Below, piece after piece: positions 1 to 64,000 of a stretch of 64,000 bases of DNA. Where the stretch lies: UHGV virus genome UHGV-2025275; one strand, written 5' to 3'. A program made the translations under genes and the position numbers. Below the pieces are notes generated by a model. It did not search any database. It saw only the letters and a list, made by a program, of their open reading frames with translations, and was not told where the DNA came from. This DNA comes from a virus. Position 1 is the first letter of the stretch; each line of letters opens with the position of its first letter.

Positions 1-267
1 CTCAACATTCCGATGGATATCCTCTTTGAAGAGATATTTATTAATCAGGTTCACCACTTCCCTGGTGTGATTGAAGCGGTAGGCGCGTTCCAGGCGCTCC
101 TTGAACTCCTGATCACCTTCTTTGAAGTATCGGAAAATGTTGTCATCGAACCAGGCACGCCCGCCAGCGTATGTGCTGGCGAGGAAATCCCAGTGCTCTT
201 TTTTCTTTTTATATTCGGGGTGGCGTCTTGCCACAAGATCCTTAATTTGCTTATCAGTCAATTCCAT
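1..267 (-). CDS. hypothetical protein, 5' part only (gene runs off the window start); possibly portal/head protein by its position after the terminase genes
   Basis: Uninterrupted minus-strand frame 267->1 (MELTDKQIKDLVARRHPEYKKKKEHWDF...). RBS AAGGAAG lies 7 nt upstream of ATG (267-265). Absent from the ORF track because there is no stop inside the window. Confidence 0.4.
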   Translation of the reverse strand, partial: MELTDKQIKDLVARRHPEYKKKKEHWDFLASTYAGGRAWFDDNIFRYFKEGDQEFKERLERAYRFNHTREVVNLINKYLFKEDIHRNVE

Positions 268-299
268 TTGCTTTTCTTCCTTGATAGGTAAGTACTTAC

Positions 300-1556
300 T
301 TATCTTGAGCCACCAAGAATAACACGATTTTTCACGGGATACCTACGATGAACCGGGTAGCCCAGGGCATCCGCACTGTGCTCAATCCCCCCGCTCTTAT
401 CCATATCGCGAGAGCCTGGTTTGTAGATAACTTTCTCCAGTGAATCGATGAGATGTTTGCACTTAGGGTCGATATACAAACGAGTTTCGCCAGAGGCGCT
501 CATCAACATGCGGTTCACTGAGTTCACACGATCAGCAATCGGTGGGTGCTTTTTCGGATAATCAACACGCAGAAAGCCCTTCTCCTTGAAGATGTCGATG
601 TCCGATTCCCCACGAGCGTGCTGACGATAGGCGCCGGCCGGGTCTGGGAAAATAGTGACTTGCGATTTCCACCGCCAGAAGCGACGCTCCAGCTCATCGC
701 ACACTTCTGCCGTATTCGACGAAAACAAGACAAGCTCATCCACTGCCCACAGCTCCCCATTCGGTTGTGGCTGCAGGATGACCGACGACATTGGATCAAT
801 GTTGAAGTCCTGGCCTACCCACACCGGTAATTTAGGATTGAACTGCAGCGGCTTAACGTGAACGCTACGATCGAACGGGTAATATACGCGCCCAGACATG
901 TTTTCGAAGCTGGCTAGGTACTCCTGTGCGAACGACTTAGGGTCCATATCGTTCTTGGCTGCCTCGATTTCTGCCGTCGGAACGAATGGTGAATCAGCGG
1001 TTACAAACTGCCAGCTTTTCCACTGACCTTTACGTTGCAGCTCTTTGTTCTGCCCGATAGTCCATAGTTTGTGGAATTCGGAGAACCCTTTCGGCGTACC
1101 GATGATCAGCGCGCCCCCGCGGGTGGATGACAATGTCGGACGGAGAACCTTGTACCAGGTGTCTGGCTTCATATCCTGGAACTCGTCGAGCACAACGAAA
1201 TGCAGCGCAACACCACGAAGCGTATCCGGTTTATCTGCGCCTTTAAGCGCGATCTCCGAACCGTTTTTCAACACGATGGTCATCGTGGTGTCGTTCTTCT
1301 TCCGAATCCACTTACGCGGCAGAACTTCCTGCAGATCATCCCACAAAATCTGGCGCGCCATTTGATAGGTCGGCGCGACGTACCAAACTCGTTGTTTTCT
1401 TTCCTTAGCGGCAGCGCGAATGATGGTTGAGATCGACAGCCTCGATTTACCCCAACGTCGTCCGGCGCACACCACTTTGAAACGATGTGGCGACTGGAAG
1501 ACTTGCATCTGCCCGGAGTGCAGTTGTACGAGACTTAGAGACGACGGGATGGACAT
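300..1556 (-). CDS. terL: terminase large subunit (ATPase + nuclease)
   Basis: 418 aa. Walker A-like CAGRRWGKS near the N-terminus. Typical terL architecture, immediately downstream of a small HTH/acidic protein. Confidence 0.8.
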   Translation of the reverse strand: MSIPSSLSLVQLHSGQMQVFQSPHRFKVVCAGRRWGKSRLSISTIIRAAAKERKQRVWYVAPTYQMARQILWDDLQEVLPRKWIRKKNDTTMTIVLKNGSEIALKGADKPDTLRGVALHFVVLDEFQDMKPDTWYKVLRPTLSSTRGGALIIGTPKGFSEFHKLWTIGQNKELQRKGQWKSWQFVTADSPFVPTAEIEAAKNDMDPKSFAQEYLASFENMSGRVYYPFDRSVHVKPLQFNPKLPVWVGQDFNIDPMSSVILQPQPNGELWAVDELVLFSSNTAEVCDELERRFWRWKSQVTIFPDPAGAYRQHARGESDIDIFKEKGFLRVDYPKKHPPIADRVNSVNRMLMSASGETRLYIDPKCKHLIDSLEKVIYKPGSRDMDKSGGIEHSADALGYPVHRRYPVKNRVILGGSR

Positions 1557-1558
1557 GG

Positions 1559-2200
1559 TTATGCATCTCCATCATCGTCTTCGCCCGATGCGTCAAAATC
1601 GCTCTCAGCTTCGCTCAGCGCTTCTTCTTCGAGTGATTCCAACAGATCGTCATCAATCACTTCGGGCTCATCATCTTCCTTGCGCAGCTGGGCCACCTGT
1701 GACGGCGTTAGCTCGCCAAAGACAAGGTTCGGAATATCTTCTTCACCGCCTTCTTCTTTCTCCATGCCCAAGGCCTTGGAGGAAATTTCGAAGCACTTAG
1801 CCAGCGTGCCGCTGGCGCGCTGCAGGCTTTTAAGATCGTCCTCAATCGAGGCCAGTGGCTTACCTTCGCGCTTTGCTGTAGTGACCTCGACCATCACCAT
1901 CTGACCAAGGGCATACGCCCAGCCGTCATAGCGTGTCCGGCGGTCTTCTATCTTTTCGGCACGGGCTTTAGCGCGCAGTTCTGCATCGGACTTGAGAGAC
2001 TCGCGCACCATCTTCCCAACAGAGTCGGCGCCTTTCTCTAATCCACGCTTTTTGAAGTGTCTGGAAAGCGTTTCACGACGGATGCCGTACTCTTCTTCCA
2101 GTTTTGAGAGCGTATACTCGCCCGAAGTCCATTTCGCTTCGGCTTCCGCCCATTCAGCCGGAGTCAGGCGAGTTTTGCTCTCGTCTTTTTCGACAGTCAT
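1559..2200 (-). CDS. terS: terminase small subunit (HTH N-terminus, acidic C-terminus)
   Basis: ORF 1559..2248. The likely start is ATG at 2200 (MTVEKDESK) with RBS GAGGG. HTH-like segment YTLSKLEEEYGIRRETLSRHF. Very acidic C-terminus. Directly precedes terL. Confidence 0.55.
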   Translation of the reverse strand: MTVEKDESKTRLTPAEWAEAEAKWTSGEYTLSKLEEEYGIRRETLSRHFKKRGLEKGADSVGKMVRESLKSDAELRAKARAEKIEDRRTRYDGWAYALGQMVMVEVTTAKREGKPLASIEDDLKSLQRASGTLAKCFEISSKALGMEKEEGGEEDIPNLVFGELTPSQVAQLRKEDDEPEVIDDDLLESLEEEALSEAESDFDASGEDDDGDA

Positions 2201-2240
2201 AGATCCCTCTAAAACACACACAGAGCGCTTCCTTGCGCTC

Positions 2241-2272
2241 TTAAACAATTTGTTTTCTGGTTGTATTAATTA
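2241..2272 (-). promoter_or_regulatory. conserved phage promoter/operator-like motif (class 1), copy upstream of terS
   Basis: Plus-strand TTAAACAATTTGTTTTCTGGTTGTATTAAT. Member of a 15-copy family with consensus TAAACAAnTTGTTTTCTTGTTGGTGTTATTATCGCAA, each 15-70 nt upstream of a minus-strand start codon. Confidence 0.5.
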
Positions 2273-2372
2273 GGTCTGGGGAATCTGTTTGAGAGCCTGC
2301 TTCCGTATATATTTAATAAGTGACTTATTAGTTATATATACAGACGCAGGCTGTTAATCTGACTCCCAGACC
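2273..2372. repeat. ~100-bp complex imperfect palindrome (copy A), GC clamp GGTCTGGG...CCCAGACC with AT-rich centre
   Basis: Arms AGCCTGCTTCCGTATATAT / ATATATACAGACGCAGGCT around centre AATAAGTGACTTATT. Abuts the stop codon of gene 2376..2642. A second copy in inverted orientation is at 25837-25953. Confidence 0.7.
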
Positions 2373-2375
2373 AAC

Positions 2376-2642
2376 TTACATCACCAGTAACTTGGCTCTG
2401 GCTCGACCTAATGTTGTCAGTCCCAAAGTTCGACGCTGGTAGCCAGAATCCTCTCGCGGCCGGCAGTCGTGCTTTTCGACCAAACCTTTCTTGATCAGTG
2501 CGCGCAGGGAGAATTGCATAGACTGCTTTGTCGTCCGGTAAGGCAGCACTTCCAGCAGCTCGTCCAGATCGAGCAAATGGCCACGTTCATGGCCTAAGTT
2601 GATGGTCTTAATGATGTCTTTCTGTTTATCAGTCAGTGTCAT
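2376..2642 (-). CDS. small DNA-binding protein, winged-helix like (hypothetical)
   Basis: 88 aa. Basic C-terminal half (RALIKKGLVEKHDCRPRED...) resembles wHTH regulators. No specific family recognised. Confidence 0.4.
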   Translation of the reverse strand: MTLTDKQKDIIKTINLGHERGHLLDLDELLEVLPYRTTKQSMQFSLRALIKKGLVEKHDCRPREDSGYQRRTLGLTTLGRARAKLLVM

Positions 2643-2651
2643 GGCAAATCC

Positions 2652-3551
2652 TTATGCCGGTAACGCAATATCCAGTGGTGCATTCAGCGGTTGTTTATCA
2701 AAAGCCAGCAGTGGCAGTGTGTCAGGCAGCTGGCGACCAAAATCAGGGTTGCGATAAACCCCATAGAGCGGTGAAGTGAAGCTCAGATTGTGAATATCCT
2801 TGAGCAGTTTCACGATGCTGGCCTCATCCACCAGGCTATCCGCGATATCCTGAATGGTAGTGCCACGGTTGCGGCCTGCTTTTGCCAGAGAACTATTCTT
2901 GTGGTAGTCCGCCACCAGATCTCGCAGTGCGCGGCGCCGGCGTGAATCAGTCATCGCAAACAGCTCCTTCACAATCGCTTCGTTGTCGCCGGGATCAGAA
3001 CGAAAATGGCGCTGAAAGACGCGAAGTGCGCTTTCGTAGCTCTTCGGACGTTCAGGACGTATGAAGCAAAACCCTGCTTTCATAGCAAACGGGTTATATT
3101 TGCTCATCGACGACTGGATCTCGATGATTGGCCGGTCATGCATCCTGCTAACCAGATTAATCATGCGATACGATACCCCGACGCCACGATACTGGGTGTC
3201 CACTACAGAGCGGCTGATCACAGCGAAGTTGTTGTTTACGTAACGTCCCCAGTACTGATTTGCCACAGTGGTGTTGGTTGTGGGTTTCAGCTTTGGAAAC
3301 ATGCGATGCCGCGGCGCCAGCAGCAGTTTAGGGAAGGCCATAACTACAACGCCTACCAACCGACCATCTAGCTCACAACGGTAGTAGGTAGGGGCGAACG
3401 GCTTCCCATCTGTCTTGTAGTGAAGCGACTTAAGCGCGTGCCAGTCTTCTACCGTCCCCCTGGTGACGGTCATGCGCTCAAGAAAGTCCAGATGGCGCGG
3501 GAACTCCTCCGGGCGATACCGTTTGATGATGATGTCTGTCATGCCGATCAC
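2652..3551 (-). CDS. hypothetical protein (weak GNAT-like motif), first gene of the ParB/ABC operon
   Basis: 299 aa. QYRGVGVSYRMINLV resembles GNAT motif A, but the fold is not established. The start overlaps the upstream gene's stop (translationally coupled). Confidence 0.35.
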   Translation of the reverse strand: MIGMTDIIIKRYRPEEFPRHLDFLERMTVTRGTVEDWHALKSLHYKTDGKPFAPTYYRCELDGRLVGVVVMAFPKLLLAPRHRMFPKLKPTTNTTVANQYWGRYVNNNFAVISRSVVDTQYRGVGVSYRMINLVSRMHDRPIIEIQSSMSKYNPFAMKAGFCFIRPERPKSYESALRVFQRHFRSDPGDNEAIVKELFAMTDSRRRRALRDLVADYHKNSSLAKAGRNRGTTIQDIADSLVDEASIVKLLKDIHNLSFTSPLYGVYRNPDFGRQLPDTLPLLAFDKQPLNAPLDIALPA

Positions 3552-3802
3552 CTGCGCTCGATATTGGCATTGATGAAGTCCAGGCGAAGCGATTCTATCG
3601 CCCCAACCATGACGTATGGGCGCCCACCGTTATGCCAGCAATCCAGAACACTCTCGTCGTTATTGATCATCAGCAGCGCCAGGCTCTGGCTTTTGCCTTC
3701 TCTGGCGTACTGGAGTGCATCTTCCAGCAGGCGGATGACTTCAACGTTATTGTTGTCAGTCTCTTTCGATGGCTTCAGCTCTACGATCTTCAAATCAGGC
3801 AT
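3548..3802 (-). CDS. hypothetical protein
   Basis: 84 aa ORF. ATGA overlaps with the flanking genes, indicating operon membership. Confidence 0.4.
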   Translation of the reverse strand: MPDLKIVELKPSKETDNNNVEVIRLLEDALQYAREGKSQSLALLMINNDESVLDCWHNGGRPYVMVGAIESLRLDFINANIERR

Positions 3803-4433
3803 ATTCCACCTTCACGCGTTCTTTGTAGTGCTTGGTGATCTGCATATCCGGGCGCAGCGCGTTCTTCAGGTCTTCGTGGGTCGTCGCCACCATTACCGTC
3901 GCACCTACCTTTCGCGCGGCACGCTGGAGGTTCGACGCCACAACCTGGGCGGTAACACGATCAAGAACTGCGCCAAATTCATCCGCAGCCCATACCTTTG
4001 CGCCCGACTCAATAAGCTTGGCGATCTTGAGCCGGTATTTCTGGCCATCCGACATTTCAGAAGGTTTGCGCACAAAGAGATAGGCATCATTCAAGCCAGC
4101 CATCGAAAGCAGCCCTAACGCTTCGCTGGTGGTTTTACCCAGCTGGTCGATGACATTGACGTCGTTGTCAAAGGTAAAGTCATCAATGGAGGCGACTGAA
4201 AGCCCTTCCTCTTTCATCTGGCGTTGTAGCTCACGCAGCACGACAGATTTTCCGGAACCTGACTGGCCAGTGATGTAAACCACATCACCCTGCTCAACTT
4301 CCAGCTCAAGATTGTCGTAAAGTGTCCAGTCTTTTTCATCCAGGCCAAGCCCAAACGATTCGGCGATCTCAAGCGTGCGAGTAGTCTTGTTGACACGGGT
4401 CTGGAACGATACGTTGATGGTATATGTGCTCAT
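3795..4433 (-). CDS. compact soluble ABC-type ATPase
   Basis: Walker A GQSGSGKS. ABC signature-like MSDGQKYR. Walker B VWAADEF. H-loop ATTHEDL. No transmembrane or coiled-coil segments. 212 aa. Confidence 0.65.
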   Translation of the reverse strand: MSTYTINVSFQTRVNKTTRTLEIAESFGLGLDEKDWTLYDNLELEVEQGDVVYITGQSGSGKSVVLRELQRQMKEEGLSVASIDDFTFDNDVNVIDQLGKTTSEALGLLSMAGLNDAYLFVRKPSEMSDGQKYRLKIAKLIESGAKVWAADEFGAVLDRVTAQVVASNLQRAARKVGATVMVATTHEDLKNALRPDMQITKHYKERVKVEYA

Positions 4434-5107
4434 GCTTCGACTCCCCCGGAGGAAACTTTCTGCGCATAAGCAACGAACGCGTCTACCCCGCTCTCTCCCG
4501 TGATTTCTTCCATATGGGCAAGCAAATCCCCCACGACAATCGCAGAGCCAGCAGGGAGCGTTTTAAAGCCCAGAACATCGACCACTCGAACCTCTTCGGC
4601 GGCGACTTCGCGACTGATTTCGGTGTGCTCTTCTTTCTGGCGCTCGGTTTCCTCCCCCAGATCCATAACCAGTGCGCCAGTATCCATTTCTTCGGTCATG
4701 CTACCGACCAGCACGTTCAGCTCACGCTCGTCAAAGCCGAAGACTTCAACGTCACCAAGTACCAGAGACTCCAGCTCTTTCTGTAACTTGATGGCATCGT
4801 AATCAATGCTGGCCAGCCGGTTATCCTCCAGACGCTTCGCCTTCACTTCTTCATCGGACAGATCGTCGCGAACGATCACCGGCACACTTTTCAGCCCCGC
4901 TAAAAGCGCAGCTTCGCGGCGGCCGTGGCCAGTAATGATGACATCGTCTTTATCGACAGTGATCGGCTGGTCAAAACCACGCTTTTTTATGGCTGCGGCC
5001 AGGTCACGGATCTGCTGCTCGTCATGCTTTTTGGCGTTCATTTCATAGGGAATGAGCTCTGCCGGGTCTCGGTAGACGATTTCGAACGTTTTGGTCATTA
5101 AATACAC
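4430..5107 (-). CDS. ParB/Srx-fold (ParB N-terminal nuclease-like domain) protein, paralog 1
   Basis: ITGHGRREAALLAGLKSVPVIV matches the ParB N-terminal GxxRxxA box. 225 aa with an acidic C-terminal half. 4-nt overlap with neighbours. Confidence 0.6.
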   Translation of the reverse strand: MYLMTKTFEIVYRDPAELIPYEMNAKKHDEQQIRDLAAAIKKRGFDQPITVDKDDVIITGHGRREAALLAGLKSVPVIVRDDLSDEEVKAKRLEDNRLASIDYDAIKLQKELESLVLGDVEVFGFDERELNVLVGSMTEEMDTGALVMDLGEETERQKEEHTEISREVAAEEVRVVDVLGFKTLPAGSAIVVGDLLAHMEEITGESGVDAFVAYAQKVSSGGVEA

Positions 5108-5802
5108 TCCTTGTAGTTATCGACCAGCCATACCAGAGCTTCACCAGCATTTTCCATGTCGTTGCCGGTGTTGATCGCCTGCTCTTTGATGATGGATTTG
5201 ATGGTTTCGGTAACGCGATCAGAAGCGTCAAACGTCACTTTGAAGCGCATGGTCTGGTGTTCCGCACCAACACGCTCAGCTTTTTCACGAGAGTCCTTCT
5301 CAACGGGCTCTTCGTCACCACGCGACAACGCCTCAAGCATTTCCAGGTCGATTGCCGACTCACGAGCCAGTGTGGCCGCCAGTTCGTCGTCGTAAGGGGC
5401 AATTTCCGACAGCTGATAATCGAGTTCGGACTGAATTTCCTCGATCAGACGCTGTAATGCGACCTGATCGTCTTCACCGTATCGCTCGTTATCGACCAGA
5501 GACATTTGTTTCGCGACCAGATCGCTTATTTTGCCCACCGATATAACGGGAACCGTGGAAATACCCTGTTCCATAGCGGCTCGCCAGCGATGTTCGCCAC
5601 CGAGGATCTCAAATAAGCCCCCGTCCAGCTCACGCGCGAGAATTGGCTTGAAAAAACCCAGTTTTTCGATGGAGCCTTTCAGTTTTTCGAAGTTTTGAGC
5701 ACCAACCGAGTTGGTGTTCCAGGGATTTGGCCGGAGTCTGGCCACTTCTACCTGCAGAATGGTAATTTTTACGCCCATACTTTTTGATACAATCCATTGC
5801 AT
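5098..5802 (-). CDS. ParB/Srx-fold protein, paralog 2
   Basis: ILGGEHRWRAAMEQGISTVPVISV ParB box. 234 aa. Start is uncertain (ATG 5802 or 5778, both with weak SD). Confidence 0.55.
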   Translation of the reverse strand: MQWIVSKSMGVKITILQVEVARLRPNPWNTNSVGAQNFEKLKGSIEKLGFFKPILARELDGGLFEILGGEHRWRAAMEQGISTVPVISVGKISDLVAKQMSLVDNERYGEDDQVALQRLIEEIQSELDYQLSEIAPYDDELAATLARESAIDLEMLEALSRGDEEPVEKDSREKAERVGAEHQTMRFKVTFDASDRVTETIKSIIKEQAINTGNDMENAGEALVWLVDNYKECI

Positions 5803-5805
5803 AAG

Positions 5806-5829
5806 TACTTACTTACTTACTTACTATTC
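5806..5829. repeat. tetranucleotide (ACTT)n microsatellite (about 5 units) extending the class-2 palindromic motif
   Basis: ACTTACTTACTTACTTACT lies between the divergent ParB-operon start and the helicase gene. Confidence 0.6.
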
Positions 5830-5869
5830 TAGCCAATTAACATATAAAAGGCACGAAGGAAAGATATTT

Positions 5870-7429
5870 ATGACTGTTAGGATTGTTTCGAACGCGGTCA
5901 ACGCTATGGTCTCCGGCGCTGATGACAACGTGAAGCGACTCGTCCAGGAAATGCTGAGTTACGAAGTCGAAGCCGGCGACTGGAAAGGCACCAGTACTAT
6001 GTTCAACTGGAGCAAAAATGCCTTCCCCGCGGGTTTTGCCAAATCGGTAGCAGCCAATCTGGTGAAGGCTGGCATCAAATGCGTCCATATTCGCAAAGAC
6101 AAGGTTCCGGCGCTGGGCAAACCAAACCCGGCAGTTAACCCCTTCCCCTATAATCCGGACTATGCGTATCAAGATCAGGCTGTAGAGACACTGGTTCGCG
6201 AAGGAATGATGATTGCGCAGATCGCCACTGGCGGGGGAAAGTCTAACGTGGCTTGCAAAGCCGCGGCGCGTATTGGGCGCATGACGCTGTTTTTAACCAC
6301 CCGCTCTGTACTTATGTTCCAAATGGCAGATAACTTCCAGAAGTCGATAGACTATCGAGCTGAGAATGGCGAACAGTGGCTCAAAGGTCAGAAGGTTGGC
6401 ATCATTGGTTCTGGTGAGTTTCAGGTATCTCGCCATATCAATGTCGCAACAGTGCAAACCCTGGCGAGTTTTCTTGAAGAGCCTCCACGCGATATGCCGG
6501 CGGACAAAAAGGCTTATCATCTTAAGCGCCGGGAGCTGGTTAAGCGTTTCCTCTCAAGTGTCTCACTGCTAATCCTTGAAGAAGCACACGAATCCTCCGG
6601 TTCAAACTTTTATGACATCGCCAGGCTGTGCATTAACGCAGACTATCGTCTGGCGCTGACCGCTACCCCGTTTATGAAAGCTTCAACTGAGGCCAATATG
6701 CGTCTGATGGCTGTTGCTGGACGCATCGAGATAAAGGTCACTGAAAAATATCTGATCGAGCGAGGTATTTTGGCCAAACCCTACTTCGTATACCATAAAA
6801 TCGCGTACACTCCGGATGAGGCTCGTATACGAGCGGAGCTCGCTTTCAAGCATCTGAACTTCAGAGTTGGGATGAGCACGCCGTATCAGAAAGCTTATCA
6901 GCTCGGTATCGTTTACAATATTGGACGTAACGAGGCCGTCGTTCGCGACGCGCTGATGTACCGTGATCATGGACTGAACTGTATGACTCTGGTGAGGATC
7001 AAACGCCACGGTCAGATACTGATGGAAATGATGAAAGAGAGCGGCTTACGGGTAGATTTTATTTACGGTGAATCCAACCAAAGTACCAGACAGGCTAAGC
7101 TCAACAGCCTGGCTGCAGGGAAAATTGATGTGCTGATCGGCTCTACGATACTGGATGTCGGTGTCGATGTGCCAAGTGTTGGCGCCGTAATTCTTGCCGG
7201 AGGAGGCAAGGCCGAAGTCGAAATGCGTCAACGTGTTGGTCGCGGCCTTCGAGCCAAGAAAAATCAGGCAAATGTGTGTTTTATTTCGGATTTTATCGAT
7301 ATAAGCAACAAACACCTGATGTCACACTCATACGAACGAAAACACATTATTGACACCACTCCCGGGTTTGCGGAAGGCGTGTTGCCTGTCGGGAGCAGTT
7401 TTGACTTTGGTGTATTACAAAGAGATTAA
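5870..7429 (+). CDS. SF2 DNA helicase (DEAH-type; UvsW/RecG-like candidate)
   Basis: Motif I ATGGGKS. Motif II LILEEAHES. Motif III LTATPF. Motif VI QRVGRGLR. Start placed at ATG 5870 with RBS AAGGAAAG (ORF track begins earlier at 5711). Confidence 0.7.
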   Translation: MTVRIVSNAVNAMVSGADDNVKRLVQEMLSYEVEAGDWKGTSTMFNWSKNAFPAGFAKSVAANLVKAGIKCVHIRKDKVPALGKPNPAVNPFPYNPDYAYQDQAVETLVREGMMIAQIATGGGKSNVACKAAARIGRMTLFLTTRSVLMFQMADNFQKSIDYRAENGEQWLKGQKVGIIGSGEFQVSRHINVATVQTLASFLEEPPRDMPADKKAYHLKRRELVKRFLSSVSLLILEEAHESSGSNFYDIARLCINADYRLALTATPFMKASTEANMRLMAVAGRIEIKVTEKYLIERGILAKPYFVYHKIAYTPDEARIRAELAFKHLNFRVGMSTPYQKAYQLGIVYNIGRNEAVVRDALMYRDHGLNCMTLVRIKRHGQILMEMMKESGLRVDFIYGESNQSTRQAKLNSLAAGKIDVLIGSTILDVGVDVPSVGAVILAGGGKAEVEMRQRVGRGLRAKKNQANVCFISDFIDISNKHLMSHSYERKHIIDTTPGFAEGVLPVGSSFDFGVLQRD

Positions 7430-7431
7430 TT

Positions 7432-7707
7432 ATGACCGAAAATCGCTCAATTTCATGTCAGGTGAAGCTCACCGAAAAAGCCAACGAAAAGCTTGGTTCG
7501 TTCAAAACGCGCCTGAAAGAGCGCAACATCAAAATGTCTAAGTCAGACATCATTAACCTTGTTCTGACCAAGATGAGCACAGCAGAGTTTGAGAAGATCG
7601 CGACCTCGATGGCAGCGGCTGAGAACGCTAGACAGAAAGTGTTGCAGATCTACGAGAACTCCGGGATGACCAAGGAAGACTTGGAAGATATCCTCAAACG
7701 TCTCTAA
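7432..7707 (+). CDS. hypothetical protein
   Basis: 91 aa ORF immediately after the helicase. Charged, helical-looking. Confidence 0.4.
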   Translation: MTENRSISCQVKLTEKANEKLGSFKTRLKERNIKMSKSDIINLVLTKMSTAEFEKIATSMAAAENARQKVLQIYENSGMTKEDLEDILKRL

Positions 7708-7757
7708 CGCGTACTTACGGAGGGCGTGGGTAAAAAGCTCTCGCCCTCCTCTACCAT

Positions 7758-8195
7758 TTATTTATAGGCTGTTTTCATGATGAACAGCTCTGCCGACACC
7801 GTCACCCCGATCCGATATTCGTCTTGCTTATCTTTTGACACCATGATTTCTCTTTCGGTGTTCATCTTGCCGCACATAATAGACATACCCTGCAGATCTA
7901 CAGACAGAATATGCTCGCCATAAGGCAGGTTTAACTCAACCTTCTCAGATGTTTTGATATCAGCAACTGGCTCACCATCAACAGAAAGCCGGCTGGTACA
8001 AAGCGCACCCTTACTGCCAGAGTCTCGTTTCACGATGATTTTTTGCGTATTCTCTGACGGCGTATTGTATTTGGTCGACAGTATTCTCGACGCTGGGACT
8101 GGGTCGGCAGCACTCGTCCTGACCGCCTGGGTTGAACATCCGGCCACCAGTAAACTGGAGGTTAGCAAAGCTATTAATGCGCACTTGTTCATCAT
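7758..8195 (-). CDS. lipoprotein (hypothetical)
   Basis: Signal peptide with lipobox LVAGC (MMNKCALIALLTSSLLVAGCS). Confidence 0.5.
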   Translation of the reverse strand: MMNKCALIALLTSSLLVAGCSTQAVRTSAADPVPASRILSTKYNTPSENTQKIIVKRDSGSKGALCTSRLSVDGEPVADIKTSEKVELNLPYGEHILSVDLQGMSIMCGKMNTEREIMVSKDKQDEYRIGVTVSAELFIMKTAYK

Positions 8196-8350
8196 TCTTC
8201 ACCATATAGAAACTTGCCTGCAAACTATAACAATTCTAAGTATTTGCAACAAGGTAACGCTTTTTCGCCTGTCAAAACTAAGGAAATAGAAGATAATGGT
8301 GACTCGTACCTTCTGGTAATTTTTATCGCATAACATGAGGCGTTTAAAAT

Positions 8351-8881
8351 ATGCCCAATACCATTACCGATATCACCTACGGGATACCTGCTGAGGTCTG
8401 GCCGCGCGATTACTCAAAAGTAGAGGCGTCGTTGATGTTCTGGCGCAAGGAGCAAATTCCCGTCAAGGTCACGATGGAAGATGGCCAGGTGTTCTGCATG
8501 TACGTTCAGGGGACGATGTCCTCCCGTAACAAGGTAGATCTATGCCCGGCGCCGTTCGACAAAGACAATCGTGTAAGGTTGCCACTTGAGCGAATCAGCA
8601 CTATCGAGTCAGGTGTAAATGACGCTGTCACCCATGATTTCGTTGGTCGCGTAACCGTACATCCAGACTATGTTGATAACCGGCCATCCCGCCGTGATTT
8701 CTTTAAAATTTGCCGCCAGGCCCACGAGAACCAGAAATCAGTAAGGGTCTACATGGCGGACGGCCGCGAAATTGAAGGTGTGTCACTTGGCGTCGACGCT
8801 TGTCAGGTCACACTTGCCGTTGGGAACGGGCGAAAAATGATCGTCCTGTTTGATTGGGTTGAACGAATTCTGCCGTTTTAG
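8351..8881 (+). CDS. hypothetical protein with internal duplication
   Basis: 176 aa. Two similar segments (PVKVTMEDGQVF... / SVRVYMADGREIEGV...). Confidence 0.4.
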   Translation: MPNTITDITYGIPAEVWPRDYSKVEASLMFWRKEQIPVKVTMEDGQVFCMYVQGTMSSRNKVDLCPAPFDKDNRVRLPLERISTIESGVNDAVTHDFVGRVTVHPDYVDNRPSRRDFFKICRQAHENQKSVRVYMADGREIEGVSLGVDACQVTLAVGNGRKMIVLFDWVERILPF

Positions 8882-8890
8882 GATATTGAT

Positions 8891-9190
8891 GTGAAAACTG
8901 TAGCAGCATTAACATTCTTAACTTTCATTTTTAGCTCTTCCGCATTTTCTCAAGAAAATAGCATTGAACGAGCTCAACGTGTCACTACAAAGGTGTGTTC
9001 AAAGGCGGAAGACTACGATTTGTGCATGTTAGAGCTAAGCATGGCTTTAGGCGCTGCATATCAAGATGGACTGATCGTTTCGGGATGCAAGTTGGGGCTT
9101 GATGAGCCTTCGAAAGACAAATGCGAAAACTCGGAACGTTTTGGGGAGTATATAATAAAAGAAATCAGGAACTATGCAAAAAAGATGTAA
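8891..9190 (+). CDS. small secreted protein (hypothetical)
   Basis: GTG start. N-terminal signal peptide MKTVAALTFLTFIFSSSAFSQ. Followed by hairpin terminator. Confidence 0.45.
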   Translation: MKTVAALTFLTFIFSSSAFSQENSIERAQRVTTKVCSKAEDYDLCMLELSMALGAAYQDGLIVSGCKLGLDEPSKDKCENSERFGEYIIKEIRNYAKKM

Positions 9191-9205
9191 ATTCCTATAA
9201 GGGTA

Positions 9206-9235
9206 ATAACCGGCTATGTCCGGTTATTATTTATG
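9206..9235 (+). terminator. rho-independent terminator
   Basis: AACCGGCTATGTCCGGTT hairpin followed by ATTATTTAT. Confidence 0.5.
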
Positions 9236-9513
9236 GGTCATTTCCCGATAAATTAAATCACCATAAGTATGGTCAGAGCTAAATATATAAGGGTAATACA
9301 CCGAGTACGGAATTTATTTAGGCAACACCTTCGAGAAAACGCTATTTATTTCTAAGACTTTGATTTATTTGTGAAATAAATTTTTTATCACCCCTTTCGA
9401 AAAACGCTTGATTTTATTTTTTGTATGTCGATAATTACTTACATCGAAAGCAAACATGCTGACGATAGACGAAAAACAAAATAAGTTTTCAATATTACAT
9501 AAGGATTAAAATC

Positions 9514-10164
9514 ATGTCTAACGTAACCATTTCTAAAAAATCCATCATTGATGCTGCTGTAGTTATCACTGACGAATTACAATTAAAAGCAGATCAAGCT
9601 ACACAGACTTACAACGAACATTATCAGAATGGCACGCACACCAAAGCAGATAAAGCTAACATGCTTGCAGCGTCTACTAAACTTGCATACTTTGTGAATA
9701 ACGTTGTAAACGCAGTAAACGACGATAAGCTGTCTGGTGTTTTCTACTACGCGATTAAAGCAAGCAAGCAAACGCCAGAAGTGTTTTTCCGCGAAGCGAT
9801 GACAAATAGCTACTCTCTCGAAAAGCTGGTTTATCTGGTTAAATCTATCAAGTCTGGTAAATGTGTGTATTCAGTCGCTGATATGTCCGGATCTCGCGTA
9901 TTCGCTTTAATCGATATGATTAACGATGAGATCGACACGTTCACAAATGGTGCTGTTTTCGATTTGATGAATGAAGCAAAACAAGCAAATGAAATTAAGT
10001 TAGATGCAGGATATACGCAAGCCAACCAGCTGATTAATCTGTGTGAACGTCTGGGACTGGTCGAGAAGATTAAAGGAATGGGCGCTGCCAAAAACGGATC
10101 GCAGCAATATCGCTTTATCAAAAATGATTTTTATAACTATCTGGCTGACGCTTTCAAAGCATAA
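9514..10164 (+). CDS. hypothetical protein
   Basis: 216 aa ORF with RBS AAGGA. No recognisable domain. Confidence 0.5.
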   Translation: MSNVTISKKSIIDAAVVITDELQLKADQATQTYNEHYQNGTHTKADKANMLAASTKLAYFVNNVVNAVNDDKLSGVFYYAIKASKQTPEVFFREAMTNSYSLEKLVYLVKSIKSGKCVYSVADMSGSRVFALIDMINDEIDTFTNGAVFDLMNEAKQANEIKLDAGYTQANQLINLCERLGLVEKIKGMGAAKNGSQQYRFIKNDFYNYLADAFKA

Positions 10165-10171
10165 GTAGACG

Positions 10172-10200
10172 GATTCAGCGCCCACTATGGGCGCTAGTTT
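10172..10200 (+). terminator. rho-independent terminator (AGCGCCCActatGGGCGCT + T-run)
   Basis: Hairpin immediately after the stop of 9514..10164. An identical hairpin recurs at 10423-10450. Confidence 0.6.
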
Positions 10201-10214
10201 TAAGGATAAAAATC

Positions 10215-10418
10215 ATGATTAGCTATGACCAGATCCGCGCGGAGTATCGCGCTAAATATCGCGCTTATAAACTTGAACTCATCGACGAATTAAGCGCCCA
10301 GCGTGACGCGCTAAACTTTACGTTCTCTGATTTGCTTAACAGCAAGCGAGACTGTAAACGGAAAAGAGAATATTTGCGCTTGTCTGAAATGATCGGAAAG
10401 TTGCAAAACAGCATTTAG
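10215..10418 (+). CDS. hypothetical small protein
   Basis: 67 aa ORF, RBS AAGGA, flanked by two copies of the same terminator hairpin. Confidence 0.4.
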   Translation: MISYDQIRAEYRAKYRAYKLELIDELSAQRDALNFTFSDLLNSKRDCKRKREYLRLSEMIGKLQNSI

Positions 10419-10422
10419 CCAC

Positions 10423-10450
10423 CAGCGCCCACTATGGGCGCTTTTTCCGT
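10423..10450 (+). terminator. rho-independent terminator (second copy of AGCGCCCActatGGGCGCT)
   Basis: Hairpin followed by TTTTTCC. Confidence 0.6.
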
Positions 10451-10998
10451 TTCAGGATCTCCACCATAACGCGCCAACAATGGCGCGTTTTCTTTTATCT
10501 GGCGTTCACTCATTCACACCAAAAATAAGCGCCATAAACGCGCCAATTTAACGCTTTTTTACGTGTGGTAGTACATACCCATTACACACAGTAAAAAACA
10601 CGTTATAGCGCGTTTAAAAGCGTTTTAGCGCGTGGCTTATTTTGTCGTGTCGTGGGCGTGATCGTCTGGTGACGCGATCCGCGCTATCCTTCGGGGCGTG
10701 TCGGCAATATTGGCGCGATCCGTGGGCGCTCACGTATCATTAGCACGTTGGCGCAACGTGTACGCGCTAACAATGCAGCGCTGGACGTATGGCGCAAAAA
10801 TAGCTTATGTCCACCAGCTGGCGACGATTCTGGCGTCTCCCTCTATACAAATTTTTCCCATGAGGCGACCCCCGCCGTTTCCCGAAAATTTTCTGGCCGT
10901 TTCCCGTCGGTTGCCCGGATGGCTTTCTGCCCGTTCCTGAATTTCCCTGCGGGAGCTGGTGGACGGAAAGAAAGGGGCATTTCCAGCCCCCTCCCCTC

Positions 10999-11481
10999 TT
11001 ACTTGCCAGCCAGTATGTGAATCCGATTACTGGCTGGCATCTCTTTCACGAACTCCCCGCAAGTGACCTTCCAGGAGTCGATACCGGCTTCGTAAATGAC
11101 GTTTTTGCACTTAAGAGCATTGTCAGCGATCCGCACACCCTGAGCGGTTGCTTCCTGGTCTGTAAAGTCGAACCCTGACTCTGTTTTGATCCACACAGCA
11201 ATCTGTGTTGCGAGCTCGATGAGTTTTGACTGACAGAACCGCCCGCTTCGAACCGGGAAGATAAACACCCCGAATCCTGAGGTGGTGACATAAGCTTTTT
11301 CGAAGACACGCGTGAATCGACGGTTGCAAATGATGTCGTTGGCGATCTGCTGCTTCTCTTTCCCGGACAGCTGGATGGTCTCTTCTTCGCGCCAGGCGCC
11401 CAGGATGTTCTTTTCAATATCGGAGTATGTGACAGAGATGGTGCCATGCGCGGGAGTGTTTACAGTGGCGATATAGTTCAT
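10999..11481 (-). CDS. hypothetical protein
   Basis: 160 aa. Class-1 promoter motif at 11495-11531 directly upstream. Confidence 0.5.
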   Translation of the reverse strand: MNYIATVNTPAHGTISVTYSDIEKNILGAWREEETIQLSGKEKQQIANDIICNRRFTRVFEKAYVTTSGFGVFIFPVRSGRFCQSKLIELATQIAVWIKTESGFDFTDQEATAQGVRIADNALKCKNVIYEAGIDSWKVTCGEFVKEMPASNRIHILAGK

Positions 11482-11494
11482 TGTGATAATCCTT

Positions 11495-11531
11495 TAAACA
11501 ACTTGTTTTCTCGTTGGTTTAATTATCGCAA
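11495..11531 (-). promoter_or_regulatory. class-1 promoter/operator-like motif
   Basis: TAAACAACTTGTTTTCTCGTTGGTTTAATTATCGCAA. Confidence 0.5.
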
Positions 11532-11686
11532 TGGGTGTGAGGCGTCCAAGCGTTCTGTTTCGGCAGCTGGTGGCCGTCGGGAAGTCGGTGGGTGTTTCGG
11601 TAGCCTGGCGGTAAGAGGTGGGTGTTTTTAGCCTGCGGGAAAGCAGGTGGTAATTGAGGGCCACCAGCATCGGTGGCCCTCCCCTC

Positions 11687-11968
11687 TCAATGAAGTAATC
11701 CGATGTCGATGGTGTCGCCTGAATCTGTCACGCGGATCATCAGCATAGCGAAGGCATTCAGTGGATAGCCGGCGTGCCATTCCGGGAAGCGGTCATCGCG
11801 CATGAAATCGGCAATGTCATAAACGCTATCCTGATAATGGAAGAAGCGGGAGCTGGTTTGTTCGTCCGGTTCGACGTGATCCATTTCTTTCTGCTCGGCC
11901 GGCGACAGGTCAAGCCAGGATTCCAGCCATACGTTTTCTGCTTTCGGGGAGATGGTGAAATCGGTCAT
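11687..11968 (-). CDS. hypothetical protein
   Basis: 93 aa acidic protein. Class-1 motif at 11987-12023 ends 19 nt upstream of the ATG. Confidence 0.45.
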   Translation of the reverse strand: MTDFTISPKAENVWLESWLDLSPAEQKEMDHVEPDEQTSSRFFHYQDSVYDIADFMRDDRFPEWHAGYPLNAFAMLMIRVTDSGDTIDIGLLH

Positions 11969-11986
11969 GTTCGTTTCCTCACTGCG

Positions 11987-12023
11987 TTAATAACTTGTTT
12001 TCTTGTTGGTGTTATTATCGCAA
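11987..12023 (-). promoter_or_regulatory. class-1 promoter/operator-like motif (near-consensus copy)
   Basis: TTAATAACTTGTTTTCTTGTTGGTGTTATTATCGCAA. A partial second copy lies at 12037-12058. Confidence 0.5.
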
Positions 12024-12094
12024 CGCAGGAGAGGCATAAAACAACTTGTTTACGGGTTGGGGAAAATGGCGCGGGTTACGCGCCATTGGCTGGT

Positions 12095-12502
12095 TTACTG
12101 GACGTTGTAGACGGACTCAGGCAGATACTCTTCCAGAGAGCCGCCAGACACAATGGTAATGCCGTATGAACCAACCCAGGTATTGTTGGCGCCCAGGTTG
12201 CCCTCGATCATATCCTGAACCTGTGCCATCAGGTTTTCGAAAATGGTCTTCGGGTCTGTTCGATAATAGGCTTCAATGGCGGCCAGCAGAGTGTCCGAAC
12301 CATTTTTCACTGACTGCTCGCCGACGGCATAAACCTTCGAGCGATCTCGCTTAAGAGTTGTGCGGGCCAGCTGGGTGGTCACATGCGGAACAGCCGATGC
12401 ATCACGGAACTGAACGGTCAGCTGGGCCAGTTTATTGCCTTCTTCGTCAGTGCTGGATGCGTAGTAAAGGTCAAATACTAAATCTTCTTTGGTCAAACTC
12501 AT
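12095..12502 (-). CDS. hypothetical protein
   Basis: Start placed at ATG 12502 (MSLTKEDL) with RBS GGAGG. Class-2 palindrome at 12539-12558 upstream. Confidence 0.5.
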   Translation of the reverse strand: MSLTKEDLVFDLYYASSTDEEGNKLAQLTVQFRDASAVPHVTTQLARTTLKRDRSKVYAVGEQSVKNGSDTLLAAIEAYYRTDPKTIFENLMAQVQDMIEGNLGANNTWVGSYGITIVSGGSLEEYLPESVYNVQ

Positions 12503-12561
12503 TTTTACCTCCATGTAAATGCGTCGTAATACTATCGCCGTAGGTAAGTACTTACAATACA

Positions 12562-12590
12562 AAAAAGCCCCGAAGGATCGACGGGGCTGT
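12562..12590 (-). terminator. rho-independent terminator (minus strand)
   Basis: GCCCCGtcgatccttCGGGGC followed by TTTTTT on the minus strand, after the end of 12622..12933. Confidence 0.55.
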
Positions 12591-12621
12591 CGTAAATTCG
12601 ACTAATCTGTGTTGCACATGA

Positions 12622-12933
12622 CTATGCAATGGCGAGGGTTGTTGCGCGTTGAATTTCCTGCTGGGCGACCTTGTTAACTTCCAGTAAAGCCAACTCCAGA
12701 TCTGACTCAGGCCAGATAACTTGTTTAGCTACCCACCCTTTCCCACTATGGCGCCGGACGTTCATTACGATGCGCTTGCGAGAAGTTTCGCCGAAGACGA
12801 CAACGGTTTCTTTGAAAAGTCGGATGGCTGTGCCGTTGGCCACTATGTCCACTAAAGTGATCGAACCGAGTACTGCAGGTTTGTCTTTGCGAGGCTGGAG
12901 TTTATCCAGTTTCAAAATCATCTCGGTATTCAT
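12622..12933 (-). CDS. hypothetical protein
   Basis: Start at ATG 12933 (MNTEMILKL) with RBS ACGGAG. Class-1 motif at 12944-12977. Confidence 0.45.
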   Translation of the reverse strand: MNTEMILKLDKLQPRKDKPAVLGSITLVDIVANGTAIRLFKETVVVFGETSRKRIVMNVRRHSGKGWVAKQVIWPESDLELALLEVNKVAQQEIQRATTLAIA

Positions 12934-13069
12934 TACACACTCCGTAAACAACTTGTTTTCTTGTTGGTGTAAATAATACCAGTGTGAAAACGGCCACCAA
13001 GCGAAGCGTTCCGGCATTCCGCTGGCCGCAGGCTACATTCATTAAAAAGCCACCTGCTGGTGGCCATCG

Positions 13070-13282
13070 TTAATCTTCGTCAGGGAACTCCTCTTTCACT
13101 GCGGCCACCAGCTCCCGCTTCTCTTCATCAGTCAGCAGGTGCCAAACATCCTTCCCTTTGGGTGACTCTCCCTTAGCTGGTACAAACGACCATAATTTAC
13201 GGGTTAGTGCTGGCCCTACGCCATCAAGACACTCAGCCAGCGAGTCCACGCTCCATACTTCCACAATCACAGGCATATCCAT
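13070..13282 (-). CDS. hypothetical small acidic protein
   Basis: 70 aa, RBS AAAGGAGAGAG. Confidence 0.4.
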   Translation of the reverse strand: MDMPVIVEVWSVDSLAECLDGVGPALTRKLWSFVPAKGESPKGKDVWHLLTDEEKRELVAAVKEEFPDED

Positions 13283-13294
13283 TGTCTCTCTCCT

Positions 13295-13513
13295 TTATCT
13301 GGACTCTGACGTGGTGCAGTTCCACGCGACGGACATTGCGTTGTCCTCGATATGAAAATCAAACGTGCCCTCGCGATACCCTTCGCCAATCAGCGTACCA
13401 ATGCGCCCAGCGACATCCGCAGAGCGGATAACGTCATCCAGAGAGATCTGGAGTTCGTCAGTAAATGTCTCTTCTCCGCAAAGGGTGATGCTGATGTTCA
13501 AATGCTTGTACAT
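13295..13513 (-). CDS. hypothetical small protein
   Basis: 72 aa, RBS AAAGGAGAAAAA. Class-1 motif at 13529-13565. Confidence 0.4.
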   Translation of the reverse strand: MYKHLNISITLCGEETFTDELQISLDDVIRSADVAGRIGTLIGEGYREGTFDFHIEDNAMSVAWNCTTSESR

Positions 13514-13575
13514 GTTTTTCTCCTTTGTCTAAACACGTTGTTTTCTTGTTGGTGTTATTATCGCAATAAGACATA

Positions 13576-15090
13576 GGCGAAAAAGCATTTTGTATCGGGG
13601 AGAACTGGAAAACAGTGAGTATCCGGGAGCGTATCGGGAGCGCTTTTTACATTATTCTTCTCAACGCGCACCGCAGGGCTGGTGGGCAGTATTTTCCTCT
13701 TCCCGAAAACCTACTGAAACAGCTTGTGACCCTCGAACGCTCTGGCAGAATACGTATCAGCAGCTGCGCGCAGCGGGAAGAAAGCCACCCGCGCACCAAA
13801 GGGTGTACCGCCAGAGAATCAGCCGTCCCCGCGGCATTTTGTCTCTATACCGGCACACACCCTTTCCATGACGGGAACCCAGCCGTTTCCCGAAAAACCT
13901 CCAACCGTTTCCACTCAGGGAGCCCGCCTTTCCCCTGCGGGGACGCTCCCGATAGATTTTCGCGGTGGCCCTTTCACTCGTTCGACCGCAGGGATGTTAC
14001 GGGGGATAAAATCAGGACTTGAATAAATACGGGAAAGGGAGCGATCCCCCTCCATCCTCTCTCTCTTATATCTGTGTTCTTTCCTGACTCGAATAACCTC
14101 TCTTATGGGGACTCGTATCTCTCTTATTAGCGCTCTATACGGTGACCATTCGTATGGGAGAAAAGGCGACTTTCTTCTCTCTGCCGGTAAGTGGTTTTGC
14201 AGATGTTGTAGAGGTGGTTGTCTTGTGGTTTTCCTCTGGTCTGTATTCTTCGTTTTGGGGATAGTTCTTCTCTGTGTATGGAGTGATGGCGTGTGCGCTT
14301 TTCCTTTCGTTTACCTTGAGAGGTGGAAGTGTGGGTGATGTGGTTTCTGGTCTGTTGTCGTTCTCCGCATGTGAAGTAATGGCGTTCTCTGCTTATCAGG
14401 AATTTGCGTTATCTTTCGGGGTAAGAGTGGGTAAACGAGATGGCGCCGGGTACTGTTCTGGCCTGGTCTTGTCTGGAGTTTCTTCCCGGGTATTCTCTTC
14501 CGTGTATTGGGGAATGGCGTTCAGAGAAATTGCCTTTCTCTCGTCGCTATTCAGTGGTGGTCGAGGTTTGTTTCATGGGGTCGGTAGCCTGGGGCAAAGA
14601 GGTTGGTCTTTTCGGTAGCCTGGCTGGAAGAGGTGGGTATTGCCTGGGTGTGGGGTAATGGCAGTTCCTTTTCTTCGTTATCTTGTTTTGTTGTTTTCTT
14701 ATTTCCTAAAACAATTTGTTTATATGCTCATTAAACGCAACGAGAGCCATTCTGAGCGTGTCTGTTTTGTGGTGCTATCAGGAGTCGTTTTTGGCGTTTT
14801 CGTCGCAGGGTGTTGGTCTCTGGTACGCTTCTTAACGGATATAAGAAGTGGCATGGCAAAACGTCAACTTTCGAGACCAAATCAGGGTAAAGCGTTGACT
14901 TTTCATTGATGTGTTATTTATTTGTTTTCTTGTGGGTGTTATGTGCGTAAAAGCCTTGCCGCGCCTGGAGTGTATGAGGTTGGAGGGTAGGGAAGAAGGG
15001 CGATCAACGAGTTCTTATAGAAATCCTCAATTAGTGACCGCCAATGTCAACGTGTTGCAGGCTATGGCTGCGCGTTAACTATCCGCCAGG
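13576..15090 (-). ncRNA. candidate long non-coding transcript / repeat-rich non-coding region (CA-rich on the transcribed minus strand)
   Basis: 1.5 kb with no minus-strand ORF of 60 aa or more. Plus-strand ORFs are low-complexity. Two class-1 promoter motifs (14706-14745, 14912-14947) point into it. Degenerate ~100-130 bp tandem repeats sit at 14160-14560. Tandem CGGTAGCCTGGNNGNAAGAGGTGGGT at 14594-14660. Confidence 0.35.
14912..14947 (-). promoter_or_regulatory. class-1 promoter/operator-like motif with no protein gene downstream
   Basis: TGTTATTTATTTGTTTTCTTGTGGGTGTTATGTGCG. Only a 24-codon ORF follows before the CA-rich non-coding stretch. Confidence 0.45.
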
Positions 15091-15495
15091 CTATCGCATA
15101 GAGCTGCTCTCTAACTTCCGTATCCATCCCCACTCATTGGCCAGTGCCTTTAACTCAGCTGGTATGTTGTCAAATACGGTGGCTATAAGGAGATGATCAG
15201 GTAGCTTACCCAGCTCGGCATCACGATCAACAGGAACCACGTCGTAAGCGGCATCCAGTATCATCTTGATATTGGCGATCGCCGCTTCGAAGATGTTGAA
15301 TGTACGCAGTTCATCTGCCCAGCTATTGTCACGCATTCCGGCACGAACAATCCAATCATATTCTGTGCCGTGTGCCCAGTTCAGTCCGCGATCGGTGATT
15401 GGGTCAAAACAGGCAATTGGCAGTTGTTCAAAGTCTTCCGCGGTAACGTGCGCAGTGCTGATAATAGCTGTCTTGTAGGCTTCAGTAATTTTCAA
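15091..15495 (-). CDS. hypothetical protein
   Basis: 134 aa, TTG start in the ORF track. Class-1 motif at 15511-15547. Confidence 0.4.
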   Translation of the reverse strand: MKITEAYKTAIISTAHVTAEDFEQLPIACFDPITDRGLNWAHGTEYDWIVRAGMRDNSWADELRTFNIFEAAIANIKMILDAAYDVVPVDRDAELGKLPDHLLIATVFDNIPAELKALANEWGWIRKLESSSMR

Positions 15496-16061
15496 TATTA
15501 CTTAAATCTCTTAACTAGTTGTTTTCTTATTTTAGTTATTATCAGAGATAAGAATAGGTAGAAAACATTTTGTTTGAAGCAGTGCGGCTGCCTCGATACT
15601 GTCATAGCGATAATCAGGCGCATAGTGTCAAAGCTAAGTTCAGATGTTAGGGGCAGGGCAAAGTTGAAATGTCCACTTCGTGCCAGGAGCGGAAGTTGCT
15701 AAGTTTGGTCTGCATTAATTTGAAGGGAGCAGAACACATGAGCCAAGAACGAATTTCTGCGAAATTTTTTTCGTGCACCGCGGAGGTGAAAGGTCATAAA
15801 TGGTACGCCAGCACCGACTTTACCTAGCTTTTTTTAAGTTCAGCAGCAAAACCTGCCTTGCAGGTTTCCTGCGTCGGGATAATCGATACTGAACCTTGTG
15901 CATACCGTTCTCATCAGTTAAATTAAAGATTCCACACTCTTTACCGATATCACCTTGGTTCTTGCTTGTGATGCGTTCAGTGTTCAGCGCTGTTTGCTGT
16001 AGCCCTCCAGACTGATTACAGACTGCCTCTTAAAAGCCAATCCTTACTCTAAAGGGAACTT

Positions 16062-17003
16062 ATGAGATTAAAATACTCAGCACTCTTACTCGCCGTTGCC
16101 ATTACAGGCTGTGATAACAAAAAAGACGTGATCGGTTGTTCCTCTGAAATGACCCAGTCAGCTCTCATGGATTTAATAAAAAAATCTGCTTATGAAGGTC
16201 TCTCTGAACAGGTCGACAAATACCCTGACGTCACTAATCAGACCAAACGAAGCGCTTTGGACAAGATTAAACTGACCATCTCTGAAATCTCCACAACTTC
16301 AAGTGACACGGGCAGCACAATGAAAACTTGTGAAGGGACCGTGACGATGACCCTACCTGCGAACGAGTACGCACAGCTTTCTGATGCTTACAGAAAGAAC
16401 TTTAACCGTAATCTCGACAAGCAAATGGAAAGCCTGTCTTTGGATAACAACGCAAACGCCTTTTCAAAACGCATCTCCTACACCGCACAGGCAACCGACG
16501 ATCAGAAAAACGTTTTTGTGAAAGCTACTTCTAACAACCCAATATCAGTGGGTGCCGCTGCACTGACATCGCTTTCCATCATCAACCCGATCGTTGAGCA
16601 GCAAAAAATCCAGCAGGCTAAGGATGCCCAGCGAAGTCAAATTGAAGCGGAACAACAAGCACAACTCAGGGCGCAGCAACAGGATAAATATGAGGCGGAG
16701 CAGCAGGTTCAGCAAACCATTCAACAACAATCCTACCAGCAGCCTCAGCAACAAAAAGCTGACAACCTTGATCAGTCCCGAATGGCTTTTGCGAATGCTG
16801 ACTCTGATTTGAATACCGCTTGGAGCACATTAACACCAGAGAAGAAAAAAGAGTTGCTGCCTTCTCAGCGCCAGTGGATCAAAACTAAGGACGCTATGTG
16901 CGGCAAAGTTTCAATGCAGGGAACAGATGCTGAAGTCAAGAAAATGGTCGACTGCCAGACGCAAATGACCCTTTCAAGGACCGCGTTCTTCAGAAATCAA
17001 TAG
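16062..17003 (+). CDS. lipoprotein with Q-rich linker and C-terminal DUF1311/LprI-like domain
   Basis: Lipobox AITGCD. Gln-rich repeat region. C-terminal SQRQWIKTKDAMCG resembles the DUF1311 (lysozyme-inhibitor LprI-like) motif. Confidence 0.5.
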   Translation: MRLKYSALLLAVAITGCDNKKDVIGCSSEMTQSALMDLIKKSAYEGLSEQVDKYPDVTNQTKRSALDKIKLTISEISTTSSDTGSTMKTCEGTVTMTLPANEYAQLSDAYRKNFNRNLDKQMESLSLDNNANAFSKRISYTAQATDDQKNVFVKATSNNPISVGAAALTSLSIINPIVEQQKIQQAKDAQRSQIEAEQQAQLRAQQQDKYEAEQQVQQTIQQQSYQQPQQQKADNLDQSRMAFANADSDLNTAWSTLTPEKKKELLPSQRQWIKTKDAMCGKVSMQGTDAEVKKMVDCQTQMTLSRTAFFRNQ

Positions 17004-17500
17004 CGGAAACTCCCTTCAATCTGGTGGCCAAGGCTAAGCTGGCGCCAGCGTAATGCGGGATAATTTCAGCCGTTGTTCCATGATGCCCCACGCCGGATAT
17101 TTTACTCGCGGTTAGAACGGGATTTTGGGACGTAAATATTTCATTAAAGGCGATGACCATCATAGTCATCGACTACATGAATTTTCTGTTAAAGATATGC
17201 AAGTATTAAGACATCTTACTTTCCGTGATTACCAATGATGTTAATCGTTGCAGGCACTCAAAACCGTCCACATGAGTCTTGCCCAACCAATAGCCGCCAC
17301 CATACTCTCTCTCGCTGGAAAAAGACGCACTGGCCAGGTTTGAATGTTTAAGTGTCTCGCCTCTGTAGACGATCTGATAACTGGTGTCTTTTCCGCCCAT
17401 TTTATCATCCCAAAATACTGTATATTTAAACAGTTACTCTTTGATGAAATGCAGTCAAGTTTGACAGCGGGGATAATAACTTGTTGGTGAAAACAAATTA

Positions 17501-17524
17501 TTTAAGGCTATATCAATAGCCTTA
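17501..17524. terminator. bidirectional hairpin TTAAGGCTATatcaATAGCCTTAA
   Basis: Perfect 10-bp stem flanked by A/T runs, between the end of 17551..18279 and upstream accessory DNA. Confidence 0.4.
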
Positions 17525-17550
17525 AATTGGTGAAACCAGTTACGACCTCA

Positions 17551-18279
17551 TCATGATTCGGTGGCGTGTGGGTTTTGCCGCTGCAGTGTCTTGACCTGTT
17601 CTTCAAGCTCACGCACATACTCAACGAGAGATCCGCCTGGCGGTATTTGGCACTCTTCCATGAGTTGATAGTAAACGTCGGCTGCCGCGCGAATGTTTGA
17701 GCCTTTGGTTAACTGATCACTGAGCAGTTCGTCACGCTCTTTCATAAGCCGCACGCATTCCCCATTGCGTTGGTCGACTACAGCCTCAAGCTCTGCGATG
17801 CGCTCGCCTGGCGTTTTGCCATCCTTACGTTGAGTCGTAACCGTGAAACATCCAAGTTCAGGAACGTCGTAGTTCAATTCCAGATAGTTTTTTGCACCGT
17901 GTCGAACAAATTCGCCGGCGAACATGGTGGCGAACATGGCAGAGGCCAGCTCTCCGTTAAACAACGACTCCAGATCTACAGGAGTGCCAGCAGCAAGAGC
18001 GGCGCGCGCAGCCTCTATGACATGCATAAACTCATCATAATGTCTGGCGCGCTTCTCCAGCTCTGCCCACTGCTGACTGTTTCGACGCACCAGGTACTCA
18101 ATAAAAATCAGCGCTGATTCGTCGGCGTCGCCTTCAAATGAGACCTTACCCTTATCGACAATAATCGTGCCCACAGCGGTTGGGTTGTTGCCCTGAAGGC
18201 AAAATCTGAAAGGAGTCCCCGTGTTCATCGGTGATACAGCCTGTATATCCATAGAAGTGGCTTTATTCCTGCTTTCCAT
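17551..18279 (-). CDS. hypothetical protein
   Basis: 242 aa, no recognisable motif. Confidence 0.45.
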   Translation of the reverse strand: MESRNKATSMDIQAVSPMNTGTPFRFCLQGNNPTAVGTIIVDKGKVSFEGDADESALIFIEYLVRRNSQQWAELEKRARHYDEFMHVIEAARAALAAGTPVDLESLFNGELASAMFATMFAGEFVRHGAKNYLELNYDVPELGCFTVTTQRKDGKTPGERIAELEAVVDQRNGECVRLMKERDELLSDQLTKGSNIRAAADVYYQLMEECQIPPGGSLVEYVRELEEQVKTLQRQNPHATES

Positions 18280-18340
18280 GTGTTTTTCCCTCTAAGTATC
18301 GCGTCATTATTCTTACATAAAATAAGTATGTGGTTACCTA

Positions 18341-20028
18341 TTATTTTATGCGTTTGAAGACATACACACTGACAGTTATCCCCGTGTCATCAAACTCGCC
18401 TGTGAACGACTTACCTTTGGCGTAGACGAAATTCTCCAGCATCATCCAGTTCAGGGTTGGTGAGTCCCCCGGCAAAACAGCAACAAGGCGCCCGCCGACT
18501 TTAAGATGCTCCAGCGCGGCCAGCGTATGCTCTCTGTGACGGCCAAGAGAGTAGGGCGGGTTCATGACGATTTTGTCGAACTGATAGCCTGCGTTGTCCT
18601 CAGACCACTTCATGAAGTCACAGCAGACCGTATTTGTGTACCCCTTGCCAAGCAGGATATCAGCGAAGAGAGGTGCGACTTCTATGCAGGTAACGTCTTC
18701 CGGATTGGCGTCGATGCAGGCCAACAGATCTCCGCGCCCGGCTTCAGGCTCCAGCAGCTTCTCACCTGGCTTCAGCTCGATGGCTCTGGCAACGTACTCC
18801 GCTATCAAACGTGGGGTAGGGTAGAACTGGTGTGATTTTGTATCCGGTATTAAGCCGGTGGCCACAATCGTATTGAGCGTATGGCCGATCTCATACGGGA
18901 ACTGCCAGTGCTTTTTCTCCTGCACGCCGCCAATGAAGTTCAGTGTGCGCTCAAGCTCTTCCACCTGTGACTTCTGTAGGTTGGAATCAGAGAAGTACCA
19001 GACGCCTTTGTCTTTGCTGAATCGCCCGTCGCGCAGCGCGGTACGAACCGGCTCGGAGATCGTCTTCTGGATTAACCCGAACTCTTTTGGTGCCCGTATT
19101 TTGGGTGCAGTACGGCATGGCGCCGGGATTGCTGCAGGCATACTGTAAGCCAGCACCTCATTCAGCTTCCAGGCCACGTCAGGATGTATTTCAAAGTGAA
19201 CGTTGCCGTTCTTGAACATCTTCACGCGCATCAGGTTTCCGTCGACATTCATCCAGTCACCGGTCTGGCAGTCGTTTGCCCGGTACGCAGCTGATAGCAT
19301 CTCAGTTGTGCGGTTGATGGTGATGAACTCTTTGTGTGCGAAGAAATGAAGCATGACGCGCAGGTCGTCGATGTAGTCCTCTTTCCGGTAGTTCACGCTG
19401 ACGCTGTCCCGCCAGAACTCTGAAATGCAGCTGGCGATGATCAGCCGCTCGCTAAAGCCGTTCGTTTTATTGGTCTTGTGCGCAGGGCTTAGCGCCTTAA
19501 ACAAACCGTACACGCGCTCAGAGAGATATTTATGCCTGTCATTCAGCAGATTGACCATCGTGGGGATGACCGTCTCTGCTTTGAACTCAGGTACGCCAAC
19601 GAACTCCTTAACCTTCATCTGGTAGCCGGTTCTGTCAGTCTTGATGGTTTCCTGCTTGCCTTCTATGAACTGTTCGCGCCACTCATCTCGGCGGGAAGCT
19701 GGCATGATCAGCAGAACGTTTGTCATATCTGTGACCTTCTTCCAGTATTCGGCCCAGATATTCTGCTTCACCCACTCAAGATCGACCTTATCCAGCCAGG
19801 CTCTGTTGAAGCGTGTGCGTTCGTCATCCGGCCGGTGGTTGAGTCGAAGCAGGCGGTTAATCATGTTGTGACGCTCATCGCCATAAACGAAGTCGTGAAC
19901 CTGATGCATGAATGCGATCTCTTTCTCGCACTCGGCCACAATTTCGTGGATGACGTTCATTTCCTGCCGGTAGTCGATATCAGTGTTTGGGGTGATAGCG
20001 TCAATGATGGAAAGGGCTGTATTCATGA
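18341..20028 (-). CDS. DNA N6-adenine (or N4-cytosine) methyltransferase with ~380-aa N-terminal domain of unknown function
   Basis: C-terminal motif I LEPEAGRGDLLA and motif IV IVMNPPYS. Start probably ATG 20028 (ORF track 20044). Class-1 motif at 20037-20074. Confidence 0.6.
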
Positions 20029-20124
20029 TTGCACCATTAAACAAATTGTTTTCTTGTTGGTGTTATTTTCCCAAAGTTGAAAAGGCGTAAAAGCAGCATT
20101 CACAGGCGTTGCAGCTGATTTAAG

Positions 20125-20152
20125 GCGTAAAAAAGGGGGCTTTCGCCCCCTG
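20125..20152 (-). terminator. rho-independent terminator (minus strand)
   Basis: GGGGGCgaaaGCCCCC + TTTTTTT on the minus strand, just after the end of 20168..20740. Confidence 0.55.
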
Positions 20153-20167
20153 TCGGCAGGTGAGAAA

Positions 20168-20740
20168 TTAGTGGTGTACGTGCTGCGTTTTGTGCGGCTG
20201 TTTGTTCAGGTCGTGGCGATGGGTCAGCTCGCGCATCATGTCTTCAAGACGGCTCTTGGTGTCGTCAAGCTGGTCGGCCATTGCCCCCAGCAGCTGGCGA
20301 ACGGCCATCGGATCGTCGCTGTTCAGATCAGGCATTTTGAACCCAGCCTGGGAAGACATCAGTTTGAAGGCGGCCAGCAACATCGCCAGAGAAGACTTCA
20401 GTCCGGCGATTTCGCGATCTTTGCTGGCGTTGGTTTCATCTGCCTTGACTGAATCCGGTGAGCACTTCGGCTTGCTTACCATTTCCAGAGTTGCCTGAAG
20501 TTTGTCGGCGCGTTCTTTCTCTTCCAGATACGCTTCGCCGAAATGACGCGCCAGCATCACAATTTCAATCGGATCATCAATCATGCTTGAGAACTTGAGA
20601 ACGCTGAAAAGGCGGTCGATAGGGGAGGCGTCGTCTTCGTGACCAACCACAAGACCCATGATCTCAACCAGTTCGGCCGCACCAACTTTTTTAATCACGC
20701 TTTCAACTTTGGCATTAGTTTTTTTGCATTTTTCGCACAT
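20168..20740 (-). CDS. hypothetical coiled-coil protein
   Basis: Start at ATG 20740 (MCEKCKK) with RBS AAGGAAAAA. Class-1 motif at 20758-20795. Confidence 0.45.
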   Translation of the reverse strand: MCEKCKKTNAKVESVIKKVGAAELVEIMGLVVGHEDDASPIDRLFSVLKFSSMIDDPIEIVMLARHFGEAYLEEKERADKLQATLEMVSKPKCSPDSVKADETNASKDREIAGLKSSLAMLLAAFKLMSSQAGFKMPDLNSDDPMAVRQLLGAMADQLDDTKSRLEDMMRELTHRHDLNKQPHKTQHVHH

Positions 20741-20848
20741 GTGTTTTTTCCTTATGTTTTTAAACAAGTTGTTTTCTCGATGGCGTTATTGTGGCGTGAC
20801 TGAAAAGGTGGGCAAACGCTACGTAAAGGCGGACGCCCACACTGACGG

Positions 20849-21691
20849 TTAATGAAGACGTTTGGATTCCTCCATTTCACGTTCGACATGCTCACGACAC
20901 GGCTCATACTCAATGGCGCTGGCGGTAATTTTCCCGGCAGCAATTAGCTTCACGGCAGCAAAGCAAAGTCCTTTAAAGGTGAACTTGGCCTGGTTGCGTC
21001 CGTTTCCGATGACAACGTTTTTGCCATATCCGCGGTCAATGAAGATCTTGAGGAACTGGCGGTTAACAGTGGTGTATTTGCGCTTAACGTACACATCACC
21101 CAGCGAGTCCATCAGCGCACCCAGAACAGCCCCGGACGTTCCGAGAATGCGACCAGCTTCATTCAGCCCATAAAGCTCATCAGCAGTGCCGCAAATGGTG
21201 TCCATGAGAATGGCTTTTGGCCTTGCCACCGACAGCTTGCGCTCAAGATCAGCACGCTGTTCTTCAAGATCGGCTGCCAGTCGAAGTGCTTCTGAAAAGG
21301 TTTCCGGGATGCTGGGGTAGGCACCGTAAAGCGCCCCGCTTGAAACACTCATTTCCAGCTCATGCCAGCGCTCAATGACAGCAGCGCGGTACTTCAACGA
21401 GTAGCCGGTAATGAGAACATCGGTATGCTTTCGGTCGAGCATGTACTCGCCTTCCATTCCCCGGTAATCGATGTTGACAACAATGCCTTCAACAATTGTA
21501 AGCAACTGATTTTTCTCATAACGCAATTTTGCGTTATGGTAATCGTCGGCATACAGCTCATTCAGCACGCTACGGATGTCGCGAAGAATGTCGCTGTGTC
21601 GTTTACCGGTCAGCTTTGAGATTTCTTTTGAGGACATCAATGGTCTGTCCGGGAGCACACCGGGAATCGATAAAGTAGTCATCTCAAACAT
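20849..21691 (-). CDS. phage antirepressor-like regulator (Rha N-terminal domain + KilA-C-like C-terminal domain)
   Basis: N-terminal LMSSKEISKLTGKRHSDILRDIR is typical of phage pRha. The C-terminal half resembles KilAC/Ant domains. Class-1 motif at 21760-21785. Confidence 0.55.
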   Translation of the reverse strand: MFEMTTLSIPGVLPDRPLMSSKEISKLTGKRHSDILRDIRSVLNELYADDYHNAKLRYEKNQLLTIVEGIVVNIDYRGMEGEYMLDRKHTDVLITGYSLKYRAAVIERWHELEMSVSSGALYGAYPSIPETFSEALRLAADLEEQRADLERKLSVARPKAILMDTICGTADELYGLNEAGRILGTSGAVLGALMDSLGDVYVKRKYTTVNRQFLKIFIDRGYGKNVVIGNGRNQAKFTFKGLCFAAVKLIAAGKITASAIEYEPCREHVEREMEESKRLH

Positions 21692-21799
21692 ACATTCTCC
21701 ATTCAGTGTAAAAAGGGCCGTCAGTGGCCCTTGTTGTTAACTCTCATTGGTTAATTGGCTAAACAATTTGTTTTAACAGTGCCGAAAATGGATTCGGCA

Positions 21800-21988
21800 T
21801 CAAAAGAACCCGAGAATGCTGCCCACCGGAACAACGAAAATTCCCACGACACGCGCAAGTGTCATTCCGGCATCAAACTGAAGATCACCACCGTTCACGA
21901 GTTTCACTAGATTCATGATCCAGCCACCAAGTAGAAAAATGGCGAGGCCAACAATCATCGCGGTGACTTTCCGGAAGGTCCATTTCAT
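21800..21988 (-). CDS. small two-TM membrane protein (holin-like, hypothetical)
   Basis: 62 aa with two hydrophobic helices (MIVGLAIFLLGGWIMNLV; VVGIFVVPVGSILGFF). Confidence 0.4.
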   Translation of the reverse strand: MKWTFRKVTAMIVGLAIFLLGGWIMNLVKLVNGGDLQFDAGMTLARVVGIFVVPVGSILGFF

Positions 21989-22293
21989 GCAATAGCCTCA
22001 GTCACAGCAGAAGGAAGATCCGGAGTTGCAGGTCGAGTTGGAATCGTGTCCAACAGCATCCCATCCAGAGAGACAGGAGGTCGTTCTGGCAGGGGTGTCG
22101 TCTGCAAGGTTGTGGTGGAAGTAGTTGTGTCCGGTATCAACAGACTCTGACCGGCTGGTACGGCTACCGCTGCCAGGGTTGCTAAAATTACTCCGTAGGC
22201 CATTGGCTTCAGTCGATTTCGTTGAAAATTTTCCATGAGAACTGTCCTTGTGCGTCTGGGATTCACGCAACACACGAGAGGCGACGGAATCAC
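21985..22293 (-). CDS. embedded ORF: signal-anchor + Thr/Pro-rich protein, entirely within another reading frame
   Basis: MAYGVILATLAAVAVPAG hydrophobic segment then TTTSTTTLQTTPLPERPP...TRPATPDLP. Lies fully inside ORF 21998..22492 in a different frame. Confidence 0.3.
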   Translation of the reverse strand: MIPSPLVCCVNPRRTRTVLMENFQRNRLKPMAYGVILATLAAVAVPAGQSLLIPDTTTSTTTLQTTPLPERPPVSLDGMLLDTIPTRPATPDLPSAVTEAIA

Positions 22294-22492
22294 GCACCTT
22301 CTCCATGCCTACTGTCGCACCCAGATTTGCTATGGCGGTAGCTTGCGCATCAATGCGCTTCTCCAGCTCAAACACTCGTTCTTCCAGTTCCGCAAGGCGT
22401 GCAGAAACACGACCGCTAAACAGCTCGGTCAGAACCAGGCGAATTGAACGGGGACGTTTATTGAAAGAAGTGAAAGGCGTTTGACGTGCCAT
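21998..22492 (-). CDS. coiled-coil protein (N-terminal ~85 aa convincing; C-terminal part low-complexity and overlapped by the embedded ORF)
   Basis: LAELEERVFELEKRIDAQATAIANLGATV heptad-like region. Downstream tail looks like out-of-frame read-through. Confidence 0.35.
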   Translation of the reverse strand: MARQTPFTSFNKRPRSIRLVLTELFSGRVSARLAELEERVFELEKRIDAQATAIANLGATVGMEKVRDSVASRVLRESQTHKDSSHGKFSTKSTEANGLRSNFSNPGSGSRTSRSESVDTGHNYFHHNLADDTPARTTSCLSGWDAVGHDSNSTCNSGSSFCCD

Positions 22493-22621
22493 TTGGATTC
22501 CATTCAGTGTCAGAAAGAGTTGCGGCTGGCCAAGCCAGCCGCCTTTTGGCGTTCCATCCTGGAACAGTACCTAACCGGTACTTCGTCATCCTGACGAACG
22601 GTAAGATACCTGATTTAAAAT

Positions 22622-22643
22622 GATAGGTAAATACTTACCTATC
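22622..22643. repeat. class-2 palindromic motif GATAGGTAAATACTTACCTATC
   Basis: Near-perfect 22-bp palindrome followed by TTTTG. Member of a family of at least 16 copies (consensus TAGGTAAGTACTTACCTA). Confidence 0.6.
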
Positions 22644-22900
22644 ATTTTGTGACAAAAATCCAATATCACGCTTGTGAGGCATATCAGCTGCGGAGTAGAC
22701 GGCGATCTTCGACAGGCGGTCACACATTAAGTCGGCTTTGAGCGAGGAGCGGACGTTGACTTAGCCGGATCGCTTAGGGCTTTTAATATTACTGGCGCGG
22801 ATTTCTGGGATACTTTCAAGCTCTTTCCTCAACTAAAACGGAAAATTTCGGCGGACTTTCTACTAGATAGTCCGCCATTATAGTTGCTTTTATATAGTTA

Positions 22901-24583
22901 TTAATCAACCTTCCAAACGTTGACAGCTTGCTTTGACATCCATTTCTGAAAATCATTGACAGTTTCTAAATTCCACTCTGCATATTCAGTGACTTTTGAA
23001 GCCAGAAAATATCCAGATTTTGTATATTCTTTTTTCTTATCTTCAAATGATGAGCGCTTTAAGTTATCTTTATCCATTAAAATCATGTTTCCAAGCCTAT
23101 CTTTTACATCATTAATTCCTTCACCAAAAGAATCGCACCATTCTTTTTCGGGGTGATAAGGACAAATATGTTCTAATGTGGTTTTTTCATAATCACATTG
23201 ATTACCTAAATGCCCCTCAATCTCAGAAAGTAAAAACCGTATTTTTTTTGCCGTTTGCCTACTTGGCATCCTATGAAACTCAAAAGCATTAAAGAATGAA
23301 TTATCATCAGGATACAAGCGTTTAAATTCTTCACTATTTTTTACATGACTAGCTCTTAAAAACTCTCGATTATAAACTTTGTTAGCAATTTGATTGTAAA
23401 TATTCTCTTGCTCGCTGGGCGATAAGTGGCAAATAACGTTATAACGAATAGATAATACGTATAAATATCTTACGAGTTTAACAAACTCTTCAGGAGAAAA
23501 GTTACCGAAGGCAGCAAGGAATATCGTAAGTGGTTGCTTGATATTGAATAACCTTATTCCATTAAGATAATGCAAAACATTTCTGTATTTCTCATCTTGA
23601 TCTCCCCACCATGCATCATTAGGGTTAATCAATGATGCATAGATAGGTGAGTAGTCAATTAATGATTTTAAATACTGATACGCTTCTTCCGGTTTCGTTA
23701 ATATCTTTCTCATAGAGGAAAACAGGTTGTTCTTAGTGACCATTTTTCTCTGCGAGTTATAGTGATATCTAATGTAATCAGAAACATTGCTTTCGCCAAG
23801 TTGGACGATCATTTCTGACCATTGCTCGTCCAAATCATTGAGTTCATCTTCTCCGATTTGATCATCTTTTGTCACAATTGAGAATAAATAGTTCTTAAGT
23901 AGATCTGGGGTGGAAAGTTGAACACCTCTCGCATTCAAAGTTTCAAAAACTTTATAAGCATTAAGATCATCTTGCACTATTATCTTTGTGAAAACCATGC
24001 TCGAAGAAAAATCTGCAATGAACTGAGCAATATCAGCACCTGTTCTACCAAAATCTTTCTTAGTAAAAAAATCAAAACATTTTCTTATCAATTTATTAGT
24101 CGATGTTATACCTCGAGGATTTTGAGTCTCTAAATGCGATGACATTCTTTGAAAATAACTTTTATTGTTTCTATTTAGTTCTAATTTATTAATCACTTTG
24201 AGCGTAACGAAGTTCTTACTTCCTACAAAGTTTTGAGTTATACCATTGAGTCGCTCAGTGTTTCCCTCTACATCCTCTCCATTATCAATTAAGGTTTTGA
24301 TAGCTTTCATTGCAGCCAGAACTATAATCGATAACGTAACTAAACGTTGTTGCCCATCGATAATTTCATGTTGATACTGTTCTTTTTGCTGAAGGACAAT
24401 GTAGCCCATATAATGGAACCCTTCATCATCAAGTGCATTTATATCCCCCCACAAGTCCTCCCATTGCCCCACATCCCATGCGTAGTCTCGCTGGAACCTG
24501 GGTACAATATATTTGTTTGGACCACCAATTAATTCATTAAAATTCTCATTTTTTGGTTCCATCAACATAAATTGCTTTGCCAT
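22901..24583 (-). CDS. GmrSD/BrxU-like type IV (modification-dependent) restriction endonuclease, DUF262 + DUF1524
   Basis: N-terminal KYIVPRFQRDYAW and IIDGQQRLVTL (DUF262 hallmark DGQQR). C-terminal TTLEHICPYHP...LGNMILM (DUF1524 His-Me finger). Gene and flanks are distinctly AT-rich. Confidence 0.75.
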   Translation of the reverse strand: MAKQFMLMEPKNENFNELIGGPNKYIVPRFQRDYAWDVGQWEDLWGDINALDDEGFHYMGYIVLQQKEQYQHEIIDGQQRLVTLSIIVLAAMKAIKTLIDNGEDVEGNTERLNGITQNFVGSKNFVTLKVINKLELNRNNKSYFQRMSSHLETQNPRGITSTNKLIRKCFDFFTKKDFGRTGADIAQFIADFSSSMVFTKIIVQDDLNAYKVFETLNARGVQLSTPDLLKNYLFSIVTKDDQIGEDELNDLDEQWSEMIVQLGESNVSDYIRYHYNSQRKMVTKNNLFSSMRKILTKPEEAYQYLKSLIDYSPIYASLINPNDAWWGDQDEKYRNVLHYLNGIRLFNIKQPLTIFLAAFGNFSPEEFVKLVRYLYVLSIRYNVICHLSPSEQENIYNQIANKVYNREFLRASHVKNSEEFKRLYPDDNSFFNAFEFHRMPSRQTAKKIRFLLSEIEGHLGNQCDYEKTTLEHICPYHPEKEWCDSFGEGINDVKDRLGNMILMDKDNLKRSSFEDKKKEYTKSGYFLASKVTEYAEWNLETVNDFQKWMSKQAVNVWKVD

Positions 24584-25523
24584 TTAATCAATTCCCGTTA
24601 TTTTAAAATGACGTCATCATAAGGCTGCTAATTATTAACAAGGAAATATGACGAAAGTTTGCATAATTTTGATGTACTATGAACAATTCAAGCATTAAAA
24701 GGGACTCTTGACGCTCGACTTCATAAAAGATAATCATCTAGGCAGCCTTGAGCAAGCTATAGAGTTGTTAAAAGTCATCCTATATATCTAAACCACTGTC
24801 TGGAGCAACTGTAACTTAGAGCGCGAACACTCAAGAATCCCCGCTGGTAGTGGCAACTTTTGACAATTCGCTCCCATCGCCGGTTGACTGGCCTGTCCTC
24901 AGTTGATTAACACATTTTGAGGTCAGCTATGTCCGCTTATGGCACATTGAAGACATTGCGATGGGCGATTTTTTTCTCTCGCGCGCGTGCGTGTAAATAT
25001 TAAAAATGTTTAGAAAATAAAAACTTACTTCCCAGAACAGGTTTTAATAAAACCTGAACTGAACGAACGAAGTGAGTGAAGTTCACCTCGAACGAAGTGA
25101 GAGGTTGTCTTTTCAGGTAATACTCTCCCAGGGAGGTGAGTACAAAATCTCCTCACCAACCTGGTCGTTACATAACCTGAAAAGTTATGACCTAAGTCTA
25201 CTGCCAGCTTAGGCTTGGGAAGTTATGGATGACAGCACCCCAGAACCGAGATCTTCCCACACTTTATGAAGGGGAGTACTGGATTCAACCTCTCGAAACA
25301 CTCCAGACTCGACAATCATAAAGTGACCCTTCTCTCCGCTCACTTTGGTTCCCCCTTCCCCAACCCCTAAGCGGTGCCGGTTCTACGCTGGTAGTGAGCT
25401 TTTTTAAACCTGACGCCAGTGACGCTATCCCCCACCCATCAGGTCGAGCTGCCGGAATCAATCCGGAAAGCGAGTGGATTTTATCACTGGCGATCTGCGT
25501 TTTAAATGGTAAGTACTTACCGA

Positions 25524-25754
25524 TTATTTCGATTGATTATTTTCTCGACCATGAAGCTGGACGTTCAGGGCAAACACCTCATTGATGAGTTCCCCTAACA
25601 GCTGCTCCACCAGCTCTTTGTGCTCGCCTGAATGAAGACATTTGAGCGACCATTCGTAGAGACTGAAAGCCTTATCGCGATCTTTCATCATGTCGCGCAC
25701 TTTGGCCAGAAAATCGCTCTCAACGAGCGCTACGACGTTCGTCGGGTATACCAT
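25524..25754 (-). CDS. hypothetical small protein
   Basis: 76 aa ORF in the low-GC island. Confidence 0.35.
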   Translation of the reverse strand: MVYPTNVVALVESDFLAKVRDMMKDRDKAFSLYEWSLKCLHSGEHKELVEQLLGELINEVFALNVQLHGRENNQSK

Positions 25755-25836
25755 GATAGTTTTCCTTACTGTGGTTCATAAAATCGATTCTAGAGCGTCT
25801 GAAGAGGGGTTCCAGTGGGTTCTGGAGGTGTAAAAC

Positions 25837-25953
25837 GGTCTGGGAGTTGTTTGGAAATCACGTCTTAAAAAGCCTGCGTCTGTATATATTAATAATTAGT
25901 ACTTAGTTATTTATATATATACGGAAGCAGGTTCTCAAACTAACTCCCAGACT
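25837..25953. repeat. ~115-bp complex imperfect palindrome (copy B, inverted relative to copy A at 2273-2372)
   Basis: GGTCTGGG...AAGCCTGCGTCTGTATATAT...ATATATACGGAAGCAGGTT...CCCAGAC. The arm variants are swapped relative to copy A. Abuts the stop of the Dam-like MTase gene. Confidence 0.7.
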
Positions 25954-25958
25954 GGTGT

Positions 25959-26576
25959 TTACGCTGCCTTTTTACGTGGTCTCTTCTTCCTGACAACATT
26001 GGCAGGATCATAACCACCCAGCTTTTTCATCACCGCCAGCGGTATCTTGCTGATGGTGTGCCCAGCTTCCTGACAGTAGCCACGGAAGATAAGCAACATG
26101 CTACCACCAGGGTTGATGTTCACCTCCACCAGCCCAAGTTCAACATCCGGCTCAACGAACGCCACGCGGCCGCCAGACAAGATGACGGTTTCGTTGGCGC
26201 ATTCAGCCGCACGCTCGTACCACTGCGTATCGAGGGATTGTGGTATCAACATGACTGTCGTCACTCCACGCGCCTGCTCGCGAATGGCTGCGTCTATCCA
26301 GGGGGTGATTTTGGAGTAGGGCGGGTTAAGGAACGCCACAGTGCCAGGTTCTCCCCAGCTGCACTTGAGCGCATCACGCTCAACACCGATAAAGTTCGGC
26401 AGGAGGGCATTATCTTTGTTGCAGGCGACGTCCACATCGAACTTTACGCCTATGTAACGTTGGATGGCGACAAACAACCACTGCGGTGTGCGCCAAAGGT
26501 CGCGAAGAGAGGCATCACGCTCTCGCTTTTTGATTTTTTCGGCTGCGATCATTACTTTGCTTTGATAGGTAAACAC
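25959..26576 (-). CDS. phage Dam-like DNA N6-adenine methyltransferase
   Basis: FLNPPYSKITPWIDAA (the DPPY/NPPY motif IV context of phage Dam_N6A MTases). ~200 aa. ORF-track start is GTG; the true start may be the internal ATG at 26552. Confidence 0.65.
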   Translation of the reverse strand: MFTYQSKVMIAAEKIKKRERDASLRDLWRTPQWLFVAIQRYIGVKFDVDVACNKDNALLPNFIGVERDALKCSWGEPGTVAFLNPPYSKITPWIDAAIREQARGVTTVMLIPQSLDTQWYERAAECANETVILSGGRVAFVEPDVELGLVEVNINPGGSMLLIFRGYCQEAGHTISKIPLAVMKKLGGYDPANVVRKKRPRKKAA

Positions 26577-26736
26577 TTACCTATTTTTTCATTTAATCCA
26601 ACGGATAGCAAACAAAGAAGAACGCGCCAGATCCGCAAACGGGAAGCTCTCTGGCGCGTTTATCGATGCTGGGTATGCGATTGGCTTACCCAGCGTCCTA
26701 AAGCTCTCAGGGGGCTTTAGATCGGGTAGGGGAACA

Positions 26737-27579
26737 TCATCCAATGGAATACTCCGCTATGAATTTTTTGACGATCGGCGACTCTTTATTAAGGGTTAGA
26801 TTTCCACCTTCCCTGGTGGCAATGCCAGTAGCTGGAAACACAGCCATCATCTGGCCAGCCTGAGTCGAAGCGGTGTTGAGCGGATATGGTTTTTCCGGGT
26901 TGCTCATTAGCGCCAGTTTAATGCTATTGCTGGTCGCCGTGTTCGCGTCAAGGATATGGCGCATTGCGATTACCGTGTAGACGCTGATTTCCGGCCCACC
27001 ACTAAACCAGTTCAAAAGGTTTAAGATCTTGTCTTTCGCTTTGACTGGCGCCCCTTCGAATGCGGCAGTAAAGCTCTCACTTTCCAGACCGGCTGTCGCA
27101 TAGAACGATTCGTCCTTACCTTCCAGCGTGAAGCGAGGTTTGGCCGGTGTACGCTCTGATTTTGCCTTCTGGCGTTTTGGCTGCTCTTCTTCAGGTTTAG
27201 GCTCTGACGCCACTGAAGGTAAAGGGGTTGGATCTGTACCGGTAGTCTCAGTACTTCGAGCGTCAAGTTCAGGCGCTGTCTCGTTCACTATCTCCGCAAC
27301 AAGGTCACGCTCTGGTTCCTCGACCTTCACCGATTCGTGCTCAATCTCAAGCTCTTCCAGAACGCTACTCAGATCGCCGGTAGAGCTGGCATTCATGACT
27401 TCATCCGCCACCGCCTCGACTGGTTTTGCGATTGCATCATCCAGACCAGAGAGAAGATTGTCGATCTCGTCGACACCGCTCATTTTCGCAGCTTTCTGCA
27501 CTGGTTCGTCGAGAGATTGCAACATTGCAGTCAGTTCGTCCAGGTCATCGTTTTTAACAGTGTTTGTAACTGCGCTCAT
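26737..27579 (-). CDS. hypothetical acidic protein
   Basis: Start at ATG 27579 (MSAVTNT) with RBS AAGGAG. Acidic, low-complexity middle. Confidence 0.45.
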   Translation of the reverse strand: MSAVTNTVKNDDLDELTAMLQSLDEPVQKAAKMSGVDEIDNLLSGLDDAIAKPVEAVADEVMNASSTGDLSSVLEELEIEHESVKVEEPERDLVAEIVNETAPELDARSTETTGTDPTPLPSVASEPKPEEEQPKRQKAKSERTPAKPRFTLEGKDESFYATAGLESESFTAAFEGAPVKAKDKILNLLNWFSGGPEISVYTVIAMRHILDANTATSNSIKLALMSNPEKPYPLNTASTQAGQMMAVFPATGIATREGGNLTLNKESPIVKKFIAEYSIG

Positions 27580-27707
27580 TTTTAACTCCTTATGTTTTCG
27601 TTGGTGCGTTTCCGCGTTTTGGTTGAGCGTATTCTGGCAAAACCTATCAGGCGGAAAAGTCATAATTACAGGCAGTTAGAAGAACTGAAGGCAAAGAAAA
27701 AGCGCCA

Positions 27708-28265
27708 TCAGGCGCTTTCGAATGGGAGTTCGAAGAAGCCGTATTTCTCTCGGGCTTTGAAGAAACACTGCATCATCAGGTCAGTATCGTAGAGAGCGCT
27801 GTGGGCCTTCTCACGGTCGTAAGTGAACCCAAGTGAGAACGCCAGCTCTTCCAGGCGTGGGCGCTTCCCATCCTCGGTAGCCCACAAGCCATCCAGCATG
27901 GAGTCAACCAGAGGGATATCTGGCAATTTCACCCCATAGCTACCGAACTCGTGGCGAATGAACGGAAGGTCAAAAGCCTCTCCGTTATGGGCGACTAACG
28001 CGCTACATGCGCCCATGTACGCAGCAATCTTGCCTGCGTGGTCAGCCAGTAGCGGTTCCGTCGCCAGATCTTCCAGTGAAATGCCATGCACTGCCTGCGC
28101 CTTCGGATCGATACTGCGACGCGGGTTGAAGCGCATCTCAAGGCTGTCGATGTGCTTCTGGGTTTCCAGTTCATAACGGGTTATCGCGATTTCGATAATT
28201 TTGTGGCCGGATGTGAAGTCCAGCCCTGTGGACTCAATATCGACGCCACCGACAATCGTGGTCAT
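27708..28265 (-). CDS. DnaQ-like DEDD 3'-5' exonuclease (T4 DexA-like)
   Basis: VDIESTGLD (Exo I), HNGEAFDLPF (Exo II-like) and a C-terminal YDTDL-like Exo III motif. Confidence 0.6.
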   Translation of the reverse strand: MTTIVGGVDIESTGLDFTSGHKIIEIAITRYELETQKHIDSLEMRFNPRRSIDPKAQAVHGISLEDLATEPLLADHAGKIAAYMGACSALVAHNGEAFDLPFIRHEFGSYGVKLPDIPLVDSMLDGLWATEDGKRPRLEELAFSLGFTYDREKAHSALYDTDLMMQCFFKAREKYGFFELPFESA

Positions 28266-28274
28266 TGGTACTCC

Positions 28275-28694
28275 TTACAGCTTCTTCGCGCCTTTCAGCA
28301 GTGCGCCACGCACAAACTGAGCAGCCTTTTTCAGTGCGTCCTCGCCACTTTCGCAGACGACCGGCTCGCGCCATTCGCCCGTTGATGTGTTGAGGATCTG
28401 GATTTGGTTGGTCTCCAGGCAGACGGACACGTACAAAACCGTACCGCCTGAGAGTTTGAGGTGCATAGGAAACAGAGGGCGCTTGGTGCCGCCATTGAAC
28501 TGCGACATCGCCACATTGATGGCTTCGCCAACCTCTTCCCCAACAAGCCCTTGAACGGACTCAAACACTGCGCGGATAGCCAGACGTGCTTCACGTTCAC
28601 TCATCAAAGAGCGGGATTGTTCGTCAGCAATGCGGATCAGTGCTTCAATCGCTTTACGATCTAATTCATCCGAGAGGGGAAGTTCATCTATCAT
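28275..28694 (-). CDS. hypothetical protein
   Basis: 139 aa ORF between the exonuclease and kinase genes. Confidence 0.4.
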   Translation of the reverse strand: MIDELPLSDELDRKAIEALIRIADEQSRSLMSEREARLAIRAVFESVQGLVGEEVGEAINVAMSQFNGGTKRPLFPMHLKLSGGTVLYVSVCLETNQIQILNTSTGEWREPVVCESGEDALKKAAQFVRGALLKGAKKL

Positions 28695-28757
28695 TCTGTT
28701 TTTCCTCGATTCATTTCGCGTGTCTTATTGTCACACTGCCCAACAGGGGAGCAATAT

Positions 28758-29402
28758 TCAGTGGAAGGTCACTCGTCCTGTTATACGGCGCTCGATGTTT
28801 TCAGCGGCTCTGTCCAGCACTCGCAATACCGATCTGGCTCGCGCTTCAACCGTGCGGCACTTTTCAGAGATAACGAACACCTGCAGATCGCCGGTTTGGG
28901 GAAGCGTGTTGATTTTCGTCAGCTCACCGCACATAAGTGCATCGATGCGAGCAACATAGAGACGGTCAAGCGATCCTCGCTGGGGACGCGCGAGATCTTT
29001 GCTGGAAAGCTCAACGCCCGGGCGAAGACCCGCGATAGCATTGAAGTTGGAAATGGCCGCTTTGTGGCAAAACTGCTCAATGTCGAGAGCCAGCTCGATG
29101 CAGCGGTCTTCGTTGGTCTGGCCGACCAGGTCAAGCGTATAAGCCATGACATCGGCTGGCGTGCGGTCGATAACAAAACCTTCAACGCCGCGGGTGATCA
29201 TCTCGATATGTCTGGCAATCTCCATCTGAACCTGAAGACGTTCGTAAAGGGGCAAACGCTCGCCAACCTTCACCCCCAGACTGCTCATCAGCTTGCCAAC
29301 GCCGGCATCCACATACGGAATGCCATAATGCGCATCGATGTATTTTGCCAGGGTTGTTTTTCCACTGCCCTGTGCGCCAGTGATTCCAATCCGGTAATCC
29401 AT
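28758..29402 (-). CDS. P-loop deoxynucleoside monophosphate kinase-like protein
   Basis: N-terminal GITGAQGSGKTTLAKYI P-loop. ~214 aa. Sits within the dNTP-synthesis gene block. Confidence 0.5.
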   Translation of the reverse strand: MDYRIGITGAQGSGKTTLAKYIDAHYGIPYVDAGVGKLMSSLGVKVGERLPLYERLQVQMEIARHIEMITRGVEGFVIDRTPADVMAYTLDLVGQTNEDRCIELALDIEQFCHKAAISNFNAIAGLRPGVELSSKDLARPQRGSLDRLYVARIDALMCGELTKINTLPQTGDLQVFVISEKCRTVEARARSVLRVLDRAAENIERRITGRVTFH

Positions 29403-29878
29403 TACGACCTTCTGTATACGATCTGCAAAAAGCCAGGCTCATCCTCATTTGCACGTTGGGTATAAGCCGTTTCGACTGGTACGAACCCTAAAGAACGCAT
29501 CATTGGCGCCGGGAAGAACGCATCCGCGCCCGGCACATCCACGCCAATATGCGACAGCCAGATCTCTTCTACGTGTGGCATAAAGAGCGAGTAAATCTGC
29601 CCGCCACCAATCACCCAGACCGGATCTGGTAGTCTCAAAACGTCATCGATGCCAGCGGGGTAGAACCCATTGGGGATATAGCCACGAGAGCGCGTCAAAA
29701 CGAGGTTATGGCGCTCTGGCAGCGGGCGCTTGAGACTTTCCATCGTCTTACGTCCCATCACGACAGTGGCGTTTTTGGTGAGTTGTTTGAACAGTTTCAG
29801 ATCGGTCGGGCAACGCCAGGGAAGTTCGTTGCCAATGCCGATTTCATAGTTGCGGCCGACACCTGCAATCATCTTCAT
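29402..29878 (-). CDS. folA: dihydrofolate reductase
   Basis: MKMIAGVGRNYEIGIGNELPWRCPTDLKLFKQLTKNATVVMGRKTMESL is the canonical DHFR N-terminus. 158 aa. Confidence 0.8.
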   Translation of the reverse strand: MKMIAGVGRNYEIGIGNELPWRCPTDLKLFKQLTKNATVVMGRKTMESLKRPLPERHNLVLTRSRGYIPNGFYPAGIDDVLRLPDPVWVIGGGQIYSLFMPHVEEIWLSHIGVDVPGADAFFPAPMMRSLGFVPVETAYTQRANEDEPGFLQIVYRRS

Positions 29879-30288
29879 TGGCTTACCTCATAGATGGTTG
29901 GTCGCTGGTGAGAATCTGCCAGCGCAGAACGCAGACGCGGATCATGAACCAGTGCGGCGATAAGTAAGTCGCCTTTGTGCTCTGCCAGCGTGCGCTTGAT
30001 ATGGGTTTCAAAACTGACACCGCGCGGAACTAGGTGGAGCCAGTCATAATCAATGCCGAAGTCCTTCAGCCAGCGTTTGGTTGGGCCTTCGAGCGCTTCC
30101 GGACGACTACTGATAAGCACCACTTCAGCACCGGAGCGAGCAAAACCACGCAACATGCGGCTGGTGGGAAAGATGAGTTCATCACCGGCAATGAGAGCGC
30201 CTGCATCCGCATCAGGCACTGCTTTGCGATGGCTGGCTCTCGCCAGCACACCCTCAATTTCACACAACACATACATCCCTCTGGCCAT
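29875..30288 (-). CDS. hypothetical protein, translationally coupled to thyA
   Basis: Start probably an internal ATG around 30288 (ORF track 30399 would overlap thyA). No convincing HAD motif. Confidence 0.3.
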   Translation of the reverse strand: MARGMYVLCEIEGVLARASHRKAVPDADAGALIAGDELIFPTSRMLRGFARSGAEVVLISSRPEALEGPTKRWLKDFGIDYDWLHLVPRGVSFETHIKRTLAEHKGDLLIAALVHDPRLRSALADSHQRPTIYEVSQ

Positions 30289-30289
30289 A

Positions 30290-31405
30290 TCACACCGCCA
30301 CTGGAACCTTGATCCACGGAAGAGGGCTGTAGCCGCACACCTGCACGCCTTCCCATTTGAAGTCGTCCAGTTCGGCCCATTCATGCGGGAAGATGACAAC
30401 CGGGTCGGACTCTTTGGGCGGCTCGCGCTTCATCAGTTCCTCAACGCCTTCCATGTGGTTGTCGTAGAGATGAACGTCAAAGCCAAAATGCACGAATGCG
30501 CCAGCCATATGGCCGGTGATCTTCGCGAGGAAGTGGGTGAGAATGCCGTAACCGGCGATGTTGAACGGCATACCAACAAAGGTATCGACGCTGCGTTGAA
30601 CCAGGCATGAGTTCAGAATGCGTTTCGGGATGCCCAGCTCGTCCAGCATGTTCTCAGTAATGCCACCATCTCTTTCCAGAAGACACAGCATCTGGGTGTA
30701 AATGGACTCGTGGCCGTGGCGGTTGTGCTGGATGCCAATGTCGGTGGCCATAGTCAGTCGGGTCTCAAAGTCCAGCTCGCGACTCCACAGTGAAAACACG
30801 AAATGGCATGGCGGCAGCTTCATATCTTCCAGTTCGCCAACATTCCAGGCATTCAGCAGGATGCGACGATCTGTCGGGTTGGTGCGAAGCGTGTGAACGA
30901 TACGCTGTAGCTGGTCGATTTCACGGGACAACACAACGCGATCTTCACTTACGCCCAGATACCCCTCGACCTTGTACCCGCGCTCACGGAACGTGTCGAT
31001 TTTGCTCAAATACTCGCTATGGCTCACGATGCGGGTATCTTCCCACCGACGCCATTGTTTGCCATAGACCGGGCCTAAATCGCCATTTTCATCAGCCCAG
31101 GCATCCCAGATTTTGACGCCATTGTCTTTCAGGAACTGGATGTTGCCCGTTCCTTTGAGATACCACTCCAGCTCAATCAGTAACGACTTCAGGTTGACGG
31201 CTTTTCCGGAGATAAGTGGAACAGAGCCGCCCGTCAGCATGTAGTAGGAAGGGACATATGAAACGCTTTTTGTGCCGGTTCCGGTGCGATCACCCGCGTG
31301 AACGCCAGTGTTGAGCACCGTTTCAACCACTTTGGCATACGAACCACTGGCAAACTGACCGTTCGTAAAGTCTCGATTCAGTAGGGTAGACAAAATCAAC
31401 CTCAC
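30290..31405 (-). CDS. thyA: thymidylate synthase family protein (ThyA-like, 371 aa with insertions)
   Basis: DRTGTGT. LLIELEWYLKGTGN. Catalytic PPCH. QRSVDTFVGMPFNIAGY. DVHLYDNHM (Asn retained, so dUMP-specific). C-terminal IKVPVAV. Confidence 0.8.
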   Translation of the reverse strand: MRLILSTLLNRDFTNGQFASGSYAKVVETVLNTGVHAGDRTGTGTKSVSYVPSYYMLTGGSVPLISGKAVNLKSLLIELEWYLKGTGNIQFLKDNGVKIWDAWADENGDLGPVYGKQWRRWEDTRIVSHSEYLSKIDTFRERGYKVEGYLGVSEDRVVLSREIDQLQRIVHTLRTNPTDRRILLNAWNVGELEDMKLPPCHFVFSLWSRELDFETRLTMATDIGIQHNRHGHESIYTQMLCLLERDGGITENMLDELGIPKRILNSCLVQRSVDTFVGMPFNIAGYGILTHFLAKITGHMAGAFVHFGFDVHLYDNHMEGVEELMKREPPKESDPVVIFPHEWAELDDFKWEGVQVCGYSPLPWIKVPVAV

Positions 31406-31477
31406 ACAAGATAAGTAAGTACATACATATTATTTTATACAAGTTTATCTGTCAGAAGTGTGTAAGGCTAGGAGGGG

Positions 31478-31511
31478 AGTAAAAAAAATGGTGGCTCTTA
31501 GGCCACCATTG
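31478..31511 (-). terminator. rho-independent terminator (minus strand) after the MazG-like gene
   Basis: AATGGTGGCctaagaGCCACCATT followed by TTTTTTTT on the minus strand. Confidence 0.65.
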
Positions 31512-31582
31512 CAATGAGCAATTAAGAACTTGGACAATAAAACACGCCCAGGCAATATATAATGATAAGTAGATACTTACAA

Positions 31583-32452
31583 TTATTTTTTTACCATCTC
31601 GTAAAGAGATGAGGCTTTCGCCTTCTCAACAAAGCGAGTCAGATCCACATCGCTGTAGGTTGGGGATTTGAGGATCTTGCCATCAGAAACTCTGAAGCCA
31701 ATCATCATGTCAGTCCCTTCAGCGTGGCGGAAGCCCAGATCTTCCTTGTCGTATTTGCAATTCTCTACCGCCACACGACGCTCTTCGGCGTCAGCCGGCC
31801 ACAGCTTGGTCATGTTGGAACGATGGATTTCTGCCACCAGCTCAACAATATCGATACCGAGAAAATCAGCCAGGCGGTAGGTCATCATGCAGGCAACGTA
31901 GATTTTATTCATCACGCGGCGCAGCTCCTGCACCAATTCGGAATCGCTAATCGGCTTCGCTTCGAGTTTGTCAGCCAGCGCATTCAGCATTAATGCAGCT
32001 TCTTTTGCTTCTTCAAACGGGATGGCCATGTCGTCAAAGACCGTGTTGCCTGGAACCATGATGGTGTGGATGAAGCGATCAACACTCTGCTCTTGGGTGT
32101 AGTAGCTCATACCTGTAGAGATACCGCCTTTGATGGCCACCATTGTGCCGACGCCCACGTAAAGGAAGTCAGCCATCGCGTCCAGCAGTGCCGTGATATC
32201 CCCATTTTTGGCTGCCGGGATGCCCTCGGTAACTGCTTCTTCGTGGATCAGCTTGGCACGCAGACGCAGTAATGCCGGATCTGGAATGGCACGGCGTGGG
32301 TGCTGAAACAGTGTGTGGAACTGGTCAACCATCAAGTAGATGCTTTCCGTTGCCTTGCCAAAACCAGGATTCAACTCGTAAGGCTCAGGCTTAAATCCCA
32401 CGAGTTTGTCTGCGGCAAGTTTCAGATGATCGGTCAGTTTCGTAAATTTCAT
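31583..32452 (-). CDS. MazG/HisE-like all-alpha NTP pyrophosphohydrolase (putative dNTP-pool enzyme)
   Basis: EAVTEGIPAAKNGD...LDAMADFLYVGVG resembles MazG EExxE/D motifs. Start at ATG 32452 with RBS AAGGAAAGAAAG. Confidence 0.4.
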   Translation of the reverse strand: MKFTKLTDHLKLAADKLVGFKPEPYELNPGFGKATESIYLMVDQFHTLFQHPRRAIPDPALLRLRAKLIHEEAVTEGIPAAKNGDITALLDAMADFLYVGVGTMVAIKGGISTGMSYYTQEQSVDRFIHTIMVPGNTVFDDMAIPFEEAKEAALMLNALADKLEAKPISDSELVQELRRVMNKIYVACMMTYRLADFLGIDIVELVAEIHRSNMTKLWPADAEERRVAVENCKYDKEDLGFRHAEGTDMMIGFRVSDGKILKSPTYSDVDLTRFVEKAKASSLYEMVKK

Positions 32453-32534
32453 GTCTTCTTTCTTTCCTTTGGACTTCATTTGATGCGTCAATTGTGACCC
32501 AGCAGCGCCAGGCCACAAAGTGGTTAAACTCGGC

Positions 32535-33677
32535 TTAAAGGTCTGCGAACTGGCTCAGTCCGGAGCGATCGACAGCGGAATCAATCTGGCCGACGAGGTA
32601 GTTGCTTTGTTCAGCTTCCTGCGGAGCTATCTGCAGGGTGTCTGACAGCAGCCATTTGTTCATCCATACCAGTGGATCGTCTTTAATTTCCGGGAACAGC
32701 GGTCGCAGCCCCAGACGACGCATTGCCAGGTTGGTGCGGTATTTCACATAGCTTTTGAGGATGTCGGCATTCAAGCCAATCATTGAGCCGTCTTTAAACA
32801 GATAGTCAGCCCAGCGCATTTCCTGTCCGGCCACGTCCATCATGGTCTGATAGATGAAGCTCTCTTCTTCTGCGGCAATCATCTTCCACATCAGACCTTC
32901 ACGACCGGTACGCATAAAGCGGATCATGCGTTCAGTACCTTCGCAATGCAGAGCCTCGTCGCGCGCGATAAAGCGCATGATCTTCGTGTTGCCCTCCAGC
33001 AGCTTCCGCTCACCAAAGGCGAACGTACACGCAAAGCTCACGTAGAAGCGAATCGCCTCCAGTGCATTCACCGACACCAGTGTTCGGAACAGCTGGCGCT
33101 GGAGAGGGTAGGGCTTGCCATCAAACTCGCTGACATACAGCCGTTCAAATTCGTCTTCGCCAAGATGCTGGCGAGCGCAGGTCATTTCGTACAGTCTGTC
33201 ATATTCGCTTGAGATGCTTACAGCCCGGCTGATGATCTCTTCGTCCGTGACGATGCCGTCGAAAACGATGCTCGGGTCATCCACCATACCGCGGATAATG
33301 TGCGTATAGCTGCGGCTGTGAATCGTCTCGGAGAACGACCAGGTCTCGACCCATGTCTCCAGCTCAGGAATGGAGATCAGCGGCAGCAGTGTTGCGTTAG
33401 GACTGCGACCCTGAACGGAATCCAACAGCGTCTGGTAACGCAGGTTGCTCAGGAAAATATGGCGCTCGTGCTCTTGCAGCTTGGTATTGAAGTCGATGCG
33501 GTCAGTGGTAATGTCGACTTCTTCAGGGCGCCAGAAGAACGAAAGTTGTTTCTCAATCAGCTTTTCGAAGTCACGGTACTTTTGCTGATCGTAGCGTGCT
33601 ACGTTGACAGATTGGCCGAGGAACATAGGTTCCTTCGTTGCGTCGTTAGCGCCCAAACGGAAAGTAGAATAAGTCAT
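32535..33677 (-). CDS. nrdB: ribonucleoside-diphosphate reductase class Ia beta subunit
   Basis: 380 aa. Diferric-tyrosyl ligand motifs (EALHCEG..., FAFGER). Adjacent to nrdA. Confidence 0.85.
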
Positions 33678-33706
33678 GTGTTTCCCTCTGAATGTTATCG
33701 AGTTGC

Positions 33707-33740
33707 TTTAAACAAATTGTTATCTTATTGGTTTAAACAA
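33707..33740 (-). promoter_or_regulatory. class-1 promoter/operator-like motif upstream of nrdB
   Basis: TTTAAACAAATTGTTATCTTATTGGTTTAAACAA. Confidence 0.45.
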
Positions 33741-33784
33741 GGTGCTCAACTCAAGGAAAAGGTGGGGATTTCTCCCCACGCTCA

Positions 33785-36100
33785 TCAGATTTTGCACGCG
33801 CCATCGCACTCATCTTCTGGCTCAACAACCTCCGCAACTGAAGGTTCGGACACCTGATCGTCGTCGTCACGCTTACCAGCGCCATCACGCGTGTTGTGGT
33901 AATAAAGCGTCTTCACACCTTGCTGATACGCAAACAGCAGATCTTCCAGCAGCTTCATCATTGGAACCTTGTCGCCAGGGAAGCGAGTCGGGTCGTAGTT
34001 GGTGTTCGCAGAGATGGCCTGATCGAAGAACTTCTGAATGATGGCCACCTTAGTCAGATAGCCGCGGTTATCCGGCATATCCCACAGGTACTCGTACTGG
34101 TCTTTCAGTTGCGCGAAGTCCGGAACGACCATCTTCACGATGCCGTCTTTGGAAGACTTCACGGACACCGGGCCGCGGGGCGGCTCAATACCATTGGTGG
34201 AGTTGGTGATCTGGCTGGACGTCTCACACGGCATTTGAGCGGTCAGAGTGGAGTTACGCAGACCATGCTCACGGATACGGCCACGCAGCTCTTCCCACGG
34301 CATTTTCAGCTCGAAAGAGGTCTCCGGGTTGGTATCCAGTGTTTTGCGATAGTGGTCGACTGGCAGCTGGCTCTGTGCGTATTTGGTGTGGGAGAACCAG
34401 TCACATGCACCCTTCGCTTCGGCCAGTCGGCAGCTCGCATCGAGCAAGTAGTACTGAATGGCTTCGAAGGTCTCATGCACCAGCTGGTTGCCTGCAGCGT
34501 CAGAGTAGTTAAAACCATTCTTCGCCAGATAGTAGGCAAAGTTTGTCACGCCAATACCCAGACTACGACGAGCTTTAGCCGGGATTTCTGCAGCAGCCAT
34601 CGGGTAGTCCTGATAGTCGAGCAGAGAGTCCAGTGCCGCCACAGCGTAAAACGCCACGTCTTTCAGTGAGTCCAGCGTGCGGATCGCGCCCAGGTTGAAC
34701 GCAGACAGAGTGCAAAGCGCGATTTCCCCGTTCGGATCGTCAGTGAACGCCAGTGGCTTGGTCGGTAGCGTGATCTCCATACAGAGATTGGACTGGTGTA
34801 CCGGTGCAATTTCCGGAACGAATGCGCCGTGATCGTTCATGTGGTCGACGTTGGCAATGTAAACGCGACCAGTAGAGGCACGCTCCTGCATCAGCGTAGA
34901 GAACAGGTCGACGGCCGGGATAGATTTCTTACGAATGCTCTCGTCGGCTTCGTACTTCAGGTACAGCTCTTCGAACTTGTCCTGATCAACAAAGAACGCG
35001 TCGTACAGGCCCGGCACATCGTGTGGGCTGAACAGCGTAATATTTTCGTTGCGCACCAGGCGGCGATACATCAGACGGTTAATCATCACGCCATAGTCGA
35101 GATGACGAACGCGGTTCTCTTCAATGCCACGGTTGTTTTTCAGTACCAGCAGACTTTCAACTTCCAAGTGCCAGATCGGATAGAACGCTGTAGCAGCGCC
35201 GCCGCGAACACCGCCCTGAGAGCAGGATTTCACAGCTGTCTGGAAGTGTTTCAGGAATGGAATAACGCCAGTGTGGGTGGCCTCGCCATTGCGGATCTCA
35301 CTTCCCAGCGCACGCAGACGCCCAAAGCCAATACCAATGCCCGCGCGACGTGACACGTAGTCAATGATTGCGGAAGACGCAGCGCTAATCCCTTTCAGAC
35401 TATCAGCTGCTTCAATCAGCACGCAGCTGGAGAACTGGCGAGTAGGGGTGCGCACGCCGGCCATAATTGGCGTTGGCAGAGACAGCTTGAATGTACTGGT
35501 CACATCGTAGAAGCCTTTGACCATCTCCAGACGCGTCTTACCGGCGCAGCCATCTTCCCAATTCTGGAACAGGCACATGCCGACCAGCATGTAGAGTTGC
35601 TGTGGCCCTTCGTAGATAGCGCCAGTTACTCGGTTTTGAACGAGATACTTGCTCGCCAGCTGCACGGTGGCGGCATAGCCGAAGTATTCGTCGCGCTTAG
35701 GCTTGATGTACACGCCCAGCTCGGCAATTTCTTCCTGAGAGTAGTACTTGAGAAGGTCTTCATCGTAAACGCCACGACTGACGTTGCTGACGATGTGATT
35801 GTAGAAATTCGGGTAGTCATACTGGCCGAAGGCGTCCTTGCGGATCTTGAACAGGCTCAGTCGCGCGGCAACCTGCGAGTAGTTCGGGGTTTCCGGAGAG
35901 ATCAGATCGGCAGCGGACTTTACCAGCGCTTCATGCAGCTGGCAGGTGGTCATTCCGTCGAAAATGCTGGCAGCAGCGCCCATAGCGACAGCAGACGCGC
36001 TAACGTTGCGAATGTTTTCGACTCCCCACATCACAACGCGGTTGTATTTTTCCTCTGACAACGGCTCAGTGGAACCGTTACGTTTTACGATGCTTATCAT
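33785..36100 (-). CDS. nrdA: ribonucleoside-diphosphate reductase class Ia alpha subunit with ATP cone
   Basis: 771 aa. N-terminal ATP-cone (IVKRNGSTEPLSEEKYNRVV). Active-site region and C-terminal ...CDGACKI tail. Confidence 0.9.
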   Translation of the reverse strand: MISIVKRNGSTEPLSEEKYNRVVMWGVENIRNVSASAVAMGAAASIFDGMTTCQLHEALVKSAADLISPETPNYSQVAARLSLFKIRKDAFGQYDYPNFYNHIVSNVSRGVYDEDLLKYYSQEEIAELGVYIKPKRDEYFGYAATVQLASKYLVQNRVTGAIYEGPQQLYMLVGMCLFQNWEDGCAGKTRLEMVKGFYDVTSTFKLSLPTPIMAGVRTPTRQFSSCVLIEAADSLKGISAASSAIIDYVSRRAGIGIGFGRLRALGSEIRNGEATHTGVIPFLKHFQTAVKSCSQGGVRGGAATAFYPIWHLEVESLLVLKNNRGIEENRVRHLDYGVMINRLMYRRLVRNENITLFSPHDVPGLYDAFFVDQDKFEELYLKYEADESIRKKSIPAVDLFSTLMQERASTGRVYIANVDHMNDHGAFVPEIAPVHQSNLCMEITLPTKPLAFTDDPNGEIALCTLSAFNLGAIRTLDSLKDVAFYAVAALDSLLDYQDYPMAAAEIPAKARRSLGIGVTNFAYYLAKNGFNYSDAAGNQLVHETFEAIQYYLLDASCRLAEAKGACDWFSHTKYAQSQLPVDHYRKTLDTNPETSFELKMPWEELRGRIREHGLRNSTLTAQMPCETSSQITNSTNGIEPPRGPVSVKSSKDGIVKMVVPDFAQLKDQYEYLWDMPDNRGYLTKVAIIQKFFDQAISANTNYDPTRFPGDKVPMMKLLEDLLFAYQQGVKTLYYHNTRDGAGKRDDDDQVSEPSVAEVVEPEDECDGACKI

Positions 36101-36147
36101 GTATCACCCAATAAAAAAGGCCACTAAATATAGTGACCTCATGTTAA

Positions 36148-36168
36148 TAGATAAGTACTTACCTATCA
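36148..36168. repeat. class-2 palindromic motif TAGATAAGTACTTACCTATCA
   Basis: Located ~50 nt upstream of the nrdA start codon. Confidence 0.55.
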
Positions 36169-36177
36169 ATTACCGAC

Positions 36178-36747
36178 TTATAAAATTCCTGCAAGAACAT
36201 CGCGAACCTGACGGAATTGATCTGTTTGCATACCGGTGTAAATCGACGCGACAGCGTCCGCAAGGTGCTCGTTTTTATTCACCAGCACTTCCTTACCAGA
36301 TTGCTTACGGCGCAACCACGGGGCGTTTGGCTGCTTCTGCGTAGCCCACTGAATGATCTCTTCCTTCGACGTGGTCAGCTTATTCCCGACATAGTGCTTA
36401 ATCTCGTTTGGCGTGACCTGTATCAGTGGCTTATCCACGCACGCCAGTACGCCAATACAGATGCCGTATGAGGTCTGAGAGCGACTCGATTGGCTACCAA
36501 CCGGCAATTCGCAAAACACCATATGAGCCTGCTCGATTATGGGCTTGGCGGTACGCCAGATTTCATTAGCGCGGCGCAGATCGTCGCTGTTTACGCGAAC
36601 AGTCTTCTTGTTGCCGCCAGCTTTGGTTTCCACCAATGTCAGGCCATGAATGTCCAGCTTATCCGTTTCCAGATCCAGCGTGCCAATCGCCAGGCCAAAG
36701 TTGCTCATTGAAGGGTCGACGCCGACCACACGAATGGTTTTACTCAT
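36178..36747 (-). CDS. RuvC-like Holliday junction resolvase
   Basis: IRVVGVDPSMSNFGLAIG N-terminal RuvC motif. Start at ATG 36747 with RBS AAGGAGACC. Confidence 0.5.
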   Translation of the reverse strand: MSKTIRVVGVDPSMSNFGLAIGTLDLETDKLDIHGLTLVETKAGGNKKTVRVNSDDLRRANEIWRTAKPIIEQAHMVFCELPVGSQSSRSQTSYGICIGVLACVDKPLIQVTPNEIKHYVGNKLTTSKEEIIQWATQKQPNAPWLRRKQSGKEVLVNKNEHLADAVASIYTGMQTDQFRQVRDVLAGIL

Positions 36748-36758
36748 TTTTGGTCTCC

Positions 36759-37505
36759 TTACCACGTAGCCCAGGTTGGGCATTCCATTAGTTTCTGTTC
36801 AAGTGTCTTTTCCGGCTCGCGAGTTGGCGGCTTCGGAATGTCGCTAACAACGTGAATGCTATCGTTGGTTAGAACGCCTGCAGCAATGTCTGCATCGATC
36901 ATGCTCTGGCCGATGAAATGCCGCATGATGTCGATCAGATGGCGTGCAGCCGTTTCATTCGCGCTGAATACATGGGGGAGAAGTACTTCAATAATCGCTA
37001 CTTCACATCCCTCCTCGTAAAAGCAGAGTTTCGCCCGCTTTGAAATTGGCGCGTGTCGGTCATAGTCAACAGAGAAGCTGGCGAAAGCAGCACCCGGCAT
37101 TGCAACGTGATCCGCGCGTGCGTTAGCGTGTCGAATCAGATTAGTGAATGCGGTGCTGATGTGCGTCTCCATCGCATTGAAGAGCGCATTTTCTTGGATG
37201 TTCAGCGTTCCGGTTTCAGGAATCACAACGAACCCCGGCCCAGAATGTGGGAGATATCCACCTTCCGTAAATGGATTAATAAGGATCGGCGCAGTGCTTC
37301 CTGACGGCAGCATAGACAAACTCGGCATCAACGGAGTCGATGACAACAGACTGGTTAATACCGAGAACTGGTCGTCATTGATGTTTTCGTTTTTCCACAA
37401 AAGTGCAGGCGCAGCTGCTTTTGCCGTATGGTGGTTTATCAGCTTTATAGACTGCATCACGGCAAACATCTGCAAAAACTGCGTTCGGCTCAAGTTAAAC
37501 GACAT
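36759..37505 (-). CDS. hypothetical protein
   Basis: 248 aa ORF between sbcC-like and ruvC-like genes. Confidence 0.4.
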   Translation of the reverse strand: MSFNLSRTQFLQMFAVMQSIKLINHHTAKAAAPALLWKNENINDDQFSVLTSLLSSTPLMPSLSMLPSGSTAPILINPFTEGGYLPHSGPGFVVIPETGTLNIQENALFNAMETHISTAFTNLIRHANARADHVAMPGAAFASFSVDYDRHAPISKRAKLCFYEEGCEVAIIEVLLPHVFSANETAARHLIDIMRHFIGQSMIDADIAAGVLTNDSIHVVSDIPKPPTREPEKTLEQKLMECPTWATW

Positions 37506-39411
37506 AGCTGCGACCCTCTTTGACTTCGACTGTGATGGTTTCCCGGAACCACGATTTCATCTCTTTGTGGGAAATGATCATCACTGTGCCGCGTTCACGC
37601 GCTTTGGCTTCCAGAATCCCCATGAGACGCTCCAGACCGGCAGTGTCGAGCGCGTCGTCAATTTCATCCCCGATAAACAGCTCGATATTCTTACTGGCGC
37701 GACTGGCAACCAGATCCTGCAAAGCAAGAGAGCACGCAATGCGTACCTTACGCTTCTCGCCACCAGACAACGTCTGGAAGGATTTGCTGGAGCCTGTTTT
37801 GGTTACGCTGATATTGAATTTGTCGCGATACTCGCCTTTCTTCGTTGTCTCCATTGTCGACCATTCGGCAACGATGTTGCCGTCCGACAGCGTGTTGAGA
37901 TACTCCGCAGTTCTGATGTTCAGGAAAGGCGTAACAGAGGTCAGGATGTGTGAACGCACACCAGCTGGGGAGTAAACCTGGCGAGCTTTCTCCAGCAACA
38001 GAGCCTGCTCCTGAATACTCTTTAACTCATTTTTAAGTACTGAATGATTAGATTTATTGGCAGCAAGGTTGTCTTCATGACGTTTAATAACGGCCAGAAA
38101 TGGGTTTACCTCTGCCATAATGCGATTCATGTCGGTACGTGCCCGCGCCACCATCGCTTCGACGGCCACAACTTCACGTTCTCGATGACGCAGCGCACTT
38201 AGCTCATTGGTCAGGCGTTCGATTCTGGCGATGATTTCTGATACGTCGGGTGTGGCTGCGACCAGTGCAGACTCGATGTCGAGCGCTTTCTCAAGACGAG
38301 CTTTGTGTTGAGCCACTGCCGCTGCTGATGCCTGCGCCTGGCCGATCTCATTACGCGCTTGTTCAATGAAACTCTCCTTTACGGTGGACAAATCTTCTTC
38401 GCAGTAGGGCTTTCCGCACGTAACACAAGGTGCTCCGACCTTTGTGCCAACCTCTTCTGCTTTGGTTTTAAACGAGCGAGCACGGTTCATCGACTCGTTC
38501 TGTGCTGCTTCTGAAGTGCGGATGCTTGAGCGGATCTCCGTAATCGCACCGCGCACCTTCAGCAGTTTGGCGTCATGCTCTTCTTTGGAGGCCAGCTTGC
38601 TGCGTTCGCCAGCAATCGCGTTTTCCGTATCCCGGATCTGTTCCGGCAGCGAGCGAATTTCCATCACGACTTCGGACAGCGTTACCTCCGCGCCAGCCAA
38701 ATCGACGCGGGCCTTGTCCAGACGTTCGCCGCGATCGCGCTCCCAACTATCAGAGGACGCTTTGGCCGCCTCAATCTCTGACTGCGCGGTCTCGATAAGC
38801 GTGAGACAGGCGTCCATTTTGGATTTGGTAACATCCATGCGTGCGGCAGCTGCATTAGCACGCTCGCGAGCAATGGCATAGGCTCGCGTTAACCGGTCGA
38901 CGCCAGCGGCTTCTTCAACGATGGTTTTGAGGTTCTTGTCGGACATACCCGGCAGATCAGGCATTGCTTCCTGACTGGCGTAGATGGACGCCATGAACAC
39001 CTCTTTCGATGCACCAATCAGGCGTTCAACGAACTCCTGCGTCAGTGTGTCTTTGCCTTTGGTCATATCACCGTCTTCGCCACGGACGATCAGCCGGTTC
39101 TTGAACTCTTTGTGTTTGCGGTGGCGAATGATGGCGTAACGCTTTCCTTCATCCTCAACAGTCACCATCACACGACAGTTTTTCTCGTGACCTGTAGACA
39201 GCACGTCGTCACCTTTGACGCCATGCGCAGTTTCGCCATACAGACACCACATCAGGCTGTTCATCAAAGTCGATTTGCCCGCACCATTGCTGGCAGCAGA
39301 AGAGTCGCCACTGTTAACACCCTGAATGAGCACCAGACCGCGTTGGTCTAACTCAACTTCGGCGCTGGCTAACGCCATGAAGTTCTCAACCTGGAGCTTT
39401 AGAAATTTCAT
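37495..39411 (-). CDS. SbcC/Rad50-like ATPase (T4 gp46-like recombination nuclease subunit)
   Basis: N-terminal Walker A NGAGKST. Long coiled-coil with central CxxC zinc hook (CVTCGKPYC). C-terminal signature LSGGEK and Walker B LFIGDEID. Confidence 0.7.
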   Translation of the reverse strand: MKFLKLQVENFMALASAEVELDQRGLVLIQGVNSGDSSAASNGAGKSTLMNSLMWCLYGETAHGVKGDDVLSTGHEKNCRVMVTVEDEGKRYAIIRHRKHKEFKNRLIVRGEDGDMTKGKDTLTQEFVERLIGASKEVFMASIYASQEAMPDLPGMSDKNLKTIVEEAAGVDRLTRAYAIARERANAAAARMDVTKSKMDACLTLIETAQSEIEAAKASSDSWERDRGERLDKARVDLAGAEVTLSEVVMEIRSLPEQIRDTENAIAGERSKLASKEEHDAKLLKVRGAITEIRSSIRTSEAAQNESMNRARSFKTKAEEVGTKVGAPCVTCGKPYCEEDLSTVKESFIEQARNEIGQAQASAAAVAQHKARLEKALDIESALVAATPDVSEIIARIERLTNELSALRHREREVVAVEAMVARARTDMNRIMAEVNPFLAVIKRHEDNLAANKSNHSVLKNELKSIQEQALLLEKARQVYSPAGVRSHILTSVTPFLNIRTAEYLNTLSDGNIVAEWSTMETTKKGEYRDKFNISVTKTGSSKSFQTLSGGEKRKVRIACSLALQDLVASRASKNIELFIGDEIDDALDTAGLERLMGILEAKARERGTVMIISHKEMKSWFRETITVEVKEGRSYVV

Positions 39412-39640
39412 ACAATGCCTCTAACTTTTTGATTCAAATGCTGGCCTTTTCGCAGTTGAAACTCTGTGTGGGCCGGGAAAGATCTCCGTTTCAGTACGCC
39501 TTGTTTGCTCAGTCTTCCCAGATAAAACGCCACAGGGTTTCCGTTGGGTGGGTAGGGCTTGTGGAACATCACCGTCTGGCCTCGTTCAAGTCTTTTCATC
39601 GTGGAGATGAAGTCCCGAAAGCTCCCAGAATGGCTCGTAC

Positions 39641-40726
39641 TCACATTGCCTCCGCACTCTCCGCTTCGGTCAGGATCTCCTGACACAGCATGTCCAGCTT
39701 GCTCAGGTCGAAGCCGCCGTCAGTGTCGTGAACGATCTTGCAGTACGCCGCGACGGACTCGCCCAGGCTGTCTATTTTGCTGGTCTCCGCAGTACTGGCA
39801 GTGCCTTCCATCATCGATGCCTTGCGGATGAAGTTGCAGACGACACCCTTCGCGCCCATTGTTTTCAGGACGTTCTGGATTTTGATGCCCTCTTCATCGC
39901 TCTCCACAACGGCACGGAAGCGCACGTAGTTACCACGAATTTGGTCGTCTTCCACATCGTCCTCAAGGTTGACGAACTTGGGTGCGGAGGTTTCGTGGTG
40001 GGTGAATGTGCCGTCAGGGTTGACGATCATGAAGCCAGCCAGCGAGCCAACATCGCCCCAATTCTGGTGCGTCAGCGCCCCGATGCTAACCACTCCAGGC
40101 AGCACTTCTTTGTGGTTGTGGTAGTGTCCGGACAGCAACAAACGGAAGCCGATATCTTTCAGTTCCTGTGCGTCGATGCCGACATCAGGCATGGTGGGGA
40201 TCGCTTTGTTGATTGAGGTATGCACAACGACATCGTGGTTGTCGCCATCCAGCCCGGAACGCAGTGTTTTGAGGTCGCTGATAAGCTCTGCGTGGTTATT
40301 GCGCCAGCTAATCAGATGGACGGTAACGTCGCCCACTTTGATGGAGTGAGGACGTTTGCCGCAGACGATTTCCACACCGATTGAGCGCAGAGAGGCCGCT
40401 GCATTGGCGCTGTATACGGAATCGTTGGTTTCGAGGTCGTGGTTGCCGGCCAGCATAACCACTTCGAGGCCCAACTCTTTGATGATCCACTCGTAAGTTT
40501 CACTCACGAAATGCAGGACGGAAGGTGATATAGCACCACGAACATGGAAAGTATCACCAGCCACCAGCATGTACTTACAGCCCGCAGCTTTCATGGCTTT
40601 GGCTGCTTCTTTCGTGGCGTCCAGTTGGATCTCCAGTCGAGAGTTCAGCCCGTCAGCGTTTGTTGTCGCAAAAGCATCCCAACGATGATAATGGGGATCT
40701 GATATCACCCCGTATGGCAATGTCAT
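39641..40726 (-). CDS. SbcD/Mre11-like nuclease (T4 gp47-like)
   Basis: Calcineurin-like phosphoesterase motifs VAGDTFH, GNHD, GHYH. Confidence 0.75.
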   Translation of the reverse strand: MTLPYGVISDPHYHRWDAFATTNADGLNSRLEIQLDATKEAAKAMKAAGCKYMLVAGDTFHVRGAISPSVLHFVSETYEWIIKELGLEVVMLAGNHDLETNDSVYSANAAASLRSIGVEIVCGKRPHSIKVGDVTVHLISWRNNHAELISDLKTLRSGLDGDNHDVVVHTSINKAIPTMPDVGIDAQELKDIGFRLLLSGHYHNHKEVLPGVVSIGALTHQNWGDVGSLAGFMIVNPDGTFTHHETSAPKFVNLEDDVEDDQIRGNYVRFRAVVESDEEGIKIQNVLKTMGAKGVVCNFIRKASMMEGTASTAETSKIDSLGESVAAYCKIVHDTDGGFDLSKLDMLCQEILTEAESAEAM

Positions 40727-40954
40727 GTGTCTTTTCCTTTGTGGTTATTTTGATACAGATGTTAAGCGTGTTTGAGAGGCGAGCAACCCAGACAACACGG
40801 CACAGAAGAAAATCTACAGGCACACGATTATGACAAAATATATAAGTAAGTGAATACCTATTTTATGAAGCGACATAGATTTCTAAATGTTACAAGCCAC
40901 TCTATAATCGCAGTCACTCATTGATGACAACTAAACGAAAAAGGAGAACGGACG

Positions 40955-41458
40955 GTGAAACGCGTAATTATAGGGACGATGGCCATTGCTCTGATCGGAT
41001 GCGTGCCAAAGCCGCCTCAAGATGAAAAGTCAGCTGGCGGGTACGTTGATATTTATTCCACTTCAAGCGTAGCTATTGCCCAAGACAGAGCCGACAAATT
41101 GTGTGGAAGCCATGCCTATTATGTCTCCAACGACAATGATTTAACCAAAGTCATGGGTAAATACGCGCCTTCATTCCCAAAAATCCGTTTCAACTGTGAT
41201 CTTGAAATGGCCGCTTATCTCGGTAGCAAAGAGGCAAAGGAGATCAAGATGAAGCGCATAGAGGAAGCCTACAAGGAGATGTACAAGGCCCAATATGAGC
41301 TGAAAGAAGTGCGCCGTAAGAACGCTGATCCGAAGAAGCTGGAGTCCTACACAGAACGCGATCCTGACGGCACTATTCGCAGCTACAGCTTCTTGAACGG
41401 CAAGTCGTGCGAATCCATCGTATACCCAGACGGCACTGGCAAAACAACTTGCGATTAA
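40955..41458 (+). CDS. lipoprotein (hypothetical)
   Basis: Lipobox IALIGC. 167 aa, plus strand, accessory. Confidence 0.5.
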   Translation: MKRVIIGTMAIALIGCVPKPPQDEKSAGGYVDIYSTSSVAIAQDRADKLCGSHAYYVSNDNDLTKVMGKYAPSFPKIRFNCDLEMAAYLGSKEAKEIKMKRIEEAYKEMYKAQYELKEVRRKNADPKKLESYTERDPDGTIRSYSFLNGKSCESIVYPDGTGKTTCD

Positions 41459-41489
41459 TTCTTCAGAAGCACCTCATATGGGGTGCTTT

Positions 41490-41984
41490 TTACTTTGGAT
41501 CGCGAAACAGCATCTGCGTGCCTTTGGGTGACGTGTCGAAAAGGTGAAAACCTCTGCGTTTTAGCATGTCGGCCATTTGCGAGGATTTGACGTAGCACTT
41601 CGCCATCATCGGCTGGCTCGGGTTTGAATCGATCATGTCGGACACCAGCATTGACCCATAGCCTTTCCCGCGCAGCTCTTTGACGATACTGACGGCACGG
41701 AGTTCAAGTCGTGGCGCACCGGTTGGATCGAGTGCGGCACAGAACCAGATTAGCCCTGCTTTTTTGTCATCAGAACGGCGCAGCAGGATGTAGATATAAT
41801 GCCCGGAGTATTGGCCCTGCTCGTTCGTCTGGATGGCCAGCCTGGTCTGCTTCTCAAAGGTTTTACCACCCTTTGATGTGAGGATCTCTTCGTAGAAGTG
41901 ACCCTTGCGTGCGCCGTCTTCGAACTCACCCATGATAAATGGCATGTCTGCCACAGTTGCTGCCCTTGAATAAAATTCACTCAT
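41490..41984 (-). CDS. GNAT family N-acetyltransferase
   Basis: Motif A ELRGKGYGSMLV. 164 aa. Confidence 0.55.
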   Translation of the reverse strand: MSEFYSRAATVADMPFIMGEFEDGARKGHFYEEILTSKGGKTFEKQTRLAIQTNEQGQYSGHYIYILLRRSDDKKAGLIWFCAALDPTGAPRLELRAVSIVKELRGKGYGSMLVSDMIDSNPSQPMMAKCYVKSSQMADMLKRRGFHLFDTSPKGTQMLFRDPK

Positions 41985-42059
41985 GTATTAATCCCTAAAG
42001 CTCTCAGTGTCTTTCTAAGACACCATATTTTATGCCCCGGTAAAACCATGAGTTTACGT

Positions 42060-42704
42060 TTAAAACGTCTCAGAGGGCTTCTGACGCGCTACGCTGATGT
42101 CGATTACCCCAGCTTTTGGGCGAGGGTCGACAAGATTCAACTCTTCAGCACTGTGATACTCCGTATCGAACTCCCGATCGACATGGCGAATGTAGATGGC
42201 CGTAAGAAGGCTGTCGTCGTTCAGGAAGTGTCCGTAGGATTTGCGGATCACTTCGCCAACCTTCTCGATCTTCTCTCCACCCATGCAGAGATGGTTAAAC
42301 CGGCTGTGTTTCCGCAGCATCTCATCCACCGGGCCGGAGTAGACCTTATCGACTCTCCCGAACCGGATGATATTTCCAGTATCAGCCTCAACCAGACAAA
42401 CGAGCTTGCCAGGTTCGACCCGGTCTCGCCATGTTACACCAGAGCGGAGTGTGTTGAAGTAGGGTGCGTCTAATCCGATGATCGGTTTACGAAATGCCAG
42501 CAGTGGCACGTAACGTATGCAGCTGTTCAGGTGGAAGTGCGCCCCGGCGTCGTGGAGTTTGAGCCGGGTTTCGTTAATCGGGCACTTCGACGCAATGCCG
42601 CACAGGTCGCAGAGCAACTTCTGTTTGTTCAGGCTAGTGTTCGATTCAATGGTGTAGGAGCCATCTTCAAGACGGCGAACCCAGCGCGTGCGTTTGAGAT
42701 CCAT
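42060..42704 (-). CDS. hypothetical protein
   Basis: 214 aa ORF adjacent to the replication origin. Confidence 0.4.
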   Translation of the reverse strand: MDLKRTRWVRRLEDGSYTIESNTSLNKQKLLCDLCGIASKCPINETRLKLHDAGAHFHLNSCIRYVPLLAFRKPIIGLDAPYFNTLRSGVTWRDRVEPGKLVCLVEADTGNIIRFGRVDKVYSGPVDEMLRKHSRFNHLCMGGEKIEKVGEVIRKSYGHFLNDDSLLTAIYIRHVDREFDTEYHSAEELNLVDPRPKAGVIDISVARQKPSETF

Positions 42705-42790
42705 AATTCTTATTCAAATAGTTTTGTCCGGGGCAACGATAACTGACAAGGCGCACCGATGTTTGCAAATGCCTGTTTTACTTATACCCA

Positions 42791-43006
42791 TTATTCACAG
42801 GACCGATCCAATAATTAGATCCCCAGAGAGATCCTACAGAAGATCAAAAGAGATCCCCGATCGTCTCCAGCCGTTGCGGTTACTGGCCTGAGAGGGGTTT
42901 ACTATCCACTATGGGGAGGAAAGTAACCTCTGTAGAGAGCATAATAACCGCTATGAAGAGCAAAACAACCTCTCTGGAGAGTGGTCGGTATCCACTGTAG
43001 TGAGTA
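42791..43006 (+). other. origin module 1: DnaA box TTATTCACA + GATC heptamer cluster (42805-42872) + 5 direct ~20-bp iterons (42901-43006)
   Basis: Iterons with core CCACTGTAGNGAGTAG at 20-21 bp spacing. Six GATC sites in ~70 bp. Architecture matches P1 oriR/incC. Confidence 0.65.
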
Positions 43007-43165
43007 GGATACATTGTCTTAACTGGATAACTCAGTGCCTGTTTTTCTACGTCAGGTGGCTGATATTCATAGAGATGTTGGAAGTTTTGCGTTCAGGCGT
43101 GTTTGTTTCGACCACACATTATCCCCAGAAGGGGAGTGATGGCTGGTTTTGCAATTACCTGATTT

Positions 43166-43408
43166 TTATACACAGGCCCGATCCAGTAATTCAGATCCCA
43201 AAGAGAACCAAAGAGACCCACAAAGACCCAAAAAGATCCCCGCACCCCGCAAACCGTTGTGCCACATGGCCTTAGAGGTGATCGATATCCACTATAGAGA
43301 GAAGATCAGCCACTATGAAGAGCAAGCCAACCACTGTAGAGAGTAGAAAAACCACTATAGGCGGTAGGATAACCGCTGTGATGAGTGCTACTATCCACTG
43401 TAATCAGC
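43166..43408 (+). other. origin module 2 (tandem duplicate): DnaA box TTATACACA + GATC cluster + 6 direct iterons (43285-43408)
   Basis: Sequence is colinear and similar to module 1, ~375 bp periodicity. Immediately precedes repA. Confidence 0.6.
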
Positions 43409-43448
43409 AAAGGCCACCAAAGCGGTCGAATAAAAAGAGACACTTGGA

Positions 43449-44504
43449 ATGAGCGAAAACGGCAATAAAAACATAGCGATCGTTGAAGCATTCTCAGAAA
43501 CAGACAAAAAGACCGGTGAAGTTGTTACGTTAGTTCCTAACACCAACAACACAGTTCAGCCTGTTGCTCTGATGCGTCTTGGTCTCTTCGTTCCGACGCT
43601 GAAATCGACCGCCAGGGGCAGAAAGGGGCAAATGGTCTCTATGGACGCCTCTGCTGAACTCAAACAGCTGTCTCTGGCCAAAGCCGAAGGGTACGAGGAC
43701 ATAAGGATCTCCGGCGTTCGTCTGGATATGGATAACGACTTCAAAACGTGGGTAGGCATCATCCACGCGTTCGCCAAGCACAAGGTTGTTGGCGACACCG
43801 TCACGTTACCGTTCGTCGAGTTCGTCAGGCTCTGTGGCATACCAACGGCCAGATCGTCCGCGAAGTTACGCAAGCGCCTGGACAGTTCTCTAACTCGTAT
43901 TGCCACAAACACTATCTCATTCCGCAGTAAAGGCTCTGATGAGTATTACGTGACGCACCTTGTGCAGACAGCAAAGTACAGCACAAAGAACGACACGGTC
44001 TCGCTGCAGGCTGATCCTAAGATTTTCGAACTCTACCAGTTCGACAAAAAGGTTCTTCTGCAACTCCGGGCAATTAACGAACTCTCCAGAAAAGAATCCG
44101 CGCAGGCGCTCTACACCTTCATCGAAAGTTTGCCACCTGACCCGGTACCAATCTCGCTGGCTCGCTTACGCGCCAGACTTAACTTAACCAGCCGCACCAT
44201 TACCCAGAACGCGACAGTCAGGAAGGCGATGGAGCAGCTGCGTGAGATCGGCTATCTCGATTACACCGAAGTGAAGCGCGGCAGCTCGGTCTACTTCATC
44301 ATCCACTATAGGCGGCCGAAATTACGCCCAGCACTGCCACCAACTAAAGCTGCGCCTGAAGAACCAGAAGACATCTTGCCTGGTGATGATCAGGAGGACA
44401 TTATCGATGTTGTTCCTGAAGAAAAAGAGGGTGAGATGGTCATGTTGAGCAAGGAAGAACTGGCGATTCTCGAAGAGCTACGCAAGGCAAAAGCTCGCAA
44501 ATAA
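43449..44504 (+). CDS. repA: iteron-binding replication initiator RepA
   Basis: 351 aa gene flanked upstream and downstream by iterons. Acidic C-terminus. Confidence 0.7.
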
Positions 44505-45065
44505 CCCAACCACTGTAGAGAGTAGAAAGGCTCACTATCCACTGTAGTGAGCCTTTTGTTTATCTGAAATCCGCTATCCACTGTAGTGAGTAACAACAAC
44601 CGAAGAGTAACCACTGTAGGCAGTAGCGCTCAAATAACGAAATAAATGTTAGTGGTTACAAACCTAGATGAAACAAGGGCTGCGAGGTTAGTGGTCACTG
44701 GGTATCTTGTTAAATCCTCTCTATAGTGGTTATCGTTGTTCCCGTCGTTATTGGCTATCCACTGTGGAGAGCAGAATCGGTTGGCCGGATTTACTAACCA
44801 CTGTAGTGAGTAGATATCCGCTGAAAACAGTGAAGGTTTACTCTCTATAGTGGATACCCGCTGGAGAGCGCATTCCATCACTCTCTATAGTGGTTGTTTG
44901 CTGCGAATGAACGCCTGTTTACTCCCTACAGTGGATAGCGACGTCGATAATCTCCACTTTACTCACTACAGTGGATACCGGATGTCACGGCAGGCGTTTT
45001 ACTCACTACAGTGGTTATGGGCCGGATACGCACGCGGTGAGCTGGCTACTCACCGCAGTGGTTAG
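44505..45065. repeat. downstream iteron array (incA-like copy-control locus), 13 or more iterons in both orientations
   Basis: Repeated CCACTGTAG(T/A)GAGTA / TACTCACTACAGTGG units through 45060. Confidence 0.7.
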
Positions 45066-45070
45066 TGTTA

Positions 45071-45286
45071 TCAGTGGATTTTCTTCAGCAGACCCCAGAG
45101 TGTCCCGGCCTTCGTCGTGAGCTTACCTGTTTCCGGATCGTACATGCGCCATTCGCGACGCTGGTGGACAATGACACCGTCCTCACGTTCCAGACGCTCC
45201 AGCACGCCGGTCTGCTTAAACCCTTTGGCACGCCAGTAGCCACTTGTTTTTTCGATTTCCAGACCTGCCAGTGTAACCGCCATCAA
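45071..45286 (-). CDS. hypothetical small protein
   Basis: 71 aa ORF. Confidence 0.35.
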   Translation of the reverse strand: MMAVTLAGLEIEKTSGYWRAKGFKQTGVLERLEREDGVIVHQRREWRMYDPETGKLTTKAGTLWGLLKKIH

Positions 45287-45618
45287 CCAACCTCCTTGCA
45301 GTCATCGAAAAGGTAGCTGGCGTTCTTCGCGTGAACGCCGTAGACATCACCTGATTTGTTGTAAACGAACTTATCTTCACCCACGCCAGACAGTTTGCCG
45401 TTACGTTTGGTGAGATAGGGGGAAGACAGGACGCGATCATCGCGAACAACATAAAACTGTTCGCCGCTGTCCACAACCATCGCGCCGTAGCTGGCTTTGA
45501 CGACATTGCGGATCACGTCGTTTTTCACTTCGGCCACTGACATCTCACACTCATAGACGTGCGTGTCCGCGTAGACAGGGAGGGAGAGCAGCGCCAGAGC
45601 CAGGGCTAGTTTCTTCAT
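45283..45618 (-). CDS. secreted protein (hypothetical)
   Basis: Signal peptide MKKLALALALLSLPVYA. Confidence 0.4.
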   Translation of the reverse strand: MKKLALALALLSLPVYADTHVYECEMSVAEVKNDVIRNVVKASYGAMVVDSGEQFYVVRDDRVLSSPYLTKRNGKLSGVGEDKFVYNKSGDVYGVHAKNASYLFDDCKEVG

Positions 45619-45834
45619 GCCACGACTCCTTTGATAACGCCGAATGCTGAGTCGAATACCAGCACTACGGCCAGCGCATTAACCATCGCGCCATTAACAG
45701 GCGCCAGCGCTTTACGGATTGCTCCGGTGAAGATGCAATCGAGCACAAAAGCTATCGAGACAATAAGTAATAAAGTGTCTAATACAGTTTTCATGATAGG
45801 TAGATACTAACTTATATATTTTTTGCTGTAAATA

Positions 45835-46110
45835 TCACTCAAAAGTGCTGATGCCTAAGATACGCTCAAGATGAGCCGCGTCTTCATCGCTTACCGGCAT
45901 CGTGTCGCCGACGTACCAGCAACTACCGTTGTGCCAACAAACACCGTCATCATCGACATACACAGAATCTGCATCCATGCCAGTGTACTCAACGAGATTG
46001 CGCTCAATTGCCGCTTGAATTTCTTCATCGTTCAGCCCATCGCACTTGACCATGAATAGCGGGTAAACGTCATAGTCGGTGCTGGCTGAAATTCGAACCA
46101 AAATCTTCAT
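45835..46110 (-). CDS. hypothetical protein
   Basis: Start at ATG 46110 with RBS AAGGAGAAG. Class-2 palindrome at 46125-46143 just upstream. Confidence 0.4.
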   Translation of the reverse strand: MKILVRISASTDYDVYPLFMVKCDGLNDEEIQAAIERNLVEYTGMDADSVYVDDDGVCWHNGSCWYVGDTMPVSDEDAAHLERILGISTFE

Positions 46111-46178
46111 GTGTCTTCTCCTTGTTGGTAAGTACTTATTTATATTAATGTGCGCCATGCGGCGCACAATCATTGTGT

Positions 46179-46589
46179 TCAGGCTGGTGGAAAGAACTTC
46201 TCCAGCGTGCGGTCGACAGCTTTATCGATGTGCATCAGATGCCAGACGACCATATCTTTACTTCCCATACCGCGGGTGTAGATCACGTCGAACTTACGCC
46301 AGGCGGCGTGAAACCAGTGCGGTGTATCATTAACCGGCAGATTCTCTCCAGCCTCCTTGAAGTACTTGAGCAGCATGGCCTGTTCAGCGGTGGGCGTCGG
46401 GCCAATCTCTTCCGCGTACATTCTGATGAAACGCTGCCAGTCGGCTTCATCTTCTGAAGGTTCCGGTGCGTTCATCTCTGCAATCGCCTCACGCAGCTGC
46501 GTCGCCCATTCTGGCTCTGGGAAGCCCTGGGCAATTTCGGTATCCACTACATCCAGCGCAGCGTTGGCCGCGTCATACAGTTTCTTCAC
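46179..46589 (-). CDS. hypothetical protein
   Basis: 136 aa ORF. Confidence 0.4.
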   Translation of the reverse strand: MKKLYDAANAALDVVDTEIAQGFPEPEWATQLREAIAEMNAPEPSEDEADWQRFIRMYAEEIGPTPTAEQAMLLKYFKEAGENLPVNDTPHWFHAAWRKFDVIYTRGMGSKDMVVWHLMHIDKAVDRTLEKFFPPA

Positions 46590-46944
46590 GCTTTTTCTCC
46601 TGCATTAAAAGGAACACGGTCATTGCCGCTCTGAAAGGGTTAGGGTTCTGGATCAGATGTTGTGGCGTTGAGCTATCCACCTTTCTGTGGGCCGCTCTCC
46701 ACTCGCCAGGCTGTCTGGCGGGGATTACGCCGATTCTGTGTCGATAAATAATGTCCCACGCATCTTCCGGATCGTTACACCAGTCGAAGGTTCCGGCTCC
46801 GTTCGGGCCGATGGCGACCACTGCTGTGTAATCGCCTTCCTGTGAGCCTTTCCAGCCATATTGTGAGATAAGCGGTCGATGGCCGGTGGCTTCCGCGACC
46901 AGGCAGTTAATCTCAAAGTCCGTCATCTCGCTGTAATTTTTCAT
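46573..46944 (-). CDS. hypothetical protein
   Basis: Start at ATG 46944 with RBS GAAGGAGATCGGGA. Class-1 motif at 47026-47060. Confidence 0.4.
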   Translation of the reverse strand: MKNYSEMTDFEINCLVAEATGHRPLISQYGWKGSQEGDYTAVVAIGPNGAGTFDWCNDPEDAWDIIYRHRIGVIPARQPGEWRAAHRKVDSSTPQHLIQNPNPFRAAMTVFLLMQEKKREETV

Positions 46945-47061
46945 TCCCGATCTCCTTCTCATCCGTTGCCGAACAACTATGTGGCGTTGTCACTTTGTAC
47001 TTCTACGGATGCTAATTCCGTATTAGTAACCAATTTGTTTTCTTGTTGGTGATAATACGGA

Positions 47062-47088
47062 AATAAAAAAGGCGTCCAAGTGGACGCC
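47062..47088 (-). terminator. rho-independent terminator (minus strand)
   Basis: GGCGTCCActtgGACGCC + TTTTTT on the minus strand, after the SPFH gene. Confidence 0.6.
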
Positions 47089-47106
47089 GTATCTTTGAAA
47101 AGGCTG

Positions 47107-47937
47107 TTACTTCAACGCGATAAACGGAGTATTAGCCCCTTCAGTCATGTACTGAGGCAACTGGCCATTCCATTTGTTGATGGCTTCCAGCTCCATGACG
47201 TTCGGGTTCTGACGTAATGCTTCACCGCGCAACTTGATGGCATCAGCTTCTGCTTGAGCACGCTTGCGGATAGCGTCGGCTTCACCTTCGGCTTGTTCAC
47301 GCAGCATGTTCGCTTCTGCCTTGCGCTGCTCAACTTCCTGCTGGCGCTGGAGCGTTTTCTGGTTCGCGGTCACTTTGGCATTGATAGATTCGATGACAGT
47401 GTCCGGGTAGTCTGGTTTGCCCACCCATGACAGGCTAATAACCTCAATACCTACCGGTGACATTTCTGCCTGAATGTCTTTCAGCGCATTGTCGAGCAGA
47501 GACGCCTTGCCACCGTCGATGAACGTGTCGGTAGTCATGCGGCTGGCCAGACGGTTCAGTGAGTCCGCAATCTTCTGGCGCAGATCAGTGTCGGTAATGT
47601 CATCAACACCTTTGCGATAGGTCTGGAATACGGTAGTTACTTTGTCGCGATTAACCAGATATGCCACACCAATTTTGTGGCCGATGGCTGTACCGTCGCT
47701 CATCTGGAATGTGAACGGCTCATCGTAGGTTTTCATCTGTTTGAAAGTGGGGAAGGTGTACAGCTCGGTATTCAGACCAGTCCACTGACGGCCAACGCCG
47801 ACAACTTCACCGATACCTTTGTCTTCACCCAATTTGTTTACCTTAATGCCAACGTATCCCGGTTCCACGCGATCGCAGCCGGTCAGACCCATTGTGCAAA
47901 TAGCAGCCAAAGCCACCGCCAGTAAACCTTTCTTCAT
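47107..47937 (-). CDS. SPFH/band-7 domain lipoprotein
   Basis: Lipobox GLTGC. Prohibitin/HflC-like core. C-terminal coiled-coil (QRQQEVEQRKAEANMLREQAEGEADAI). Confidence 0.55.
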   Translation of the reverse strand: MKKGLLAVALAAICTMGLTGCDRVEPGYVGIKVNKLGEDKGIGEVVGVGRQWTGLNTELYTFPTFKQMKTYDEPFTFQMSDGTAIGHKIGVAYLVNRDKVTTVFQTYRKGVDDITDTDLRQKIADSLNRLASRMTTDTFIDGGKASLLDNALKDIQAEMSPVGIEVISLSWVGKPDYPDTVIESINAKVTANQKTLQRQQEVEQRKAEANMLREQAEGEADAIRKRAQAEADAIKLRGEALRQNPNVMELEAINKWNGQLPQYMTEGANTPFIALK

Positions 47938-47940
47938 TAC

Positions 47941-48141
47941 TTACTTCTCCTTAGTTTTGTTGAGTGAGTTGATATACCTGTGGCCAGTTTTTAACAAGGC
48001 AACCGGGAAGACTACAGCGATGGCAAGTCCGATAAATAAGGCCAGATCGCTTTTAGCTGAGATAAGCGATGGAACCAGTAAACCGTAGATAAAGCAGACT
48101 GATATCACCGCTGAAACAGCCATGAGATAACCCTTGATCAT
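47941..48141 (-). CDS. small two-TM membrane protein encoded immediately upstream of the SPFH gene
   Basis: 66 aa. Two hydrophobic helices. 3-nt gap to the SPFH gene. Confidence 0.4.
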   Translation of the reverse strand: MIKGYLMAVSAVISVCFIYGLLVPSLISAKSDLALFIGLAIAVVFPVALLKTGHRYINSLNKTKEK

Positions 48142-48202
48142 GTGTTTCCTTTTGTCGTTTTGGTGTAGGAATGATAAGTAAGTGCTTATATATTTTCAAG
48201 TA

Positions 48203-48228
48203 TAAAAAAGGCGTCCAACGGACGCCTT
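48203..48228 (-). terminator. rho-independent terminator (minus strand)
   Basis: AAGGCGTCCgttgGACGCCTT + TTTTTT on the minus strand, after the recA-like gene. Confidence 0.6.
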
Positions 48229-48232
48229 GTGA

Positions 48233-49309
48233 TTACGCTTCTTCTGTCTCTGCTGGGGACGACTCTTTCGCTCGCCGTTCGTCTATCGCCTGGAGTGCTG
48301 CGATGATTTCCGGGAGTGGCTTCTCGCGGTACATCTCGACGATCTGCGATTTGGTGTATTTCTTATCGCCAATTTCTACACGCCCGCTGGCGTTCTTGGG
48401 CAGGTATCCTTCCTCCAGCATGTACTCAACCAGCGATTCGATGACGTCCAGCCCGCGAGTCGGGTCGAAGTAGAATTTCCATGAGCATTTGCCAAACGGA
48501 GGTGCGACTTTGTTTTTAATGCACTCGGCGCCAACGTCCTGTCCGATCTTCTCTTTGCCATCCTTCATAACGGATGCGCCCAGACGGATGCGCACCGACG
48601 CGTAGAACTTCGGAGAGTCGCCACCTGGAGACGTCGTCGGATCGCCAAACATCACGCCAATTTTGGTACGCACCTGGTTCAAGAAGATGATGCACGCGTT
48701 GTACTTACGCGCCCAAAGCGCCAGAGTAGGGAAGTTCGCACTCGTCGCGCGCGCCAGCGCCGTGTTGTCGTTCATGTTCAGCTGATCTTTGTCCTTCGCA
48801 GTGCCTTCTGCCATCTTGTCGAACTTCTCAGCCTTCGAGTTCGGAACCATCGACGCCAGAGAGTCGGCAACGATGCAGATAGGGGCTGTTTCCGGGATAA
48901 GCTCTTCGTCGCGCACCAGCTTGAGGATTGTGCCGATCAGCTCGACGGAGTCTTCGAAGGTATCCGGCTGTTTGTAGACCCACTGACCGTCGTCTTCGTC
49001 GGCGTTCAGTCCGTTCGCTACCGCCAGACCAACGTCGAAACTGTTTTCGTGGTCAAGGAATACGGCCAGACCATCCTGTTTCTGTGCTGACACCATTGCA
49101 GCCGTCGCCAAAAAGGTTTTACCGGCGCTTGGTGGCCCGAAGACTTCAACGATACGCCCACACGGAAAACCACCGTCGTAACGTCCGGAAATGGCTTTGT
49201 TCAGTGGAGGGAAACCGGAGTCAATCCAGTGGGAGACCTTCTGGATCTCGTCATTGCTGCCGATTTTCTTTTTCAGCGCCAGTGCCAGTGCGGATTTGCC
49301 TTTTGCCAT
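48233..49309 (-). CDS. RecA/UvsX-like recombinase
   Basis: GRIVEVFGPPSAGKTFLA Walker A. RecA-fold core of 358 aa. Confidence 0.7.
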   Translation of the reverse strand: MAKGKSALALALKKKIGSNDEIQKVSHWIDSGFPPLNKAISGRYDGGFPCGRIVEVFGPPSAGKTFLATAAMVSAQKQDGLAVFLDHENSFDVGLAVANGLNADEDDGQWVYKQPDTFEDSVELIGTILKLVRDEELIPETAPICIVADSLASMVPNSKAEKFDKMAEGTAKDKDQLNMNDNTALARATSANFPTLALWARKYNACIIFLNQVRTKIGVMFGDPTTSPGGDSPKFYASVRIRLGASVMKDGKEKIGQDVGAECIKNKVAPPFGKCSWKFYFDPTRGLDVIESLVEYMLEEGYLPKNASGRVEIGDKKYTKSQIVEMYREKPLPEIIAALQAIDERRAKESSPAETEEA

Positions 49310-49311
49310 GA

Positions 49312-49578
49312 TTAGGCTCCTTTTGATTCGTTGATTCGCTTCGAAGCAGCGGCTTCGTCAAACTTAATTGCGTCGTGGTTCAGGTGTTTGGCGACGCGAG
49401 CGATGATCTTCACGACCTGCTCGCTAACCAGCGCGAACTCACGCTCAGTAGCAGAAATGCCAGCAGCGCCCAGAATGTTCGGCAGCGCCACCACAGCGTG
49501 CTCGCCGTGGCAGAATACAATCTCTTTAGCCAGCATGGTTGGCGTAGTTGCCCCGCCATTAATGATGGATTTAAGCAT
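49312..49578 (-). CDS. hypothetical small protein
   Basis: 88 aa ORF between the flap endonuclease and recA-like genes. Confidence 0.35.
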   Translation of the reverse strand: MLKSIINGGATTPTMLAKEIVFCHGEHAVVALPNILGAAGISATEREFALVSEQVVKIIARVAKHLNHDAIKFDEAAASKRINESKGA

Positions 49579-50573
49579 CAGCAGTACCTCTCAAATGGCA
49601 GAACAAACACTTCCAGATCTTCCAGAAACGACCGGAAATTCAGCTCGTAACACATCTGTTCGAAGGCATTCATGTCGCGTGCGCCTTTAATCGACTCGAT
49701 TTCGCTGGGTGGGAATTTTGTGTCGATAAGGTTCATCAGCATCATGTTGCGCTTAAAGGCTTCGAGCATCCGGCAGCCCGTCTTCTCGTTGAAGGCGTTC
49801 TTTGCCAGCTTGTTGAATGCCGTCTTATAGCGACCCTTATTGATGACAATGGAGCCGTCGTTAATGCCGCGTACCATTGCGGCCACGCTTCCCCACTCAT
49901 GAAGCAGCTCTTTCGCGCCACCATCACCAATGCCGCCGACGCCTTTGATGTTGTCCGAGTTATCGCCCTGCAACGCTTTCGCTTCCAGAAACGCGCGTGG
50001 TGTTGGCAGACCTGTCAGCTCTGCGAACTGTTCGAAGTTCACCTGCTTGTGCTTGGCATCTTCACGCAGGCTTACCCAGCTCACATTCTCGCGAACCAAT
50101 TGGAGCCAGTCGCCATCGCCCGTCAGCAGGTAGATGTGATCGACGGTCGGCTGCGGAGCCAGGCGAGAGACCAGCATTCCAGCCAGGTCGTCCGCTTCTG
50201 CGTCCTTTGCAATGAGTTGGTTAACGCCCAGCGCGGTCATCATTTTCAAGATGTACGGCTTCTGGATGGCAAAGCCTTCTTTCATCTTCTTCATATCCGG
50301 GTCGTCATCGCGATTCGCTTTGTACTCCGGGTAGAAGTCGCGACGTTTGTCGCTGAATCCATCCCACAAGATCATTGGCCGGGCATGGAGAATTGAGGCG
50401 TAACGACGAACGTTCTTCACGAAGCCAAAAGCCGCCTGAACTTCCATCTCGCCGTTGTGTAATTTGTCGGATTGCTGGTGGTAATAGCCCAGGCTGTTAC
50501 CGTCCACAAAGAGATAATTCACCGGTACACTCCTTCCAAAAAGTAAGGCGTCCGTAGACGCCTTACTGGTCAC
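49578..50573 (-). CDS. 5'-3' exonuclease / flap endonuclease (T4 RNase H-like)
   Basis: N-terminal LFVDGNSLGYY. 5'-nuclease (PIN-like) and H3TH-like regions. Confidence 0.7.
   Translation of the reverse strand: MTSKASTDALLFGRSVPVNYLFVDGNSLGYYHQQSDKLHNGEMEVQAAFGFVKNVRRYASILHARPMILWDGFSDKRRDFYPEYKANRDDDPDMKKMKEGFAIQKPYILKMMTALGVNQLIAKDAEADDLAGMLVSRLAPQPTVDHIYLLTGDGDWLQLVRENVSWVSLREDAKHKQVNFEQFAELTGLPTPRAFLEAKALQGDNSDNIKGVGGIGDGGAKELLHEWGSVAAMVRGINDGSIVINKGRYKTAFNKLAKNAFNEKTGCRMLEAFKRNMMLMNLIDTKFPPSEIESIKGARDMNAFEQMCYELNFRSFLEDLEVFVLPFERYC
50536..50566 (-). terminator. rho-independent terminator (minus strand)
   Basis: GTAAGGCGTCtacgGACGCCTTAC + TTTTT after the gp32-like gene. Confidence 0.55.
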
Positions 50574-50582
50574 GTTATGGGA

Positions 50583-51611
50583 TTACAGAGCGTCCAGTTC
50601 AGCCAGCAGGTCGTCGAGACCTTCGTCAGCTGGTTCAGATGCAGCGGCAGCTGATGCTGAAGCACTTGCAGCTGCGGCGGCTTCCGGAGCTTTAACTTCT
50701 TCCGGTTTAGTTTCCGGTTTGAACTCAGCTTCAGCGGCACGCAGGATCTCTTCATCAACCAGGCTGGTGGACTCTGGAGCCGGAGTGTGTGCTGTAGCGA
50801 CAGCAGCTGCGCCTTCCGTATGACCAGTGATAGATCCAAAACCTGGCAGTTCAGCAGCGGCTGATTTTGCAGCGGAAGAAATGGCCGGAGAGGACATTGT
50901 TGCTGCCGGAGCCGCGATACCAATCAGACGACCCATAGTGCGAGCCGTAGACAGCAGACGGGTTTCGTCAGCCTGGTTCGCGTATGCGATCAGATCGTGT
51001 TGGGTAGTCCAGAGCTTCTCAGGAATGTCGCCTTTGTAGACTTTACGTTTCGGGGATACGTCGTACTTGGTGTCACGACCGGAACCGGTACGCTTAATCA
51101 GGAACGCATAGCCTTCTTCTTTGCTCAGTGGGTTGCCGATATCATCCGCAATATCTTCGGACATCACTTTGCAGATATCGTCGAAGACCGTAGACGGCAG
51201 CTCAATCAGTTGGCATTTCTCTGCGTCCGCAAAGTCTTCACGCGCAGACAGAACACCGTTGACCAGATAACGAGGTGTAGCACGCATACTGTTAATGCGC
51301 TCTTCCATCGCTTTGTTGCCCTTAAAGCGAGCACGACCTTCCATAACCATCTCACACAGCTGGCAAGCGTGGCCGTGGGTGTGCTGTTCGCAGATGTAGG
51401 CGGTGGTTACATCTTTGCCTTCCTCATTCTGATGCTTAACGTAGTGCATACCGAAAGTCTGGAAGAACACGCCATTCGGGTCGTCCTTGTTCGGAAAAAT
51501 GCGCAGATAGTTATTGCCGTCTTTCAGACGGGTCAAATCAACGTTATTGCCACGTTTAGAAGCAATATCGCCACGGGTCTTGTTAAGCAGATCAAGTAAT
51601 GACTTAGACAT
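50583..51611 (-). CDS. single-stranded DNA-binding protein, T4 gp32-like (putative)
   Basis: 342 aa. Cys/His cluster (CEQHTHGHACQLCE). Strongly acidic C-terminal tail (EPADEGLDDLLAELDAL). Located between the RNase H and recombination genes. Confidence 0.45.
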   Translation of the reverse strand: MSKSLLDLLNKTRGDIASKRGNNVDLTRLKDGNNYLRIFPNKDDPNGVFFQTFGMHYVKHQNEEGKDVTTAYICEQHTHGHACQLCEMVMEGRARFKGNKAMEERINSMRATPRYLVNGVLSAREDFADAEKCQLIELPSTVFDDICKVMSEDIADDIGNPLSKEEGYAFLIKRTGSGRDTKYDVSPKRKVYKGDIPEKLWTTQHDLIAYANQADETRLLSTARTMGRLIGIAAPAATMSSPAISSAAKSAAAELPGFGSITGHTEGAAAVATAHTPAPESTSLVDEEILRAAEAEFKPETKPEEVKAPEAAAAASASASAAAASEPADEGLDDLLAELDAL

Positions 51612-51730
51612 GTATTTCTCCTTGTTGTGATTGTGGCCATTGGCGCTATGCGCGTTGGGCGTTCGTTTATTCGTGGCTCTTTCGAGCGAGAAGAATGATA
51701 GATCAGTACTTACTTACGATCTAGCATAAA

Positions 51731-52162
51731 TTAACGGGGAGAGTGGAAACGTTCGGCGCCCAAACGTTCAATCTCCACGATAGCCATTTTGGACGCCTGG
51801 ACAATCATGTCGCGGCGGTGAGAGAAGGCGGCTACAGCGTGCTTGTACAGATCTGCAATGTGCTGGGCATCGTCGAGTTTCTGGCGCTTTGCGAGGTATT
51901 GCGGGTTGGTTCTGACCTTCGCCTCCAGTACGGATTCATTGAACTTTATGCCGTTCATGCTCAGGTTCTTACGCTCATTGTCGTAGATTTTTGCCTCAAT
52001 CGCATCGAGGGAGAGTTTTGCATCCGCGACCTCACGCTCTGCCCGCGCCAGCTTAGAGCCATACTCCATCAACAGGCGCGGTTGCTGACGCCAGACTTCC
52101 TCCAGATTGTCGCGGTCGAACTCCAGATCGGACATGATTTTTTTGTAGATATCGGTGCTCAT
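51731..52162 (-). CDS. hypothetical protein (possible UvsY-like recombination mediator)
   Basis: 143 aa basic helical protein in the recombination gene block. Assignment is by context only. Confidence 0.3.
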   Translation of the reverse strand: MSTDIYKKIMSDLEFDRDNLEEVWRQQPRLLMEYGSKLARAEREVADAKLSLDAIEAKIYDNERKNLSMNGIKFNESVLEAKVRTNPQYLAKRQKLDDAQHIADLYKHAVAAFSHRRDMIVQASKMAIVEIERLGAERFHSPR

Positions 52163-52407
52163 TTTGATAGCCTCTCACTTATTAATGTGTATTGATTATA
52201 GAGATTCAGTTAACGCTAATCCAAGATAGACCGTTATGCTATCTGCTCGAACAACTACTTCTTAGGGCTTGTTAATTGCAGGAGTCTCTCCTATTGTGTT
52301 CGTGAATTTTAATTGAAAGAAATATGGATTTTGAAAGGGATAGAGCCTTCATGTTTCCGCACGGTATTTATCATTAATTATTCAAATTAAAAGGAAATGT
52401 TATCATC

Positions 52408-52998
52408 ATGTTTGATATTTATAATTTATTAAAGCAAATAGAAGAGAATACGAAACCTGATAATTCTGCTATTTGGATTGCTATAATATCTTCAATATCA
52501 GCTATTGCTGGCGCTGCTATTGGTGCATTTTTGTTATATCGAGGCACAAACAAGCAAATTAAGTCTGCTGCTGCTACTGAAGATAAAAAATTAAAAGCAA
52601 CTATAATTACCGCAGAAAGACTTCGTTGGCTTCAAGAACTAAGATCAAGAAGTAGTGAGTTTTATGCGAATCTCGATATGAATTACAGCTTATTAAAACG
52701 ACAAATAAATCCGCAGACAACCCCGGCATATCAACAAGCTGGGGACGAGTTGGCGAAAACTGTAATGATTGAGTGTAATCAGATAATTTTGTTACTTAAT
52801 CCAAAAAAACATAATCAACAAACAATGCGCGATAAATGCAATGAGGCTCTTACTTTTTTTCAGGAATGTGTAGAACTAAGAAATAGAGGTAGTTTTAATT
52901 TTGATGATGTAAAATACGCAGAAATAAAAAGTCAGTATTTTAATGCCTTGACAGAAATTGGCATTGAAACATGGAAGCAGATTAAAGAATTAAGTTAG
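52408..52998 (+). CDS. membrane-anchored hypothetical protein in an AT-rich moron
   Basis: N-terminal TM (IWIAIISSISAIAGAAIGAFLLY). Plus-strand gene in a minus-strand context. Island 52180-53090 is far more AT-rich than its flanks. Confidence 0.5.
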   Translation: MFDIYNLLKQIEENTKPDNSAIWIAIISSISAIAGAAIGAFLLYRGTNKQIKSAAATEDKKLKATIITAERLRWLQELRSRSSEFYANLDMNYSLLKRQINPQTTPAYQQAGDELAKTVMIECNQIILLLNPKKHNQQTMRDKCNEALTFFQECVELRNRGSFNFDDVKYAEIKSQYFNALTEIGIETWKQIKELS

Positions 52999-53063
52999 CA
53001 TCTTACTGGTGTAACATGATTAATAACAATCTCTGCGGTAAGTCTTAAGCTGTTTTCAACAAT

Positions 53064-53088
53064 AAGGCTCGCCATCCGGCGAGCCTTA
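53064..53088. terminator. bidirectional hairpin terminator between convergent genes
   Basis: AAGGCTCGCCatccGGCGAGCCTT. Confidence 0.55.
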
Positions 53089-53091
53089 TAA

Positions 53092-53535
53092 TTAAGCGAC
53101 TTTCTTCCCAAAAATGTTGGATAGCGTGACTCTGGTCTGGCGCTTCAGCCGATACTGTCTCACATCGCCAATCTTGTTCACTTCCATAAACTCTTTGGCC
53201 ACCTTCAGTACCAGCCGATTGCGGAACACTTTGAACGCCTCCAACTGTTCCTCTGGGTTATCCGATTCGTAGATCTCCAGCAGATACTGGCACGCCTTCG
53301 GATCTTGCGTTTTAAGCGCCAGCGCTCTGGCACATTTACGTAGGCGACTGATTCTATCGGCTCCATCCAGCCCGGCGAACGCCAGCGCCAAATCTAACGT
53401 GACCGGGCAGTCGATGATTTCCCAGAACTGCGACCGCATGGTGGCCGCAACTGCTTTATTCTGAAAATCCGCAGGGATAGCCACCAGCGCTTGTGCAATC
53501 TTCTGTGCCTCGTTCATGGTGTTCTCTTTGTTCAT
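53092..53535 (-). CDS. hypothetical protein
   Basis: 147 aa, last gene of the dnaE operon. Confidence 0.4.
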   Translation of the reverse strand: MNKENTMNEAQKIAQALVAIPADFQNKAVAATMRSQFWEIIDCPVTLDLALAFAGLDGADRISRLRKCARALALKTQDPKACQYLLEIYESDNPEEQLEAFKVFRNRLVLKVAKEFMEVNKIGDVRQYRLKRQTRVTLSNIFGKKVA

Positions 53536-56500
53536 TTGCTAATAGTCTCCGCTACCTCTGCCAGAATTGCTTCCAGCTTTTCGCCTTCCTCTGGGCGAAA
53601 GTACAAAATGTTCGGGTTAAATCCGTAGAAAACGGTCACATCCAGCTCTGGCAGATACTCTTTGCGTCCAACCAGATCGGATGGTTTGCTCTTGTTGTTG
53701 AAGAGTGACGTCGCCCGGCTGCCACACGTCAGCACATAGGTCGGACGCACCAGATTGATCTCTTCACGCATAAAGTCGGTGAACTGGCCGATCTCGTCTT
53801 TGGTGTAGTCCTTCTCTTTGTCCTTCACCTTTTTGCACACGCCGGTGACGTAGAGATCGCCCATGCGCAAATCGCCTGCAGTAAGCAACTTCGCCTTGAA
53901 GTCGTCGTAGCCATTCTCCATGAAGTAGCCGGTACGCCCATCATTGCCGTTCGCGTGGTCCAGAATGACCATGATTTTCGGCTTAATGCCAATGCTTGGG
54001 CGGATCAGGTCGTCTCCCAGACCCATTTCAGCCGCCATGCGAGTCATCAGTACATTCACTTCAGCAGAGCGCTTAGGGTTCATCTCGAACGGTCGAGAGG
54101 CTTTTACAGCGTCGATCACCAGATTGCCCATCAACTCTGCCTGGTCGCGCAGTCGTTCCGGATCTGTCGCTGGCAGACTGCCAGGCTCAATCGATGCGAA
54201 CGCACCTACTTTTTGCAGTGACTCGCGTACTCGGCTGTTACACGCACGCTTCTCGACCGCTTCCTCAAATTGCTCAAGTGACTCGAATTTGCCGCCAACT
54301 TTCTCACGCGCTCTCATGATGGCCTGGCAACCATTCTCAGAGCAGCCTTTCACAGCAGAGAAGGGCGCATACAGAACCTGGCTGCCGTCTTCCAGCGTGC
54401 GGATCTCAATTCGGTTAGATGACACGTTAACGTCTGGTGGCAATACGCGAATGCCATAGGTCAGCGCATCCTTAACCAGCCCCTGGTGCTTATCCTCGCC
54501 CAGAATGGTGAGCGCAGCAGCGAAGAACTCAGCAGGGTAATGTGTCTTTAACCACATAGACTGATAGCTGATCAGCGAGTAGGCAACGGAGTGTGATTTG
54601 TTGAACTGATACGCACCGTTCTTCTCGAAGGCATCCCAGATCTCCTTAGCTTTCGTCTCAGACAAGCCCGGTTGTGACCCTGTAACGCGTACAGCAGCCA
54701 TAGGCAATTTCACACCTGCCTCCAGCGCTTCTTCGACCGTCCGCAGTGCGCCGTCCTCACATTTGAAGTGTTCCGCGCGGTGAATACGCTGCGTGGTGCC
54801 GTCTTCCATCTCAACGTCGATCCAACCCGCTTGAGCCTGAACGACGAACTTCTCGCCCATGCTCTTCATCTTTTCCATATCCTTTTTACCGATCGCTTTA
54901 CGCACACCATCTGCTTCGGCCATCGTGAAGCCGGCCAGCAATCGTGTCGCGTTCATCGTCTGTTCCTGATACAGAATCACGCCGTTGGTTTCCGCGGTAA
55001 GTTCGTCCAGTACCGGGTGCAGCGACTGTGGAGCCATGAAGCCTTTGGCCACCGAGACATAGTCGTCCAACATGCCGGATTGAATCGGGCCAGGTCGGAA
55101 GAGTGCGGTTGTGGCGACAACGGTTTTGAAGCTCATTGGCTCAATGCCACCGCCCAGATCTTTAAGCAGCTTGCGCATGGGGCCGGACTCCAGCTGGAAT
55201 ACGCCCTGCGTGTACCCTGCAGCGAACCCATCCAGAACCTTGCGATCGTCCAGTGGGATAGCATCGAGATTGATGTCTTCCCCGGTACTCTCTTTGATGT
55301 AGCGTTTCGCGCTATCCAGCAGATCGAGCGTTGCCAGACCGAGAACGTCCAGCTTAATCAACCCCATTGCCTCGCAGTAATGTTTATCGAATGCAATACA
55401 GCGAGCATTGCCACGCAGCTCGACGGGCGTGCGCTCTACCAGTGGAACGCCAGCGACGATCATCCCCGCTGCGTGACGGCCAAAACCACGCATCAGGCTT
55501 TGCAGCTTACACGCCGCTTTGAACGCTTCCGGGTTTTTCGTGGCGTATTTGTCCAGGCTGGCCAGTTGCTCGCGCAGCTCTTCCAGCGACAGGCTATCGT
55601 CCTCCAGATTCTTGAACTCTTTGGATACCGCCATATCCGCAGCGTCGACACCGTAAATACGCGCAGTGTCACGCAGCGCCGAAGCAGCGCCCAGATAGGT
55701 GAAGTTCGGAATACCGGCAACGTAATCTTCGCCATAGCGTTCATTCAGATACTCGATCACCTCATGACGACGTGCCTGGCTGAAGTCCAGATCCACATCC
55801 GGCAAGTCGAGACGTTCAGGGTTAATGAAACGCTCAAACAGAAGACCGTGACGGATAGGATCAACGTTGGTTATGCCTATGCACCACGCCACCAGAGACC
55901 CGGCAGAGGAACCACGACCTGGCCCGACAGGAATGCCAGTTTCACGACTGTGATTCATCAGGTCGCGCACCATTAGGAAGTAGCCACAGAAGCCCAGGCG
56001 GGTCAGAGTGTCCATTTCGTACTTCAGGCGATCAACATACACACGGTGCTCAGAAGCCGGTGGTGTGTAGCCAAACTCTTTGGTAGTAAGACGCTTGCGC
56101 AGCCCCGCGACAGCCAGCTTCATCAGCGTTGCAGGCTCGTCGTCTGCCATCTTGGGCAGTGCTGGTGGCAATTCATGCCAGCGCCATGTGCAGGCTTCAA
56201 TAATGGTGTCCTGCGTTGTTGAGGCCATTGCAGCTGTTACCGGCACATCCATTCGAACGGAGAAGGCTTTCAGCGCTTCAAGGAGATGGCGGCGACCATT
56301 AACGGCGTTATCTCGCTGGTGGGGAATACGCAGACGATGCGGCTGGTCGATTTTGATGTTGTTCGTAACCATGTGCGCAATGTCTTTAATGTCAGCGTCG
56401 TCGACCGCTTCGTAATAAGCGGGATAGAACGCCACTGGCTCTATTTTCAGTGCGCTCGCCACTTTCATCGCCCGGACGTTAATCTGGTCGTAGAATGGGG

Positions 56501-57050
56501 TAGGGTGCGGATAAACCACGCTGTAGAAGTTATCGCGTCCTCCAGCTGTCACCAGCGTCCCGATAATCTTTGCGAAGTCCCGGCGCTGGAATACACTGCC
56601 AATGTCAGACGTCAGCAGGATGATGTTGCCTTTGGCATATGCGGCCGCCAGCTGGTCAAGCGCCAGACGCGGGACAAAGTAGAATTGCTCGCGCTTGTTG
56701 GCTAAGGTCATCAGTTCGCACACGTCGCGATAACCTTGCTCGTTCTTTATCAGTGCCGTGAAGCAGTAGCTGCGATCACGTACCAATGATTCCATACATC
56801 TCCCTGACTCTTTCGCCAGGCGAGCGCGGTGCTCGTATGTCGGATCGTCGACAACATTCAGCTTAACACCACAAATAACCGCCATGTCGTCGCCAGCGGC
56901 ACGCTGCAGGGGGATCACACTGGCAATGTTCATGCTGTCAGCGGAAATGACAGCGGTGTAGCCAGCGTCTTTCGCGATTTTCACCGCGTTTTCTGCTTTA
57001 AGAGCCGACTCTCCCAGGGAGAAGTCAGTTCTGACCATCAGAGCCTTCAT
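53532..57050 (-). CDS. dnaE: DNA polymerase III alpha subunit (DnaE-type, with PHP domain)
   Basis: 1172 aa. N-terminal PHP domain. Polymerase core motifs (GLLFERFINPERLDLPDVDLDF). Confidence 0.9.
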   Translation of the reverse strand: MKALMVRTDFSLGESALKAENAVKIAKDAGYTAVISADSMNIASVIPLQRAAGDDMAVICGVKLNVVDDPTYEHRARLAKESGRCMESLVRDRSYCFTALIKNEQGYRDVCELMTLANKREQFYFVPRLALDQLAAAYAKGNIILLTSDIGSVFQRRDFAKIIGTLVTAGGRDNFYSVVYPHPTPFYDQINVRAMKVASALKIEPVAFYPAYYEAVDDADIKDIAHMVTNNIKIDQPHRLRIPHQRDNAVNGRRHLLEALKAFSVRMDVPVTAAMASTTQDTIIEACTWRWHELPPALPKMADDEPATLMKLAVAGLRKRLTTKEFGYTPPASEHRVYVDRLKYEMDTLTRLGFCGYFLMVRDLMNHSRETGIPVGPGRGSSAGSLVAWCIGITNVDPIRHGLLFERFINPERLDLPDVDLDFSQARRHEVIEYLNERYGEDYVAGIPNFTYLGAASALRDTARIYGVDAADMAVSKEFKNLEDDSLSLEELREQLASLDKYATKNPEAFKAACKLQSLMRGFGRHAAGMIVAGVPLVERTPVELRGNARCIAFDKHYCEAMGLIKLDVLGLATLDLLDSAKRYIKESTGEDINLDAIPLDDRKVLDGFAAGYTQGVFQLESGPMRKLLKDLGGGIEPMSFKTVVATTALFRPGPIQSGMLDDYVSVAKGFMAPQSLHPVLDELTAETNGVILYQEQTMNATRLLAGFTMAEADGVRKAIGKKDMEKMKSMGEKFVVQAQAGWIDVEMEDGTTQRIHRAEHFKCEDGALRTVEEALEAGVKLPMAAVRVTGSQPGLSETKAKEIWDAFEKNGAYQFNKSHSVAYSLISYQSMWLKTHYPAEFFAAALTILGEDKHQGLVKDALTYGIRVLPPDVNVSSNRIEIRTLEDGSQVLYAPFSAVKGCSENGCQAIMRAREKVGGKFESLEQFEEAVEKRACNSRVRESLQKVGAFASIEPGSLPATDPERLRDQAELMGNLVIDAVKASRPFEMNPKRSAEVNVLMTRMAAEMGLGDDLIRPSIGIKPKIMVILDHANGNDGRTGYFMENGYDDFKAKLLTAGDLRMGDLYVTGVCKKVKDKEKDYTKDEIGQFTDFMREEINLVRPTYVLTCGSRATSLFNNKSKPSDLVGRKEYLPELDVTVFYGFNPNILYFRPEEGEKLEAILAEVAETISK

Positions 57051-57228
57051 GTGTTTTTACCTTTCTGGTTTTCTTGATTTTGTCATTGGGGAAGCCAACG
57101 AACTTCCCATACATCGAAATCGCAACCTCTTTGGCTGACTGGTGGCACTCGGGCCTATCCGGACACGCCAGACAAGCCCGGCCAGTTTCAGACGCTGCGA
57201 TAAGAGAGCCGAAACATCCTTTACGCAC
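57025..57228 (-). CDS. small Cys-rich protein (zinc-ribbon like, hypothetical)
   Basis: 67 aa with CLACPDRPEC. Overlaps the dnaE start by 26 nt. Confidence 0.3.
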   Translation of the reverse strand: MRKGCFGSLIAASETGRACLACPDRPECHQSAKEVAISMYGKFVGFPNDKIKKTRKVKTHEGSDGQN

Positions 57229-57230
57229 GA

Positions 57231-58466
57231 TTAACCGAAGATCTTCTGAACCACTTCACGCGCTGCCTGTGCAGACGTGGATGGAAGTTTATTGATAAAC
57301 GACTTTTCGATGCCGGCAGAGAAATCACCGCGCATCATTCCGATTTTTGCGGACAGCAGCAGCTCGCGAGGGCCGATTGGCTGGCTGATCAGATGCTGTT
57401 CATAACCTTCACGGACAAGGTTCGCGAATTTCACCATCTTCTCGGCGTATTCGCGGATAACACCAGCCTCAGCCAGCATGTTGACTTCAGCCTTAGTGCT
57501 CATGTACTTCACGTTCGAAACAATGCCGAAGCGCGAGAAGTTCGCCGCGTTCTGGATGTTCGTACCTTGATAGAGACCCGTTTCGTCGCCAGAGCCGTTA
57601 GTGTTGCCAGTGCCAATGAAGGCAAAGCGTTTATGCGGAGTGATACGGCGCCAGTCCGGAGTTGCCTCTTTGATGATCAGCGGCTCTCCTTCAAGAACTG
57701 GCTGGTACACACCCAGAATCTGCGGGAACGCGAAGTCATATTCATCAGCGAGGTACACCCAGCCATTTTTCATCGCCAGCGCCAGCAAACCAGGCTCGAA
57801 GTAGGTGGAACCATCGCGAGCGAGGATCTGGCCTGTAACGTGTGCCTCTTCCATAGACGCCGTATGCTGTGCGCGGATCAGTGGTCGATTCAGCAGGGCG
57901 CATAGCTGCGTAGGAAGAGAAGATTTACCGGTTCCTGCATGGCCCCAGAGATAGCCTGGGATTCCGATTTCCAGCATCATGAAGATGTCTTTAATCAGGT
58001 CGAAGTCGCCATACACATAGTTCTTCTTCGCTTCCGGTACGAACTCCGGATATGGCGTGTTGACGTTGACTGTCACCTGTAGTGGTTTTCCGCGTGGCGT
58101 TCCCAGCTCTTTGATCGTTACGCCAAGCAGCTCGTGCGCGGCCACCAGTTCGGTCTTGTATTCGACCGTTCCTGCGTAGCCCGGATGTGCGCTAATGTCC
58201 GCCACTTTTCCTTCACCTGAATGCTTTTCGGCACGCTTCTCATTGAGTTTGGCCAGTGCCGTGCGAGAGATCGTTGGTTCATCCGGAAACGCAGTGGTGT
58301 ACATTTTCACCACCTCGTCCACGTCCAGACCTTTCGCGGACTCAGGAATGTTCTCGCAGCGGCCCATAGAGATATGGGATTTCAGGTAATGAAAGGATTT
58401 GCCACACCACTTGCAGACGATGGCTTCCGGCAAATGTTCTTCTTGCTGTAGTGCAGTAGCGGTCAT
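57231..58466 (-). CDS. AAA+ ATPase of the MoxR/CobS-like family
   Basis: Walker A LWGHAGTGKSS. Walker B VYLADEYD. N-terminal Cys cluster (CKWCGKSFHY). Confidence 0.6.
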   Translation of the reverse strand: MTATALQQEEHLPEAIVCKWCGKSFHYLKSHISMGRCENIPESAKGLDVDEVVKMYTTAFPDEPTISRTALAKLNEKRAEKHSGEGKVADISAHPGYAGTVEYKTELVAAHELLGVTIKELGTPRGKPLQVTVNVNTPYPEFVPEAKKNYVYGDFDLIKDIFMMLEIGIPGYLWGHAGTGKSSLPTQLCALLNRPLIRAQHTASMEEAHVTGQILARDGSTYFEPGLLALAMKNGWVYLADEYDFAFPQILGVYQPVLEGEPLIIKEATPDWRRITPHKRFAFIGTGNTNGSGDETGLYQGTNIQNAANFSRFGIVSNVKYMSTKAEVNMLAEAGVIREYAEKMVKFANLVREGYEQHLISQPIGPRELLLSAKIGMMRGDFSAGIEKSFINKLPSTSAQAAREVVQKIFG

Positions 58467-58562
58467 GTGTTTTTCCTTACTGTTTGTCGTTCGTGGGGTA
58501 TATCTTATATAAATATATTAGACTGCATAGTAAGTGATTACTTATTTTTACGGGTAAATCCA

Positions 58563-60935
58563 TTACCCAAGAATGATACGAGATAGTTCTGTGACGACTG
58601 ACGGCCCTAACTCTTCTACGCTGTTTACCAGTGCGTAATTTTTGTAGTAACGCCGTGGTGCGTCGGTCAGAACGCCGATAGCCATCAAATCGATGTCACT
58701 CAACGTCTCAATTTCTTTGGTGACGGTTCGCAAATGCTGATGGAACCCGTCGCCTGCAGCACATGGCGCCCCGTCGCTCATAACCAGCATGATCTTCTTG
58801 TCCTCCATTCGCCCTGCAAACAGAGTCGCCAGCTGCGCGACGCTCTCACCATCGACGTTATTGAGCAGGGGGAATGTCTCACACACGCAGCCCATGCGGG
58901 CGCGGATCTCTGGAGAGTTGGCTTTCTCATTCCAGTTTTTGATAATGGGCAGCATTAGCGCCTCGAAACGAGTAAACCCGCGCTTCGATATGGTTTCATA
59001 ATCTGGGCTACCAAACGTGGTAAAGCCGGTGATGATGTTAGGCACATTGATACGATCCAGAGCATCCGCAATGGTGTAGGCGCTTGCGATTGCCAGCTGA
59101 ATCTTCCTGCCGCCCATTGAGCCGGACAAGTCGATCACCTGCTGGACGCACGCGTTCACCGCTCTGTGGTCTTCTTTCTTGCGGAATACGCGGTCGTCGT
59201 TCATTGCCAGACGATACAGGTTCGCGCCATGTATCCGCCCACGTCTCTGGCCTGGGATAAACTGAACTCGGTTGCGGCTGGCGATAGCTCGCTCCAGGTC
59301 TTTGGCCAGAGTCGAAGAAACGCCTGCTGACAGATGTTTTTCGATTTTCAGTTCAAAGAGCTTTCTGCCTTCCGGAACCATGCGGTAGCGATCGACCGGT
59401 GAGTGCATCGGGATTGCGCCGAACGTCTTTCTGGTGCGCTTTACATGCTCTTCAGCCTCATCAATCAACCCGATAAAGTCGTATGAACGATCGTATGGGC
59501 GATACTCAGAAAGTGAGGTGCTCATAAGCTCTTTGCTGATGGTGGCCGACAGTGCGTCTTCGGTCATTTCGCCTGTTCCGTCTTCCATCTCGTCGAGCGC
59601 CTTGAGTGCGTCCTCCAGAGTCATTTCATCCGGAGCAGGAACAAAGCCTGACTCACTGTCTTCAGGCGCTTCCGCAGCATCCTCATTTTCTTTACCTTCG
59701 CCGTCTGTTTGATCGGCGGCATCATCTTCCTCTTCGCCTTCTCCTTCCGACTCCCCGTGACCGGCATCGGAGTCTTCGCCGTCATCACTATCACTATCCC
59801 CATCGCCAGCGGCGCCAGAGCCATAACCATCGGAGTCATCGGCGTCTTCGCGAATGCCATCACCAGGCGTTGGAGAGCCAGTGTCATCACTACCACCTTC
59901 GTCATCAGAATCACCTGATTCCATGCCGGCATCATCGGATTCTGAGGTGTCTCCTGATTCCTCTTCGCCTGCTTCTGTATATTTACTTTCTGTATCACTA
60001 ATTTCTTTATCTTCTGTAGGTAAGTTCTTATCTACTGATTCAGGCAAATCAGAATCCCCAGACTCTTCCTCTTCTGAGGCATCATCTTCTTGCTCTTCCT
60101 TGTCGTCGTCTTCGCCTTTGGTACGCTTTGGTGCTGATTCACTATGAGTCGGTTCGTCACCGGCTTCTGGGGTTTCCTCTGACTCATCCTCACTCTTCGA
60201 CGGCTTCCTAGCAGACGATTTAAGCTCTGGTAATTTGCCCTCTGGCTTGTCTTTCATATCCTGCATGATTTGGGCGATAGCAGCTGCTACCTTCACGCAG
60301 TCTTCTGTGTTCGACATATTGCGAACGGCCACGTCGATACCATGCTCTTTGAGCAAGGCCACAGGCTTCTCGATGAGGTGCCAGTGTTCTTCCATAAAGT
60401 CGATGAAAGGGCTTTGGCCATCCCAGGCGCGAACGACCGGGCAAAGGAAGAATTTCAGGAACAATTCACGCTGGTTGCCGTGGCAGATTGAAACCGCCTC
60501 TGAAACTTTGCCCTTGAAGTATTTGTCGATCACCACGTTCTGTGTGGCCAGCAAATTGCGACGAGTTCCGTTGAATACCTGTCCCATTCTGCGTTCAATA
60601 AAAACGTCTTCCAGCGCGTTCCAAAGCCCGGTAGACGGAGCCTTTCCTTTCTCGCGCATCTTCATTGCGACTTTCGGATCAGTAAAGAGGATATGGGCTA
60701 CCTCATGGTCGAGAAAACCACGTACTGCGTTCATGAGGGTTGGTGACGCGTCGTCCGGTATAGATGGGATGTTTACCAGCACTGGTTCGCCGCGCCGGTT
60801 GTAGCGGACATATGCTTCATTACCTCGCTCTGCAACAGGTATCTGTTTGCCTGATAGCATCGCTACAACTCGTTTTACGCAGTCGCGAAAGTCCTGTACC
60901 TCTTTCAGCACAGATCTGGTCATGGCTTTGGACAT
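58563..60935 (-). CDS. vWA-domain protein (CobT-like partner of the AAA+ ATPase) with HExxH motif and long acidic linker
   Basis: C-terminal MIDAS VIDLSGSMGG. N-terminal FLDHEVAHILF. ~200-aa Asp/Glu/Ser-rich low-complexity segment. Start at ATG 60935 (ORF track 61004). Confidence 0.55.
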   Translation of the reverse strand: MSKAMTRSVLKEVQDFRDCVKRVVAMLSGKQIPVAERGNEAYVRYNRRGEPVLVNIPSIPDDASPTLMNAVRGFLDHEVAHILFTDPKVAMKMREKGKAPSTGLWNALEDVFIERRMGQVFNGTRRNLLATQNVVIDKYFKGKVSEAVSICHGNQRELFLKFFLCPVVRAWDGQSPFIDFMEEHWHLIEKPVALLKEHGIDVAVRNMSNTEDCVKVAAAIAQIMQDMKDKPEGKLPELKSSARKPSKSEDESEETPEAGDEPTHSESAPKRTKGEDDDKEEQEDDASEEEESGDSDLPESVDKNLPTEDKEISDTESKYTEAGEEESGDTSESDDAGMESGDSDDEGGSDDTGSPTPGDGIREDADDSDGYGSGAAGDGDSDSDDGEDSDAGHGESEGEGEEEDDAADQTDGEGKENEDAAEAPEDSESGFVPAPDEMTLEDALKALDEMEDGTGEMTEDALSATISKELMSTSLSEYRPYDRSYDFIGLIDEAEEHVKRTRKTFGAIPMHSPVDRYRMVPEGRKLFELKIEKHLSAGVSSTLAKDLERAIASRNRVQFIPGQRRGRIHGANLYRLAMNDDRVFRKKEDHRAVNACVQQVIDLSGSMGGRKIQLAIASAYTIADALDRINVPNIITGFTTFGSPDYETISKRGFTRFEALMLPIIKNWNEKANSPEIRARMGCVCETFPLLNNVDGESVAQLATLFAGRMEDKKIMLVMSDGAPCAAGDGFHQHLRTVTKEIETLSDIDLMAIGVLTDAPRRYYKNYALVNSVEELGPSVVTELSRIILG

Positions 60936-60987
60936 GAGAATTTCCTTGTTATTAAAACAATTTGTTTTCTGATGTGCGTAATTTATC

Positions 60988-61053
60988 ACTGTACGAACAG
61001 GCAACTAAGCTGTTCGTACAGGCATCTAAGCTGTTCGTACAGGCATCTATAGG
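60988..61053. repeat. three tandem 21-bp repeats with dyad-symmetric cores (operator-like)
   Basis: CTGTACGAACAGGCAACTAAG / CTGTTCGTACAGGCATCTAAG / CTGTTCGTACAGGCATCTATAGG. Core CTGTTCGTACAG is near-palindromic. Immediately upstream of class-1 motif 60951-60988. Confidence 0.6.
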
Positions 61054-61065
61054 CAGGAATGTATT

Positions 61066-61278
61066 TTAAATGGTTCTCACGGCAAGGGAGCCGCAACCGG
61101 TATTGATGAGAGTGAAATGTTTATTTTTTAGCTCAAAAGTGAAAACCGTCGTATCAACCATCTCCACGGGAAGCTCTTCAGATTCTAGTTCTGTCAGGAT
61201 CGTCGCGACGCCATCCAGTCCAATCGCATATGCGTGTCCAACCTCAAGGGCGGTCAATTTAGAAGTTATATTTTTCAT
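61066..61278 (-). CDS. hypothetical small protein
   Basis: 70 aa ORF. Confidence 0.3.
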   Translation of the reverse strand: MKNITSKLTALEVGHAYAIGLDGVATILTELESEELPVEMVDTTVFTFELKNKHFTLINTGCGSLAVRTI

Positions 61279-61541
61279 TTCATATCATCCAACTGAACAC
61301 ATTTGAAAGTTCGGCAATACTACTACCTATTGTATCAATATGGAATGCACCTATATCAGATACGTCTTACTTTTTTCTGTAAGCGAATGGTGACAAATTG
61401 CTTAAAAACCATAGTATAATGGCGGTACACCGGGGTTTTGTGCCTATCGAAATTAAATAGATAAGTCTTTACAACCCTGGCCTTTGCTGTAATATCAGTA
61501 AGCACTTACCAGAGATAAACAAAACACGCAAGGTTCACTAC

Positions 61542-61928
61542 ATGGCTACCAACGAAACAGAGATCAAACAAGGTCGCTACGCAGCTTACATTGACTCGTT
61601 AATCACAATCTCGCCTAAAAGTCAGGCTACCATTGCCAAAGAGGTTGGGTACAAGAACGCCAACAACCTCTCCCTCATCAAAAGCGGCAAAATCCCACTT
61701 CCAGTCGATAAGGTTCGAGCTTTAGCCGAAGCACTGGAGGCAGATCCGGTTCGACTGATGCTGATGGTTCTGGAAGAACGTCATCCTGAGCTGCTTGAGT
61801 TTTTTCGCGAAGAGGGCACTGCACCTCTCTCCGCTGATGAAAAACTCGTTCTAGAAGCGTTCCGTAACCGTTTTGACGGTCAACAGGGTGCGTCAGAAAA
61901 GGTGGTAGAAGCCATCAAGTCACTGTGA
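61542..61928 (+). CDS. XRE-family HTH transcriptional regulator (cI/Cro-like repressor candidate)
   Basis: HTH SQATIAKEVGYKNANNLSLIKSGK. sigma70-like -10 TATAAT at ~61417 upstream. Confidence 0.55.
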   Translation: MATNETEIKQGRYAAYIDSLITISPKSQATIAKEVGYKNANNLSLIKSGKIPLPVDKVRALAEALEADPVRLMLMVLEERHPELLEFFREEGTAPLSADEKLVLEAFRNRFDGQQGASEKVVEAIKSL

Positions 61929-63026
61929 GAAATTTACACGAATAAGCTCCGTGGCTAGACGATCTCCCTTGAATTTGTGGTCTATCTCGTCTAAGTCTGT
62001 TTGATTAACGATAGATGCGATGTACGTTGAGAAGTTATTCAAGGCGTCTCGCATCTCATCCATATAATCGTGGCGATCATAGACGCGATCTATCCCTTCA
62101 AGACTGTGGTTCATAATCTTACGGGCCACCTCCTGATTAATCCCCAGAGCAGGGAAATAACTACGCGCTGTACGTCTCAGATCGCGTGGGGTGAATGACT
62201 CAACCTCCATCAACTCAGGTCGTTCCAGTATCCTTCTCAGTGCCTGGGCAATGGCCACCTTAGACATTGGCGTATCCACGCCCTTCTTCTTATTCGAAGG
62301 AACGAGCCACTGGCTGCCTTTCCCGTACTCAAACAACTCTTCTACGCATTGGCGCATCAATGGGCTTAACGGCAGCGCGTGCTGTCTGGCCGATTTGTTT
62401 CGCGTACCTTGATTCCATACATCACGTTGAAGGTTGAACTCATCCTTTCTGGCCCGGAGCACTTCATCGGGTCGTCTGGCGGCGACAAGACAGAGCCTGG
62501 CCGCCCACTTTGTGCCTTCGCACACATTGAAGTAATCCCAGACGTTCCAGAATACCCAGACCTCGGCGTCGGTCAGCTTACGTTCTCGCGGTACTGGCTT
62601 CGCGCCACCGGCAACTTTATTGAGCGACATATCATTCAACGGCGATGTATTAATCAGCCCCTGAAAAGCGCACCAGCTCAGGAACTGTTTCATTAGGGAG
62701 AATACGCGTCTGCCCTGGACGATCTTACCTTCCAGTATCAGTGGGTTCACCAGTTGGTTGACCAAGACCCTACTTATATCACTTACCTTTACTTCAGAGA
62801 TATGCGGCATTACATGTATCAAAACACAATGAACGGCTATTTCAGGTCGACGTCTCGTTATCAGTAAAGATAAGCGAGTGAATAACATGAAGGCGGAAGA
62901 AAACGACATGTCTCCGTCGAAATTGGCGGTCGACACTGCCGACAAACCGGAAGCGCGTTCGAGGTACTCGATGGCTTCCCGAGAGGTGTTTTCTGCTGCG
63001 CGTGCTTTATCAAAGGTGTTTTTCAT
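61920..63026 (-). CDS. tyrosine site-specific recombinase (resolvase/integrase family)
   Basis: C-terminal catalytic region LRRTARSYF...MNHSLEGIDRVYDRHDY (R...HxxR...Y). 368 aa. Confidence 0.65.
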   Translation of the reverse strand: MKNTFDKARAAENTSREAIEYLERASGLSAVSTANFDGDMSFSSAFMLFTRLSLLITRRRPEIAVHCVLIHVMPHISEVKVSDISRVLVNQLVNPLILEGKIVQGRRVFSLMKQFLSWCAFQGLINTSPLNDMSLNKVAGGAKPVPRERKLTDAEVWVFWNVWDYFNVCEGTKWAARLCLVAARRPDEVLRARKDEFNLQRDVWNQGTRNKSARQHALPLSPLMRQCVEELFEYGKGSQWLVPSNKKKGVDTPMSKVAIAQALRRILERPELMEVESFTPRDLRRTARSYFPALGINQEVARKIMNHSLEGIDRVYDRHDYMDEMRDALNNFSTYIASIVNQTDLDEIDHKFKGDRLATELIRVNFSQ

Positions 63027-63125
63027 CGTCCACTCACTGAGTGAAACCTTTTACTGTATGTATGAACAGTATATTAGGCTTAAGTTTTTGTATGATCAAC
63101 CATAAAATAGCCTGTTTTGTACAAT

Positions 63126-63152
63126 GATTCCATACTTAATAGGTATGGAATC
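63126..63152. repeat. lox-like dyad site: 10-bp perfect inverted repeats with 7-bp spacer
   Basis: GATTCCATAC ttaatag GTATGGAATC, 100 bp upstream of the recombinase start. Confidence 0.6.
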
Positions 63153-63198
63153 ATTTAAGGCTGGAAATTTAAATTCTGAGATTTTATTAGCGTGATTG

Positions 63199-63609
63199 TC
63201 ACGGATTAGTGAGAGCTTGAAATGCGGCGGCGTATGCAGCGATATCGGCCATGATTTTTGGATCTTTCGCATACTGATGTGCATTGCCCGGGAAGATTGC
63301 TAATAGACTATACACATCTTGGAAATGTGCATGTTGACTGTAAACGAGTGCGCGGTCGCTTGTGCAATTGAATCTGTTGCGGCTGCTGGTTCGTTCTTGC
63401 TTCGTGAACAAGAGATGAACGTGATAAACGCGGGAGGACACGATAGCACCCGGAGCCGTATACGGGCCATCTTTGCCTAATACGGCTGGGCACATGCCTT
63501 GTTTAAGCGACGTGAAATCGTCGAGTAACGTGATCTTTAAGTCAGGCTTTATATCGAAGGTCGGCTGTAAAAATTGGGCGTAACTATCACTGTTCCATGT
63601 GACCTTCAT
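63199..63609 (-). CDS. hypothetical protein (possible type II toxin, weakly YafO-like)
   Basis: 136 aa. Downstream partner of a 109-aa ORF with a 10-nt gap. Weak similarity to YafO-type toxins (HVHL segment). Confidence 0.3.
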   Translation of the reverse strand: MKVTWNSDSYAQFLQPTFDIKPDLKITLLDDFTSLKQGMCPAVLGKDGPYTAPGAIVSSRVYHVHLLFTKQERTSSRNRFNCTSDRALVYSQHAHFQDVYSLLAIFPGNAHQYAKDPKIMADIAAYAAAFQALTNP

Positions 63610-63618
63610 CGTTCAACC

Positions 63619-63948
63619 TCAATGGAATGAGAAGTTGGCGAAGACGTCCTCATCAATGAGGCCTGTCTGCGATTCGATGACGTCTACGTCGTTAAAACAC
63701 TGATTTAAAATCAATAGCAGATCAGAGATAGCCAAACGATACTCAGTTACAGAATCGCTCAGGCGCTTCAAGTATGGATGAGGTTGCTCAGAGTCACGAA
63801 TCAACTTGTTAACGAATCCCTCCAAACCACGAATGGTCAGGTCAACGTTCTTCAGTTCTTCGTAACGGCTTTCACCGAAGCTGCTGCGAATCTTTTCCGC
63901 TTTCCATCCAGAGATGGCATTAGCCAGGCGAACGTGTTTCGCTGTCAA
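63619..63948 (-). CDS. hypothetical protein (possible antitoxin partner)
   Basis: 109 aa ORF immediately upstream of 63199..63609 on the same strand. Confidence 0.3.
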   Translation of the reverse strand: MTAKHVRLANAISGWKAEKIRSSFGESRYEELKNVDLTIRGLEGFVNKLIRDSEQPHPYLKRLSDSVTEYRLAISDLLLILNQCFNDVDVIESQTGLIDEDVFANFSFH

Positions 63949-64000
63949 TTCTGCGAGTTTGCTTTCGATCTCTGCCAGCTGTGCCGCATCGCTGTTCTCT

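Follow-up and report, generated by a model that had tools for sequence, protein, structure and literature searches.

The stretch at 13576-15090 of the window, a 64,000-nt viral DNA that represents a Klebsiella SSU5/pKPHS1-type phage-plasmid, is a conserved non-coding region and most likely a composite boundary element that acts in cis within the backbone of SSU5-type phage-plasmids. Its components are a hairpin block at the boundary, promoter-like sites that bear operators, repeated motifs of 35 nt, units of 31 bp, a long hairpin and four to six iteron-like sites with a 22-bp phasing. Our preferred, if tentative, reading of the sequence is that the larger right part (about 14020-15057) would serve as a Rho-type transcription insulator between cargo and backbone, accompanied by a putative DNA-binding array.

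Conservation and Coding Potential

All relatives fetched, among them phage SSU5 and pHCM2, have the gap at 13576-15090 in the same syntenic place, and SSU5-type phage-plasmids with this gene-free stretch have Klebsiella, E. coli and Salmonella as hosts. The equivalent of 13990-15055 measures 1023-1087 nt in 50 homologues (a length kept within ±3%), with 62-86% identity across seven lineages, and near-invariant blocks are retained between lineages that are 62% identical. Mismatches per site amount to about 26-30% in the element; in the neighbouring genes, third positions of codons show about 41-46% and the first two 10-16%. The position, length and blocks kept in all SSU5-like phage-plasmids fetched bear out an earlier, sequence-only reading of the window, in which the region was taken to be non-coding and functional. 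Homologues of a neighbouring protein were restricted to SSU5-like elements, at identities of at least 56%, with none more distant.

As that reading had stated, 13576-15090 contains no minus-strand ORF of at least 60 aa, the longest being of 50, 49, 46 and 44 aa. The plus strand has ORFs of 40-135 aa that had been judged non-coding by their look, a judgement that holds up, as they show neither substitution periodicity nor a conserved frame. Codon periodicity of substitutions was absent across 13500-15150 (p > 0.05 in all windows, lineage pairs and frames) and strong in both flanking genes (p 1e-4 to 1e-7); no open frame was conserved on either strand, the open stretches shifting in frame and position among 14 sequences. 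The 24-codon ORF pointed out at 14905-14830 is not conserved either, its ATG being replaced by ACG in relatives. An unrecognised protein gene, in the form of hydrophobic plus-strand ORFs or of a Pro/Thr/Gln-rich, perhaps frameshifted, minus-strand ORF, is therefore hardly credible. Several records do have plus-strand ORFs annotated here by pipelines, the L005 minus strand has a 227-codon open stretch, and several indels are of 12 nt; against these stand the lack of 3-periodicity in any pair or frame, the differences in frame and position between lineages, and the rarity of stop codons through composition alone, given the scarcity of A on the plus strand and of T on the minus strand. Periodicity and frame comparison led us to discard coding on either strand, lineage-specific long open frames included.

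Strand Composition and RNA Folding

The G+T richness that had been noted for the plus strand was found to be 0.69-0.70 across about 14100-14900. This tract is the G+T maximum of the window (0.697 vs a mean of 0.506 ± 0.031) and the sole 600-nt stretch in the 64 kb lying more than 3 sd above the mean, with a plus-strand GC skew of up to +0.31 and a T-A skew of up to +0.52. The left third (13600-14050) has a different architecture: it is not G+T-rich, and its GC content is 0.56-0.60. Within the core (14100-14660), G+T-rich on the plus strand and A+C-rich on the minus strand, the predicted C+A-rich minus-strand transcript would have the composition A 0.38, C 0.31, G 0.17 and U 0.14. The minus-strand C/G ratio of the core is 1.8 over 600 nt and peaks at 2.5-3.5 over 100 nt (window median 0.96, 99th percentile 2.0); of the 12 minus-strand 100-nt windows with the highest C/G, seven fall within the element and three at the secondary copy.

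Within-lineage polymorphisms in the core comprise 55 G>A vs 19 A>G and 44 T>C vs 27 C>T changes. These recent polymorphisms wear down the skew symmetrically, and still the variable columns are 63% G+T. Since G>A and C>T changes have similar per-base rates, mutation seems to act about equally on the two strands, and strand-biased mutation was dismissed as the source of a skew that the net flux erodes. The persistence of the skew in spite of this erosion suggests that it is maintained by selection.

A large structured ncRNA, one of the functions proposed earlier, found no support. A search of Rfam gave nothing at the gathering threshold (best sub-threshold match 19 bits, cut-off 58.6), a search of the region for tRNA and tmRNA returned none, and folding z-scores with respect to shuffled controls were unremarkable. 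The energy of the consensus structure over 1,110 columns was -84 kcal/mol for the plus strand and -54 for the minus strand, and the structure conservation index was mostly below 0.3; covariation among homologous regions, which had been suggested as a check, contributed only 5.4 kcal/mol (plus) and 0.6 (minus) to the consensus energy. The MFE of the core on the minus strand was -18 to -36 kcal per 200 nt, whereas most of the flanking sequence that was scanned gave -40 to -75. Judging from these predictions, a minus-strand transcript would be A/C-rich and almost structure-free.

Architecture of the Right Part

Conservation stops at about 15057, where lineage-specific cargo genes start, and the element lies precisely where cargo changes from lineage to lineage. 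A minus-strand cargo gene, different in each lineage, abuts the conserved right block in the six lineages examined (window, L005-L009, SSU5) and ends a few bases from it. This boundary block (14999-15057) carries the inverted repeat GGCGATCA (14999-15006)/TGACCGCC (15035-15042). A further near-invariant block (14856-14950) has an inverted repeat GTCAAC (14863-14868)/GTTGAC (14894-14899) flanked by A/T tracts, followed by a T-rich tract that looks like a degenerate version of the repeated promoter cassette.

Two other roles for short motifs of the region were considered and abandoned. An invertible switch between the 9-bp inverted repeats CTTATAYC/GRTATAAG is at odds with the identical orientation observed in 50 of 50 homologues extracted between both anchors, and the oriT or relaxase nic-site motifs (F-type GGGTGTGG, R388-type GTATTG, RP4-type ATCCTG), which are only 6-8-mers, are unconserved between lineages.

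Two promoter motifs had been described as pointing into the region, and they were borne out only in part. When we used a profile built from eight promoter/5'UTR cassette copies (at 11497-47029), one of them gave a weak match at 14919-14942 (E 0.003), while for the other (14705-14726) the match was confined to a palindrome. The latter promoter-like site (14706-14745, minus strand) contains the palindrome AAACAA-N-TTGTTT at 14709-14721, which has nine sites in the window, mostly at repeated promoter cassettes, and its -10-like hexamer differs between lineages.

The core had also been thought to hold degenerate tandem units of 100-130 bp, each ending in a TGT(A/G)T.G.G.(A/G)ATGGCGT-like block. 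The blocks are real (14283-14291, 14376-14384 and 14511-14519), and a fourth exists at 14655-14663, all of them on the plus strand and conserved between lineages; the array is not, since Tandem Repeats Finder returned only two 11-nt micro-arrays and no head-to-tail copies at least about 70% alike. The four blocks are motif-level repeats with spacings of 93, 135 and 144 nt, within a plus-strand motif of about 35 nt that ends in GTAATGGCR (14283, 14376, 14511 and 14655). Homology of this motif to the promoter cassette, plausible by eye, was rejected, the eight-cassette profile having no match there.

The tandem pair of shorter units previously assigned to 14594-14660 exists, and is better placed at 14579-14640, where two 31-bp plus-strand units of the form CGGTAGCCTG-N6-AAGAGGT(G/T)GGT have their CGGTAGCCTG at 14582 and 14613; relatives have three units. 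Its recurrence near 11.6 kb was likewise confirmed, with a shift from 11586-11612 to 11595-11623, as a single secondary unit (plus strand) in an intergenic spacer with C>G. Few places in the window exceed the 31-bp units in minus-strand C/G. In the ops consensus, GGCGGTAGnnTG, positions 3-8 form the core and T11 G12 the pause dinucleotide (PMC5995543). The CGGTAGCCTG sequence, present at 11598 as well as in the tandem pair (six matches in the window vs 1.1 expected), agrees with both, and L106 has three tandem copies of the ops-like unit, one of them being GCGGTAGCCTG. Unlike RfaH ops/JUMPStart elements, however, most copies here lack G1/G2, the conserved unit reaches well past ops, and the strand bearing CGGTAGCCTG is non-template solely for rightward transcription, with no long operon downstream: what follows in that direction is non-coding sequence and then the antisense of cargo genes.

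At the left end of this part, a long imperfect hairpin (14020-14077, minus strand) is stable only as minus-strand RNA because its stem depends on G-U pairs, the folding energies in seven lineages being -13 to -25 kcal/mol on the minus strand vs -3 to -14 on the plus strand. A simple terminator scan labels it terminator-like. CGUAUUUAUU comes after the hairpin at 14031-14058 and, in most lineages, is taken up by pairing in a longer stem.

Architecture of the Left Part

The left limit of the element is the promoter/5'UTR cassette (13532-13566, minus strand) of the next backbone gene (13295-13513), one of nine copies of a repeated family in the window. A candidate rightward sigma-70 promoter (TTGTGA, 16-nt spacer, TGg-CAGAAT; plus strand) is found at 13724-13751, with conserved hexamers and spacing and a variable spacer sequence. 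Beyond it, at 13859-13990, lies an iteron-like plus-strand array of RCC(G/T)TTTCC sites at 13859, 13882, 13904 and 13968, with a weaker one near 13926. The spacings in 11 relatives are of 21-23, 31 or 44 bp, and once (in the Klebsiella lineage) of 64 bp, with 2-6 copies per relative. Repeated protein-binding sites had been anticipated in the region, and putative ones are indeed present, although these 22-bp-phased repeats had been overlooked. Such phasing is a geometry typical of proteins sitting on one face of double-stranded DNA, and 13859-13990 forms a separate sub-element that may have a role in roadblock/silencing or in replication.

A secondary, smaller iteron cluster with a hairpin (10855-11000, plus strand) is located downstream of gene 10999-11481. 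Its site pair at 10875/10897 is paralogous to the 13859-13990 array (nhmmer E 2.5e-7) and is also found in Cyrano and L106. The C-rich unit and the hairpin-plus-repeat module also flank an ordinary gene at 10.85-11.63 kb, a reuse suggesting that they behave as general intergenic punctuation.

Expression in a Relative

Expression could be followed in published gene-level RNA-seq data, GSE154648, for lysogenic E. coli LF82, whose Cyrano is a relative 62-68% identical that has the region at 94270-95805. In these data, for which strandedness of the counts is not stated, the region is at or near the detection floor in five conditions, next to expressed neighbours. CYRAN_102 reaches a log2(fpkm+5) of 9.2, while the adjoining CYRAN_103 (about 14944-14568 of the window) shows 2.3-4.3 in the five conditions, a drop of more than 100-fold in counts made per gene; downstream, CYRAN_105 rises again to 7.8, presumably from its own promoter. 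The five conditions include macrophage samples with rising capsid and early genes, and the signal is low also over the part that holds the candidate rightward promoter. The earlier suggestion of an abundant sponge RNA is weakened by this near-absence of RNA beside expressed neighbours. CYRAN_43, a highly expressed LF82 gene, was discarded as a counterpart of the region, as it maps near the integrase instead.

A Possible Insulator between Cargo and Backbone

Under the insulator reading, a transcript leaving the cargo gene would meet the conserved hairpin block, then about 0.8 kb of untranslated, nearly structure-free RNA in which C is about twice G, a tract of the Rho-loading type, and then the long G-U-dependent hairpin. 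Cargo transcription, active in lysogeny, would in this way be prevented from entering the backbone cassettes to the left, whose genes are repressed. We infer the involvement of Rho, the insulator role and the binding of proteins from the features described above. The composition is that expected of a Rho-dependent terminator, i.e., an untranslated tract of at least about 80 nt with C>G and little structure in the transcript. Like Rho-dependent terminators and rut sites (such as rutA/rutB of lambda tR1), it is a C-rich, G-poor, weakly structured tract 3' of a gene, and gene-level RNA-seq counts in a relative collapse across it; unlike rut sites, it is about 10 times longer and has a conserved length and internal repeats.

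About 80-100 nt suffice for a Rho loading site, and neither a fixed length nor conserved 31-/35-nt motifs are needed, so that a 0.8-kb tract having both exceeds the needs of Rho loading and argues against the insulator. Moreover, the drop seen in the LF82 data falls within about 110 nt of the stop codon, which makes the hairpin block at the boundary, or instability of the RNA, a more likely cause than the long tract. The phased repeats, the rightward promoter at 13724-13751 and the plus-strand ops-like CGGTAGCCTG are left unexplained. Promoter-early stem-loop (PeSL) cassettes of T4-type phages, in which a repeated promoter cassette precedes each small gene of a plastic region, resemble only the flanking repeated cassettes and not the ORF-free core. 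Should the element be an insulator, it would explain how frequent cargo exchange is tolerated without de-repressing lytic genes.

Alternative Functions

A lytic origin, a pac region and a centromere-like site had been proposed as well. The pac site has no support, the terminase genes lying 12 kb away; a lytic origin or a centromere-like site is possible. The main rival, unlikely as it seems to us, is an initiation region for lytic-cycle or recombination-dependent replication, where initiators would occupy the phased arrays and the strand-segregated, hairpin-free core would be where loading or priming takes place, perhaps switched on by the rightward promoter in the manner of T4 or ColE1-type R-loop origins. 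It would be the last necessary phage-plasmid cis site without assignment, and it fits the 22-bp-phased sites in 2-6 copies per lineage (at least three direct repeats at such phasing, as in iteron origins), the second array with units of 29-31 bp, the smaller set of both motifs 3 kb off, recalling P4 ori/crr, the conserved candidate rightward promoter upstream of a tract with a GC skew of +0.3 to +0.5, the silence in lysogeny, the retention of the element in phage SSU5, and a T4-like toolkit (the window encodes RecA/UvsX-like, gp32-like and 5'-3' exonuclease proteins, and relatives encode a UvsW-like helicase). However, DnaA boxes are not enriched (one 1-mismatch match, chance level), there are only two GATC sites, and the core is not AT-rich (GC 0.46-0.51), the search for an AT-rich unwinding element beside the repeats yielding only modest patches at 14005-14030 and 14668-14738. 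No initiator gene adjoins the repeats, whose neighbours are small proteins of unknown function, no cognate initiator was identified, and the Cyrano helicase and primase genes are far off. As for an R-loop, prediction by G-cluster and G-density rules was negative: G content (0.29-0.34) is below the usual values for R-loop zones, G-cluster initiation motifs occur at the distal end of the skewed tract instead of its start, and the T>A skew implies a pyrimidine-rich rightward RNA, which disfavours RNA-DNA hybrids. Known iteron arrays (P1 oriR/incA, F, pSC101, lambda ori, P4 ori/crr) share the short direct repeats at about 22-bp phasing and the smaller second cluster a few kb off, but here an adjacent initiator gene, DnaA boxes, a GATC cluster and a clear AT-rich unwinding element are all missing, and the array sequence is unrelated to the element's own RepA iterons. 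The T4 R-loop origins oriF and oriG share with our case a non-coding zone behind a promoter, in a phage encoding UvsX-, gp32-, RNase H- and UvsW-like proteins; their unwinding elements, though, are short and AT-rich, whereas here the zone is of 0.7 kb, 46-51% GC and keto-skewed. The plasmid oriV was rejected, as RepA (Rep3 domains, 43449-44504) has its own, different iterons at 42.9-45.0 kb, 29 kb away.

Less probable than an origin is that the 0.7-kb keto/amino strand segregation is itself the device: neither single strand folds, selection keeps it so, and it would act single-stranded in lytic growth. It could be an RNA decoy for Rho or another RNA-binding factor, or a hairpin-free landing zone for a T4-like UvsX/gp32 start of recombination-dependent replication, with the phased protein arrays on its flanks setting its position; either option would make it a phage cis element of a kind not described before. 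Less probable again is a binding platform for a protein that silences or organises the phage-plasmid DNA (KorB/ParB-like proteins of the spreading or roadblock kind, an N15-type dispersed centromere, or a titration site for copy number or incompatibility). Helically phased direct arrays with dispersed secondary copies, two ParB_N-domain proteins and P-loop ATPases encoded at 3.8-5.8 kb, and transcriptional silence between active neighbours suit such a platform, but it does not explain selection on strand composition over 0.7 kb, variable columns included; true partition genes (ParA, in Cyrano) are elsewhere, and an IS5 copy inserted naturally at about 14823-14831 has not kept a plasmid from being maintained. 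If either the origin or the silencing platform were right, the element would mark a cis site of the family so far without assignment. We regard as improbable a trans-acting, unstructured A/C-rich ncRNA of about 0.6-0.9 kb, made from the minus strand in lytic growth and titrating an RNA-binding factor such as Rho, Hfq or the element's own FljA-like protein. The A+C richness kept by selection is the least foldable composition, single-strand-type motifs are repeated in one orientation, length is conserved, and the core occupies a 'gene slot', with an upstream unit and a downstream hairpin-plus-repeat module as at gene 10999-11481; yet RNA is at or near the detection floor in all five conditions of the LF82 data, macrophage samples included, the promoter-like sites have weak, lineage-variable -10 elements, and no partner protein was identified. 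The CrcZ-type sponge RNAs are similarly A/C-rich and weakly structured with repeated motifs, but the element is about twice as long and shows no sign of expression or of a partner protein. Just as improbable are decayed, functionless duplicates of intergenic cassettes, conserved by backbone linkage only: they would share their motif vocabulary with other intergenic spacers, as observed, and the average divergence is intermediate between the codon-position classes of the neighbouring genes, but decay does not agree with near-invariant blocks between lineages at 62% identity, length within ±3%, a skew that withstands eroding recent mutations, and preserved phasing.

Occurrence and Annotation

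Clinical Klebsiella, E. coli, Enterobacter and Salmonella very commonly harbour SSU5/pKPHS1-type phage-plasmids, which carry resistance genes along with other cargo. PLSDB holds 859 plasmids with the 1.5-kb region, into which annotation pipelines at present put spurious 'hypothetical proteins'. When representative genomes were scanned for the boundary block, Kluyvera was the sole addition. A 93%-identical 760-bp copy in large Klebsiella plasmids proved to be an IS-truncated remnant, which ends at the same right boundary.

Conservation and Coding Potential

The target region is matched over its full length, at 96–98% identity, by ~110-kb non-mobilizable IncFIB Klebsiella plasmids and by Klebsiella phages such as ST13-OXA48phi12.3, and at 68–76% by SSU5-like phage-plasmids of E. 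coli, Enterobacter, Citrobacter, Cronobacter and Salmonella, including pHCM2, phage SSU5 and Cyrano/pLF82. The gene content of the window fits this family: it encodes a terminase, ParB-like proteins and a Rep3-type RepA with its own iterons (42.9–45.0 kb), together with RecA/UvsX-like, 5'-3' exonuclease (RNase H-like), gp32-like and DNA polymerase III alpha proteins. The last four form a T4-like replication/recombination set on the minus strand (48233–51611 and 53532–57050), to which relatives add a UvsW-like helicase and SbcCD (11396–12396 in L106, the most divergent lineage fetched); such a set suggests recombination-dependent lytic replication.

As the sequence-only reading had stated, 13576–15090 (the element) holds no minus-strand ORF of at least 60 aa; plus-strand ORFs of 40–135 aa are present. 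When the syntenic region was taken from five diverged plasmids and 86 IMG/VR loci, every relative had a gene-free gap of 1.4–2.0 kb at this position. In comparisons of the window with its relatives, mismatches had a strong three-base period in each flanking gene (p 1e-4 to 1e-7) but none across 13500–15150; pairs excluding the window likewise showed none in the element. Since, in addition, the open frames vary in position and phase between lineages, a protein-coding role is effectively excluded.

The equivalent of 13990–15055 is 1023–1087 nt long in 50 homologues and aligns over seven lineages at 62–86% identity, with many near-invariant blocks. The element diverges on average by ~26–30% per site, compared with ~41–46% at third and 10–16% at first and second codon positions of the neighbouring genes. 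The element is real: composite in make-up, non-coding yet conserved, and specific to SSU5-type phage-plasmids. It is not annotated as a feature in any GenBank, RefSeq or PLSDB record inspected, and the full-text literature searches run turned up no description. Taken singly, its parts are similar to known types: a rut-like tract, hairpins, operator-bearing promoters and iteron-like arrays. What is unusual is their combination and the apparently selection-maintained strand segregation over 0.7 kb.

Anatomy of the Element

Conservation ends at ~15057, where the lineage-specific minus-strand cargo genes end; the abutting cargo is DUF5983 in the window and a coiled-coil protein, MetRS or DUF1380 neighbours in other lineages. 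An IS-truncated remnant in large Klebsiella plasmids stops at this same right boundary.

From right to left, the element begins with a boundary block (15057–14999), invariant in all lineages and containing a two-tier inverted repeat, and a near-invariant block (14950–14856) with a GTCAAC/GTTGAC inverted repeat (14863/14894). A promoter-like site with the palindrome AAACAA-N-TTGTTT (14745–14706) and 31-bp units (14640–14579; two here, three in relatives) follow. The core (14660–14100), A/C-rich on the minus strand, carries the 35-nt motifs and has a weak 11.4–12-nt periodicity and several independent 12-nt indels. Beyond it lies a long hairpin (14077–14020) that relies on G-U pairs and is thus specific to the minus strand. 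The iteron-like sites RCC(G/T)TTTCC (13990–13859) are spaced by 21–23, 31 or 44 bp in the 11 relatives compared, the sole exception being a 64-bp gap in the Klebsiella lineage, and all spacings approximate whole numbers of helical turns. Leftmost is a candidate rightward sigma-70-type promoter (13751–13724) whose hexamers are conserved and set at a fixed distance; it has a TG extension, and its spacer sequence varies. In SSU5/pHCM2-type lineages this stretch is replaced by SSU5_110, a plus-strand 80-aa ORF with a good ribosome-binding site (1769–2011 and 2909–3151 in the relatives' loci L007 and L098, equivalent to ~13610–13800).

Inverted 9-bp repeats, CTTATAYC/GRTATAAG, flank the skewed core ~770 bp apart (14065–14072 and 14838–14845); in the Klebsiella lineage, C is replaced by T in both at once, and a third, direct copy (TCTTATAG) lies at 15013–15020.

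Repeated Motifs and Promoter Cassettes

Tandem units of ~100–130 bp had been proposed for the core. Their GTAATGGCR-type blocks are real (14283, 14376, 14511 and 14655), all on one strand, and represent four of the nine matches in the window, within 380 nt. Tandem Repeats Finder calls no array of that size, however, so the motif recurs as scattered copies and does not form a genuine tandem repeat. The 31-bp units of the tandem pair lie at 14579–14640, and a further copy is indeed present near 11.6 kb, at 11595–11623. Their CGGTAGCCTG matches the core and pause dinucleotide of the RfaH ops GGCGGTAGnnTG (PMC5995543), a resemblance for which we have no explanation. The strand would be non-template for rightward transcription only, and the copies have no operon downstream; we do not class them as ops elements.

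The two promoter motifs assigned to class 1 do belong to a repeated promoter/5'UTR cassette family, albeit as degenerate members: against a profile of eight good cassettes, one scores E 0.003 and the other keeps the palindrome alone. The cassette (weak -35, 16-nt spacer, TG-extended GATAAT, CA-rich leader) precedes many small genes, including the neighbours of the element, with minus-strand copies at 11497–11531, 11989–12023, 12947–12981, 13532–13566, 15513–15547, 20040–20074, 20763–20797 and 47029–47063. The window has nine copies of the 13-bp palindrome (2243, 11496, 12039, 12946, 14709, 20039, 20762, 21761 and 60955), mostly coinciding with cassettes; it is probably a shared operator for one regulator. 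A simple sigma-70 consensus scan of 11000–16500 returned zero promoter-like sites in 5.5 kb (shuffles give 5.4±2.7), although this stretch is densely filled with short transcription units.

A protein encoded at 8351–8881 (+) and kept across SSU5-like elements matches the repressor of phase-1 flagellin over its full length (FljA, PF03614, E 1e-86). In Salmonella, FljA binds an mRNA leader; by analogy, the phage-plasmid protein might act on the CA-rich leaders of the cassettes.

An ordinary gene is flanked by a smaller, paralogous version of the element's modules: on one side, at 10875/10897, iteron-like sites and a hairpin resembling that of the element (nhmmer E 2.5e-7), and on the other the 31-bp unit at 11595–11623, located in a spacer with C>G. 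Both Cyrano and L106 share this arrangement.

Strand Skew and Folding

The plus strand is indeed strongly G+T-rich, at 69–70% over ~14100–14900; no other stretch of the window exceeds the mean by more than 3 sd (0.697 here against 0.506±0.031). A minus-strand core RNA would contain A 0.38, C 0.31, G 0.17 and U 0.14, and is predicted to be almost structure-free (-18 to -36 kcal per 200 nt vs -40 to -75 for most flanking sequence scanned).

Even at variable alignment columns, the core remains 63% G+T. Within-lineage polymorphisms, polarised using other lineages, oppose the skew (G>A 55 vs A>G 19; T>C 44 vs C>T 27), and G>A and C>T occur at similar rates per base, which makes mutation look roughly strand-symmetric. 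Because the skew persists against mutation in lineages only 62% identical, it appears from these comparisons to be selected rather than mutational, which favours a function exerted by a single strand, whether of RNA or of unwound DNA. Protein-binding sites in double-stranded DNA would not, by themselves, need such a skew.

The suggestion of a large structured ncRNA was not borne out. A search of the element gave no Rfam match and no tRNA or tmRNA genes. In a 14-sequence alignment (~1,110 columns), consensus folding reached -84 (plus strand) and -54 kcal/mol (minus strand), covariation was negligible and the structure conservation index mostly <0.3; folding z-scores were unremarkable on both strands. 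Conserved structure is confined to small local elements, namely the 14020–14077 hairpin, the 14863/14894 inverted repeat and the two-tier repeat of the right block.

A Candidate Transcription Insulator and Its Alternatives

The simplest account, which we put forward tentatively, is that the right two-thirds of the element is a candidate transcription insulator. A transcript from whichever cargo gene lies at the junction would first encounter the boundary hairpin block. Next would come an extended tract that is untranslated, structure-free and richer in C than in G, as are the tracts on which Rho loads, and finally the minus-strand hairpin. Support comes from the minus-strand C/G ratio: when the 100-nt windows of the 64 kb are ranked by it, the element supplies seven of the top twelve and its secondary copy another three.

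Expression data are available for Cyrano in a re-analysis of LF82 RNA-seq (PMC9928086, S1 table), as per-gene log2(fpkm+5) values (floor 2.32) from a relative 62–68% identical, strandedness being unstated in the portion of the text consulted. Values climb to 9.2 for the abutting cargo gene, CYRAN_102, and to 7.8 for CYRAN_105, the next gene of the backbone; between them, CYRAN_103 (~14944–14568) stays at 2.3–4.3 across all five conditions and CYRAN_104 (~14073–13711) at 2.6–4.7 (PMC9928086). The element thus looks silent between active neighbours, with cargo transcripts stopping at its edge.

An insulator fits this RNA drop, the unchanging gene context, and both the composition and the selection on it; it also fits the use of the same C-rich and hairpin modules a second time, between other genes. 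The length, the conserved 31- and 35-nt motifs, the helically phased left repeats and the rightward promoter are left unaccounted for, which is why our support for an insulator is guarded and why we treat the left iteron-like array as a separate, putative DNA-binding sub-element.

A lytic origin would account for the phased arrays, the duplicated motif sets, the promoter beside a GC-skewed tract and the T4-like genes, but we consider it unlikely: the element has no DnaA boxes, GATC clusters, AT-rich unwinding element or nearby initiator, and by common criteria the tract does not qualify as R-loop-forming. The arrays would also suit a silencing or centromere-like platform, a quite improbable reading that leaves the skew unexplained. 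The skew and the "gene slot" would follow if the element produced an unstructured RNA in the lytic phase; this is at odds with the RNA-seq, and we give it little credence. Just as doubtful is that these are decayed cassettes without function, given the invariant blocks, the constant length and the maintained skew.

Neighbouring Features and a Natural Variant

Chi (GCTGGTGG) occurs 21 times in the window vs 1.7 expected from shuffles. Eight copies cluster within 3.3 kb just left of the element (10419–13685), and several lie inside intergenic hairpins or beside iteron-like clusters (10955, 13678).

The cargo right of 15057 (15091–20044, with equivalents in the relatives' loci L005–L009 and L098) varies by lineage and includes DUF1380, DUF5983 and a large DNA methyltransferase, the element-adjacent genes all being on the minus strand. 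DUF1380 and DUF5983 are families typical of plasmid leading regions.

In K. pneumoniae p2_hvKp18, a natural IS5 insertion equivalent to 14823–14831 interrupts the element, separating the palindrome-bearing site from the inverted-repeat block; the plasmid is still maintained in this clinical isolate.
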